A stretch of 64,000 nucleotides of DNA, from NCBI GenBank assembly GCA_002269645.1, contig NIVC01000571.1:372001-436000 (forward strand), in the 5' to 3' direction. The DNA comes from Macrostomum lignano (lineage: Eukaryota). Of the stretch, positions 1 through 64,000 are shown piece by piece. A program made the translations under genes and the position numbers. The stretch's first letter is position 1. Every line of letters starts with the position of its first letter. The notes beneath the pieces are model-generated. The model ran no database searches and was not told where the DNA came from. It worked only from the letters and a program-made list of their open reading frames with translations.

Positions 1-245
1 AGGCAGCAGTGAGGAACTTCTCCAAGCAGGTGAGATCCCACACCACCCCATCCAGCAGTGAGGGACTTCTCCAAGCAGGTGAGATCTCACACCACCCCAT
101 CCAGCAGTGAGGGACTTCTCCAAGCAGGTGAGATCCCACACCACCCCATGCAGCAGTGAGGGACTTCTCCAAACAACTCAGATCCCACACCACCCCATGC
201 AGCAGTGAGGGACTTCTCCAAGCAGCTCAGATCCCACACCACCCC
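1..245 (+). repeat. 49-bp intronic tandem repeat made of exon end plus splice donor
   Basis: GTGAGG recurs at 9, 58, 107, 156, 205. Unit is GCAGCAGTGAGGGACTTCTCCAAGCAG|GTGAGATCCCACACCACCCCAT. Truncated by the window edge. Confidence 0.9.
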
Positions 246-270
246 TGCTCACTCGCTCCCCAACTCACAG

Positions 271-732
271 ATCTGCACAGCGCTCCACTTCCTGCACAGC
301 CGCAGTCCCGTCACCCTGCACCGTGACATCAAGTGCTCCAACATAATGCTCACCAACGAGGGCCTCATCAAGCTGATCGACTTCGGTGTCGCCAAGGAGG
401 TCTTCGCCACAATGTGCAGCACCAAGACGGCGCACGGCACCCTCCATTTCATGGCTCCTGAGCTGTTCAGTGAGGACGAAGGAATCGTGTACTCACCCAA
501 GACTGACGTGTGGGCTTTCGGCTGCTCCGTGTTCGAGATGCTGGAGATGAAGCCTCCGAACTGGCAGTTCAGGTGGCAGCAGATCCCGCTGAGGATTCAC
601 AACCACGACATGCCGCAGCTACCGGCGGAGGCCTCCGCCCTGCTGAGGGACTTCTACGGACGGTGCGTCCAGAGGGAGCCGAGGAGGCGAGCGGCCGCCG
701 CGGAGCTGCTGGAGCACAAATTTCTGCAGTGA
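271..732 (+). CDS. Last coding exon of a STE11/MAP3K (MEKK2/3-like) Ser/Thr kinase
   Basis: Acceptor CACAG at 270. Motifs HRDIKCSN, DFG, GTLHFMAPE, KTDVWAFGC and EMLEMKPP. Stop at 730-732, AATAAA at 1007-1012. Upstream exons lie outside the window. Confidence 0.88.
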   Translation: MCTALHFLHSRSPVTLHRDIKCSNIMLTNEGLIKLIDFGVAKEVFATMCSTKTAHGTLHFMAPELFSEDEGIVYSPKTDVWAFGCSVFEMLEMKPPNWQFRWQQIPLRIHNHDMPQLPAEASALLRDFYGRCVQREPRRRAAAAELLEHKFLQ

Positions 733-983
733 CAGACTGGCATGAGTCAGTGACAGACTGGCATGAGTCAGTGACAGATTGGCATGAGTCAGTGACAGAC
801 TGGCATGAGTCAGTGACAGATTGGCATGAGTCAGTGACAGATTGGCATGAGTCAGTGACAGATTGGCATGAGTCAGTGACAGACTGGCATGAGTCAGTGA
901 CAGATTCGCATGGGTCAGTGACAGATTGGCATGAGTCAGTGACAGATTGGCTTGAGTCAGTGACAGATTGGCATGAGTCAGTG
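727..983 (+). repeat. 21-bp tandem repeat in the kinase 3' UTR
   Basis: About 12 copies of CAGTGACAGATTGGCATGAGT. The first copy contains the stop codon. Confidence 0.95.
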
Positions 984-1383
984 CCAATTTGGGCTCCTGT
1001 GCTGCTAATAAACATATATTTAATCAATTTTGATATGTAGCTCGCTATAAAGTTCTGTCGAAATTGGTTCAAAGTGAGAAATTGTTCATTCGATGCTGAT
1101 TAAAATATTCTACCGATGTTGGAAATTCCAAATCACAATATACTTCAACCGCCGTTATCTATTGTTCTGCTGCACAGCTGTTTTGCCCATTTGCCAATCT
1201 TTGAATGCTTTTTTACTTGCTCCGAGTAATCATACGAACTTCCAAAGTTCTCGGAGTACAGCTAGCTCAGTACCTTGTGTTTATTGCCGTTCAAATACAA
1301 GCCCAAAACTGCAGCCGCTTTCAGAGCACTAAAGTGATTTTCTTCTTGGTGACTAGCGTTCATTTTAACTGCTGTCATTGTCC

Positions 1384-2535
1384 ATGATCCCAAATTCATG
1401 ATCCCAACTGTCACTGATCCCAATTGTCACTGATCCAAATTGTCACTGATCCCAAATTCATGATCCCAATTGTCACTGATTTCAATTGTCACTGATCCCA
1501 ATTGTCACTGATCCCAATTGTCACTGATCCCAATTGTCACTGATCCCAATTGTCACTGATCCCAATTGTCACTGATTTCAATTGTCAATGATCCCAACTG
1601 TCACTGATCTCAATTGTCACTAAACCCAATTGTCAATGATCCCAACTGTCACTGATTTCAATTGTCACTGATCCCAATTGTCACTGATCCCAATTGTCAC
1701 TGATTTCAATTGTCAATGATCTCAATTGTCACTAAACCCAATTGTCAATGATCCCAACTGTCACTGATTTCAATTGTCACTGATCCCAATTGTCACTGAT
1801 CCCAACTGTCTTTGATTTCAATTGTCAATGATTTCTCAATTGTCACTGATCCCAACTGTCTTTGATTTCAATTGTCAATGATTTCTCAATTGTCACTGAT
1901 CCCAATTGTCACTGATCCCAATTGTCACTGATCCCAATTGTCACTGATCCCAATTGTCACTGATTTCAATTGTCAATGATCCCAACTGTCACTTATCTCA
2001 ATTGTCACTAAACCCAATTGTCAATGATCTCAACTGTCACTGATTTCAATTGTCACTGATCCCAATTGTCACTGATCCCAATTGTCACTGATCACAACTG
2101 TCTTTGATTTCAATTGTCAATGATTTCTCAATTGTCACTGATCCCAACTGTCTTTGATTCCAATTGTCACTGATCCCAATTGTCACTGATCCCAATTGTC
2201 ACTGATCCCAATTGTCACTGATCCCAATTGTCACTGATCCCAATTGTCACTGATCATCTCAATTGTCACTGATCCCAATTGTCACTGATCATCTCAATTG
2301 TCACTGATCCTAACTGTCACTGATTTCAATTGTCAATGATTTCTCAATTGTCACGGATCTCAATTGTCACTAAACCCAATTGTCAATGATCCCAACTGTC
2401 ACTGATCCCAATTGTCACTGATCCCAACCATCACTGATCTCAATTTTCACTGATCCCAATTGTCACTGATCCCGATTGTCACTGATCCCAATTGTCACTG
2501 ATCCCGATTGTCACTGATCTCAATTGTCACTGATC
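1384..2535. repeat. 16-bp minisatellite
   Basis: Unit GATCCCAATTGTCACT, about 70 variable copies. Confidence 0.95.
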
Positions 2536-2790
2536 CTACTTATCATAAATGAGTCGATAATACTTTATCGTATTTTTTTTATTACTTAACATTCATGCAA
2601 CTCTCTGCTTAGGATAAATCATACAAGTATTTCATCAAGCTGTTTGATAAACAAAATTTCTGACAGATAAAACTATTCTGCATGCAGCCACCTGCCTAGC
2701 CGAAAGCTGAGATTCTGAATGAGAAAATTAAACTAGCCAATAAATTTCACATACCAAGGGCAGCGGCCCCTTGTTTATGAGTTCATCACG

Positions 2791-2950
2791 ATTGGGGTGG
2801 AGCTGAGCCAGGGTCAATATGTGTGTACATTATTGCCTTCGCTGGATGTACAACAGGCTGACCCCAGCAGCCAATCAGAAAGCGCGAGATTTTTTCGCTG
2901 CACCCATTGGCTGAGGCTGCAAGTTGTCAGCCCTCTGTGCTGAGCTATAA
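2791..2950 (+). promoter_or_regulatory. Putative promoter of the ankyrin gene
   Basis: ATTGG at 2791, CCAAT at 2871, ATTGG at 2906 and TATAA at 2946, about 60 nt upstream of the ATG. Confidence 0.45.
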
Positions 2951-3009
2951 CATCAGGTGTTACCCAGACTGGCAGTCACAGCTGGCAGCCCCCCAAGTTC
3001 TCAAGTGCC

Positions 3010-4308
3010 ATGACTAGCGATCTGGAGCAGCTGCTGCAGGAGGCGCAGGCCGACCCCAGCGCGCCCGAGGACATCGCGGACCGCATCTACGAGGCCGAGG
3101 GCATCCGCTTCCTGCTGGACAAGTTCGGCGACAGCGTGCTGCACGCCGCAGACGATGCCGGCAACACCGTGGCCAACTTGACGGCTCGCTGGTGCCAGAC
3201 CGACGAGCCGCTGCAGCTGCTCAGCGAAGCCTTGAGCAGCGCTGGCTGGAGCGTGTGCGAGTTCTTCACCAACCCGGGAGCCGAGAACGCCTGCCCTCTG
3301 CACTGCGCTGCCAAGAACCCCAGCATTGTCGCGCTGCAGTGGCTGATGCAGCTGCTGGGAGCCGAATACCTGCGCTCTCCTGACGCCTCGCACTGCCTCC
3401 CGGTGCACTACTCTGCACTGTACCAGTGCCCCGACGCTCTGGAGCTGTACAAGCGCGAGGCTGGCCTCTCCATCTTCGAGGAGACGACCAGTCGAGAGCG
3501 GACCGTCTTCCACTGCGCCACCATGAATGAGAGTGCCGACAACCTGCGCTGGCTGATCAGCGAGCTGGACGGCGAAGGCAGCTTCCTGGTGGCTCGCGAC
3601 ATCTCAGGCAACACGCCGGTGCATCTGGCCGCCTGGTGCCAGGACGTGGACACCATGGAGCTGCTGAAGGAGCACCTGGGTGAAGAGATGTTTGACCTGT
3701 CCGGCGAGGACGGCGAGACCCTGGCTCACAGCGCCGCCCAGAACACGCAGAGCGGCGAAGTGCTGGCTTGGTGCATCCGGGAGATGGGCCCGGAGCGCCT
3801 GGCCACCGCTGACTGCTGGGGCAAGACCGTCACCCATCGGGCAGCAGAGAACCAGACGGCGGAGTCGCTGCAGCTGCTGTTTGAGGCACTCGGCCGGCCG
3901 TGCCTGGAGGCCGTGGACAGCTCCGGCCGCTCCGCCGTGCACTACGCGGCCACCAACACCGCCAGCGACTCGGCGTTGCGGTGGATCGTCGACCTGCTCG
4001 GGCCTTCGTGTCTGGTCAAGGAGACAGATGCGCAGGGTATCAAGCCAGTCCACTTGATGGCGCGGCACCTGGACACGGAGGCGCTGGACTACCTGGACAG
4101 CCTGGATTACCGGCTGGTGTTCCGAACAACCGACCGGGACGGGCGCACGCTGGTGCACTACGCCGCCGAGAATGAGCTGTGCCGCGACATGCTGGCCTGG
4201 TGCGTCAGCCACCTGGAGGACCCGATGTGGCTGCAGGAGGAGGACTTGTTCGGCAAGAGTCCGCTGTACATTGCCAGCGGCCGCAAGCCGGAGTACGTGA
4301 TTGAATAA
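3010..4308 (+). CDS. Intronless ankyrin-repeat protein, 432 aa
   Basis: About 11 repeats of 35-37 aa with the G-x-T-x-x-H-x-A-A pattern. Kozak-like GCCATG start, AATAAA at 4501. Confidence 0.9.
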   Translation: MTSDLEQLLQEAQADPSAPEDIADRIYEAEGIRFLLDKFGDSVLHAADDAGNTVANLTARWCQTDEPLQLLSEALSSAGWSVCEFFTNPGAENACPLHCAAKNPSIVALQWLMQLLGAEYLRSPDASHCLPVHYSALYQCPDALELYKREAGLSIFEETTSRERTVFHCATMNESADNLRWLISELDGEGSFLVARDISGNTPVHLAAWCQDVDTMELLKEHLGEEMFDLSGEDGETLAHSAAQNTQSGEVLAWCIREMGPERLATADCWGKTVTHRAAENQTAESLQLLFEALGRPCLEAVDSSGRSAVHYAATNTASDSALRWIVDLLGPSCLVKETDAQGIKPVHLMARHLDTEALDYLDSLDYRLVFRTTDRDGRTLVHYAAENELCRDMLAWCVSHLEDPMWLQEEDLFGKSPLYIASGRKPEYVIE

Positions 4309-4840
4309 CCTTTGACCCTCTCGTGCCGTGATTTTCTTTATTTTATCCCTTGCTTAGTAAAGACTTCTGCTAAATCCTAGACCGTGTCTCTGTGAATGAG
4401 ACAGGACTCCTTTTTATGATTTTTTTTTGTAGTGAGAAGGTTTTATTCCTTGCACTACTGTTTGTTAATCCAATGCAAGTCGAATTCGCACCCGGAAGAG
4501 AATAAAATCGCACAGAAGAGCTAACTTTTGGTCAACTCAAATTTTAGACAAAATAGCATGCGTATAATTTAGCTTTTATATTGAGTTTTAGGGAGAATCT
4601 TGGGAGCGAATAGCAACTGACAGTCATTGCTTTCGTATGGCAGCTTCCTGGGCTCGGGAAGGGAGACTGGTGCTAAAATTCAGTATTGTGTGCTCAAACT
4701 CTTGGACAACAGTAAGACACCAAGGTATGAACGATCCATTCCAACCATCGCTTAGCAATAGGAGAATATCAGAGCAGCACATTCGAGAGAGTGAAATTTT
4801 ATAGTTAAAACGCAGCAAACGAATCGGCGGTCGTCAGGCG

Positions 4841-7390
4841 TCACTCTGGCAGCAGGGTGTCGTCCAGCTCCTCGTCCGCGAACTCGTCCACCGGGGCGCG
4901 CCTCGCCGCCGTCCTCGGGCGCTCGCGCTCCGCTCCCAGTGGGTCCTCGTAGTCCATGCTGGGCTGCTGCTGCAGGGGCTGCCGCTGCTGCTGGTGCGGC
5001 TGCGGCGGCATTTGCGCCTGAGGCCGGTAGCCGCCGGTGCCCGCCGAGTTCTCTCTGCTGCCCGCCTGGCCAACGACGCTGCTGCGCCGTCCAGCGCTGG
5101 CCTGCCGCTGCTCTCGGGCCTCCTGGCTCTTCTCGGCTTTCTTCAGTTTGGCAGTGTATTCGGCCGCCTCGTCCAGGCCGAGGTCGGTGCTGATCCGCAC
5201 CAGGAACTTCAGGCATTCAACATTGTCTGGGAAGCGCCTGTGCACGGACTTGTAGGTCTCCAGAGCCACCTGGTAGTTGCCGCTGCGCCTGTGGCAGCTG
5301 GCGATCATCAGCGGCCACTTCACCTGGCCCGGCTGCATCATGGCGGCCCGCTCAAAGTAACCGATGGCCTTCTCGCAGAACTGCGCCTCGATGTAGTAGG
5401 CGCCCAGCCACTCAATCACCTGGAAGAGCAAAGCGGTAGGGGTCTCGACTTGAAATCACGTAAGTCTTAAAATAAACCAGCTCATTCCTAATAAGGATAT
5501 GTTGTCAGGCAAGCCTAAATCACAGAAGGCACCCCGTCCACTTACATCGAGGTTGGCCGGATAGTATCTGAAGGAATCGTAGTAGTAGGAGAACGCCTGC
5601 GACTTGTCACCCTCATCCTCGCAGAAAGCGGCCAGACGCTGCAGCAGCTTGGGGTCGGTGGGCAGAATGCCGTTCAGCTGCAGGTACCACTCCTGCGCCT
5701 GGTTGCGCTCGCCAATCTTCTCGAACACATCGGCCAGCTGGTAGATGACCTGCGCCGAGTTCTTGAAGATCGTGTGAAGCTTCTGAAACGCGTCCAGAGC
5801 CTCTTCCATGCGGCCCAGCCGCTTGTTGACCAGGCCCAGGTTGTACAGAGCCTCTACACAGGAGCTGTCGTTGTTCAGTGCGTCGTTGTAGAAGTCGCGA
5901 GCCCTTTCGAAGTCCTTCTGCTGGTAGAACACGTTGCCCTTGTTGACCAGAGCGGCCGGATTGTACCTGTCAGCCTGCAGCGACTGGTCAGCATACTTGT
6001 CCGCCTGCTGGAGGTTGCCTTCCAAGTAGTGCAGGAACGATAAATTCACTCCGGCAGCGGAGGCCAGCCGGGTGTCCTTTTTCTCGAAGGACTTCAATGA
6101 TTCGATGGCTTTGCGGTGGAGAGACTCCTCACCTTGGTGGAAGTCCCGCTGCTTGAGGAACATCATGGCCTTGTCGATCTCCAGATCGTGGCCGATGTTG
6201 AGGAAGGCGGAGGACTTTACCTGGTCGATGCACCAGTCGTAGCCGTCCGAAAAAGTCTCCTCGATGACCGGCGCGATAATCTTGGCAGCCATCTTGATGC
6301 GCCGCTCAGCGTCCTGCTCCCTCTCCATCTCCACTTTGCGCAGGTCGTCATTGCGGATGACTTCCTGAATGAGCTCCGTCTGCCTATCGCTGTTGGGCGC
6401 GAGGGTGTAGCGGTCCGGGTCACCCAGCTTCAAGTCGACGGAGAGCATCTTTGTGAAAGCCATCTTCATCATGTTCCTTTCGTTAATGGTGTAGTAGCAC
6501 AGCAACAGGTTGAAGCCAGTTTTGAAGTCCGGCTGCTCTTGCATGATGTGCTCGAACGACGTGATGGCGTCGTGCACCTGACCCATCTTGATGAAGGCAA
6601 TGCCGATGTTCTGCATGATCTTGATGCGCAGGCTTTTGTGCGTGTTGGGGATCTGATCCAGGGCCATACGGTAGAACTTGATGGCCTTGGCGAACTGCTT
6701 CTGCCGGAAGTAGATGTTGCCCATGTTGACCTTGAGTCTCCCGGCGTGGGCAAACATCTTGTTCTTCACGATGGCCTGATAGGCATTGAGGGCCTCCTGG
6801 TACATGTCATTCGCCTGGTACTGATTGGCCAGGTTGAATAGAACCATGTACGTCAGGTCCATGTTTGCCTGGTCCGTGCTGCTCAGGTCCTCTCGCTTCC
6901 GCAGCAGGTCCTTCTCCTTCTTGGCTGCCTCCTTCGCCTTCTGCAAGGCGGCGCCCTTTTCGCCACGCGACAGCGCCAGACAGGATTCTTCAACCAGCTG
7001 CACCACCTCCTTCTCCAGCGCCCGGATCTTCTCCTCCGGACTGTTATCCGCCTTGGCCTCGAGCGGCGGCGCCGGTCGAATGTCGCCAGCGGATCCTTTG
7101 CGAGCGTTGCGGGTGAAGCCGGCGGCTCGCACGGCGGTCATCGGCCGGGCCTCGGTGCCGGCAGCTCCGGCCCCGACCTGTCCGGTGCGCAGGCCGGCCC
7201 GCGTGCCCGTTGGCGGCGGCTTCCCCGCGGTGCCGGCGGCAGCGATGTTCGGGGCCCGCCTGCCGTGGCTGGTGCGCACAGCCTGCTGCACGGACTCGTC
7301 CCGGAGAATCTCCTCGGTGTTCAGAGCGGAGTACTCGTTAAAGCCGCCGTATAGGTCGTCCTCATCCTCCATGGCGTCGAATTGGTTCAT
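4841..7390 (-). CDS. IFT88: Intraflagellar transport protein 88 (TPR protein)
   Basis: Exons 7390-5546 and 5419-4841 with a phase-0 GTAAGT..CAG intron; possible extra 24-nt intron at 6132-6109. Conserved segments EDDLYGGFN, RPMTAVRAAGF, VIEWLGAYY and C-terminal FADEELDDTLLPE. Confidence 0.97.
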
Positions 7391-7664
7391 CGCTGGAGGC
7401 AGTTGATGAAAACACACTAAATTATTCGTTAGATGGAAAAGCTTTCAAAATACAAAAGCAGCTGCTTCACTACTGCGGGCCATGAACAAAAATTCGCTGG
7501 AATTCCACAGTTTGAATTTCGCGCCAAATTTTGCCGCGGCTGAGAGGAGAGGTGAGGCGGTGAGGAGGGGGCTCAGGAGACAGCCAACTGGCCTCTCCGC
7601 GAGGAGGGCAACTGTACTCTGGGCTGGGGCAGGTGGAGAGAGAGATATGAGAGAATTTGTGCGC

Positions 7665-7679
7665 GTATCGCATAGCAAC
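7665..7679. promoter_or_regulatory. Candidate RFX X-box upstream of IFT88
   Basis: GTATCGCATAGCAAC lies about 280 nt upstream of the ATG. One strong half-site (TAGCAAC); IFT genes are known RFX targets. Confidence 0.5.
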
Positions 7680-9953
7680 CGAAGAAAACATTTCAGGTCG
7701 GCTGTACATTGAATTCAAGAAGTTTCCTGCCCTTTCTGCCTCTGAGAACCCAAATTTCTCTTCCTTACAGTCGATGGATGAGTCTAATACAGTGCATTAT
7801 TTCTTAGTCAAAAGGACTGCAACTGCAATCGACTGAAATCAGCTAATTGTATGCAGTCGTGACTTTCGAGGAAAATACATTTCCTCAGAACCTCTTGCTT
7901 GTTTCAAAGCGAGTTTTAATTTTTCAAATTTAACTGCTGGTATGATTTTTCTATAGGTTTCAATACCATAATTTTACCGGGAATGACCAAGGGGCATCGT
8001 CGTCCCATTCTTCAGGGGCCAAGCGAATTTTCCTCATCAGCCCAGCTCCATAATATCGGGTGCAATCCCTTAACTTTTAAGTCTTTGACTTGGACGCAGG
8101 GGGCCCCCACAATTGCGCCCCCACCAAAATTGCGCCCCCCCCCCACAAAAATTGCGCCCTTCACAAGACACCCAATATTGGCGCCCCTAAGGATTGCGCC
8201 CCCCTCCAATACAAAATATTATATCTACATGTGCAAGTACGAGTATGACTTATAATTAAGCAAGGAAAAAATGTTGTAAAATTTCAAATTAAACTTAACA
8301 TGCTAAAGCTGCAGCATTATAAGAAAAATAGTAAATCAAGTTGCATTGTGTTCTCTAAATGAACAATTTTAGTCTTAAATCATTTAAGGACTATTTTAAT
8401 TACAACAGTCTTTAACTCATTACTGTTTCGCAAATTGTTTCTATTCCTGTTTAAATTCCAGGGTTTTCCAGGAAAATTATAGATTTGCTATTATAAACAG
8501 TTTAAAATCTTAGCACGTCTTAACTAACTACTATGCACATCTCTATTGGCGACAGAATGCAGTTGTGTACTAAAAAAGTTAGAAAAACTATTCAAGATTA
8601 AGCTAATAGTGGCAGCTTTTTTAGGCAAACTATTACAATGAACTTGTCCTAAATACAACTTGTCCCGTTTACACTTCAAACATTAAAAAGTTTACTCACT
8701 GACTTCTTCTCTTCTCTAGTTGGCCAGGGTTAGACCATTGCTAATTGTCTGTGATTTTTTAAGAAAAATAAATTTGCATCTACTAGGTTAACTTTTTTTA
8801 TTATAAATACATGTACCAGAATCCAGATGCAGGTGTCTAGATCTAGATATAGGAATAGTTTTAAACCAAGTTATGTTTTTCAAGCTATTAAATGCATTTT
8901 TCAGATATATTTTGCATCTCTTTACCTAATTTTCTGTTCCTAATTTTAGCATTGTTCTGTCTCACAATTTTTTTCAAAATTAAATATTTGCCATGCTAAA
9001 TTGCTAACAAGTATAATATTAATAAATAGCACACACTGATTATGATAAACAAAGAACTCAATTTTCAGAATAAAAACATAATAAAAATATTTAAAATGAA
9101 AAAGTATTTTTTAAATAATTTTTTTAATTATTGAATTTTGGGCCATTGCTTTAGGATCTTAGACAATAATTTATCTATTTCTATGGCCTTGGCCTTGCTA
9201 TTGGATAAAATAAAAAGTTATCACAGTTTTTGAAGCCTTCTATGAAATGAATACTTGCAGTATATGTAATGGTACTGCAGCAATATAGCTAAAACTTGAA
9301 TTCAGGTTGCTCTATATTAGTCAATAGCCTTTTTATATCTTTGCACATAGAAAGGCTTCTAGAAATTCTATGGTTTTATCTTCACAAACTACAAAAACTT
9401 TCTGTTTTAACCAATATATTATTGGCCAATTGAGCAATTTGCATTATGGCCAGGCTAAATTTGCCACTCTAAATCTAACTGATTGCCTCATTGCTGATTT
9501 GAAAGTGCTTATGCTACTGACCCCTTAGGTTGCTACTGTCTGCTATAAATGAATATTGAATTAAAAGTATTGTAGCTTAAAATTTTGTTGACCATATTAT
9601 CATTTGACAAAAAAATCTAAAAGTAAATAATAATTAATTTTATTTTTAATTAATTATTGTAACTTTATTTATTGTCTAGTTTAGATAGATTTCTTTATAT
9701 CTCACCTAAATGATTTTTTAATAGACCATTTTCAAAATTGTAATTGTTATCTTGAGTCATTCATTTACTTTCTAAATTTTTTGTTTGCAGATTAATAATT
9801 TTTAATAGAATTAATATGCTTTTTTATTTTTGATTCTTATCAAAATAATTCTTTGTCTAGTTTTCTCCTTAATTATTATTATAAAATCATTCTATAATAA
9901 AATGTTATTTTATAAATATATATATATACTTAGCAATAGTACCATTTTCTATC

Positions 9954-10139
9954 TTTTGGCATAGCCAAGAGGCCCTAAGGGGGCTAAAAGGCCTGCCTTC
10001 CAATATTATCCCCCCTGAAATTCTGCAAAGAAGTAACCCCCCCCTCAATTTTAGAGAAAAAATCTCCCCTCTTATACCCTCTCTTATAGGTGCTAAATAG
10101 GTCTCCCTTGAATTAAAAAAATTCTTGGCTATGCCACTG
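9954..10139. mobile_element. Short hAT-like MITE
   Basis: 14-bp inverted repeats TGGCATAGCCAAGA (9957-9970) and TCTTGGCTATGCCA (10123-10136). Flanking direct repeat TTTCTATC at 9946-9953 and 10140-10147. The left outer 3 bp are degenerate. Confidence 0.7.
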
Positions 10140-10368
10140 TTTCTATCTTATGTGTGTAGTATCTAGTCAGAAAAATTCCTATCATTGTTCAATCTATGAT
10201 TTATATACTAAGCAGAAAAAATATGAATTGATTAATGAAAATAATCAGTCATAATAAATTGCTGAAAGTTATATTATTTTTTGACAATTGTTTCTTTTTT
10301 ATCATTGTTCTATCAGTCTTAGACTCTTAGCAAACAAAAAGTAGGCAAAATTGTAGGCACTATTTTTG

Positions 10369-10658
10369 TTGATTACACCTGCCCAATGGGCAGATGTGCA
10401 ACCGACAGCTCAGCCGCAGCTATTGCGCGGCGCATCTGAAGGCTGCGTACGGCTGTTCAGTCCAAGGACTGGGGGGTCGCCACACACACCCTCAATTACC
10501 CCAGCTAATGCTGGTACCCATTTTACAGCTGGGTAAACTGAAGCAATGCAGAGTTAAGTGTCTTGCTCAAGGACACAAATTGTTGCAGAGGGATCGGGAA
10601 TCGAACCCCCGACCTTCAAGTCGTGAGTCCGACGCCCTAACCACTAGGCTACAACCCC
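10369..10658 (-). mobile_element. tRNA-derived SINE with CORE/MIR-like middle domain, copy 1
   Basis: Minus strand: A-box TAGCCTAGTGG, B-box GGTTCGATTCC, then GTGTCCTTGAGCAAGACACTTAAC..CAGTTTACCCAGCTGTAAAATGGG. A second, closely similar copy lies at 40064-40354. Confidence 0.85.
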
Positions 10659-10979
10659 TAGAAGGCACTATTAAAAGCTAATATCAAGCATATTTTTCAC
10701 ATTGAAAAAGATGTGCTTAGCTGTTCCATTGTGCAATGTTGCAATTTTTAGCAATATGACTACCACTCACCTATCTTCTTAGTCCTTGGGAATGCCTATT
10801 TATTTAAATTATTATTTCTTTTTATTCATGCCACAATTTGCCTTTGAACCTTCAAAGTTCTAGGTATTTTGTAAGCTTGTTATTAAAAAAATCTGCTAAT
10901 CTTAACCAGATTTGTCAAACCTCAAATCAGTCTTTTTTAGTTTCAACTTTTCAACTTTTTTGTTTAACTGCATGGCTGC

Positions 10980-13900
10980 ATGGGCGACAATTCTTCAATG
11001 GCATTGGAGGACAGCATTGCCACTGGCAACAGCAATGGTCACTTAGCAACAGATGTTGGTGCTGGCACAGAAAATTACAACGAATGGCACGCGGTTGATG
11101 CAGCCAAGGGTGAGGACAAGGAAGCCCGTGTCAGTAAAACTGACGAATGCTTAGCAACCAATGCTGGCAGTGACAACAACATGGACAGTTGCTTGGCAAC
11201 CAGTGCAGCTAATGACAACAACAATGGCAGTTGCTTAGTAACCAGTGCAGCTAATGACAACAACAATGGCAGTTGCTTAGTAACCAGTGCAGCTAATGAC
11301 AACAACAATGGCAGTTGCTTAGGAACCAGTCCAGCCGACGACAGTAGCAGTGGCAGCTGCTTAGCAACCAGTTTAGCTAATGACAGCAGTGACAGTTGCT
11401 TAGCAACCGGTGTCAGAAAAGCTGATAGTCCCTTAGCAACCAATGACAGCGAAAGTGGAAATTGTTTGGCCACCAGCGCAGCCGCTGACTGGCCGGTGGA
11501 CTTTGCCGACTTCTCCGGCCCTCCTAGCGGCTTCGGCCAGCCAGGCAATCAGGTCGCTGCCGACGACGACGACCAATGGGCAGATTTTGGTGAAGCCGTT
11601 GCCATAGAAACTACCGGTACTGCAGGTAAAACAATTTTCTTAGACTGAGAGAAAGATCGGAAACTGTGAATGCCCTAGACTCCATCATTATTAGCATCAT
11701 CATCACCATCATCAGGATCATCACCATTTTAATCATCATTATCATCACCCTCCCATCATCATAATCCTGCTTCATCACTATCATAATCATCATAATCATC
11801 ACCATCATAATCATCATCACCATCATAATCATCACCATCATCACCATCATAATCATTATCATCACCCTCCCATCATCAATATCATCATCATCATAAACGT
11901 GCTCTATCACTATCATCATCATCACCATCACGAAGATTCCCGAACTCCTCAGACGCCGGCCTTGACGACGATGACTTCGACGACTTTGAAGAGTTTCAAT
12001 CGGCCACGGTGGAGGGCCTGGAGCAGCAGCAGCAGCAGCGACACCTCACCCGGATGTGCTCAGACTTGCACGCAGCGCTTGAGAAGCTGCTCAATGATGC
12101 ACTTGGAGACGCAGATGCCGCTGTGCCGGACTGCCCGGCTGAGGAGGCCGCGGCCATAGACGAATCCGTGCTGAGCAGCCTGCTGCTGGCTGAGAGCCCC
12201 GCCCAGATGGAAGCTGTGAGCGACATCGTGACCCGAGCTGCTCACAGGTGAGTCCTGCTGTGTCTCAATTTAATCCCCATGATGCCGTGTCAGGATGCTG
12301 AGCACTGAGTCTTTTCTTGCTTTGCGAATTGCAGGCAGCAGCAGCAGGTGTGCCGCTGCACCCACTGGTTAGCGAATTCCAGTGACTGCGCTGGGTTTTC
12401 CTTCAATCTGCTTCCATTTTTTGTTAATAATTTTTTTTGAGAAATGGGATCGCAACATTTTTATCTCTATTTTTGTCTTGTTTTTGGTGCTGTTTGCCCT
12501 GCATCGCTCAGTCAGTCAGTCAGTCAGTCAGTCAGTCAGTCAGTCAGTCAGTCAGTCAGTCAGTCAGTCAGTCAGTCACTCGAGTCAGTCACTCGAGTCA
12601 GTCAGTCAGTCAGTCAGTCAGTCAGTCAGTCAGTCAGTCAGTCAGTCAGTCAGTCAGTCAGTCAGTCAGTCAGTCAGTCAGTCAGTCAGTCAGTCAGTCA
12701 GTCAGTCAGTCAGTCAGTCACTCGAGTCAGTCAGTCAGTCAGTCAGTCAGTCAGTCAGTCAGTCAGTCAGTCAGTCAGTCAGTCAGTCAGTCAGTCAGTC
12801 AGTCAGTCAGTCAGTCACTCGAGTCAGTCAGTCAGTCAGTCAGTCAGTCAGTCAGTCAGTCAGTCAGTCAGTCAGTCAGTCAGTCAGTCAGTCACTCGAG
12901 TCAGTCAGTCAGTCAGTCAGTCAGTCACTCGAGTCAGTCAGTCAGTCAGTCAGTCAGTCAGTCAGTCAGTCAGTCAGTCAGTCAGTCAGTCAGTCAGTCA
13001 GTCAGTCAGTCAGTCACTCGAGTCAGTCAGCCAGTCAGTCAGTCAGTCAGTCACCCCCGCTACTTTCGCCGCCGCCTCCGCAGCCAGCCGGCCACCGCCA
13101 ACGTGTGGAGCAACCTGCTGGACCTGGACAACTCGCCCGCCGTGAAGTACCAGTGGAGCCAGTCCCGCTTCTACCAGGACCTGCTCAGCACCATGCGGAT
13201 CGATCCGAACAATGTGGTCAGTGAGGCTGGGCTGAGATGAAGTAACATGAAATCTATCGCAGTCGGGGCTGACTACGAGCTTATATATATGGGAATTTAT
13301 GGCTGTAAGTTTGCGGGAGAATCATGGTGTCAGCAGGGGAGTCAGTAAGGTGTCAGCAGGGGAGTCAGTAAGGTGTCAGCAGGGGAGTCGGTAAGGTGTC
13401 AGCAGGGGAGTCAGTAAGGTGTCAGCAGGGGATCAGTAGGTGTCAGCAGGGGAGTCAGTAAGGTGTCAGCAGGGGATCAGTAGGGTGTCAGCAGGGGAAT
13501 CAGTAGGGTGTCAGCAAGGGAATCAGTAGGGTGTCAGCAAGGGAATCAGTAGGGTGTCACCAGTGGATCCGTAGGATGTCAGCAGGGGAATCAGTAGCAG
13601 CAGTGGATCCGTAGGGAGTCAGCAGGGGAATCAGTAGAGTGTCAGTATTGGATCCGTAGGGAGTCAGCAAGGGAATCAGTAGGGTGTCAGCATTGGATCC
13701 GTAGGGAGTCAGCAAGGGAATCAGTAGGGTGTCAGCAGTGGATCCGTAGGGAGTCAGCAAGGGAGTCAGTAGGGTGTCAGCAGGGGATCCGTGGGTGTCA
13801 GCAGGGGAGTCAGTAGGGTGTCAGCAGTGGATCCGTAGGGTGTCAGCAGGGGAGTCAGTAGGGTGTCATCAGTGGATCCGTAGGGTGTCAGCAGGGGAGT

Positions 13901-15922
13901 CAGTAGGGTGTCAGCAGTGGATCCGTAGGGTGTCAGCAGTGGATCAGTAGGTGTCAGCAGGTGAGTCAGTAGGGTGTCAGCAGGGGATCAGTAAGGAGTC
14001 AGTAGGGTGTCAGCATTGCCGCTTGCTGCTCCCGCCCACCCGCAGCTGGTCAGCCGCAGGCCGGTGGCGGCCCAGTCCGCGCTCTGCTCCGCCCAAGGAG
14101 CTTCGCAGCAGTTTGGCGACTGCGGCAGATTCGGCGGCGCCGCAGCGGCCCTGCAGGTGAGAGCAGTAAATTCAAACTCTACCCACATCCGCTACCGATA
14201 TGTTGTGTAGACTACTTTTTAAAGTGTGTCGAATGCTCAAGCCAGCTGGCAATCATTCCGCTATCAGTTCACCGGTGACCCCGCACAGGATGAGGAAGCT
14301 TCGCCAGTTGACAGCTCGGCGCCCGGAGCGGCTCTACAGTTTGATTGGGGCTCCAGCGGCCTCACCGACCCCTTTGGCTGTGAGGGCTGGGGTGGGGTTG
14401 TGGCGGGATCTGGTGGATCTGCGGTGGTGGACTTAATCAACCTCTATCATCCTTAATCATTCATCCTTTATCTGATTCCATTGTTCAGCCTCCTTTACCC
14501 ATAATCCTTCATCTGCTCCCATTGTTCAGCCTCCTTCATTATTCATCTGCTCCCATTGTTCAGCCTCCTTCATCATTCATCTGCTCCCATTGTTCAGCCT
14601 CCTTCATCATTCATCTGCTCCCATTGTTCAGCCTCCTTCATTATTCATCTGCTCCCATTGTTCAGCCTCCTTCATCATTCATCTGCTCCCATTGTTCAGC
14701 CTCCTTCATCATTCATCTGCTCCCATTGTTCAGCCTCCTTCATTATTCATCTGCTCCCATTGTTCAGCCTCCTTCATCATTCATCTGCTCCCATTGTTCA
14801 GCCTCCTTCATCATTCATCTGCTCCCATTGTTCAGCCTCCTTCATTATTCATCTGCTCCCATTGTTCAGCCTCCTTCATTATTCATCTGCTCCCATTGTT
14901 CAGCCTCCTTCATTATTCATCTGCTCCCGTTGTTCAGCCTCCTTCATCATTCATCTGCTCCCGTTGTTCAGCCTCCTTCATCATTCATCTGCTCCCATTG
15001 TTCAGCCTCCTTCATCATTCATCTGCTCCCATTGTTCAGCCTCCTTCATCATTCATCTGCTCCCATTGTTCAGCCTCCTTCATCATTCGTCTGATCGCCT
15101 TGTTCAGCCTCCTTCCTCTTTCACCCTTCATCTGCTCCCATTGTTCAGCCTCCTTCCTCTTTCACCCTTCATCTGCTCCCATTGTTCAGCCTCCTTCCTC
15201 TTTCACCCTTCATCTGCTCCCATTGTTCAGCCTCCTTCCTCTTTCACCCTTCATCTGCTCCCATTGTTAACTAACGGTTTCATGGATAGCAGCAGCCAGT
15301 TTCCAGCGATTTCAAAGTTTTTTATCTCATTAAAATTTTTATTCCGGTGTTGGTCTGTCGCATCTCAGCAGCTGTCAGTCTCAGTGCTTGTTGATTTCAT
15401 TTTTAATATTGTTTAATAGAGGCCGCCCAGATTCCTCTGCGCTTCATCCTGTCAGCAGTAGTGCCTCACTGCCTCCTGCCCCTCTTGCTTCAACTTCGCT
15501 TTCAGCCAGCGGCGGCGGCGGCGGCGGCCAGCCCGCATTTCTCGACTTGACCAGCTTTGGCAGCCACGGCAGCTGCAATCGCAGCGGTTCGCCAGTGGCT
15601 GCCGCTGGCATAGGTATTGTTAATGCATTAATTAGTGACAGGCGTATTAGCTCATGCTGCTGGTGCTGAGGACTCGAATTCACCTGTACTTATCTGTGCT
15701 GGCTAAGTATTTATCTCACCTGTCGATAGCCGCCAATCCGTGTTATAAAACTGCCTTCCTCCGGTGCCGCCTTTCCGCATGCCAAATCAATCTGGTTGGC
15801 GGCCCGTTTGACCTCCGCATGGGTTGTGGCTGCGTGTCTGTCTGTCTGTCTGTCTGTCTGTGTGTGTGTCTGTCTGTGTGTCTGTCTTTCTGTGTGTGTG
15901 TGTCTGTGTGTGTGTGTGTGTG

Positions 15923-15953
<31 letters not shown>

Positions 15954-15954
15954 G

Positions 15955-16005
<51 letters not shown>

Positions 16006-16102
16006 GTGTCTGTCTGTCTGTGGGTCTGTCGGTCTGTCTGTCTGTCTGTCTGTCTTTCTGTGTGTGTGTCTGTCTGTCTGTGTGTCTGTCTGTCTTTCTG
16101 TG

Positions 16103-16141
<39 letters not shown>

Positions 16142-16162
16142 GTGTCTGTCTGTCTTTCTGTG

Positions 16163-16195
<33 letters not shown>

Positions 16196-16242
16196 TTCTG
16201 TCTGTCTGTCTGTCTGTCTGTGTGTCTGTCTGTCTTTCTGTG

Positions 16243-16275
<33 letters not shown>

Positions 16276-16276
16276 T

Positions 16277-16317
<41 letters not shown>

Positions 16318-16346
16318 GTGTGTGTCTGTCTGTCTGTGTGTCTGTG

Positions 16347-16389
<43 letters not shown>

Positions 16390-16478
16390 GTGTCTGTCTG
16401 TCTGTCTGCGTGTGTGTCTGTCTGTCTGTGTGTCTGTCTGTCTGTCTGTCTTTCTGTGTGTCTGTCTGTCTTTCTGTG

Positions 16479-16533
<55 letters not shown>

Positions 16534-16981
16534 GTGTGTGTCTGTCTGTCTTTGTGTCTGTCTGTCTTTCTGTCTGTCTGTCTGTCTGTCTGCTGATGAG
16601 TCATATTTGTCCTTGGCCAGCCCAACTCGGCCTATTCAATCAGCTCTATAATCTCAAATTTCCATCCCGAATTGCCCATTTGCCCTCGAATTTTACTCCA
16701 CTTACAGAGCTTACAGGAGGCGGGCTTGGATCGAACTGATCAATTTGCAGTAGTTGCTGGTCTAGGCCAGTCTCCAGACTCCACCACATCGTTAATCTCC
16801 CGCAGCCCCATCAGCAGCAGCGGCCGCAGCCTCCCAGCCTTTCGACGGCCCGGCCGACCTCGGCGGCGCTGGCGACCGCCGGCCCGCCACCCCCCCGGTG
16901 ACGCTGCGGGCGCGCGGCCTCCTGGCCCGCCTGCCCAAGGCGCTGCGCCCGCTCTCACCTGCGCCAGGACCGCGCCACTGA
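10980..16981 (+). CDS. AFTPH: Aftiphilin-like clathrin-adaptor accessory protein
   Basis: Phase-consistent exons 10980-11625, 11953-12247, 13084-13216, 14046-14156, 14268-14379, 15431-15613, 16806-16981. Adaptor-binding motifs DFADF, WADF and FDDFEEF. Aftiphilin-like blocks [21 protein letters not shown] and [12 protein letters not shown]. The last two exons are less certain. Confidence 0.78.
11685..11932. repeat. (CAT)n imperfect microsatellite, AFTPH intron 1
   Basis: Direct reading. Confidence 0.95.
12507..13053. repeat. (CAGT)n microsatellite with CTCGAG interruptions, AFTPH intron 2
   Basis: Direct reading. Confidence 0.97.
13326..14014. repeat. About 23-bp minisatellite, AFTPH intron 3
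   Basis: Unit GTGTCAGCAGGGGAGTCAGTAAG and variants. Confidence 0.93.
14478..15268. repeat. 34-bp minisatellite, AFTPH intron 5
   Basis: Unit CAGCCTCCTTCATCATTCATCTGCTCCCATTGTT. Confidence 0.95.
15835..16593. repeat. (TCTG)n/(TG)n compound microsatellite, AFTPH intron 6
   Basis: Direct reading. Confidence 0.97.
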
Positions 16982-17035
16982 ATCTCTGCTGGGGCTGCTG
17001 GGACTGCGTGTAGCCCCCTGCCACTGTGATTTTAT

Positions 17036-17185
17036 TGACCCTGCATCTCCCACTGACTGACCCTGCATCCCCCCACTGACTGACCCTGCATCCCCCACTG
17101 ACTGACCCTGCATCCCCCCACTGACTGACCCTACATCCCCACTGACTGACCCTACATCCCTTACTGGCTGACCCTGCATCCCTGC
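17036..17185. repeat. About 23-bp tandem repeat
   Basis: About 6 copies of CTGACTGACCCTGCATCCCCCCA. Confidence 0.85.
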
Positions 17186-19580
17186 ATAAGTAAAAGTGTC
17201 AATGTGCTGCGATGATTCGTTACCCATGTGAATTCGAAGTCATTTTAATCGTTTAAATTGCTACTGTCAGTAGCATTTGCTGTTTTTTTGCTTTTTTTTA
17301 CGTTTAGTAAGGATTGTCCATTTTGCTTATCTCTCTCTCTGTTGCCTGTTGGATTTCCTTGAAAGTGTCCAGAAGACTTATCCTCAGCTATCTTCACTTG
17401 AAGTCAAGTGTTTTACGAATGAAGTTTCATTTTTTTACTTTCAAACCAATATCAGTTTATTTTTTAGCGCAATATCCGCGCGCACTACTCATATCTGTCA
17501 GTAAGCGAATCGCTGTGTCCAGCGAATCTGCAGCCTGTCCAATTAATTGCAATGCTAATCCTGTGCAGCCCTCACCTGTCTGTCCCACCTGACTGTGATT
17601 CCCGCATCCTGCCTGCTCAGCTGCCGGATTAAATGTTTCTCAAACAGCAACTACATGTAGACCGCCCGCAGAGTTTGCACAGCTGCTCCTCGCGTTCGCA
17701 GATGTTTTCTGAATAAAATACAATCCACTGCCCGCTGAGGCCTCATTATCAGCTGTTGTCTCACCAGCTTTGGCTTGCTTTTTGGCAATACTAAAAATAT
17801 ACACTAGTTTCTTTTTTCAGTTCATTTCAGCACAACGGCAGGTAATGAAATAAATGAGACGGGAGAAATGGCAGTTTTCCCGCTAATGCGGTACATTGCG
17901 TTTTGACAAAAGATTTGACGCTCATGGTTCCTACTAATATGCAGTTTATTAGTAGGAATCGCTTACTATGCGATTTCAGACTACTGAAAGTAGAAATATC
18001 AGCATTTTATTTATATTCTGTAGACAGGGGAATTAAATGCAAGCGGGGCTCGAACTGTTCAGGGACGATTTCAAGAGGACGGGGAATCGGTTGGGGCAGT
18101 TGCTGCTCAACGACACATCACTGGCATTCACCGCGTGCCTTATTTGGCTGCAGCCTGGGCTGGGGTGGCCTCCGTCATCTCCGCTCTCTGCAAGCCAGCT
18201 TCCAGCCTCCACCAAGCTCGCCTGTTCTGCCACTACCACGGCGCCCCTCAGCTCGGCGGCTGCCCGGCTTCCCCTCACTCGGAGTGGAGCCGGCCGCCAC
18301 CGCAGGGCACCGTCGGGGTGGAGAAGCTGGCGGCTCTGGCTGGGAAGCTGGGCAAGAGTTGCAAAGGGGATTTCGGCAGGCCACCCCTGGCCAGCAAGCC
18401 GCTGCGCATGGCGGAATAAGACCTGCAGTGGATACCAAAGTTGCGCCTACGGATGGGGAGTGCGCGGCCGTACGGCCTGGGCTCTCGGGTTACCAATTTG
18501 CTTGTGCTGAACTCACCTGGTCCTCGGCAGAGAGCCGCAATCGGCTTGGACGATCGATTCCTCAGCTGAGGGCAATGGCGGATGAGGAACTCCGGCTGGC
18601 CGCTGCTCCCACACGGGACGGGGAGCTGTTGGAGCGAGCCGGGCTGTGCAGAGGAGGTCTGGAGAGGCCTGTCTCTGCCCGGGGCAGCGCATTTTATAGC
18701 CTTCCGTGGCACCGCCACCCCCGCCCTGCCGAACCCCCCAGAGCCCGCCCGGGCCGCCGCCATAGGCCCGGGGGAGAAGGAAGCCCCTCTCCCCTCTTGC
18801 TCGAGTCCCCACATTCTCCCCCCCCCAGACTGCAGCCTCATCCGGAGGGGCCGCGGGCCAGCTCTGTCTGCCCTGCTTCGTGCTAGGCCTAGTAGGAGTT
18901 GTGGCGTGTCCTCTGCTTTCCTCCTTCTTTCCTCCTATCCAGCAAGCAAGAGAGGCGTTTCGTAAGCGACAGAGTCTTTCACAAGCTCGAAATTTCACAA
19001 TTTGACAAGTTGCTTGCTTGTCAATTCCGCCAGCTCACAGTTTGAACTATAATTTGATGATATGAAATTGAAATTTCCCAAAGCTTTTGTTGGCGGTTGC
19101 TGCTGCTTGCAATGGGCAGCTCACGGCCTGAGTTCGCAATAGCCTGACTCCTCTTGTTTACAAGTACAAACTGATGGGGCGCAGCATGCCCGGTTGTTCT
19201 TGGAATCTGCGCTGCCCCGACCGGCCCAGACGGGCACGTTGCGCCCCTCCGGCAGATGTTTTCCATTTTTGGGAAATTTCTCCCCTTCAAGAGCTTCCCC
19301 ATCAGCTGCATGGCGCACTGCGTTCTGCAGGCCATTTTTGGACCATTAATAATTTTCATTTATTGTGACCGCCCTCAGCAGCGTGCGGCGCCCCCGGGTC
19401 CCGGGGCCCCGAAGACTTGACTTGCGACCCCCCTCAGTTTATTGCTCTGTCCGCACGATAGAAAGGAGCTGCAGGCGTTTCCTGGTCAGCGAGCTTTGCT
19501 GCTTCCAGGGCCCTGCTGTGGCCCCGAATCCAGCCAGCAACTGCAGTTTCTCATGCGGCTTCGTTTCCGCATCTGTCCTG

Positions 19581-19725
19581 TGTGTGCAGCCCGCCTGTCC
19601 CTGTGTGCAGCCCGCCTGTCCCTGTGTGTGCAGCCCTCCTGTCCCTGTGTGCAGCCCTCCTGTCCCTGTGTGTGCAGCCCGCCTGTCCCTGTGTGCAGCC
19701 CGCCTGTTTCTGAGTGTGCAGCCCA
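19581..19725. repeat. 21-23-bp tandem repeat
   Basis: About 6 copies of GTGTGCAGCCCGCCTGTCCCT. Confidence 0.85.
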
Positions 19726-19901
19726 GCTGTGTGTGTTAGGGGCTCTGTGGCAGTGTGCCTGTCTTGTCTGTATCCATTAATGTCTGTCTGTCTTAACGTA
19801 TGTCTCCCGTAGTTCGTAGATATAGTTTGTGTCTACATGTCTGTCAGCCTGCCTTAGCGTCTGTCTAGGCGCCAATCTATCTTTGTGCCTGTCTGTCTGC
19901 C

Positions 19902-20511
19902 CATAGGCGTAGGAACGGGGGGCAGTGGGGCCATGCCCCCCCACTTTTTAAAATCGGGAGGCCAGTAATATATAGCCCCTCCACATTTTAAATGTAAAAT
20001 GTAGACTTCTTGCTTATTTTTGGTTTTTGCTGCTTTGCATGAATGCATTTTGCTGCAGGGAGACAAAACATAGCGCCTGCAGCGCCAAAATGAGTGCCTG
20101 CGGCGCTAAAATGAGTGCCTGCGGCGCTAAAATGAGTGCCTGCGGAGCTAAAATGAGTGCCTGAGGCGCTAAAATGAGTGCCTGCGGCGCTAAAATGAGT
20201 GCCTGCGGAGCTAAAATGAGTGCCTGCGGCGCTAAAATGAGTGCCTGCGGCGCTAAAATGAGTGCCTGCAGCGCCAAAATGAGTGCCTGCGGAGCTAAAA
20301 TGAGTGCCTGCGGAGCTAAAATGAGTGCCTGCGGCGCTAAAATGAGTGCCTGCGGCGCTAAAATGAGTGCCTGCGGCGCTAAAATGAGTGCCTGCGGCGC
20401 TTTATAAAATGATTGCTGACAAGATGGATTCTGAAAATAATCGGTACATGATAATGTGTCGAACTCGACGGGGCTGCCCCCCCCACTTTTTGAAACGCTC
20501 CTACGCCTATG
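19902..20511. mobile_element. hAT-type MITE carrying an internal 21-bp minisatellite
   Basis: 16-bp TIRs CATAGGCGTAGGA(A/G)CG. Perfect 8-bp TSD TGTCTGCC at 19894-19901 and 20512-20519. Internal array GCCTGCGGCGCTAAAATGAGT at about 20075-20400. Confidence 0.92.
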
Positions 20512-21571
20512 TGTCTGCCCCCTATCTTAGTGTGTGCCTGCCCAGCCGGGTCCCAAATCCGGGCCCCACAGCAGGCACAGTGGGAACTGAACCAAGTGAA
20601 AATTTCCCGCAGACCATGCAGAGCCGGCCGTAGGCGCTAATGGCCGGCCAATGTCCGATGAGCGCAAAGCTGCTCTGTGGGTGGCGGCTCAACCCGAGGC
20701 ACTCAGAGGCAATTTTCGTATTCCCCGTCAAAGGAGTTGCGCAAGCGTTTCCACTCCACTGACGCCAGCCGGCCTCCTAAGGCTGTGACGCAAGGTCGGG
20801 CGCTCCAAGGGGGTCTTGGCGGAGGCCTTGCGCAATGCCGCACCCGCCCTGAGGCTTCTAAGCTGGGCTGTCATCGCACTGCTGTTCCAATTTCCCCACC
20901 AAGATTCTTCATCATCTCTTTCCTTCTCGCTGCCCCGGATAGGGGAGGTCTTTGTCCTCTGCGGCCTCGCTGGGACGAAGAGATTTTCGGGGGAAAGTAG
21001 ATTTTTTAGGGAGATTTTTCCCCCAGCCGGCCAGGGCTTCGAACAGGATAGCGGCAGGTGGCGGCTGAGGCCAGTAATTACGGCTGTCCCGCACCTGGCG
21101 GCCCCGCTCAACCTGCGCCCACCGGGGCTTCCGCTCCCCCCCCCTTAGCATCATCTGCCTACCCGATCGCAGTCTCCGAGCCGCACCGGTGAGTCACAGA
21201 CCGCCTGTGCTTTGCTTCATCTCGACATGTCGCTTTTTGCCAACCGCTAAGAGTCACAGCCAGCTTCCCCTGCCTTGGATACCGCGAGTGGGACTCGAGT
21301 GAGAGCCGGGCTTGAGATCCCCTTCTCCTGTTTACCTCAGCGCCATCCTCCACTCCTTTCTCTTGCTTAATTTTTCCGAATTCCAAGAATTGCCGTCTCG
21401 CGATTGAAGACAAAACACAGACGATTTGGCCGGAAATGCCCCTTCCCTCTCTCGCGACAATTTTGCCTCTCAGGCTGCAGTTTCGAATATGCGGGCGCCC
21501 CCACGGCCTGCTGTTGCCAAAATTGAAAGAAGGGGGAAGGCTGGAGGAAGACGCGGCCATCTGAGATGGGC

Positions 21572-21990
21572 CTCAGTGCCAGCCTCAGTGCCAGCCTGAG
21601 TGCCAGCCTGAGTGCCAGCCTCAGTGCCAGCCTGAGTGCCAGCCTGAGTGCCAGCCTCAGTGCCAGCCTCAGTGCCAGCCTGAGTGCCAGCCTGAGTGCC
21701 AGCCTGAGTGCCAGCCTCAGTGCCAGCCTCAGTGCCAGCCTGAGTGCCAGCCTCAGTGCCAGTCTCAGTGCCAGCCTCAGTGCCAGCCTCAGTGCCAGCC
21801 TCAGTGACAGCCTCAGTGACAGCCTCAGTGCCAGCCTCAGTGCCAGCCTCAGTGCCAGCCTCAGTGCCAGCCTCAGTGCCAGCCTCAGTGCCAGCCTCAG
21901 TGCCAGCCTCAGTGCCAGCCTCAGTGCCAGCCTCAGTGCCAGCCTCAGTGCCAGCCTCAATGCCAGACTCAATGCCAGACTCAATGCCGG
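21572..21990. repeat. 12-bp minisatellite
   Basis: About 34 copies of CTCAGTGCCAGC / CTGAGTGCCAGC. Confidence 0.95.
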
Positions 21991-23136
21991 CCTCAGCTTC
22001 GCCGGCCTCCCTGCCTGCCCTGTGCACAGGGCATCGCGAGAAGGCCCTGCCGGGGAGAAGAGAGTTTAGCTTGGCTGAGTTGCCGCCCGCCTCTCGTCTC
22101 CTCTGCTCAAGTTGAGCCGAGCGAGGCTGAAGGTGAAGCCCTGATTGACGGCAGCTGTGCGCAGGGCTTCGTGCGGGTTGCGAGAGGGGAAGAAAAAGGG
22201 AGGGCGGCGGTCTCAGCTCCCCGCAGCCTTCCAGCAGACTGCAAACTCCTTTCTCCACCGAGTTGATGCAGAGGCTCTGCGCAACTCGGTGAGGCTGGAG
22301 TGAATATGTCGGGAAAAAGGTAGATTTCACTGGGAACCCGTTCGACTAGGGACTTGCGTGTGCTTCTGTGTGGGTCTTCGATCCCCCCTTGTCTCCCCTT
22401 AGTCCCTCTACCGACCCTCTATCTCCCACTAGCTACCGACCCCACCTGCCCCCTCTATCTCCACTAGCTACCGACCCACCTGCCCCCTCTATCTCCCACT
22501 AGCTACCGACCCCACCTGCCCCCTCTATCTCCCACTAGCTACCGACCCCACCTGCCCCCTCTATCTCCCACTAGCTACCGACCCACCTGCCCCCTCTATC
22601 TCCCACTAGCTACCGACCCCACCTGCCCCCTCTATCTCCCACTAGCTACCGACCCCACTTGCCCCCTCTATCTCCCACTAGCTACCGACCCCACCTGCCC
22701 CCTCTATCTCCCACTAGCTACCGACCCCACCTGCCCCCTCTATCTCCCACTAGCTACCGACCCCACTTGCCCCCTCTATCTCCCACTAGCTACCGACCCC
22801 ACCTGCCCCCTCTATCTCCCACTAGCTACCGACCCCACCTGCCCCCTCTATCTCCCACTAGCTACCGACCCCACCTGCCCCCTCTATCTCCCACTAGCTA
22901 CCGACCCCACCTGCCCCTCTATCTCCCACTAGCTACCGACCCCACCTGCCCCCTCTATCTCCCACTAGCTACCGACCCCACCTGCCCCCTCTATCTCCCA
23001 CTAGCTACCGACCCCACTCGCCCCCTCTATCTCCCACTAGCTACCGACCCCACCTGCCCCCTCTATCTCCCACTAGAGCCTCTACTTACCCCTGCACCTG
23101 CCCGGGTATCTCCCATTAGCCTGTACTGACCCCACT

Positions 23137-24737
23137 TAGGGGTGTCGGAACAGTGGGGTGGGGGTGGGGGCACAGGGGGGCTGAAGCCCCTCTCCACTTT
23201 TTTGCATGATCCTCCAAGTGCCCTTTTTGAATTTCAAGCAAGTGTCGGCCAGTTTTTGGCTTTGGCTTTACTGAGTCTTGGAAGCTGAGGCTACCAGCTG
23301 ATATAAAAGTTCATGTTGTTCTCAATCCCATACCACACCAGAGTTTTTCTACTGTGCCTAAGCCTAGTGCTTTAGTGCAAGGATCAGCAAACTTTTTACC
23401 CCAAGGGCCGGATTGAGAACAGCGCATGGCTGCCCTTCTGGGTCCGCTTCGCTGGGCCCCATGAGCGAAATGCGCGCCCAGGAGTCCCTGATGACTGCGG
23501 GCTATAGGGAGAGAGGATAGGGAATAGAGAAGAGAAATACTAGCGCAGGAGAAAGGAGAGGCGAAGGAATAAAGGAGAAGAGAGATAAAATAGGAGAGGA
23601 GAGAGGAGAGGGGCGATGAATGAGGAGAGGAGAATTGAAATATATGAGAGAGGAGAGAAAGACATGAGTGAGGAGGGAAGGGAGAAGAGAATGGAGAGGA
23701 AACAGGAGATGAGAGAAGAGGAGAGAGGAGAGGAGAGGAAAGGAGAGGGGAGGAGAGGAGAGGAGAGGAGAGGAGAGGAGAGGAGAGGAGAGGAGAGGAG
23801 AGGAGAGGAGAGACAGGAGAGGAGAGGAGACGAGAGGAGAGGAGACGAGAGGAGAGGAGACGAGAGGAGAGGAGAGGAGAGGAGAGGAGAGGAGAGGAGA
23901 GGAGAGGAGAGGAAACAGGAGATGAGAGAAGAGGAGAGGAGAGGAGAGGAGAGGAGAGGAGAGGAGAGGAGAGGAGAGGAGAGACAGGAGAGGACAGGAG
24001 AGAGGTGAGGAGAGGAGAGGAGAGGACTGAAGAATTAAGAAGAGAGAGGTGAGAGAAGAGAGAGGTGAGAGAAGAGAGAGGTGAGAGAAGAGAGAGGTGA
24101 GAGAAGAGAGAGGTGAGAGAAGAGAGAGGTGAGAGAAGAGAGAGGTGAGAGAAGAGAGAGGTGAGAGAAGAGAGAGGTGAGAGAAGAGAGAGGTGAGAGA
24201 AGAGAGAGGTGAGAGAAGAGAAGAGAAGAGACACAAACATCAAGCGGGTCGGATTGCTATTGCGAAGATTCAAAGGACCCAAGGGCCGGATAGAGAGGCT
24301 TTGCGGGCCACATTTGGCCCTCAGGCCGGAGTTTGCCCACCCCTGTTTTAGTAGCTCGTAAAAGCACTAAAAAGCCGTCAGATAAAAGAATAAAGAGACA
24401 GCGCCAAGAGGAACTGAAGGAGGCAGCCAAGAGATCCAGAAAATTACTGGTCTTGCCCTGGCAATTTTCATTCATTTGAGATATTTACGCTCGTACTAAA
24501 TAAATTGATAGTGCAGTGGACGGTGGTTGCGTAATTTTTTAATTAATTGAAAATTCGAACATTTTTCTGAAGTTGGCCACTTTCAACACAGAATTGAATA
24601 TTGGCCTGGTTGTCACAATGTCACAAAGTGACATAACAGCCGGAGTTTGTGTGCCCTTAGATTAAAAAAATCATGTGCAATGTGCCTTCCCACCAATAGC
24701 CCCCCCCCCCACTTTGAAACATGTTCCGACACCGCTG
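23137..24737. mobile_element. Non-autonomous hAT-like element (1.6 kb)
   Basis: Imperfect 16-bp TIRs (T/C)AG(G/C)GGTGTCGGAACA. 8-bp TSD ACCCCACT / ACCCCACC. The right subterminus CCCCACTTTGAAAC is shared with the 19902 MITE. Confidence 0.8.
23378..24345. mobile_element. Charlie/Buster-type hAT MITE nested in the 23137 element, with a GA-rich microsatellite
   Basis: Ends CAAGGATCAGCAAACT and AGTTTGCCCACCCCTG. Degenerate 8-bp TSD CTTTAGTG / TTTTAGTA with central TA. GGGCCG subterminal motifs. (GAGAG)n-type array at 23500-24230. Confidence 0.7.
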
Positions 24738-27700
24738 ACCCCACCTGCCCCCTCTATCTCCCACTAGAGCCTGTACTGACCCCACCTGCCCCTCTATCTC
24801 CCACTAGAGCCTGTACCTACCCCACATGCCCCCTCTATCTCCCACTAGAGCCTGTACCTACCCCACCTGCCCCCTCTATCTCCCACTAGAGCCTCTACTG
24901 ACCCCACCTGCCCCCTCTATCTCTCACTAGAGCCTGTACTGACCCCACCTGCCCCCTCTATCTCCCACTAGAGCCTCTACTGACCCCACCTGCCCCCTCT
25001 ATCTCCCACTAGAGCCTCTACTGACCCCACCTGCCCCCCTCTATCTCCCACTAGAGCCTGTACTGACCCCACCTGCCCATCTATCTCTCACTAGAGCCTG
25101 TACTGACCCCACCTGCCCCTTCTATCTCCAATTAGCCTGTACTGACCCCACCTGCCCCCTCTATCTCCCACTAGAGCCTCTACTGACCCCACCTGCCCCC
25201 CTCTATCTCCAATTAGCCTGTACTGACCCCACCTGCCCCCCTCTATCTCCAATTAGCCTGTACTGACTCCACCTGCGGCTCCAAGAGTCCCTCGCACTCC
25301 ACAGGCCCAATCCGTAGCTGGGTTCGGCCAGCGCCAGAGCCATGCAGGCCCGCAGTTGCAAGCGGGCAAACGCAAAGGCAAGCCGAACTCTCAGACCCGA
25401 AGCCAATGCAAATCGCGAGTGTCCCTCCCAGTTCCCACAGTAACAGAGTCCAACCTGGGCAGGTGAGGGAAATTCGAGACGGCTGTGTTGAGAAAAAAGC
25501 AACAGCAGAAGACATCGCCATCGACTTTGCCCGTCTCGGATTTCTCGGGGCGCAGAGCTGTGGGCATTGGGGAGAGTGGCGCAACCCCCAGCAATGCCCA
25601 GCTGGCGAATTAATTCAGAGCCCTTGGCCATTGTTTTCCAAATATCGCCCCCCCCTTAGCCAGCCAGCTCGTGAATTCTTGCTTTCCTCTTCAGTCATCG
25701 CCACTTCCCAGATCTGACGCAACCCCCCCCCCCGCGCATCTGTCGGCGCAACCGGCAGGCACAATGGCTCAGGTTTCCGCGACAGCGCCTCTCCATTAGC
25801 GCGCAGGCCGGTCTCGGCTGAGGTCTTTGTCTGCGGTGCGGCACAAAGACATTTGTTTAAGCCCCGCCAGAGGGCCCTGCAGAGAGGATGAATTGGAAGA
25901 AATGAAATGAGAGGGGATTTTTCTCCCATAGCTTGGTTCCCCAGCCTTAGAGTTCAGGGTTGCGTGCCAAGCAGACAAGCGCAAAGGGGAGCAGGAGGGA
26001 GATGGCGAGCCTGGCCAAAGAGAGGCTGGGGCCTCCCTTCCTCATCTACCCGAGCAGCAAGCCAGGCCGGCACGGTTCTGCTTGGGTGACTCAGAGGACT
26101 CAGAGAGTTGTTGGCAGCCTCTCCGCCCGCTCCCTGCTCGGTTGGGGGGGGGGGGCAGAGCCGAGAGAGGAAGCGAGGGGATTTCGCACGCAAAAATTGA
26201 GGCCCGCTCGGCAAAGGGAGAGAGGAAGGAGAGATGAGGCAGAGGCTGGGCTTTGAGAGCGGCGGGCTGGGCGGCTGGCCGCAGCCTCCCCCGGCAGCTC
26301 GCGATCGCAGAGGGCAGCAGCTGAGCACTCGGGCCGCGGCCCTCTGCCCCGCCGCTGCACTCGCAGCCTTCAGTGTGAGGCTGGAGGAGGCTGGCCGGGA
26401 GCAGGGAAAATCGATATCCGCGATCCCGAGCGATCGCCGCCTCCGACTCGCTGCTCGCTGGGCCGGCAGCGGTTGCCGGGCAACTCAGCCTCCCCTGTCT
26501 GCAGCTGCAGCCTCCTTGGGGAAAAGGCGAAGCTGCCGCCCACCCCGCGCCCTCCGCTGCACCCCTCCGGCCTGCCTCCTTCGCACGCAGCTCCCACGAG
26601 CCGCTCGCCCGCACTGCAGCCCGGCTCCGGCAGGGGAAGCCGCTGCCGCTGCCGCTGCTCAGAGCAGCTCTCCGAATCCCGAATAGTTCGGGCCTGCCTT
26701 TGACAACCCCCCTTCCCCTTCTACTCTTGATTGCGGCTGCGGAGCCGCTGCAGAGCTGCTCAGACTCAGCTGGGCAGAAACAGGCAGAGGCTGGGGCGCA
26801 GATGCAGAGGGGAAGCTGAGGCAGCTGCACGGGGCAGCCGGCTTCTGCAGTGCTGGAACTTTTCTGCCGTCATCGGCGCAGCTGCCTAGTGAAGTTGATG
26901 AGGCGGACACGCGTGCAGCATCCCCGCCTTATCATTGCTGCTCTCTAAGCCGCTCAACTCGCTCAGCTTCCCGCTGCTTTCCGCTGCCGTCTCCGAGCTG
27001 CTTTGTCTCTGACTTCACCTGACTTGTCCCGTGCTGTCCGCCCGGCCTGGCCGGGCCTGTCCGGTAATCAGCGGCCGAGTCCGATTCACTACGCCAGCAT
27101 CCTGGCCTCATCAGCCACGCACAGATTCTCCCCCCTCCCTACGACTCGACTTCCTCTTTGACCGCCTCCCGGTCCAGGTAAATGGATAATTACCTGCCCG
27201 TCCCGTCCCGGGCGGCCCTGAGAGCCCCTGAGGGCGGCGGGCCAAAGAGCTGCTCGAGCTGCTGAATAGGGAAAGCAGGAGAGGCTGGACTGCTTCATCA
27301 AAACGGACCGGGAGAAGACGAGTTTATAATCTTCTGGCCTCCCCTTGCTCTCAGCATCTCCGGGGCGGGGCTGCATGAACTCTCAATGGATCGGAAGGGC
27401 TTTCAAAATCGAGCAGTTTGCCTGAATGGCCGGCCGCCCGCAGGCGCCCCCAGATTCTTCATCATCGTCATCATCCCCACCCACGTCATCATTCCAACGA
27501 GTTGCAACTTGCTTGGGTGGCCCTAAAAAGGGCCGTTTTAGTTTTCAGAATTTAGCCTATTTTTTAGTCTTTGAATTTATATTTTCTCGCTGTCAAATGA
27601 AATAATTTTCACTACAGCTTACTGCAAGTAGGCGAGTAGAGCAAATATATTTGCTGGGAGTTGCCACACAGAGGCTGGGCTGCATCAGTCAAGTCCGCAA

Positions 27701-28919
27701 ATTCTCGGCTGCAGCTGCCGGAGATTTTCCGCCCGGTGCACGCGGAGATGCGGCGGCGGCGGCGGCGGCGGCGAGGCTCTCGAGTTCGCCAGGATTTTCT
27801 CTTTCACCTGGGCGAGCACCGAGCTTTTCTCTTTCACCTGGGCGAGCACCGAGCTTCATCAGCGGGAATGGGATTTCCACCTGGCCTCAGGATTAGCGGA
27901 GATTTTTATTCAGCGCCGGGAAATCGTGGCGAATATGGGAAAATATGGGGTGGGGAAGCGGAGCCGGGAACACGCCTTCTTGGGATAAATATCCCTGGAG
28001 AAGCTTGAGCAGGGACTCGGAGCGAGCAGCGGAAATGAGAAGGCCGCGCCCCGGTCCCCTGCTGAAAAAATCCTCTTTATATTTTTTGCGTGGCGAGTCA
28101 CGAAGCCACCTGACTTGCTCAAGGGGAGAAAAGGAAGGCTAGGGATATCTGTATCAGATTGGGATCCGCGTCCCAAATACTTCGACAGCCGCAGCAGATC
28201 AAACAGCCAGGTTCGTGTCAAATCCCACTTTGATTCGGATCCCTGCAGCTGCCAGCCTCATCGCAGCCGTGCTCCGCCAGGGGGATTATTCTCCCCTAAT
28301 ATTGAAACAGCTGCATCTCTCCGGTTTTACTCGACTATGGATTAGCCACCGCATCTCCCACCCTCCCCCGAGCCCCACCTCCCATGCAGTGAGGAGCCGC
28401 ATGGATGAGGCCGGAGTCTGGAGCGCCTTGCTCAGCCGCTGACCTTCAGGCCGTGTTGAAATTCAAAGTTTAATGAATACAAGACAAGGTTTTCATTATA
28501 TTTTCGTATCTCGCTACTTACTAGAGAATTTGAGTAGCAATTTAGGAACATTCGTTTTAGTCAGAACTCGCGTATTGGCGCCGAAAATTTGGCATTCAAT
28601 TGTAGAGACAAAAAAAGAGAAACGCATGAGAAACAATAATGTGTGCACAATGTTCACTTACTGAACTGTTTATTGTGTAATCTGGAAGGCGGGGTTAAAG
28701 TGGGCTTTAGAGACAGTGATGAAGTGAGACTATTTAGCGAGGTTGGAGTGCGATTAGAGTGACATTAGGGTGAGACTAGAATGAGATTCGAGTAAGATTC
28801 GAGTGAGAGTTGAGTGAGACTAGAGTGAGGTTGGAATGAGAATAGAATGAGATGAGTGAGAATTACAGTAAGATTAAAGTGAGGTAGCAGTGTGTGATCG
28901 AGGATTAGAATGGGATTCG

Positions 28920-29290
28920 AACGAGATTAGACTGAGATTCGTGTGAGATTCAAGTAAGATTCGAGTGAGATTCGAGTGAGAATAGAGTGAGATTCGAGTG
29001 AGATTCGAGTAAGTTTTCGAGTGAGATTCAAGTAAGATTCGAGTGAGATTCGAGTGAGAATAGAGTGAGATTCGAGTGAGATTCGAGTAAGTTTTCGAGT
29101 GAGATTCGAGTGAGATTCGAGTGAGAATAGAGTGAGATTCGAGTGAGATTCGAGTAAGTTTTCGAGTGAGATTCGAGTGAGATTCGAGTGAGATTCGAGT
29201 AAGTTTCGAGTGAGATTCGAGTGAGATTCGAGTGAGATTCGAGTGAGATTCGAGTGAGATTTGAGTGAGTTTCGAGTGAGATTCGAGTGA
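28920..29290. repeat. 11-bp minisatellite flanked by about 100-bp direct repeats
   Basis: Unit GAGTGAGATTC. Similar flanks at 28823-28917 and 29285-29389. Confidence 0.9.
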
Positions 29291-29598
29291 GGTTGGAGAA
29301 AGAATAGAATGAGTTGAGAGTGAGAATTGCAGTCAGATTACGCTCGTAGAGTGAGATAGCAGTGTGTGATCGAGGATGAGAATGGGATTAAATTCCCTAA
29401 CTCAACGTGCTGAAGTGAGCTCAGTAAATACTCGTAATGCAAAACAAAGGAGACTTGAGCCGGTTTGGATGGCGCAAGCGAGTGCAGCTGTATTTGTATC
29501 CGTGAGATGTTGACAATAAAAAAGGCTAAACGCGGTGCACAAAGGGAGCAGGAGAGAAAGAAGGTCAGTAGCCGAGCGGACGTCATCGCCCGATGGCT

Positions 29599-30021
29599 TC
29601 ACGCCAGCAGCTGCAGGAACTCAACGTAGTTGATGAGGCGCCGGCCGTCGCAGCCTCCGCAGTTTTCGGCGCCGACATCCCGCAGCTGGCGGCCCAGCTT
29701 GCGCGCGGCCGCGGCCGCCTCTTCGACGGTGAGGAGGCCGTCGGAGTCTGCGTCGGCAGCCCGAAATTCGGCCAGGCGGCCGAGGTCCGGCAGCGGCCGG
29801 CGCAGGTGGACGTCGGCGGCGGCCTCGAACTCGGCGAAGTCCACGCAGCCGCTGGCGTCGCTGTCCACCCGGCCGAGAATGCCGGCCACCTCCGCCTCCG
29901 TCAGGCGGCGCCCGTTGGCGCTGGCGCCGAAAGCGCGCATCAGGGCGCCGAACTCGCGCAGGTCGAGGCTGCCGTTGCCGTCGACGTCGAAGGCGTTAAA
30001 CAGGTCGCGGCTGCTGCTCAT
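29599..30021 (-). CDS. Intronless calmodulin-like EF-hand protein, 140 aa
   Basis: EF loops DVDGNGSLDLRE, DSDASGCVDFAE and DADSDGLLTVEE, plus a degenerate fourth ending INYVE. TTTTCAG acceptor 5 nt before the ATG. Confidence 0.9.
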   Translation of the reverse strand: MSSSRDLFNAFDVDGNGSLDLREFGALMRAFGASANGRRLTEAEVAGILGRVDSDASGCVDFAEFEAAADVHLRRPLPDLGRLAEFRAADADSDGLLTVEEAAAAARKLGRQLRDVGAENCGGCDGRRLINYVEFLQLLA

Positions 30022-30529
30022 GATGGCTGAAAACTGTCGTCGGGACTCGGGGATCTCCTGGCTGCTGTCGCTCCTCTGGAGGTGGAAGTGGCCGACTTTG
30101 CCCGGCTTTTATGGAGGGCTGTCGGCCGCACGGCCCCGGGGGACCAGCGACGCGGCCGGGCCAATGCGGACTGGGGGCCAAAAATTGTCAAAGCATTCCT
30201 GAACTCTCAAAGTTTTGAACGATCGCAGAAATTCGTGACAGGGAATGAGACCGAGCCGGCCGGCTTGGCCCGGACAATATTGACTCTCCGTGAGGCCTCG
30301 TATGAGCATGCTTCATCGCTTGGGAGGCTGGGTCTCGTAGCGGAGTTTTGAGAAGTGGCCGGATCTAGATCACGTCGAGGGTTTTAGGGACTTCAATAGT
30401 TTATTTTCGTAACCTCAGATGTTCAAGTTAAAGGTTTTAAAGCAAGGGGTGCCGTGTCAAGAGTTAAGTGTCAGGGCCTCAGAGTCAATGGGTTAAAGTG
30501 CAAGGGTTCATGAGCAAGGACTCATGGTC

Positions 30530-31745
30530 TAACAGGGTCTAGGGGTCAGGGTCTAGGGTTCATAGGCAAGGGTTCAGGTTCTAGGGTTCATAGGCAAGGG
30601 TTCAGGTTCTAGGGTTGGGTTCAGGGTCTAGGGTTGGGTTCAGGGTCTAGGGTTGGGTTCAGGGTCTAGGGTTGGGTTCAGGGTCTAGGGTTGGGTTCAG
30701 GGTCTAGGGTTGGGTTCAGGGTCTAGGGTTGGGTTCAGGGTCTAGGGTTGGGTTCAGGGTCTAGGGTTGGGTTCAGAGTCTATGGTTCAGAGGCTGTGGT
30801 TCAGGGGCAAGGGTTCAGAGGCTGTGGTTCAGGGGCAAGGGTTCAGGGGCAAGGGTTCAGGGGCAAGGGTTCAGGGGCAAGGGTTCAGGGGCAAGGGTTC
30901 AGGGGCAAGGGTTCAGGGGCAAGGGTTCAGGGGCAAGGGTTCAGGGGCAAGGGTTCAGGGGCAAGGGTTCAGGGGCAAGGGTTCAGGGGCAAGGGTTCAG
31001 GGGCAAGGGTTCAGGGGCAAGGGTTCAGGGGCAAGGGTTCAGGGGCAAGGGTTCAGGGGCAAGGGTTCAGGGGCAAGGGTTCAGGGGCAAGGGTTCAGGG
31101 GCAAGGGTTCAGGGGCAAGGGTTCAGGGGCAAGGGTTCAGGGGCAAGGGTTCAGGGGCAAGGGTTCAGGGGCAAGGGTTCAGGGGCAAGGGTTCAGGGGC
31201 AAGGGTTCAGGGGCAAGGGTTCAGGGGCAAGGGTTCAGGGGCAAGGGTTCAGGGGCAAGGGTTCAGGGGCAAGGGTTCAGGGGCAAGGGTTCAGGGGCAA
31301 GGGTTCAGGGGCAAGGGTTCAGGGGCAAGGGTTCAGGGGCAAGGGTTCAGGGGCAAGGGTTCAGGGGCAAGGGTTCAGGGGCAAGGGTTCAGGGGCAAGG
31401 GTTCAGGGGCAAGGGTTCAGGGGCAAGGGTTCAGGGGCAAGGGTTCAGGGGCAAGGGTTCAGGGGCAAGGGTTCAGGGGCAAGGGTTCAGGGGCAAGGGT
31501 TCAGGGGCAAGGGTTCAGGGGCAAGGGTTCAGGGGCAAGGGTTCAGGGGCAAGGGTTCAGGGGCAAGGGTTCAGGGGCAAGGGTTCAGGGGCAAGGGTTC
31601 AGGGGCAAGGGTTCAGGGGCAAGGGTTCAGGGGCAAGGGTTCAGGGGCAAGGGTTCAGGGGCAAGGGTTCAGGGGCAAGGGTTCAGGGGCAAGGGTTCAG
31701 GGGCAAGGGTTCAGGGGCAAGGGTTCAGGGGCAAGGGTTCAGGAG
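30530..31745. repeat. G-rich telomere-like satellite (19-bp then 14-bp units)
   Basis: CTAGGGTTGGGTTCAGGGT at about 30600-30775, then about 65 near-perfect copies of GGGGCAAGGGTTCA at 30820-31742. Confidence 0.96.
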
Positions 31746-32399
31746 CAAAAGTGTCTGCGAGACCAAGCCGGAGTGCCACTGCATTGCGGCAGCAGACCGC
31801 CATGCAGGTTCCGTGCTGTGAGCAGGTCGTTAAAATTGGATCGCGGATCAGGGAGGCTGCTGCTGGGCAGATCGATCTCGCTCTGATCGAAGTCTCCAAG
31901 TCATAAAAGGTTTGCACGCGAATTTTGACATCACGCTGGCTGAGGGGGGTGAAGCCCCCGGGGATCAAAGAGGTGTCGGGAAGGATCCGGCTAACGGGGC
32001 TGTCGCGATTCCGTCGGCGATACGGCCCGGGGCTCGAAAATTTCCCACCGAGCCTCGGTGTGGAGCTCCCAGAGCTGACAAGATCCGGGAAGCCGCGTGT
32101 TCCAAAACTGACGCCAAAGAAGATAAAAAGTGGAGCGCTAATGTCTGGCTAATGAATAATTCATGAGCAGCTTGTAGGGGCCGTTGCTATCATTTGCGAA
32201 TAACGACAACTTTGGTCGATGCGGCTCTTCTTTGAAAGTTCAAGTGAGGAAATTCTCTGTAATTTAACGCGGAATTTCTTGAGATAATAACTTGAGGGTA
32301 TTACACTGCAATGCAACCAAGGGACACCGTAGTATTGACAGTGAGGACAACTTCTTGGGCCTTGGCTCGGAGGCAGCTTAAATACCCAATAATTAGTCA

Positions 32400-34200
32400 T
32401 CCAGAAACCAAAGACTTAGACAGTAATACTCAAGGATTAGGCGTTGGTCATCCAAGGCTTAGATGTGGACATCAAAAATTAGGCATGGACACCTTGGCTC
32501 TAAGGCCAAAGGGTTGGGTATGGACACCCAAGGATTAATAGACATGGATACCCAAGGATTAGACGTGGATACAAGGATTAGACATTTGGATACAAGGATT
32601 AGACATGGATGCAAGGATTAGACAATTAACAACCAAGGATTAGACAATGAACACCCAAGGATTAGCCAAAAGGACACCCAATGACTAGAAATGGACACCC
32701 AAGGATTAGCCAAAAGGACACCCAATGACTAGAAATGGACACCCAAGGATTAGCCAAAAGGACACCCAATGACTAGAAATGGACACCCAAGGATTAGACG
32801 TGGATACAAGGATTAGACATTTGGATACAAGGATTAGACATGGATGCAAGGATTAGACAATTAACAACCAAGGATTAGACAATGAACACCCAAGGATTAG
32901 CCAAAAGGACACCCAATGACTAGAAATGGACACCCAAGGATTAGCCAAAAGGACACCCAATGACTAGAAATGGACACCCAAGGATTAGCCAAAAGGACAC
33001 CCAATGACTAGAAATGGACACCCAAGGATTAGACGTGGATACAAGGATTAGACATTTGGATACAAGGATTAGACATGGATGCAAGGATTAGACAATTAAC
33101 AACCAAGGATTAGACAATGAACACCCAAGGATTAGCCAAAAGGACACCCAATGACTAGAAATGGACACCCAAGGATTAGCCAAAAGGACACCCAATGACT
33201 AGAAATGGACACCCAAGGATTAGCCAAAAGGACACCCAATGACTAGAAATGGACACCCAAGGATTAGACGTGGATACAAGGATTAGACATTTGGATACAA
33301 GGATTAGACATGGATGCAAGGATTAGACAATTAACAACCAAGGATTAGACAATGAACACCCAAGGATTAGCCAAAAGGACACCCAATGACTAGAAATGGA
33401 CACCCAAGGATTAGCCAAAAGGACACCCAATGACTAGAAATGGACACCCAAGGATTAGCCAAAAGGACACCCAATGACTAGAAATGGACACCCAAGGATT
33501 AGCCAAAAGGACACCCAATGACTAGAAATGGACACCCAAGGATTAGCCAAAAGGACACCCAATGACTAGAAATGGACACCCAAGGATTAGACGTGGATAC
33601 AAGGATTAGACATTTGGATACAAGGATTAGACATGGATGCAAGGATTAGACAATTAACAACCAAGGATTAGACAATGAACACCCAAGGATTAGCCAAAAG
33701 GACACCCAATGACTAGAAATGGACACCCAAGGATTAGCCAAAAGGACACCCAATGACTAGAAATGGACACCAAGGATTAGCCAAAAGGACACCCAATGAC
33801 TAGAAATGGACACCCAAGGATTAGCCAAAAGGACACCCAATGACTAGAAATGGACACCCAAGGATTAGCCATGGACACCCAAGGATTAGCCATGGACACT
33901 CAAGGATTAGCCAGTGGACACCCAAGGATTAGCCATGGACACTCAAGGATTAGACACGGACACCCCAAAGATTAGCCATGGACACTCAACTCAAGGATTA
34001 GACATGGACACCCAATGACTAGAAATGGAAACCCAAGGATTAGCCAATGGACACCCAAGGATTAGCCATGGACACTCAATGATTAGGAGTGTGGACACCA
34101 AAGTATCAGGCATGGACACCAAAGGATGGGTGGCCCAGATAAGGATTAGGCAAGGACGCCGAATGACATCGCGGACACTCAATGGGTTAGGCATGGATTA
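32400..34200. repeat. Hierarchical satellite (about 21-22-bp, 44-bp and 235-bp periods)
   Basis: Marker AGACGTGG at 32561, 32796, 33031, 33266 and 33589 (spacing 235, 235, 235, 235+88). 44-bp subunit GGACACCCAAGGATTAGCCAAAAGGACACCCAATGACTAGAAAT. Confidence 0.93.
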
Positions 34201-34695
34201 GCCCAAGCATCAGACACCGCGGGAGTCGAGGCCACCCAAAGCTAAGGGAGAGCGCAGACAGCCGTTGCAGGAATGAGAACAGCCAAAGAGCAAACGGTCA
34301 GAAAGCAATAACTTTATTTCACAAAATCCAGCAAGATTTCTGATTCAAAAATTCTCAATCATAACTAGATCGATAATTTGTATTTAAAGTCAAATCAAAG
34401 AAGTTCATCTGACAAGGGGGGCAAACCCGGAAGGCAAACAAAAATGCGAGCAACCATCAGCGAGCACGCACAAGCATATAAGGGGGAGGGTAAAATCTGA
34501 CTGACATACGCGCAATGTACTGCTAACAGTAGGCTGTGTAGGGGATCTGCAAAGTAGCAAGTCGAATGAAGTGTGGGAATCTAACAGATACACCTGATAA
34601 GGAGGCTTGCTGATTCGAATTGGCTTGAACTGAATTGGGCATTGGAAGAAGCCCCAGTCAGTGCTTGTATTTTTAATAACACAACTCCCGCCAAC

Positions 34696-35164
34696 TCAAG
34701 AGGTGGCCAGCTTCGGTTTCTTGGAATCCCTGGCGTCGCGCTTCTCTTCGCGCTTCTTCTTCTTCATGAGGCGGGCAGCTTCTTTGTCTTTGTAGCTCTT
34801 CAGTATTCTGTGCGTGATCAGGCCTGAGGACGGGGGCGGGTTGGAGGTCTATGCGAGACATTTGAAGATTTGAAGATCCACTAAAAGATTCATCCATTGA
34901 ATTTAGGTAGCTTAGCTCTGCTAGAAAAAAGATCTACGATCTATTTGATAAGATCTTGATAAGATAAGATTGGATTAGATAATAAGATCTTATGAAAGGC
35001 CACTGATCTATGATAAAATGAGTTATAACAGCTGCATGCATGACGGAAAACTAATCTTTGAAGTCGAACTCGTCAGTGGATGTGGAACAGTGCAGTGTAA
35101 GACTCAAGAACTCACCCATAACCAGATCCGGCACCAGAAAGGCCAGGTAATAGTAGAATTCCAT
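34696..35164 (-). CDS. Unannotated 58-aa putative single-pass membrane microprotein (2 exons)
   Basis: Exon 35164-35116 (donor G|GTGAGT) joins exon 34823-34696 (acceptor CCCGCCCCCGTCCTCAG) in phase 1. Product MEFYYYLAFLVPDLVMGLITHRILKSYKDKEAARLMKKKKREEKRDARDSKKPKLATS. AATAAA on the minus strand at 34318-34313 is followed by a GT-rich tract. Confidence 0.68.
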
Positions 35165-36135
35165 GCCTTTAAGAGCGAAAAGAATTTGCGCGATCGATAG
35201 GCAAACCTCTTAGGAGGAAAAATTCCTTGGCCGGCTGAGAAAATTATTTCTTTGCGACCTTCACTTTTTAAGTGAGAGATTTTCTCCAGTAGGGCTACAA
35301 TAGGCTGCCGTTGTGTCTAAACCCGCAATCACTTTACTTCTCTTAAAGGCGGGCGCAGCCACCCCAGTGTCGCAGACACGCACACCGTGACTCAGCAAAC
35401 GCTGGAAACCCTTAGTTTAACAGTTCTACGCCAGCCAGCCAGCGGGACCCCCCGCTGGGGGTGGGGGGTTGGCCGGCCCTGGGGGTTGGGGGGGGGGGTG
35501 CGGAGGCACGCACTTGATTTGCGATAAGGCCCAATACTAACGCGCTCTCTGGCCCATTCAACCAAGCGCCCCGCAATCCGCAATCAGTTCTGCTGTCTCT
35601 CTCAGCTGCGCCAACCCACAAGCGGAGGGGCTGTTGTCGTTCTTCCCCGCTTTTGGGACTGGGATAATATTTATTGTCTTATATATTACGAGCATATTAA
35701 CTTGCCATAAAAATTGCCTGTGAGAAGTTTGCTCAACAAGCGAGCAATTTTGTCAGCTATATGTATTACTGTTAGTAGGCATATAAGATCAATTAAAATT
35801 TGATTCGAAACCATTATTTATAGCGAGTCCTCCTCCGATTAATTAAAACTAATTAGTGATTGATATCAATTTGTTTATTTGGATTAAAGCCTGTGAAGGC
35901 TGAGTTTAAATTTATTTAATAAACAGTATTAGACGTGCAAAAATACTAAATATGAATAATAAAGTTTTGTCTTTTGCAAATATAGCTAAAAGAGAAATTT
36001 AGCGATAAAAACGAACGTACGATAGAATTAATTAAATATGCAGGGTTAGGTTGCAGTTAATGACTAGCCAATAGGGTTCGCAAACAATTTCCCTAGACAA
36101 AGTTCTGCCCACGACCCGATAAAGCAGGAGTTCGC

Positions 36136-39100
36136 TCAGTTTACGAAACAGCTGCTCTTCAGCACCAGCTCGGGGTTGCTGGTGTGGAAGCTGGCCAGCG
36201 GCAGCGCCTCCCCGTTGATGCTGAGCGACTTCAGGCAGCCAACGTAGTTGCCGGGCAGATAGTTCAGCCTGCTGGCAATGTCTGCGGGTGGAGAGGGTCA
36301 GAGGGTGCTTCATAGTGGGTCAGGTTAGGTCAGCAGGAGTGTCAAGTGTCAAAAGAAGGTGGGTCAAAGCAGGTCAACAGCAGATGATAGCTCAATCAGC
36401 ACTGCAGCTCACCGTTGGTTGGCAGGCCGCCAAGGAAGGGCGCGCAGTCGAAGCCCTTCAGCTGCTGCGGCAGCGCGCCGATCACCGACAGCCGGTCGTC
36501 CACCCACACGCGCACCCGGCGGAAGTCCACTTCGGCTGCGGGATGGAAGGCAGGAAACTATGCAATGCCAAGCCTCACCGCATCATCCTAGCATCACCAG
36601 CGTCACCGCGTCATCCCCAGCCTCACCGCATCATCCCCAGCCTCACCGCCTCATCCAAACCTTACTGCCTAATTTCCAGGCTCACTGCCTCATCAACAGT
36701 GCCTACTCACCAACAACTGTGTGCCAGTCTCCGTCGCACAACAGGAAGGAGCTGGGCATGGCCGCGCGGACCTCGTTCAGCACGTTGCCGTCCTCCTGGA
36801 CGCTGATGACAATGTCGCCGTCCCGGAGGTGCACAGTCAGCGCTCGCTGGACATCAGACGTGCTGTCGAGCAGGCCGAGCACCGTGCCGGTGGACAGGCG
36901 CGGCTTCAGCATCAGCCTGACTCGGGTGCGGGGTTGCACGCTGACCTTGGCTGCAGGAGGAAAGGGGTAGTTGCTTGGATGCTGGAGTGATGAGAGGACT
37001 TTTGGAGATGCTGGAGAGTGATGGGGACTGTCAGAGATGCTGGAGAGTGATGGGGACTGTCAGAGATGCTGGAGAGTGATGGGAACTATCATATGCCCAT
37101 CCCTAATGCTTCTCAAACTGCCAGACTCAAATGCAGGGATACCCTGGGGCTTACAGATGCTGTAGAGGCTCCTCGCGATGTCTGAAGCCTGGAAACCGAC
37201 GCCTTCTTCGATATCCTCGCTGCAGGAGCTGGTGTTCACCTGCACGCTCGCCTTCTGCTTAATCTGCCGGCCGGCTTCGTTCAGGAAGGCGACATCCCGG
37301 ATGCAGCCGGAGAACGTTTGGAGATCCTGCGGATTGGACAACCTCCGTTCATGCTCAGATAGTCGTAGTTTACAACTAGTATTCTATTGGAATCTCACCT
37401 TAGCTACAGGGTCTCACACTGGAAGCTCACCTTGGCGATGGAGTCCCGCCTGTTAGCCAGCAAGTCGCTCGGCAGGCCGCCCAGGGTGACCCGGAAGTAA
37501 TTTGGGATGACGCTGTAGAAGCTGCTGGTGATGCTGCAGTTCATCGTCTGGTTGTCGACGCTGATGCCGCCCAGCGCGCTGCTGAACTCCAGCCGGTGCC
37601 AGCGGCCGTCGCCGAAGTCTCGGCCGCTGCGACAGTAGGACTTCTGGATATCGTTGTACACGAACAGGCGGCCGCCGTGCAGGAACAGGATCAGGTTGTC
37701 CATGAGGTTGTCGAAGTTCAGCAGCACGCCGACGCCGCTGGTTGCCCGGAAGCTGAACCGGAAGCTGGCGAAGCTACTGGACGGCTCGCCAAGGCGGGTG
37801 AAGCCCCGAGGGCTGAGCGGTACAGCACCGCGCCAGCGAAGTTGCGCCTCGCCGGCAGCCTGCCGCGGCCGCAGCCGTCCAGCACACGAACGTCGCCGCC
37901 GGTGCCGGCGCCTCCAACATGGCCGTCGGCGTCAGCTGAGCCGCAGGATTCGAACTGCACCGCCGAGCCGCCGGCGACAACTCGCAGCAGCGAGCGAAGG
38001 TGAATGAGCCTGGAGTTGGCGGCGAGCTGGATGTTGAGTGCGAGTAACTTGAGTAGGTCCCTAGTAACTCGAGTGGCTCCCTAGTAACTCGATTAGGTCC
38101 CTATAAACTCGAGTAGGTACCTAGTAACTCGAGTAGGCACCTAGTAACTCGAGTAGGTCCCTAGTAACTTAAGCAGATCCCTAGTAACTAGAGTAGATCC
38201 TTAGTAACTCGAGTAGGTCCCTAGTAACTCGAGTAGGTCCCTAGTAACTCGAGTAACTCCCTAGTAACTAATTGCAGCGAATTCAATCCGAGCTCACGTG
38301 TCGCCAACCACCAGGTCCTTCACGCAGCCCTGGAAGCCTCCGCCCAGCTGCAGGCTCTGCAGGTTGATGTTCCGGCTGATCATGCGGTTCCGCCGGATGC
38401 CGTTCAGCTCCAGGCTGACCCTGGGGGCGAATTTTTCAGAATATTAGATTCGGAAAGAAACAAAATTCTGGGCTGGCACCAGCCTACTCGTAGTAATAGC
38501 AGCAGTTTTTTTAAATTCAGACTTACTCGCCCGGGCTGAACCGGAAGATAAGATTGTAAAACTTGGACTCGCTCATGCCGATGAACTGGCTGAGGACGTC
38601 CTGCACCACCTTGTCGTTGTTGATGTACTCTTGGCCGAGGGACAGGATGCCGTTGTGGAAGAACACCGTCAGGTTCTTGCGCTGGGAGTCTGCGGAGTGG
38701 GTTGGCTGGCCAGCTTTGGAACTGTGCGGTCTATTTATGATGCAAGACAAGCCATCTGGGGTGATCGAGTGAAAAGTACACCAAGCATCACAAGGCGGAT
38801 GCTGCATGTAGGGTCAGGGCTAGATGCTAGGGGCGGATGCTAGGGGCGGATGCTAGGGGCGGATGCTAGGGGCGGATGCTAGGGGCGGATGCTAGGGGCG
38901 GATGCTAGGGGCGGATGCTAGGGCCGGATGCTAGGGCGGATGCTAGGGGCGGATGCTAGGGCCGGATGTTGCATGAAGAGGCAGATGTTAAGAGCAGATG
39001 CTAGGGGCGGATGCTAGGGGCGGATGCTAGGGGCGGATGCTAGGGGCAGATGCTAGGGGCGGATGCTAGGGGCGGATGCTAGGGGCGGATGCTAGGGACG

Positions 39101-42100
39101 GATGCTAGGGGCGGATGCTAGGGGCGGATGCTAGGGGCGGATGCTAGGGGCGGATGCTAGGGGCGGATGCTAGGGGCGGATGCTAGGGGCGGATGCTAGG
39201 GGCGGATGCTAGGGGCGGATGCTAGGGGCGGATGCTAGGGGCGGATGCTAGGGGCGGATGCTAGGGGCGGATGCTAGGGGCGGATGCTAGGGGCGGATGC
39301 TAGGGGCGGATGCTAGGGGCGGATGCTAGGGCGGATGCTAGGGGCGGATGCTAGGGCCGGATGTTGCATGAAGAGGCAGATGTTAAGAGCAGATGCTAGG
39401 GGCGGATGCTAGGGGCGGATGCTAGGGGCGGATGCTAGGGGCGGATGCTAGGGGCGGATGCTAGGGGCGGATGCTAGGGGCGGATGCTAGGGGCGGATGC
39501 TAGGGGGCGGATCTCACCATCCCGCAGCTTCATGATGACGCCCTCGAGCCGGCGCACGAGAACTCCGGCGGACACTTCAACGGCGTCGCCCGAGCTGCTC
39601 AGGCTGCCCGGCCCCAGCGGCAGCTCCAGCAGCGAGTCGCCGCCCACCTTGACGAACCGGGAAAGCTGCGGGATTGAAATGTTATTTTAGCTTTCTAAGA
39701 AACCTGATTGGGAGCAGCGGATGGGCGAGCAGAGCATAGACCAGCGGCCTCACCAGGCTGTCCCGGCTGGAGTTGACGGCCCGGCTGGAGTTGCCGAAGA
39801 ACCGGATGTCCAGCGACTCGTTGCCGTTGAAGGCCAGGCCGGCGATGGTGCCGATGAAGCGCGGCCTGAAGCTGCTGAAATGCGGCAGATTTGTTTTGCT
39901 GCGATCCCAACTTGCCTACTGAGGTCAGTAGCGACAGGCGGCCCGCAGCCAAGCACATTCCTCTGAGCCCTGAGCAGCGGAATCGAACCCGGGGATTCCA
40001 CACCCCATATCTGCGTCTCGTCCCAATATAATAGTAATAATAATGAGAATAATAATTCAAAAATTGATTGCACCTGCCCTAATGGGCAGATGTGCAGCCG
40101 ACAGCTCAGCCGCAGCAATTGCGCGGTGCAGCTGAAGGCTGCGTACGGCTGTTCAGTCCAAGGACTGGGGGGTCGCCACACATACCCTCAGTTACCCCAG
40201 CTAATGCTGGCACCCATTTTACAGCTGGGTGAACTGAAGAAATGCAGAATTAAGTGTCTTGCTCAAGGATACAAATAGTTCCAGTGGGATCGGGAATCGA
40301 ACCCCCGACCTTCAAATCGGGAGTCCGACGCTTTAACTACTTGGCTACAGCCCCAATACAGAAAATCATAAATTTCCAAACCTGGCATCCTCGGGCTCCG
40401 GCGCCAGTATAAACTCGTTATAGAAGGTCGTGGGCTCGAATTCTTGCTCCTCCTGAGTCTGGCCATCGACAGACAGGCGCAGCTTCCGGTTCTTCATCTC
40501 GAGCAAAACGCTTCGCTCGCTGCCATCGTCGATTCGATCGCGAGAGCTCAGCCGGATGACGTTGCGAGTTTCGCCGGTCGAGCTCGGCGTGGTTACCATG
40601 ACAACCAGTCGGCCGGACTCTGTCCGCAGCTCGATGAGGCCGTGGCTGCCGCGAGCGGAGGCGGCACCGGGGCGGAGCAGCGCCGAGTCGGGCGAGTGCG
40701 TGGCCAGCGCGAGTTCGAGCCGCTCGTCGGACAGAAACTTGACGGCAGAGCTGCCGAAGGCTTCGCTGATGGTGGCCCAGGTGTCTCCGTCCAGGTAGTA
40801 GCGGGCGGCCTGGCCAGGAATCGGACTGCAAGCGGCGTGGGAGAACTTGGGATTGGGATCTTGAGCTGGTTGGGATCTTGAGCTGGTTGGGATCTTGAGC
40901 TGGTTGGGATCTTGAGCTGGTTGGGATCTTGAGCTGGTTGGGATCTTGAGCTGGTTGGGATCTTGAGCTGGTTGGGATCTTGAGCTGGTTGGGATCTTGA
41001 GCTGGTTGGGATCTTGAGCTGGTTGGGATCTTGAGCTGGTTGGGATCTTGAGCTGGTTGGGATCTTGAGCTGGTTGGGATCTTGAGCTGGTTGGGATCTT
41101 GAGCTGGTTGGGATCTTGAGCTGGTTGGGATCTTGAGCTGGTTGGGATCTTGAGCTGGTTGGGATCTTGAGCTGGTTGGGATCTTGAGCTGGTTGGGATC
41201 TTGAGCTGGTTGGGATCTTGAGCTGGTTGGGATCTTGAGCTGGTTGGGATCTTGAGCTGGTTGGGATCTTGAGCTGGTTGGGATCTTGAGCTGGTTGGGA
41301 TCTTGAGCTGGTTGGGATCTTGAGCTGGTTGGGATCTTGAGCTGGTTGGGATCTTGAGCTGGTTGGATCTTGAGCTGGTTGGGATCTTGAGCTGGTTGGG
41401 ATCTTGAGCTAGTTAAATTTGCGAAAATACGAAAATATGAAAGCAAAATTTGGCAGCAACTTGAAGCAACTCACCCTGCAACCTGATGCAGCTTCACCCC
41501 AGTCCTGGCGGTGAACTGCCACAAGTTCAGCGGCTCGCCGTTCAGCGAAGCCTTCAAAATGATGCCGGCGAATCCGCTCCACTGCTGCAGCTGCTCGGCT
41601 GGGAACTGGAAGGAGAGATGCTTGAGCTGGTTAGCTGCCAGCTGGATCAGCCCTTTGGATTTTGGGAATGGGATGTGTGCGGTGGGCGGTGGCTTCCCCA
41701 CCCGTGACTGGGATTGGGATGTGTGCGGTGGCTTCTCCACCCGTGACTGGGGTGTGTGCGGTGACTTCCCCACCGGTGACTGGGGTGTGTGCGGTGGCTT
41801 CTCCACCCGTGACTGGGATGTGTGCGGTGGCTTCTCCACCCGTGACTGGGGTGTGTGCGGTGACTTCCCCACCGGTGACTGGGGTGTGTGCGGTGGCTTC
41901 TCCAACCGTGACTGGGCCGGATGTGTGCGGTGGCTTCTCCACCCGTGACTGGGGTGGATTCATTCCTGAAAGCCCTGGGTTCGACTCCCGGTAGGTGAAG
42001 CACTGTGAGTTGCTACATGCCTGTCCAACAATGAGATTCGAACTCGCGATGAGCCCAGGACCTCAGCTGTGGACAGACCCCGAAGTTCTATTCAACTATC

Positions 42101-45100
42101 AGTGCAGAAGCTTTCCCACACACTATGAGAGATTCGCCTGAATTTTTTCGCTTGCTACTCTTCAGTAGGCGGTCTCTCCTGTCCCCTCCCTGTCGCTGGC
42201 ACCCCAGCGGCACCCCAGCGGCACCCCAGCGGCACCCCAGCGGCACCCCAGCGGCACCCAGCGGCACCCCAGCGGCACCCCAGCGGCACCCCAGCGGCAC
42301 CCCAGCGGCACCCCAGCGGCACCCCAGCGGCACCCCAGCGGCACCCCAGCGGCACCCCAGCGGCACCCCAGCGGCACCCCAGCGGCACCCCAGCGGCACC
42401 CCAGCGGCACCCCAGCGGCACCCCAGCGGCACCCCAGCGGCACCCCAGCGGCACCCCAGCGGCACCCCAGCGGCTCACCAGTGCAGCGAGGTTGGGCGGC
42501 AGGCCGCCCAGGTGCAGGCTGGTGGAGAAGGGACTCAGCTCCGGGAACTGCTCGGCGTTCGGCAGCCCAAAGCGGCCGCTGTGGTAGCGGCCGGTGGCCG
42601 AGTCCCGGACAGACACGGCCAGGGTGCGGCGGTAGCGCCGGACGGTGGCCGAGTAGGCGACACCCGGCCGCAGGCGGAGGCTTTGGAGCGTCTGCAGGCT
42701 GGCGTTGCTGCCGGCGAAGGCCAGGCGGCCGTCGAGCACGTGGACGGAGCTGAAGTAGCCGACTTTGCCCTGCAGAGGTTCGCGGAGACGGACGGAGCTG
42801 GTGGGCTGGTCGGTGGCGAGGTTCGGGTTGGCCTTTGAAAGCTGGGAAGCTAGTCTAATCGGGATGATGAAGCTATGGGATGAATGTAAAAATGACAAAA
42901 AAGCGTGAATTAAGTGAATTAGGAAACTGAGTGAGCTGGTGCAGATGGGGAGCTGAGAGACCTGATGAAGCTTGTAAGGCTGGTGAAGCTGAATTAGCAG
43001 AAGTGGATGAAACAAAGGATGTTGATGAAGCTGATGAAGCTGATGAGGCTGATGAGGCTGATGAAGTTGATGAAGGCTGATGAGGCTGACGAAGCTGATG
43101 AAGCTGATGAGGCTGATGAGGCTGATGAGGCTGATGAAGCTTATGAGAAGCTTATGAGGCTGATGAAGCTGATGAGGCTGATGAAACTGGTGAAGCTGAT
43201 GATGCTGATGAAGCTAAGAAAGCTGATAACTCTAACGAAGCCTAACAAGTTACTGATGAGGAAGCTGAGGGAGGCTTGGCAGCAAGATTTCGCACCGCTC
43301 TCACGTCGGCCAGGACTGCCAGAACGCCGCTCTGCTCAGCCGGGATGAAGCTGATCTTGAGCTGGTTCAGCGTTGCCAGGTCGGCCACATCCTCAACCGG
43401 CAGCGTCAGGGAGTCGTTCCGGCCGAACTGCCTCACGTACTCGAGCTGCGGGCGGTGCGAGGGCGGATGCTGTGAGAAGACCGCGCAGATCTCTGAGTTG
43501 CTATGGGTGTGCTCAGAGGCTCAGGAGACTCACCGAGTTGACCCGGTCAGCCAGGGACCGCAGGCTCAGCCGGGTGCTGTTGATCTGCCGGCGCAGCTCG
43601 TCAAGCCGCTGCCGCAGGCCGCGCAGCTGGTCGGTCAGGCTGGGCGGCCCGGCGCTCGAGTTGCCCGACGGCCGCAGGGCGCGCCGCATCGCCTTGAGGT
43701 TGTCGCGGAGCTCCAGCACTGCGGACAGTGTCAATGGACTGATATGGATTCATAGCATTGATGGATTGATAGCATTGATGGGTTGATAGCCTTGATGGAT
43801 TGATAGCCTTGATGGATTGATAGCATTGATGGATTGATAGCATTGATGGATTGATAGCATTGATGGGTTGATAGCATTGATGGGTTGATAGCATTGATGG
43901 GTTGATAGCATTGATGGATTGATAGCATTGATGGCATTGCCAACTCTGCTACGTTGTCGCCAGTGAGTTCAACCAGGCGAGCCCAGCCCCAATCTGAGCA
44001 CTGCTCAGGCCACTCAGCCCCAACCTGAGCACTGCTCAGGCCACTCAGCCCCAACCTGAGCAATGCTTAGGCCACTCAGCCCCAACCTGAGCACTGCTCA
44101 GGCCACTCAGCCCCAACCTGAGCACTGCTCAGGCCACTCAGTCCCAATCTGAGCACTGCTCAGGCCACTCAGTCCCAACCTGAGCACTGCTCAGGCTACT
44201 CAGCCCCAACCTGAGCACTGCTCAGGCCACTCAGCCCCAACCTGAGCACTGCTCAGGCCACTCAGTCCCAACCTGAGCACTGCTCAGGCCACTCAGTCCC
44301 AACCTGAGCACTGCTCAGGCCACTCAGTCCCAACCTGAGCACTGCTCAGGCCACTCAGTCCCAACCTGAGCACTGCTCAGGCTACTCACGCTTGTCATCG
44401 TTGAGCCGCAGGTCGGTGCTCGCCTTCGCCTTTCTCCTCTTGATGGCCTCGGAGTCGGCCCGGATCTCCTCCCTGCTGGCCTCCAGGCCCACCAGCTTGG
44501 CCCGGATGTCCTCCTGCCTCGCTCGGCTGGAGTTCGCCTGCTGCAGCTCCGACAACCGGACCTGCGCTGCAGTAGGGGGGGGGTGAGTTTGCCAGTTGCT
44601 ACTTGCAGTAGAAGGCAAAATACCTTGCATTGTTCTGTGAAAGAGATGCGTCCACTACAGAAATAAGGTTCTCAGGAGTGAGTTCACTCGGGTTCTCAGG
44701 AGTGATTTCACTCAGGTTCTCAGGAGTGATATCAGTCAGGCCTCAGGAGTGATCTCACTCTGGTTCTCAGGAGTGATCTCACTCAGGTCTCAAGAGTGAA
44801 CTCACTCAGGTCTCAGAAGTGATCTCACTCCCAGCCGCACCCACTCACCCGAGTCCGCAGTCTCCCCGAGCTCCGTCACCATCGCGTCGGCTTCGGTAGA
44901 AAATTTCGGCTGTCGGAACTGCAGCGCCCGGGAGTTGAGCTCGTTGATCTGGAGGCTCTTCTCCCGCACCTTGTCGGCCACGGCTGCGGGGGGTCGGATG
45001 CGGGAGGGGGCGGGACTGCGTCTGCTACTGAGGCAAGTAGCGATTTGCGGGACACTGGGTTTGAAATTTTTTATGTCCCCCTGCACCTGCAACTCACCCT

Positions 45101-48100
45101 GCACCTGCATCTCACCCTGCACCTGCAACTCACCCTGCACCTGCAACTCACCTTGCACCTGCAACTCACCCTGCACCTGCAACTCACTCTGCACCTGCAA
45201 CTCACCCTGCACCTGCAACTCACCCTGCGCCTGCAACTCACCCTGCACCTGCAACTCACCCTGCACCTGCAACTCACTCTGCACCTGCAACTCACCCTGC
45301 ACCTGCAACTCACCCTGCGCCTGCAACTCACCCTGCACCTGCAACTCACCCTGCAGCTGCAACTCACCCTGCACCTGCAACTCACCCTGCACCTGCAACT
45401 CACCCTGCACCTGCAACTCACCCTGCACCTGCAACTCACCCTGCACCTGCAACTCACCCTGCACCTGCAACTCACCCTGCACCTGCTTCTCCGCCACCCG
45501 GGCCCAGTCGGAGTTGTTGATGGCGTCCAGCCGGAGGCGGGTGGAGTTGTCGATCTCCAGCAGCGCCGCCCGGGCCATGTTCGCCAGGAAGGTCGCCCGC
45601 TCGGCGGTCTTCTTCGAGGCCACCGCCATGCTGCCGCTGGTCTGCAGCAGCGGGTAGCCGGGGGCTGACAGCAGCGGCTGGAGCACGACCTTCGCGAAGA
45701 CGTCGACGTTCTGCATGTCCTGCACCTTGGCCTCCACGGCCCGCCGCGCCTCCTCCAGGTTCATCGCGGCCGCCGCCTCGCGCCGGGAGCGCCGGAGCGC
45801 CAGCTGGACGCCGACGATGGCGGAGCTTCTGGACAGGTCGCGGAGCTCGCCGTGCGCCTTGTACACACGGGCCCGGAGACCGTCCAGCTCGGTGGACTCC
45901 GACAGGTTCGTCAGCCACTGTGGGGTTGGGTGAACTTCTCTGAGATCCCAGCTCAACCTCAATGAGATCCCAGCTTAACCCCAATGAGATCCCAGCTCAA
46001 CCTCAATAAGATCCCAGCTCAACCCAATGAGATCCCAGCTCAACCTCAATGAGATCCCAGCTCAACCTCGATGAGATCCCAGCTCAACCCCAATGAGATC
46101 CCACCCAGCTCAACCTCAATGAGATCCCAGCTCAACCCCAATGAGATCCCACCCAGCTCAACCTCAATGAGATCCCAGCTCAACCCCAATGAGATCCCAG
46201 CTCAACCCCAATGAGATCCCAGCTCTATCTCAATGAGATCCCAGCTCAATCAACCCCAATGAGATCCCAGCTCAACCTCAATGAGATCCCAGCTCAACCT
46301 CTCTGAGATCCCAGGTCAACCTCATTGAGATCCCAGCTCAACCTCTCTGAGATTCCAGCTCAACCTCATTGAGATCCCAGCTCAACCTCTCTGAGATCCC
46401 AGCTCAACCCCAATGAGATCCCACCCAGCTCAACCTCAATGAGATCCCAGCTCAACCCTAATGAGATCCTAGCTCAAGCTCAATGAGATCCCAGCTCAAT
46501 CAACCCCAATGAGATCCCAGCTCAACCTCATTGAGATCCTAGCTCAACCTCTCTGAGATCCCAGCTCAACCTCATTGAGATCCCAGCTCAACCTCTCTGA
46601 GATCCCAGCTCAACCCTAATGCGATCCCAGCTCAACCACTCTGAGATCCCAGCTCAACCCTAATGAGATCCCAGCTCAACCTCTCTGAGATCCCAGCTCA
46701 ACCCTAATGAGATCCCATCTCAACCTCTCTGAGATCCCAGATCAGCACCACTAACATCCCTGCTCACCTCCAAGGACGCATTCAACCGGTCGTTGGCGTC
46801 GCCAGCGTTGGCCTGAAGGCGCCGGACCTCCGCCGCGTCACCTTCGGCCGCGGTGCTCAGCGCAGTGATCTCGGTGCCCAGCTGAAGCAGCCGGACATCA
46901 GCGGCGCCGGCGCCGTCCATCGCAGCTCCAGTGAGGTTGAGCGCGGCCATCAGGTAGGATGAGGCGTAGGAGATCCCCAGAGACTGGGAGCCGGCCTCGG
47001 CTGCGCCCGCACTGATCCGGGCCTGCACCTCGGCCAGCCGACTTTTCACTGATGGGTTGGGTGGGGGTTACGGGATCTGTCAGACTCAGGCTCAAAGCTT
47101 ATGGAGCATTCAACTTCGCAATACGTACTGGCCTGCTCCTGCGACAGGGTGCTGTTGTGCCGGTCCTTCACCGGGATCAGCACCCGGTTCTTCCGGGTCC
47201 AGAAGTCCTCGGTTTTTTTCGCCAGCAGCTGAGTGGCCTCCAAATAGTCCGGCTGGCTGACAAAGGCATCGCCGCGAGACTTGCTGGCCTCCAGCTGGCG
47301 GAGGAAGTCTGCGGGATGGGGGCGGTTGGTTGGCTTAGGTTAGTGGGCATGGGCAGGGGTTTGCTGGGTAGGGGTGTGTGGGGCAGGAATGTGTGGGGCA
47401 GGGGTGTGTGGGGCAGGAATGTGTGGGGCAGGAATGTGTGGGGCAGGGGTGTGTGGGGCAGGAATGTGTGGGGCAGGAATGTGTGGGGCAGGGGTTTGTG
47501 GGGCAAGGGTTTGTGGGGCAGGGGTTTGTGGGGCAGGGGTGTGTGGGGCAGGGGTGTGTGGGGCAGGGGTGTGTGGGGCAGGGGTTTGTGGGGTAGGGGA
47601 TTGTGGGCCAGGGGTGTGTGGGGCAAGGGTTTATTATTTTTTTATTAGAGGCAGGGGGTTGTGTGCACCCTGGCGCACTTTAAGCGACATAGGCACACAA
47701 CCGGCGAGAGGCATTACTGCCCATTCCGCCGACTCCCCTGAGCAGGCATACAAGCGCGCGGATACGTACGCAGGCACACACTCACACAGGAGTGTACAGC
47801 GGCCCTAACTTTATTTTATCGTTAGGCATGTACACTTCACTGCGCCTTGGGGGGTTGGCTCTCAAGGCCGTTAATTGCACTAGCAGAGCCAAGCCGAGAT
47901 TCTAATTTAGCCCTAAATTAATGTGACTGCACTTGGAATCGAGCCTGGGTCGCTGGCAGACCAGAGCCTGCGCTAGACCGCTGGGCTACGGCCTCCCTGG
48001 GGCAAGTGTTTGTGGGGCAGGGGTGTGTGGGGCAAGGGGTTTGTGGGGCAGGGGATTGTGGGGCAGGGGATTGTGGGGCAGGGGATTGTGGCGCAGGGGT

Positions 48101-51100
48101 TTGTTGGGCAGGGAATTGTGGGGCAGGGGTTTGTGGGGCAGGGGTGTGTGGGGCAGGGGTTTGTGGGGCAGGGGATTGTGGGGCAGGGGATTGTGGGGCA
48201 GGGGTTTGTGGGGCAGGGGTTTGTGGGGCAAGGGAATTGTGGGGCAGGGGTTTGTGGGGCAGGGGTGTGTGGGGCAGGGGTTTGTGGGGCAGGGGATTGT
48301 GGGGCAGGGGATTGTGGGGCAGGGGTTTGTGGGGCAGGGGTTTGTGGGGCAAGGGGATTGTGGGGCAGGGGTTTGTGGGGCAGGGGTGTGTGGGGCAGGG
48401 GTTTGTGGGGCAGGGGATTGTGGGGCAGGGGTGTGTGGGGCAGGGGTTTGTGGGGCAGGGGTGTGTGGGGCAGGGGTGTGTGGGGCAGGGGTGTGGGGGG
48501 GCAGGAGTAAGGGATTCGATCAGGGGCGAAGTGGCTCTCAGTCGGGGCCAACGCACCGGTTGCATCCGCGTCCATCAGCTGGCTGGAGTTCTGCAGTGAC
48601 TGCAGGCTGGTCAGAGCTTCCTCAGCCTGGTCTCTGGTGTCATTCTGGTCCTTCATCAGAGCCAGAGTCTGGAATTAGCCAGTTTTCAATACCACAGCTC
48701 AAATAAATCTCCAGAATGACAGGCGAATCTGCCAGCGAGCTCACCTGAGCATCTTCGGCTTCCTGTCGCTTCATGAGCTCGTCGAGTTTCTCCTGCACCG
48801 GGCCGAGGCCCGCGTCGCGATCTCCTTCGCTGGCGAGGGTGGCGGCTTCGGCCTGCAGGGCGGGGAATTGGAAGAGGACTGAAGAGGAAAACTGGGATAC
48901 TCGGAACAGCGGGTGAGGGGGAAGTGGGATAAGTTTTTGAAACTAACAAGCGAGCCAAATCTGATCCCTGAGGCTGAAATCTCTGTTGCGGCGCAAAATT
49001 ACTTGCTGTAAGCGCCGAAATGATTACTGTAAGCGTTAAAATGATTCCTGTAAGTGCCTAAATGAGTGCTGTAAGCGCCTAAATGAATGCTGTAAGCGCC
49101 GAAATGATTGCTGTAAGCACCGAAATGATTGCTGTAAGCACCGAAATGATTGCTGTAAGCGCCAAAATGATTGCTGTAAGCACCGAAATGATTGCTGTAA
49201 GCACCGAAATGATTGCTGTAAGCGCCTAAATGAAGAGAACATGTGAGTAAAGGCTTCCCATACTAAAGAGGTGGGGGCGGTTTCGCCATCAAGACACTGA
49301 GCAGCCTCACATCGAACTGCTGCAGCTCTGAGTCGATCCGCACCAGCAGCCGCTCCAGCTCGCTGCCGTTGAGCACCGCGGCCTGGCCGGCCCGCAGCCG
49401 CTGCAGACTGGAGTTGGCGGAGTCGGTGCTGTCGATCAGCATGAAGATGCAGCTGTCGCAGACTTTGCAGCCGCCCTGCGGGGTGTTCAGCCAGCCGCGC
49501 CGGCAGATGTCGCAGCGCTCGCCGCGGACCCCGTCGACGCACTGGCACTGGCCCGTGACATTGTCGCAGCCGGCGAAGTTCGCGCCGATGCAGCTGGTGC
49601 ACTCTGGGGGCGCGGGCGGCGTGGGATTCCGTTATGGGCTGGCCAGATCCCGGTAAAGAATTCCTCAGACTGATGGGATATCAGACCTCAGACTCAGACT
49701 TGGAGACTCCCATTTTGGAATTTGAGAAAATTTATATTAAAATCCCAAAATCTAATTCCCAAGGCGCGAATCCCAACACAGAAATCCACATGCTGGAATC
49801 CCAACACAGAAATCCACATGCTGGAATCCCAACACAGAAATCCTCAAGCTGGAATTTAAACACAGAAATCCTCATGCTGGAATCCGAACACAGAAATCCT
49901 CATGCTGGAATCCGAACACAGAAATCCACTTGCTGGAATCCAAACACAGAAATCCTCATGCTGGAATCCGAACACAGAAATCCACATGCTGGAATCCCAA
50001 CACAGAAATCCTCATGCTGGAATCCAAACACAGAAATTCCCATGCTGGAATCCAAACACAGAAATCCTCATGCTGGAATCTGAACACAGAAATCCCCATG
50101 CTGGAATCCAAACACAGAAATCCTCATGCTGGAATCTGAACACAGAAATCCTCATGCTGGAATCCAAACACAGAAATCCTCATGCTGGAATCCGAACTCA
50201 GAAATCCCAATTAAACCCCAAATGTCAGAGATCACAATGTTTAATCACAAACCCCTAAATTGAAAACCCCCCTCTCACCTGTGCACCCGTCAGGTCCGTA
50301 GCCATAGTAACCGGGCAGGCACCTGTCGCACTTGTCGCCGGTGACGCCCGGCCGGCACTGGCACAGGCCGGTGTCGCGGTCGCACTGCGAGCTCAGGCTG
50401 GCGTTGCCGCAGCCGCAGTCGCGACAGCCGCCGGCCGACCCGAAGCCCCAGCGGTCGGGCTCGCACTCGGAGCAGCGGGCGCCGCTGACGCCCTGACGGC
50501 AGAGACACTCGCCAGTGCGTCGGTTGCACTTCACGGTGCCGTTGCGGTCGCAGGCGCAGCCTGGAGCAGGATGGGGAGTTGAGCTCGGGGTCTGCGAGAC
50601 CTGCCGCTAATTAGGGAGTCGCAGCGTGAAGGGTTCGCTGTCTGACACTGTCTGACACAGTCTGACACAGTCTGACACAGTCTGACACTATCTGACACTG
50701 TCTACACAGTCTGACACAGTCTGACACTGCCTGACACAGTATTACACAGTCTGAAACAGTATTACACAGTCTGACACAGTATTACACAGTCTGACACTGC
50801 CTGACACAGTCTGACACAGTCTGATACAGTCTGACACAGTCTGACACAGTCTGACACAGTCTGACACAGTCTGACACAGTCTGACACAGTTTGACACTGC
50901 CTGACACTGCCTGACAGTCTGACACTGCCTGACACTGCCTGACAGTCTGACACTGCCTGACACTGTCTGACACAGTCTGAGACAGTATTACACAGCTCTG
51001 ACACTGCCTGACACTGCCTGACAGTCTGACACTGCCTGACACTGTCTGACACAGTCTGACACAGTATTACACAGCTCTGACACTGCCTGACACTGCCTGA

Positions 51101-54100
51101 CACAGTCTGACACAGTCTAACACAGTCTGACACAGTCTGACACAGTTTGACACTGCCTGACACTGCCTGACAGTCTGACACTGCCTGACACTGCCTGACA
51201 GTCTGACACTGCCTGACACTGCCTGACAGTCTGACACTGCCTGACACTGTCTGACACAGTCTGACACAGTATTACACAGCTCTGACACTGCATATCCTTT
51301 AATTAGACCCTTTTCGATCAGACACACGGGCCGTCGGAAAAGTGTCAGGGGCGGATGAGAGTATGGCTCACCTGTGCAGTTCTTCGCGTCCACTGAGTCG
51401 CCGAACATCCAGTCGGTGCACAGCTCGCAGTAGTAGCCAGTGGAGTTCTGGCAGCGCAGGCACTCGCCAGTGATATTGTGACAGGAGCCCGGCTCCATCA
51501 GGATGTTGCCGCTGCACGGGCAGGGTTGGCAGGGCAGGTTGCGAGCCGGGTCGCCATAGTAACCGGGCTTGCACCTGGCAGGGTTCGGTTTAAACTGATT
51601 ATTAATCTACTAGTATTAATTTCAAGTTAATAATCTGAGCACAAGTACGTAGCCTCTATTTTTGCAATTTTATCGATCCGCTCTGACTGGCAGTGTACGC
51701 ACCCACCACCCCATTTTATCGATCCGCTCTGATCGGCAGTGTACACACCCACCACCCCATTTTATCGATTCGCTCTGACTGGCAGTGTACGCACCCACCA
51801 CCCCATTTTATCGATCCGCTCTGATCGGCAGTGTACACACCCACCACCCCATTTTATCGATCCGCTCTGACTGGCAGTGTACGCACCGACCACCCTATTT
51901 TATCGATCGGCTCTGTTCGGCAGTTCACCACCCAATTTTCTCGATCCGCTCTGATAGGCAGTGTACACACCCCATTACCCCATTTTATCGATCCGCTCTG
52001 ATCGGCAGTGTTCAGGATTCCAATAAACAGATTTGAGGTAAATAACGAACAGGAACTCACCTCTCACAATTCACCCCATCGTATCCCTCTTTGCAGGTGC
52101 AAATATCCATATCGCTACCAAGCGCTTCGCATCTCTCGGCGAAATTCCTCGGGCAGCGGGGATATCTTTGCAACGCGGAGTTCAGGAAGTGCGGGCACTG
52201 GCTACTGCTGCAATGGTCGGGTTGGCGGGTTCTCTGAATGTTTATAAAAGGAGAGAAAGTGCAAGTAGTGCTACTGTTAGTAAATTAAAGAAAAGCGGGG
52301 AATATTACTTGGACACGGCTGGCCCGGGGCAGCGGCAGGGCCGGCAGATTGTCTTCCTATCGGACCCGGTTTCAATCACGTGACCCGGCGGGCAGACCTC
52401 GCACTTCTTGCCGTAGAAGCCGTCGCGACAGTTCTGGAAAGTTAAAGTGCTTGTGTGTTGGGAATGGGGTGGGATTCTGATGAGGTGGGATTCTGATGGG
52501 GTGGGATTCTGATGGGATGGGATTGTGATGGGATGGGATTGTGATGGGATGAGATTCTGATGGGATGAGATTCTGATGAGGTGGGATTCTGATGGGATGG
52601 GATTGTGATGGGATGGGATTGTGATGGGATGGGATTGTGATGGGATGAGATTCTGATGAGGTGGGATTCTGATGGGATGGGATTGTGATGGGATGGGATT
52701 CTGATGGGATGGGATTCTGATGAGGTGGGATTCTGATGGGGTGGGATTCTGATGGGATGGGATTGTGAAGGGATGGGATTGTGATGGGATTGTGAAGGGA
52801 TGGGATTGTGATGGGATGGGATTGTGAAGGGATGGGATTCTGATGGGATGGGATTCTGGAGTGAATATGGGATCAAGCGGGATGGGATTGTGAAGGGATG
52901 GGATTCTGGAGTGAATATGGGATCAAGCGGGATGGGATTGTGAAGGGATGGGATTGTGAAGGGATGGGATTCTGATGGGATGGGATTCTGGAGTGAATAT
53001 GGGATCAAGCGGGATGGGATTGTGAAGGGATGGGATTGTGAAGGGATGGGATTCTGATGGGATGGGATTCTGGAGTGAATATGGGATCAAGCGGGATGGG
53101 ATTGTGAAGGGATGGGATTGTGAAGGGATGGGATTCTGGAGTGAATATGGGATCAAGCGGGATGGGATTCGGATTTTCGTCGGTCATCAAGTCGCCCGGG
53201 CTCACCAGGCACTGGCCGCTAAAGGGGTCGCAGAGCTCGGAGCGGTTGCTGCAGGCGCAGGGCTTGATGGTCAGCTGGCTCACGTCGCGGCCGCCGCTGG
53301 TATCGATGAAGAAGCCCCGACCGGGCAGCTGGCAGGAGAGGCCTGAGAACTCCTTCGGACAGGCGCAGCGCTCCACGCCCCGGACGGGCCGGCCGGCAGC
53401 CGAGGACGCGTCCGACACTTCGGCCAGCTCGAGCGAGGCGTCCTGCAGCCTGGCGGTTGCAAAACAAATGCAACTCGTCACTGAAAGTTCTCAAAAAATG
53501 ACAGCTCGAACGCGGGCTCGAGGCTCACCTGACCGCCCGCACGTTGCCAACGACGGCCATCGGCCAAGAGATGCGGCGCATCCGGGCCAGGAAGTTCAGG
53601 AACTGCAGGCGGGACATCGCCGACCCGTTCTGGTTGGTGAACGAACTCTGCGGGGGTCGGGCGTCGGCCGGTCATGGATACTCTCCCAGAATCACTCTCA
53701 GCGTCTCTCAGCGTCTCTCAGTGACTCTCAAAGACTTTCAGTGACTATAAGTGACCCTCAGTGACTCTCAGTGACCCCTAGTGACTATCATTCACTCTCA
53801 GTGACTCTCAGTGACTGTGTGACTATCAGCGACTGTGACTATCAGTGACTGTGTGATTCTCAGTGACTGTGTGATTCTCAGTGACTCTCAGTGACTTTCA
53901 GTGACTCTCTCAGGGATTCTCGGTGACTCTCAGTGACTCTTAGTTGCTCAGCAACTCTTCAAGACTTTCAGTGACTCTCAGTGACTCTCAGTGACTCTCA
54001 GTGACTCTCAGTGACTCTCAGTGACTCTCAGTTACTGCCAGCGACTTTCTTGCGATACAGAACCTGAGCAAATCCCCAGTGACGCAAGAGACTCACCTCG

Positions 54101-57100
54101 TGCAGCAGCAGCTCTACTCGGAGCTCCTGGCCGGGTGTCCGGCCAGCCTGCACAATGCGGTGCCTCAGCGAGCCTCCCTGGTTGGTCTGCAATTCACAAT
54201 TGAAGATTTTTCGATTCCTCTCGGTTTTCCCACCGAAAATTTATCCCAACTCCCAGCCTCACCCAGAGCGTGAGGAAGCTGTCCAGCTCAGCAGCCGCAG
54301 GCGCCCCATCGAACTCCAGCCGCATGGCAAGCCGCAGCCGGCCCAGATACAGCCGCACCGTCTCGTTGGTCAGCCGCTCCACGGGGATCAGCAGGTTCGC
54401 CGAGCTGTCGAAGTTGCTACCGGCCGGATGCGAGAAGAGAACGTCGTTCAGCTGCTGGGATGGCGCGGAGCTGCCAGAAGGCAGCGGCTGCACCAGCCGC
54501 TTCACCGATTGCTGCGGGGCCGGGGCGGAGGCAGTGCGAGTGACGGGTGGCTTGAGAGTGACAGACAGGATGAGAGTGACAGACAGGGTGAGATTGACAG
54601 ACAGGGTGAGAGTGATAGGCAGGATGAGAGTGACAGACAGGGTGAGAGTGACAGGCAGGATGAGAGTGACAGACAGGATGAGAGTGACAGACAGGATGAG
54701 AGTGACAGGCAGGCCCGTTGAAAAAGTTATGCACCTGCAGAGGCATAAAAGGTGAGCGAGGTGCACAAAAGAGGCACTTTGGTGGCCTATTTCGTGTGTG
54801 CTTTGGAAATGCACCTGAGTGCACCTTTTATGCCTAAATGTCACCAATATTTTCGAAAAGAGGCATGAAAGGTGTACAATCGGTGAAGTGGTCAGGCAGT
54901 AGGTGAATTCTCAATTTTGATTGGTTGCGGCGGTAGGGGCAGGAAAGGTGCTGAAGGGGCACTGGAGGTGCGCAAAAGGTGAACAGCAGGCTCACAAGCG
55001 AGGCACAGCAGGTGCAGGAAAGGTGCTGAAGGGGCGCAGAAAGTGCACGAAAGGTGAATTAGAGGTGCATAAGTTGTACATGTTGCAGCGTAAATATGTA
55101 TACAGGTGCATTTCCAAAACACGCTCGAAATAGACCCCAAAAGTGCCTCTTCTGTGCACCTCGCTCACCTTCCATGCCTATGCACGAATTAACGCATTAA
55201 TACGAGCGTAATCAGCAACAAAAAATTAACTGAGAGTTACATACAGTAACATACTCGTACATTGCATGCACAGATCGAACATAGAAAAGCTTTATTTACA
55301 TCTATACTAATCGCTGCTATCCCCTTCCTGATCCTGACAAACCACGAAAGCAAACATTTCCTATACTGATAAGTTTTAATGACTTTCAAATACTCAGGAA
55401 AAGTTCCGAAAAGTGGTGAAAAGTTTTGCATCAGTGAGGAAAAGTTTTGAATCTGTTCAAAGAATAGTAAGGAAAAGTAGCAAAGAACTTTCGCAAGTTG
55501 AAACGCCCCTTGCATTGCCTCTACGCCTAAAGTGCCCACTGTGCACCCTTTATTCACCTTTCGTGCCTCCAGTGCACACTGTACACTTTTTATGCACCTC
55601 TACCGCAGCGCACCTTTTTTTCACCTTTCACTCCACCAATGCCCCCAATTCCTACTTTGTTCACCTTTTGTGCCTCAACGCACACTGTGCACCTTTAATT
55701 CACCGAACTCCCCTATGGCACCTGTGCCCCTACCGCCTATTTCGTGCCTTAAATTCACCTTTTGACCCTGCAGAGGCACTCAGGTGAACACGCGGTGCAC
55801 AAGTGGCACAAAATAGGCATAAGAGAGGCGAAAGTGAGGCAGAAGGTGCAAAACTCTTCACCTTTCGTGCCTACTTTAAAAACTCAAAATCCAACGGGAG
55901 GGTGAGAGTGACAGGCAGGATGAGAGTGACAGACAGGGTGAGAGTGACAGGCAGGGTGAGAGTGAAAAACAGGGCTAAAGTGACAGACAAGGTGAGAATG
56001 ACAGGCAGAGCGAGAGTGACAGGCAGGGTGAGAGTGACAGACAGGGTGACAGGGACCGGCAGGGTGACTGAAAAAGCTGCTTTCAAGCAAAATGTCTCCC
56101 CAGAGACTCACCGTCACCATCCTGGCGGCAGCCTCGGTGCAGGTGGCATTCGGCAGGCCGCTGCAGAAGCAGGCGGTGCAGCCCGAAGGATTCGCCGGGT
56201 CCAGGTTGAAGAACCCCGCCTTGCACGTCGAGCACGTGGGCGGGGCCACGTTTTCCTAGAAAATCAGAAAACCAGAACAGCCGCTTTAAGCATTTTAAAG
56301 GTTTTGCTGCCTTCTGGCGCCACTTATACCCTTGTAGCACCTTGGCGCCACTCTACCCTTGTAGCACCTTGGCGCCACTCTACCCTTGTAGCACCTTGGC
56401 GCCACTCTACCCTTGTAGCGCCTTGGCGCCACTCTACCCTTGTAGCACCTTGGCGCCACTCTATCCTTGTAGCGCCTTGGCTCCACTCTACCCTTGTAGC
56501 GCCTTGGCGCCACTCTACCCTTGTAGCGCCTTGGCGCCACTCTACCCTTGTAGCTCCTTGGCGCCACTCTACCCTTGTAGCACCTTGGCGCCACTCTACC
56601 CTTCAAGCGGCCACAATAGAAGTGTGTATCCACGTGTATCCTGTATCCCCGCAGCTCACCTTGCAGGCGCAGGCGCCGGACTCCGCGCTGCAGATCTCCT
56701 CGGTGACGCCCTCGGAGGTGCAGTTGCACTTCTCGCAGCTCGGAAAGGCAAAGTGGCCGCGCTTGCAGTGGCTGCACTTTTGGCCCGCGATGTTCTCGCC
56801 GCAGCTGCCGGGTTTGGAGCAGGGGAGACTCTGCTCTAGTCTCTGCTCTAGTCTCTGGTCTAGTGTCTGGTCTAGTGTCTGGTCTAGTGTCTGGTCTAGT
56901 GTCTGGTCTAGTGTCTGGTCTAGTGTCTGGTCTAGTGTCTGGTCTAGTGTCTGGTCTAGTGTCTGGTCTAGTGTCTGGTCTAGTGTCTGGTCTAGTGTCT
57001 GGTCTAGTGTCTGGTCTAGTGACTGGTCTAGTGTCTGGTCTAGTGTCTGGTCTAGTGTCTGGTCTAGTGTCTGGTCTAGTGTCTGGTCTAGTGTCTGGTC

Positions 57101-59301
57101 TAGTGTCTGGTCTAGTGTCTGGTCTAGTGTCTGGTCTAGTGTCTGGTCTAGTGACTGGTCTAGTGTCTGGTCTAGTGTCTGGTCTAGTGTCTGGTCTAGT
57201 GTCTGGTCTAGTGTCTGGTCTAGTGTCTGGTCTAGTGTCTGGTCTAGTGTCTGCTCTAGTGTCTGGTCTAGTGTCTGCTCTAGTCTCTGCTCTAGTCTCT
57301 GCTCTAGTGTCTGGTCTAGTGTCTGCTCTAGTCTCTGCTCTAGTGTCTGGTCTAGTGTCTGCTCTAGTCTCTGCTCTAGTCTCTGCTCTAGTGTCTGGTC
57401 TAGTGTCTGCTCTAGTCTCTGCTCTAGTCTCTGCTCTAGTCTCTGCTCTAGTCTCTGCTCTAGTCTCTGCTCTAGTCTCTGCTCTAGTCTCTGCTCTAGT
57501 CTCTGCTCTAGTCTCTGCTCTAGTCTCTGCTCTAGTCTCTGCTCTAGTCTCTGCTCTAGTCTCTGCTCTAGTCTCTGCTCTAGTCTCTGCTCTAGTCTCT
57601 GCTCTAGTCTCTGCTCTAGTCTCTGCTCTAGTCTCTGCTCTAGTCTCTGCTCTAGTTTCTGCTCTAGTCTCTGCTCTAGTGTCTGGTCTAGTGTCTGCTG
57701 TAGTCTCTGCTCCGGTCTCTGCTTCAGTCTCTGCTCTACTCTAGTCTCTGTTCCAATCTCTGATCTTATTCTCCCCTTCATTCGCCGCTCACCTGCACTG
57801 TCCCGTCACCAGGTCGCAGGCGGCCGAGCCGTTAGTTGTGCCAAGCGAGTTGCAGCGGCAGGGCTGAAATTGGAAGGCGGAGTTTCGTTACCCGGCGTCT
57901 GCTCCCCCTTTGGCATCTCCGGCAGCAGCCCCGCCTCTCACCATGCAGCCGGTGACCACGTTGTAGCCGTAGTTTCCGGGCTCGCAACGGTCGCACTTCT
58001 TGCCGGCCACGTTTCTGGGGCAGATGCACTCACCGTCCGGCTCCGAGCACAGCAGACCGCCCGGACAGTCGCACTCTGCGGCGGTTAGCCGATATGTATC
58101 GAAATTCAATATGCAGCCTGTTGAATTTCGCTGTACCCACAGCTTCATCTGACATCCACAGCTTCATCTGACATCCACAGCTTTATCTGACAACCACAGC
58201 TTCATCTGACATTCACAGCCAGTGGCCCCTGACACCCAGTGTCCTGACACCCAGTGTCCTGACACCCAGTGTCCTGACACCCAGTGTCCTGACACCCAGT
58301 GTCCTGACACCCAGTGTCCTGACACCCAGCATTCTGACACCCAGACTCCTGACAACCAGTCTCCTGACACCCAGTCTCCTGACACCCAGTGGGCCCTGAC
58401 ACCGAGTCTTCTGACACCCAGACTCCTGACAATCAGTCTCCTGACAGCCAGTCTCCTGACACCCAGTGGGCCCTGACACCCAGTGTCCTGACAACCAGTC
58501 TCCAGACACCCAGACTCCTGACATCCAGACTCCTGACAACCAGTCTCCCTGACACCCAGTGGGCCCTGACACCCAGTGGGCCCTGACACCCAGTCTTCTG
58601 GCACCCAGACTCCTGACAATCAGTCTCCTGACAGCCACACTCCTGACACCCAGTGGGCCCTGACACCCAGTGTCCTGACAGCCAGTCTCCTGACACCCAG
58701 ACTCCTGACATCCAGACTCCTGACAACCAGTCTCCTGACACCCAGTCTCCTGACACCCAGTGTCCTGACAGCCAGTCTCCTGACACCCAGACTCCTGACA
58801 TCCAGACTCCTGACAACCAGTCTCCTGACACCCAGTCTCCTGACACCCAGTCTCCTGACACCCAGTGTCCTGACAGCCAGTCTCCTGACACCCAGACTCC
58901 TGACATCCAGACTCCTGACAACCAGTCTCCTGACACCCAGACTCCTGACATCCAGACTCCTGACAACCAGTCTCCTGACACCCAGTCTCCTGACACCCAG
59001 TCTCCTGACACCCATTCTCCTGACACCCAGTGGATCCCGACACCCAGTCTCCTGACTCCCAGACTCCCGAGCACTTCTCTTCGCCATCTGCTCACTCTTG
59101 CACTCCGGGAAGCTGAAGTAGCCGATGGGGCATCGGTCGCAGGTGCGGCCAACCGTGATGCCGCGGCAGGTGCACTGGCCAGACAGCGGGTCGCAGGTCT
59201 TGTTCAAGGCTCCCTGCGGGTGGCACTGGCAGGGCCTGTAGCCTTTGTTGTAGGTTACACTGGCCTGCTGCAGGCAGCGGGAGCACAGCGGGTCCGAGCG
59301 C
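36136..59301 (-). CDS. LAMA5: Laminin alpha chain, alpha3/5 (LanA/epi-1) type, 3' part: LE repeats, L4b, LE, coiled coil, LG1-5
   Basis: 35 exons: 59301-59096, 58075-57942, 57863-57793, 56804-56660, 56255-56112, 54511-54263, 54186-54097, 53647-53529, 53449-53206, 52433-52309, 52207-52061, 51574-51372, 50560-50279, 49603-49311, 48852-48745, 48668-48557, 47308-47129, 47048-46768, 45917-45476, 44983-44849, 44566-44390, 43718-43534, 43445-43305, 42841-42479, 41641-41475, 40825-40382, 39874-39754, 39665-39518, 38689-38527, 38420-38298, 38009-37431, 37326-37155, 36950-36711, 36535-36413, 36281-36136. Phases match throughout except for a 1-nt discrepancy near 37818. LE order and motifs ([45 protein letters not shown]) follow LAMA5. 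C-terminus [10 protein letters not shown]; AATAAA on the minus strand at 35916-35911. 5' exons lie beyond the window. Confidence 0.92.
36570..36700. repeat. 20-bp degenerate repeat, laminin intron
   Basis: Unit CAGCCTCACCGCATCATCCC. Confidence 0.75.
36978..37086. repeat. 29-bp repeat, laminin intron
   Basis: 3-4 copies of GATGCTGGAGAGTGATGGGGACTGTCAGA. Confidence 0.85.
38045..38270. repeat. 20-bp minisatellite, laminin intron
   Basis: Unit CTAGTAACTCGAGTAGGTCC. Confidence 0.92.
38815..39510. repeat. 13-bp minisatellite, laminin intron
   Basis: Unit GATGCTAGGGGCG. An interruption block is duplicated at about 38960 and 39355. Confidence 0.95.
40064..40354 (-). mobile_element. tRNA-derived CORE-like SINE, copy 2, in a laminin intron
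   Basis: Aligns with 10369-10658. (TTA)n-like tail at 40031-40060. Candidate TSD CCCAATA(T/C)A at 40022-40030 and 40352-40360. Confidence 0.87.
40850..41410. repeat. 17-bp minisatellite, laminin intron
   Basis: About 33 near-perfect copies of GGGATCTTGAGCTGGTT. Confidence 0.97.
41675..41955. repeat. 33-bp minisatellite, laminin intron
   Basis: Unit ACCCGTGACTGGGGTGTGTGCGGTGGCTTCTCC. Confidence 0.92.
42198..42475. repeat. 11-bp minisatellite, laminin intron
   Basis: Unit ACCCCAGCGGC. Begins 4 nt inside the donor. Confidence 0.96.
43015..43265. repeat. 9-bp repeat, laminin intron
   Basis: Unit GCTGATGA(G/A). Confidence 0.88.
43745..43935. repeat. 17-bp minisatellite, laminin intron
   Basis: Unit GATGGATTGATAGCATT. 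Confidence 0.93.
43980..44388. repeat. 31-bp minisatellite with an internal palindrome, laminin intron
   Basis: Unit CTGAGCACTGCTCAGGCCACTCAGCCCCAAC, containing the hairpin CTGAGCA-C-TGCTCAG. Starts at the donor. Confidence 0.95.
44665..44830. repeat. About 24-bp repeat, laminin intron
   Basis: Unit GGTTCTCAGGAGTGATCTCACTCA. Confidence 0.85.
45079..45486 (-). repeat. 18-bp in-frame splice-donor array (VQGELQ)n
   Basis: About 22 copies of GTGCAGG|GTGAGTTGCAG spanning the donor at 45476/45475. Confidence 0.96.
45940..46740. repeat. 22-bp minisatellite, laminin intron
   Basis: Unit GAGATCCCAGCTCAACCCCAAT. Confidence 0.95.
47350..48500. repeat. 15-bp G-rich minisatellite split by a SINE, laminin intron
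   Basis: Unit GGGGCAGGGGT(G/T)TGT at 47350-47630 and 47998-48500. Confidence 0.95.
47631..47997 (-). mobile_element. Second tRNA-derived SINE family
   Basis: Minus-strand head GGAGGCCGTAGCCCAGCGGTCTAG..GGCTCGATTCC. A-rich tail TAATAAAAAAATAATAA. Candidate TSD TGGGGCAAG(G/T)GTTT. Confidence 0.72.
49000..49230. repeat. 21-bp minisatellite, laminin intron
   Basis: Unit TGCTGTAAGCACCGAAATGAT. Confidence 0.93.
49770..50205. repeat. 28-bp minisatellite, laminin intron
   Basis: Unit AACACAGAAATCCTCATGCTGGAATCC(A/G). Confidence 0.95.
50640..51290. repeat. 10-bp repeat, laminin intron
   Basis: Unit CTGACACAGT / CTGACACTGC. Confidence 0.95.
51670..52010. repeat. About 46-bp minisatellite, laminin intron
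   Basis: About 7 copies of TTTTATCGATCCGCTCTGACTGGCAGTGTACGCACCCACCACCCCA. Confidence 0.92.
52460..53170. repeat. 16-bp-based compound minisatellite, laminin intron
   Basis: Unit GATGGGATTGTGAAGG / GATGGGATTCTGATGG, with longer blocks containing GAGTGAATATGGGATCAAGC. Confidence 0.93.
53690..54030. repeat. 10-bp repeat, laminin intron
   Basis: Unit CAGTGACTCT. Confidence 0.92.
54535..56070. repeat. 18-bp minisatellite split by a DNA transposon, laminin intron
   Basis: Unit GAGAGTGACAGGCAGGGT at 54535-54713 and 55899-56070. Confidence 0.92.
54714..55898. mobile_element. Non-autonomous DNA transposon with a 3-bp TSD (CMC/EnSpm-like by inference)
   Basis: TIR CCCGTTG..CAACGGG. TSD AGG at 54711-54713 and 55899-55901; removing the element and one TSD restores an exact host repeat unit. 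Many AAAAGGTG/CACCTTTT subterminal motifs. About 73-bp internal inverted repeat (54750-54823 versus 55095-55170). Confidence 0.8.
56310..56605. repeat. 27-bp minisatellite, laminin intron
   Basis: Unit CTTGGCGCCACTCTACCCTTGTAGCAC. Confidence 0.95.
56830..57740. repeat. Bipartite 12-bp minisatellite, laminin intron
   Basis: A TCTAGTGTCTGG block followed by a TCTAGTCTCTGC block. Confidence 0.97.
58135..59070. repeat. 19-bp x4 repeat followed by a 15-bp minisatellite, laminin intron
   Basis: CCACAGCTTCATCTGACAT (58135-58215), then TCCTGACACCCAGT(G/C) and variants. Confidence 0.93.
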
Positions 59302-59309
59302 CTGCAGGT

Positions 59310-59611
59310 TTGATGAGGTCATTGAGCATTGGATGTGGTCATTGAGCATTGAATAAGGTCATTGAGCATTGGATGAGGTCATTGAGCATTGGATGAAGTC
59401 ATTGAGCATTGGATGTGGTCATTGAGCATTGGATGTGGTCATTGAGCATTGGATGTGGTCATTGAGCATTGGATGAGGTCATTAAGCATTGGATGAAGTC
59501 ATTGAACATTGGATGAGGTCATTGAGCATTGGATGTGGTCATTGAGCATTGAATGTGGTCCTTGAGAATTGGATGTGGTCATTGAGCATTGGATGTGGTC
59601 ATTGAGCATTG
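59310..59611. repeat. 20-bp minisatellite interrupted by a Gypsy LTR, laminin intron
   Basis: Unit GTGGTCATTGAGCATTGGAT. Confidence 0.95.
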
Positions 59612-59821
59612 TGTAAGAGCCGAGAATTTAGAGTAAGTTTACGAAGTATATTTTGATGCACGATAATTTACGAGCGATTAAATAGTCAGCGATGATAGAT
59701 CGATTAAAGTGACTCCCCCAACTGGGGTGGTGGGCATGTACAGAGAAGAAAGCGAGATGCAAGTACATATACTAATAGAGCAGCCCCCACCCCGACGGCC
59801 CAAACCAAACGCAACCCTACA
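59612..59821 (-). mobile_element. 3' LTR of the Gypsy element (about 210 bp)
   Basis: Minus strand TGTAG...TTACA, directly preceded by the polypurine tract GGGGGAGAGTGA (59833-59822). The 5' LTR is not in the window, so LTR identity and TSD cannot be checked. Confidence 0.72.
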
Positions 59822-59929
59822 TCACTCTCCCCCAAGAAAAATACATGGGATAAAAAAACGGGATAAAACAAAAGCAAACAAAAAAAAGTTCATGCAACGC
59901 GAAAAAGTCCCGATCAGAAAGAAAGCACA

Positions 59930-62800
59930 TCAACAGGTCGCCGTGTAAAAATCCGGCCGCCGGCGCTGCCTGCCCGACCGGCGCACCGTGTTGCCGGGTT
60001 CAGCCGCGTCCAGGTTGCGCAGCGGCTCCCAGGCGTCCGGGCCGGCCAGCTGGCCCGCGGCGTCCTCGACGCTCTGACAGTCGTCCTCGGTGGCCGGCTT
60101 GGCTGGTGGCCTGCCGCTCAGATTCGGTCGGTCGATAAAGCGCTTCAAGCGGTCGTGGTGGACCAGCAAGCGGCGCCTGCCGTTCACAGCCTGCAGCCGG
60201 TAGTTCACAGGGCTGACCTTCTTAAGGACGATGAACGGGCCGGACCACCGGTTCGACAGCGACTTGCACTGGCCGCGCTTCATCGCATGGTGCGTCAGCA
60301 TCACTCGGTCATCGGTCTTGAAGTCGGTAGTCTCTGCCCCTAGGTTGTAGAACTCGTGCTGCGATTTCTGGGCCGTGTGCAGGTGCGCCCGCACAACCTG
60401 AAAGCCGCGCCTGATTCTCGCCTGCAGGTCCGCGCAGTCCTGCGGCTGGTCGCGCTGCCCACCGAGTGCCAAGTCGACCGGCAGTCTGGGCTCGATGCCG
60501 CGGAGCACTTTGAACGGCGACTCGCCCGTGGAGCTGTGCTCAGAGCTGTTGTAGGCCCACACGACATAGGGCAGCAGGGCGTCCCAGCTGGCCTGATTCT
60601 CTGAGCAGAATGCGGAGAGCATGTTGCCCAGCGTCCTATTGAACCTCTCGACGTTCCCGTTGCCGCTGGGGTGAAACGGTGAGGTCCTCGATTTTTCTGC
60701 TCCGAGCAGCGCGCAGGTCTGCTTGAAAACTTTGGCCTCAAACTGGCGACCTTGGTCCGAGTGCACGACCTCCGGAACTCCGTGCCGCAGCACCACACAG
60801 GTCACCAGAGCCTCGGCTATCGTCTTGGCGTCGATCTGGCTGAGGGCCGCCGCCTCCACCCACTTTGAAAATGTGTCGACAAAGCAGATGATGTAGCGCT
60901 TGCCAGACTCGGTGACTGGCAGTGGGCCCTTGATGTCGAGTTGCATGACAGCCCACGGCTTGGCCGGTAGCGGCTGCCGCACCAGCTCAGCGCGCGCTCG
61001 CTTTGGCGCTCCCTTGCGTCGTTGGCAGACCAGGCAGCTCCGCACCCAGTCCCGCACGTCCTCGCGCATGTCCGGCCACCAGGAACGCTCGCGCAGAGCC
61101 CGCAGCACCCGCCGCTGTCCGAGGTGACCCGCGCTCGGCCGGTCGTGCGCCTGGTGCAGCAGCTCCGCTCTCATGTGCTGGGGGATCACCGGCAACCCGT
61201 TGTGGAGCAGTGCGCCGTCCGGTGACAGCGTCAGACAGGGCAGCAGCTTCTGGACCGACGCACTCACCGCCGCCGGAACTTGAAAGTTGGGCTGGAGCAT
61301 CGCGTGCCGAACCGCGTGCAGAACCTGGTCCTGGTCCTGCTCGTCAGGCAGATTAGCGATCTGGAACTGCATCGCCGCTGCTCGGCTGAGGGTGTCTGGC
61401 ACGATATTCTCCTTGCCGGGCCGGTACAGGATTTCCAGGGGGAACTCCTGAATGAGCTGTAGCCAACGTGCCAGCCGACCGGTTGGCTCCTTCGCGTTGA
61501 GCAGCCCAGTGATCGGCTTGTGGTCGGTGAACACCTGGATCTTGCAGCTGTTGCTCAGGTACATGCGGAACTGCTTGAGGCTCCAAACAATCGCGAGCAG
61601 CTCCCGGTCCGTGGTGCTGTAGTTGCGCTCTGCCTTGCTCAGTGTCCGGGAAGCGTAGGCCACTGGCAGCTCCTGGCCGTCGCGCTCCTGGCTGAGCACC
61701 GCACCCAAGGCCACAGCACTGCTGTCACAGCTGATGACGATAGGCCGGCTGAAGTCGGGCAGCTGGAGCACCGGGGCCTGGGTCAGCGCGTCCTTCAACT
61801 TCTTCAGCACCGCAGCATGCTCTGACGTCCACACGAAGCCGCCGCCCGCGCCTTTCTGAGCCAGGTGATGCAGCGGTTTGGCAATGTCAGAGAAGTTGGG
61901 CACGAACCTGCGGTAGAAGCTGAGCATGCCGATGATGCGACGAACATCCTCCTCAGACTGCGGCTCCGGCATCCGCCTGATCGCCTCGACCTTCTCCGCG
62001 GCAGGTGCGATGCCGCTCTCAGAGACTTGGTGACCCAGGTACGTGACGCTCCGGTAGGCAAAGAAGCTCTTGCCTGGGTTCAGCTTCAGCTTGGCAGACC
62101 GCAGTCGATGCAGCACCTTGGACAGTGACTGAACGTGGTTCTCAAAGTCCCTGTTGAAGATGATCAAGTCATCAATGTACGCGATGACCTCCTCCCAGCT
62201 CAGGCCGGTCATAATGAGCTCCATCATTCGCTGGTACGTCGCAGGCGCGTTGCACATGCCGAATCCCATTTTGCGGAATTGCATCAGGCCGCTCGGAGTG
62301 TAGAACGCTGTCAACGGCCGATCCTCCTCTCTGACCTCCACCTGAAGGAAGCCTTGGCGCATGTCGATCGTAGAGAACCATGAGCAGCCAGCCAAGGAGT
62401 CGAGCGCTTGGTGCAAATGCGGCAGCGGGTGGGCGTCCTTCACTGTGAGGTTGTTCAGCGCCCGCCAGTCTACACAGACTCGGATGTCATTATTCTTCTT
62501 TCTGACGATTATCAGGTTGCTCGCCCACGGGCTGGTGGAGGGCTCGATGACGCCGTGTTGTCGCATCTGCTCCAGCTTCTCGTCCACTTGCCTCCTGAAG
62601 GCGTGAGGCACCCGCCGAGGCCGTTGGCGAATCGGGCGAGCGCCGTCGTCCAGCTCAATCTTGTGCTGCGCTGCGCTGCTCGTACCAACGTCGAACTCAT
62701 GGACTGAGACCACGTCGGCAAATGCCCTCAGCAGCATTGCTAAACGGTTGCTGTCCTCCTCCGGCAGCTCCGGATTGATGTTGAACTGGTCTGCGGGGCC
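59930..62800 (-). CDS. pol: Gypsy Pol (RT, RNase H, integrase), open and catalytically intact
   Basis: RT motif YIDD. RNase H CDSS / DRELLA / TDHK. Integrase HHCC zinc finger, LDIKGP / HSDQG / VERFN triad and C-terminal WSGPF. No chromodomain seen. Confidence 0.95.
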   Translation of the reverse strand, partial: GPADQFNINPELPEEDSNRLAMLLRAFADVVSVHEFDVGTSSAAQHKIELDDGARPIRQRPRRVPHAFRRQVDEKLEQMRQHGVIEPSTSPWASNLIIVRKKNNDIRVCVDWRALNNLTVKDAHPLPHLHQALDSLAGCSWFSTIDMRQGFLQVEVREEDRPLTAFYTPSGLMQFRKMGFGMCNAPATYQRMMELIMTGLSWEEVIAYIDDLIIFNRDFENHVQSLSKVLHRLRSAKLKLNPGKSFFAYRSVTYLGHQVSESGIAPAAEKVEAIRRMPEPQSEEDVRRIIGMLSFYRRFVPNFSDIAKPLHHLAQKGAGGGFVWTSEHAAVLKKLKDALTQAPVLQLPDFSRPIVISCDSSAVALGAVLSQERDGQELPVAYASRTLSKAERNYSTTDRELLAIVWSLKQFRMYLSNSCKIQVFTDHKPITGLLNAKEPTGRLARWLQLIQEFPLEILYRPGKENIVPDTLSRAAAMQFQIANLPDEQDQDQVLHAVRHAMLQPNFQVPAAVSASVQKLLPCLTLSPDGALLHNGLPVIPQHMRAELLHQAHDRPSAGHLGQRRVLRALRERSWWPDMREDVRDWVRSCLVCQRRKGAPKRARAELVRQPLPAKPWAVMQLDIKGPLPVTESGKRYIICFVDTFSKWVEAAALSQIDAKTIAEALVTCVVLRHGVPEVVHSDQGRQFEAKVFKQTCALLGAEKSRTSPFHPSGNGNVERFNRTLGNMLSAFCSENQASWDALLPYVVWAYNSSEHSSTGESPFKVLRGIEPRLPVDLALGGQRDQPQDCADLQARIRRGFQVVRAHLHTAQKSQHEFYNLGAETTDFKTDDRVMLTHHAMKRGQCKSLSNRWSGPFIVLKKVSPVNYRLQAVNGRRRLLVHHDRLKRFIDRPNLSGRPPAKPATEDDCQSVEDAAGQLAGPDAWEPLRNLDAAEPGNTVRRSGRQRRRPDFYTATC

Positions 62801-64000
62801 TTCTTCTTCTTTTCTTCTTCTTTTCTTCTTCCCTTTTGTCGCCGTGTGGCATGGGCAGTCTTCGGGGTCTCTCGTCAGCAGTCCTTGCAGGTGCGTAGGT
62901 GGCGTGCCATGTTCGTCGCGGCGAGCGTGCGCCCACAACCTTCGCATTGTTTAGTTTTCGCTCGGTACTTCCTCTCACCTCCCGGGGACCGTGTCTCTTC
63001 CCGCGTTGTACCGCAGGTTTTGCGGTGTCTCGCTAGGTTTGATTTCGATATTTCTCGAGCACAGGTCGCGCATTTTACGCGGTTTCCTCCCACTTCTCTC
63101 TCTCCTCCGCAGACCTTTACGTGGTTTAACCACGTTGCCTCTTGTCTGAACTGCTTCTCGCATTTTACGCACTTGAACGTTACTGGTTCTTCTATCTTGC
63201 GGTGCATCCTCTTTTGGTGAATGGTCAGGCCTGCTTTGCTTTTGCACTCCTTTCCGCAGTCTTCGTATTCACATATGAATGTTCTTGTTTTCTCCTGTTT
63301 CTGTTTGTCGTTCCTTTCGATGTTCCTTGCTTCTGCCTTCTTTCCTTGTTGTTGTTCCCATCTCTTGAGGTGGCTTATGCGTTCTTGAACAATTTTACGC
63401 CATTTCTGGCGGTCGGTTGCTAGTCTCTCTGTCATTTCCGGCTCGATCCCTGCTTGGCGTAGTAGTCGCTTCCAATATTCGATGGTGTTACCTTTTCTCT
63501 TACGTGTTTTCCTTATCTTTTCCAGACCCTTGTACCATCCGAGAACCATCTTTTTCGTTAGGCGGTTCGCCTCCATGCGAAGCACATGTCCGATGCGGAT
63601 CAGGTGGCTCTTCTCAATCTTTGTTTGTATTGTCGTTACTTCTAGTTCATTGCGAATGTCCTGCATATTTATTCCTTTTGCCTCCATTTCCCTTAGTGGT
63701 TCCATTTTCCTGCTGCTCCATATCTGCCGGTAGATTCGGTCCATGAAGCTTTGTAGTTGCTTCGTTTCTGACTTCAGGAATGGGCGTATGTTCGCGTGGA
63801 ATAGCAGGATGCTCTCTATACAGGCTTCAACGACCTTCGCTTGCGTGGTCTTTTTCAACCTGCACTTGATGAAACGTCTACGGATCGTCGACCAGCATCT
63901 CGCCGCTTTTTGCAATCTCTGGCTCGTGTCGTACTTCGTGTCCGTCCATGATCCTAGCATGCGTACTTTTCCTCCCTCTCTGGTTCCGAATATCATTACC
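62801..64000 (-). mobile_element. RTE-like non-LTR retrotransposon 3' end nested in Gypsy pol
   Basis: Short 3' UTR and (GAA)n tail at 62801-62835 joined to the Gypsy sequence. Post-RT motifs IGHVLRM..RLTKKMVLGW..DRQKWRKIV. Confidence 0.88.
62875..63996 (-). CDS. LINE ORF C-terminal part (RT thumb region plus four zinc fingers)
   Basis: Frame open to the window edge. One C2H2 and three C2HC fingers precede the stop at 62877-62875. Confidence 0.88.
   Translation of the reverse strand: MIFGTREGGKVRMLGSWTDTKYDTSQRLQKAARCWSTIRRRFIKCRLKKTTQAKVVEACIESILLFHANIRPFLKSETKQLQSFMDRIYRQIWSSRKMEPLREMEAKGINMQDIRNELEVTTIQTKIEKSHLIRIGHVLRMEANRLTKKMVLGWYKGLEKIRKTRKRKGNTIEYWKRLLRQAGIEPEMTERLATDRQKWRKIVQERISHLKRWEQQQGKKAEARNIERNDKQKQEKTRTFICEYEDCGKECKSKAGLTIHQKRMHRKIEEPVTFKCVKCEKQFRQEATWLNHVKVCGGEREVGGNRVKCATCAREISKSNLARHRKTCGTTREETRSPGGERKYRAKTKQCEGCGRTLAATNMARHLRTCKDC

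Follow-up and report, generated by a model that had tools for sequence, protein, structure and literature searches.

Minisatellites that lie across an exon-intron junction and reiterate its 5' splice site (donor) are already known, according to published summaries of human F7, IFI6, CBS, LMNB2 and PDGF, and the array that we describe here in a laminin gene of Macrostomum lignano is a fresh case of this class. In intron 7 of F7 (IVS7), which has 5-9 identical donors, splicing is confined to the one furthest upstream, also where later copies had been improved to TGG/gtgagt (a slash marks the splice junction throughout), and downstream copies with a perfect consensus did compete (PMC1557585). As summarised in the same article, LMNB2 and PDGF use the authentic site alone (PMC1557585), and IFI6, with its authentic donor and 25 copies, and CBS are reported to use the first three sites alone (PMC1557585; PMC4526556). 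Use of the two nearest copies in IFI6 gives, in these accounts, three mRNAs and different IFI6 isoforms (PMC1557585; PMC4526556), which makes this gene the closest real example described there of a length step encoded by a repeat. Copy-number polymorphism is documented, again in summary form, for the CBS, LMNB2 and PDGF repeats (PMC1557585).

The window that we analysed is a stretch of 64,000 nucleotides, and the gene of interest, on its minus strand, is an alpha-type laminin with the domain order LE, helical region, LG. Laminin-type EGF (LE) repeats were detected N-terminal of the helical region (PF00053, E=2.5e-20 and 5.2e-06) and laminin G domains on its C-terminal side (PF02210, E=4.2e-08 and 5.3e-05), all above the Pfam cut-offs, and the initial annotation was thus right to place the locus in a laminin. 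The 472-aa helical region gave no Pfam match to Laminin_I or Laminin_II and only a crude heptad pattern indicates a coiled coil there, so that the alpha assignment rests on the domain order. A HMMER search with this region against 1.84 billion representatives returned M. lignano models only, with no orthologue alignable across the junction studied here. The features to which the argument refers are the following, in positions of the window.

45941 to 46770, minus strand: 22-bp array of the previous intron, about 37 copies, beginning at the donor (GAG/GTGAGC); its units carry a weak look-alike, GAG/GTTGAG.
45476 to 45917, minus strand: upstream coding exon in the coiled-coil region (WLTNLSE...ARVAEKQVQ), frame open, with the acceptor ccccacag/TGG at 45917.
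45079 to 45486, minus strand: minisatellite with the 18-bp unit GCAGGTGCAGG/GTGAGTT, 22.7 copies, the first unit lying across the exon-intron boundary (Tandem Repeats Finder, unit list and pattern search).
45097 to 45475, minus strand: ladder of 22 donor-grade 5' splice sites, with the first intron base at 45475-18k (k=0 to 21), all in phase 1 (weight matrix).
44984 to 45475, minus strand: presumed intron, running from the first donor, 492 nt (164 codons), a multiple of three, with no stop in the exon frame and 397 nt of repeat; the junction ..EKQVQ/A/VADKV.. fits models P0003, P0005 and P0007.
44984 to 45078, minus strand: unique 3' part of this intron, with an A/T-rich stretch, a C-rich pyrimidine tract (pyrimidine fraction 0.77) and the acceptor ccccccgcag/CC.
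44849 to 44983, minus strand: downstream exon ((A)...ELGETADS), entered in phase 1, with the donor tcgg/GTGAGT at 44848; present in models P0001-P0007.
44666 to 44830, minus strand: 24-bp array of the next intron, 18 nt past its donor, with four GTGAG pseudo-donors (GA/GTGAGA or GA/GTGAGT); read-through meets a stop.

Tandem Repeats Finder assigned to the array at the junction a period of 18, 96% matches and zero indels, and the 18-mer GTGCAGGGTGAGTTGCAG occurs in it 22 times (15 exact and seven with one mismatch) against 0.12 occurrences expected by chance. Its first base is 45486, the first GT (45475) follows 11 nt later, and the final 11 nt of the upstream exon (GCAGGTGCAGG) are the beginning of its first unit. 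In the unshifted parts, that exon is 100% identical to the M. lignano UniProt models P0001, P0002 and P0007. Two things set the position of the junction, the phase-1 fit to the acceptor at 44983 and the junctions of models P0003, P0005 and P0007. The locus shows three of the features of junction-spanning minisatellites, namely a head-to-tail array of units within the 10-100-bp range, a first monomer that holds the authentic junction, and a donor that is reiterated unchanged in the later monomers, here at 22 sites. Units 15-17 repeat the variants seen in units 10-12, suggesting a putative 90-bp in-register duplication within the array.

Donor quality was measured with a weight matrix trained on the other donors of the gene (23 sites, all GTGAG, one of which was later dropped as exonic). 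The ladder sites (45475, 45457 ... 45097) scored between 10.8 and 15.8 (the median of the training set being 12.5), and none lay outside the score range of the real donors; 21 have GTGAGT and one GTGAGA, position -1 is occupied by G in 20 and by A in two, and 19 of the 22 are identical (cagg/GTGAGTTGC), the other three being single-base variants. Across the 23-kb gene span, 22 of the 34 donor-grade GT sites found on the sense strand outside the training set belong to the ladder. The matrix and Tandem Repeats Finder together bear out the proposal of about 22 donors in 18-bp units, and the accompanying claim that all are in phase 1 is true for 22 of 22; this agreement is nonetheless no independent observation, because a period of 18 nt, being divisible by three, forces it. 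An alternative phase-0 donor in the unit, CAG/GTGCAG, was rejected, as it had a score below zero and does not share the phase of the acceptor. We infer that the first site, 45475, is the authentic donor.

The neighbourhood of the ladder is itself rich in repeats. Simple and tandem repeats make up 15% of the M. lignano genome, a share reported to be unusually high (PMC5730564), and about 27 tandem arrays fill the introns of the laminin gene. Arrays account for 44.7% of its span, and for 34% of the window as a whole. For 18 of the 23 donors an array starts within 83 nt, and for six of those within 18 nt (offsets of -11 for the 18-bp junction array, then -3, 1, 4, 5, 18 and beyond), and the arrays end 23-95 nt ahead of the acceptors. 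Because they reach from near the donor to near the acceptor, the introns of this gene hold little beyond splice signals and repeat, and this is the wider point of the locus: introns that are almost wholly minisatellite, bounded by splice signals. The junction array is the earliest-starting of the gene's arrays, inside the exon. Another array in the window begins at a stop codon. Enrichment of donor motifs across arrays was not found, since 24 of the 27 have no sense GTGAG and all the other arrays together contain one donor-grade site; the ladder is thus specific to the array derived from the junction and speaks of no genome-wide design.

The same caution applies to the open frame. Sequence analysis confirmed that the intron is 492 nt long, divisible by three and stop-free, as the initial annotation had it, and its arithmetic of 0-21 added hexapeptides, or 164 aa upon retention, is correct; read in the exon frame the intron gives (VQGELQ)n. 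However, 13 of the 27 arrays in the gene have a period divisible by three with stops absent from 21 of their 39 frames, so that stop-free reading is not special here, and chance alone should yield about one stop-free intron with a length divisible by three in a gene as large as this one (an estimate).

At the protein level no repeat unit appears at the junction in six M. lignano models (P0001-P0005 and P0007; for example ..RSRCR/PLADKV.., ..GQGR/AVADKV.. and ..GGGQA/AVADKV..), which come from an error-rich assembly, contain frameshifts and may be ab initio rather than transcript-based, which makes them weak evidence. Among 5.8 billion proteins the read-through peptide found only known M. lignano fragments and one unrelated bacterial protein, and (VQGELQ)n adjoining the upstream exon was found in none. 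Heptad-register analysis agrees with the earlier expectation that hexads break the heptad register. The product without added units keeps a single register across the junction, with a hydrophobic occupancy of 0.83 at positions a and d against 0.33-0.5 for the inserts, and one added hexad already shifts the register; the hexad insert has no heptad seam and carries a glycine every six residues. The suggestion that the repeat is a length dial for the protein is consequently left without support, since the six models are free of units and no database protein has the repeat beside the exon, and the precedents speak against it as well, since in the five human genes, as summarised in PMC1557585, no site beyond the first, or beyond the third, is used. 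It is more likely that the minisatellite arose as a side effect of a genome full of repeats.

The best explanation, and in our judgement the probable one, is a junction-spanning minisatellite in which the upstream donor is used, the downstream copies are silent and the repeat is without designed function. Slippage or unequal exchange would have amplified an 18-bp seed that comprised the final 11 nucleotides of the exon and the first 7 of the intron and, because this seed spans the boundary, the exact 5' splice site AGG/GTGAGT came to be repeated 22 times. The most upstream donor (45475) would then be used and the 21 later copies, as silent pseudo-sites, would be removed together with the intron, perhaps with low-level use of the second or third copy. 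With its 18-nt period, equal to six codons and drawn in part from coding sequence, the array would keep any mistaken choice of donor in frame, and such mis-splicing, invisible to nonsense-mediated decay, may be why the array is tolerated. Several points run counter to the use of the upstream donor. The ladder sites are stronger than the natural F7 sites; the intron-proximal preference published for sites duplicated in vitro predicts the opposite choice; and in the predicted RNA structure the first donor is no more accessible than the others. A masking of the downstream donors by RNA structure is likewise unsupported, the first donor being the one predicted to be most paired (unpaired probability of 0.17 against about 0.5-0.68 for the other copies).

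These counterpoints give room to explanations in which other copies are used. The first donor could dominate while the second and third, perhaps more, are used constitutively as in IFI6 and CBS, yielding in-frame isoforms with 6 or 12 added residues and out of reach of nonsense-mediated decay, which would be a weak form of the dial. Apart from the variants given above, all 22 sites are identical in the -11 to +7 context and score above the real-donor median, every choice is in frame and stop-free, and human IFI6 and CBS are summarised as splicing also at the two pseudo-sites that lie closest to the authentic donor (PMC1557585; PMC4526556); yet none of the six models contains a unit, a single extra hexad already moves the register, and F7, LMNB2 and PDGF employ the first site only in the account of PMC1557585, so that we consider such a limited ladder unlikely. 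It is similarly doubtful that downstream copies in general, at least the second and third as in IFI6 and possibly many, would be used in vivo to make laminin alpha isoforms that grow in VQGELQ steps, escape nonsense-mediated decay and have their range set by the mutable number of repeats. A proximity rule would instead select the donor nearest the acceptor (45097), the array becoming coding, with about 21 VQGELQ hexads in the coiled coil and an intron of about 114 nt. The open frame of the array allows this, five of the six third codon positions of the unit are G or C, as in exons, and 21 units amount to 126 aa, or exactly 18 heptads, so that the last donor would also restore the downstream register. 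Nevertheless the peptide is absent from the six models and from the database search, the insert lacks a heptad seam and brings in its regular glycines, six of the seven single substitutions found in seven units alter the amino acid, and natural junction-spanning minisatellites choose upstream sites in vivo according to the summary in PMC1557585, all of which makes the proximity rule improbable.

Regulated retention of the intron, or its stepwise (recursive) removal through internal TTGCAG/G sites, is the explanation to which we give least credence, regarding it as very improbable. The added 164 aa would not trigger nonsense-mediated decay, the intron being stop-free and divisible by three, and AG and GT are juxtaposed within the unit. 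Stepwise splicing, which the initial annotation had raised, is contradicted by the pyrimidine fraction ahead of the internal AGs (0.23-0.41, against 0.50-0.77 at 12 real acceptors measured in the gene, among which the acceptor of this intron has the top value, tied), by the frameshift that pairing of these AGs with the phase-1 donors would cause, as removal of 11, 17 or 5 (+18k) nt leads to a TGA within five codons, and by the regenerated donor CAGG/GTGCAG, which scores below zero. Also weighing against this explanation are the codon third positions in the 3' tail of the intron (ATAAAAAATTTC...), which are not coding-like, and the chance expectation of about one such intron.

Returning to the upstream donor with silent copies, the repeat is most likely inert for laminin biology, and the interest of the locus is for splicing. 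At face value it is an unusually clean natural test of the choice among identical 5' splice sites, with 22 copies close to the consensus at a spacing of 18 nt, a single acceptor and no frame penalty, in a situation where the published rules oppose each other: oriented scanning to the upstream site in F7 minigenes, and intron-proximal preference for duplicated sites in vitro. Transgenesis is possible in M. lignano (PMC5730564), so that a minigene test is feasible outside mammals.

Among known systems, the laminin unit resembles the ratchet points of recursive splicing in the juxtaposition of AG and GT (TTGCAG/GTGCAG in every unit), but it differs from them in what defines them, having no pyrimidine tract, a poor regenerated donor and a spacing of 11-18 nt. 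The 31-bp VNTR of CBS intron 13 and the LMNB2 (100-bp) and PDGF (81-bp) repeats share with laminin a repeated donor at the exon-intron border; as described in PMC1557585, CBS uses at most two pseudo-sites and LMNB2 and PDGF none, and their units are longer than that of laminin and form no in-frame ladder. IFI6 (6-16) intron 2 is alike in its many reiterated donors (PMC1557585 and PMC4526556, both citing Turri et al. 1995), in another gene and organism, and is summarised as using the first three sites only. The closest parallel is F7 intron 7, with its 37-bp unit in 5-9 copies (Borensztajn et al. 2006, PMC1557585), where, as in laminin, the first monomer lies across the boundary and one acceptor stands opposite both the authentic donor and the identical pseudo-donors downstream of it. 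Use of the first site only is experimental in F7 (PMC1557585), and in laminin we infer it from the sequence. The F7 unit is not divisible by three and repeats a weak site, TGG/gtgggt, in few copies, whereas laminin has 22 copies of an 18-bp unit with the near-consensus AGG/GTGAGT, in which all choices are in frame.

The alpha-type laminin gene carries at 45486-45079 on the minus strand 22.7 tandem copies (96% identical, without indels) of an 18-bp unit, which reads GCAGGTGCAGG/GTGAGTT in the register of the gene, the slash marking the exon-intron boundary, and two-thirds of which is supplied by the exon. The motif GTGCAGGGTGAGTTGCAG is present in the array in 15 exact copies and in 7 others with a single-base difference, against a chance expectation of 0.12 matches. 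The variants of units 10-12 (GCG. AGT) are seen again, in the same pattern, in units 15-17, pointing to a 90-bp in-register duplication, which is usual minisatellite behaviour. At another junction of the gene (41464-41481, minus strand; TTGCAGG/GTGAGTTGC) 15 of 18 positions are those of the repeat unit, here unamplified, and the array begins 60 nt deeper in the intron.

A donor weight matrix built from the 23 sites first taken as donors of the laminin gene, all GTGAG, detected 22 donor sites in the array, at 45475 - 18k, with scores of 10.8-15.8 compared with a training median of 12.5. A count over the full 23-kb gene span, sense strand only, gives another 34 GT sites that score at least as high as the weakest real donor, 22 of them in this array and only one in any other. 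The acceptor at 44983 has a pyrimidine fraction of 0.77, the top value measured (tied), and the intron from the first donor is 492 nt long, a multiple of three and stop-free, its removal giving the junction ..AEKQVQ/A/VADKVREK... The array and its donor ladder were therefore described accurately in the initial annotation. Site 58033 (minus strand; gacg/GTGAGTGCA, a GTGAGT scoring 8.4) lies within an LE-domain exon encoding ..PDGECIC.. and was removed from the later donor matrix; this donor-grade site must go ignored by the spliceosome.

The gene span (36100-59320, minus strand) holds 27 minisatellite arrays that make up 44.7% of it, arrays being 34% of the window. An array starts no more than 83 nt after the donor in 18 of the 23 donors (1-83 nt past it for 16, at or before it for two), the ordered offsets beginning -11 (the array under study), -3, 1, 4, 5, 18 and 28, and arrays end 23-95 nt upstream of acceptors. 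The laminin introns are therefore essentially a donor, a repeat of one or two arrays, and a segment with branch, pyrimidines and acceptor. Array starts form a continuum with the 18-bp array at its end; the array does not have the look of a design of its own. Simple and tandem repeats reportedly form 15% of the M. lignano genome, an unusually high fraction (PMC5730564). Two other arrays of the gene also carry donor-like motifs:

43984-44388, minus strand, 31-bp array beginning 1 nt past the donor G in AAGC/GTGAGT
44666-44830, minus strand, 24-bp array 18 nt past donor 44848, with four GTGAG pseudo-donors (GA/GTGAGA or GA/GTGAGT)

Units of the 31-bp array repeat TGAGTGGCC preceded by C instead of G, so that the TGAGT of the donor is copied without its GT, unlike in the 18-bp array. 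Read-through from the exon into the 24-bp array reaches a TGA, and use of its pseudo-donors would therefore truncate the protein. Elsewhere, a 21-bp array of 12 copies (727-983, plus strand) starts exactly where the ORF at 160-729, a protein-kinase C-terminus (Pfam Pkinase, E=1e-32), ends in its stop codon (CAG TGA), so arrays adjoin coding ends outside introns too. G-rich arrays occupy an internal position at 30598-31748, GGGTTCAGGGTCTAGGGTT in 10 copies and GGGTTCAGGGGCAA in 70 (98% identical); their GGGTT core is telomere-like.

The donors share one phase because the period is 18. Periods divisible by three occur in 13 of the 27 arrays, among which 21 of 39 frames are open; with the added demand of an open 95-nt tail and a total length divisible by three, a chance of a few per cent is left for each intron. 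About one stop-free intron of such length is expected per gene of this size, and of the nine introns measured over their full length, 45475-44984 alone combines both properties.

Exon 45917-45476 is 100% identical to the fragmentary M. lignano UniProt protein models P0001-P0005 and P0007 where their frames are intact. Laminin-type EGF domains were found in upstream exons (PF00053, E=2.5e-20) and laminin G domains in downstream exons (PF02210, E=4.2e-08); the region of about 470 aa between them had no match in Pfam, so that domain order and a crude heptad pattern are the grounds for labelling it laminin coiled coil. The public models are frameshifted fragments under unrelated automatic names (VPS13 domain, t-SNARE, NOP53, IBB domain and others), P0007 having the laminin segment fused to other sequence, and the gene seems to be without a correct public protein model. 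An intact 1006-aa pol ORF of LTR-retrotransposon type (59933-62950, minus; RVT_1, RNase H, integrase zinc-binding domain and rve core) shares the strand of the laminin gene and directly precedes the first LE exon seen in the window; it may be inside an intron of that gene. A C2H2 finger match was obtained for another long ORF (62878-63999). The window also contains:

2944-4305, plus strand, ankyrin-repeat ORF
5459-7444, minus strand, TPR protein with TTC21-like matches
10585-10659, minus strand, tRNA-Val(CAC)
29602-30108, minus strand, EF-hand protein

Stepwise splicing through internal donor-acceptor pairs, also suggested initially, is rejected. Pyrimidine fractions of the internal AGs are 0.23-0.41, against 0.50-0.77 for real acceptors, and a phase-1 donor joined to TTGCAG/, GTGCAG/ or GGTGAG/ yields ..CAG GGT GCA GGG TGA, ..CAG GGG TGA or ..CAG GTT GCA GGT GCA GGG TGA, all three routes ending in a stop read directly from the sequence. 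The regenerated donor (CAGG/GTGCAG) scores below zero, and an in-phase AG exists only at unit 19 (caAG/GTGAGT, 45151).

Which donor is used was judged from indirect evidence, namely protein models, database search, heptad register and precedent. In F7 IVS7, which has 5-9 identical sites, splicing takes just the most upstream one, and improving downstream copies to TGG/gtgagt does not change this; in LMNB2 and PDGF only the authentic site is in use (PMC1557585). No repeat unit was found in any frame of the six M. lignano models crossing the junction (for example RSRCR/PLADKV, GQGR/AVADKV and GGGQA/AVADKV), whose anchors are 92-101 residues apart (a product without units would have 97, a product with a single unit 103); because these models contain frameshifts and are of unconfirmed provenance, their weight is modest. 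A search of a 5.8-billion-protein collection found (VQGELQ)n, the hexapeptide of the unit, adjoining this exon in none. A single heptad register runs through the zero-unit product over the roughly 25 residues that precede the junction and the 30 or so that follow it, with a hydrophobic a/d occupancy of 0.83.

Use of the first donor together with the next copies has precedent in human IFI6 (25 pseudo-sites) and CBS, where the authentic site and the next two are in use (PMC1557585; PMC4526556), but even one added hexad shifts the heptad register and none of the six models has a unit, making such a limited ladder rather unlikely. Use of the proximal donor would accord with the preference for the intron-proximal of duplicated sites in vitro, one substrate in PMC3413131 carrying AGG/GUGAGU, the same sequence as the array donor, and the first donor gains no advantage from the predicted RNA structure; long hexad inserts, however, have an a/d occupancy of only 0.33-0.5 and a glycine every six residues, and we regard this outcome as more doubtful still. 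Setting precedent, models and register against those substrates and the RNA structure, we therefore consider that the first donor is probably the one used, in which case it would be spliced while the downstream copies stay silent.

The locus would offer a good natural substrate for the rules of 5' splice-site choice in a transgenic flatworm. The feature is real and striking, the introns of the surrounding genome are crowded with minisatellites, and its kind is already known: it belongs to the junction-spanning minisatellites with a reiterated 5' splice site, a described class in which the first monomer lies across the exon-intron boundary (PMC1557585; PMC4526556).
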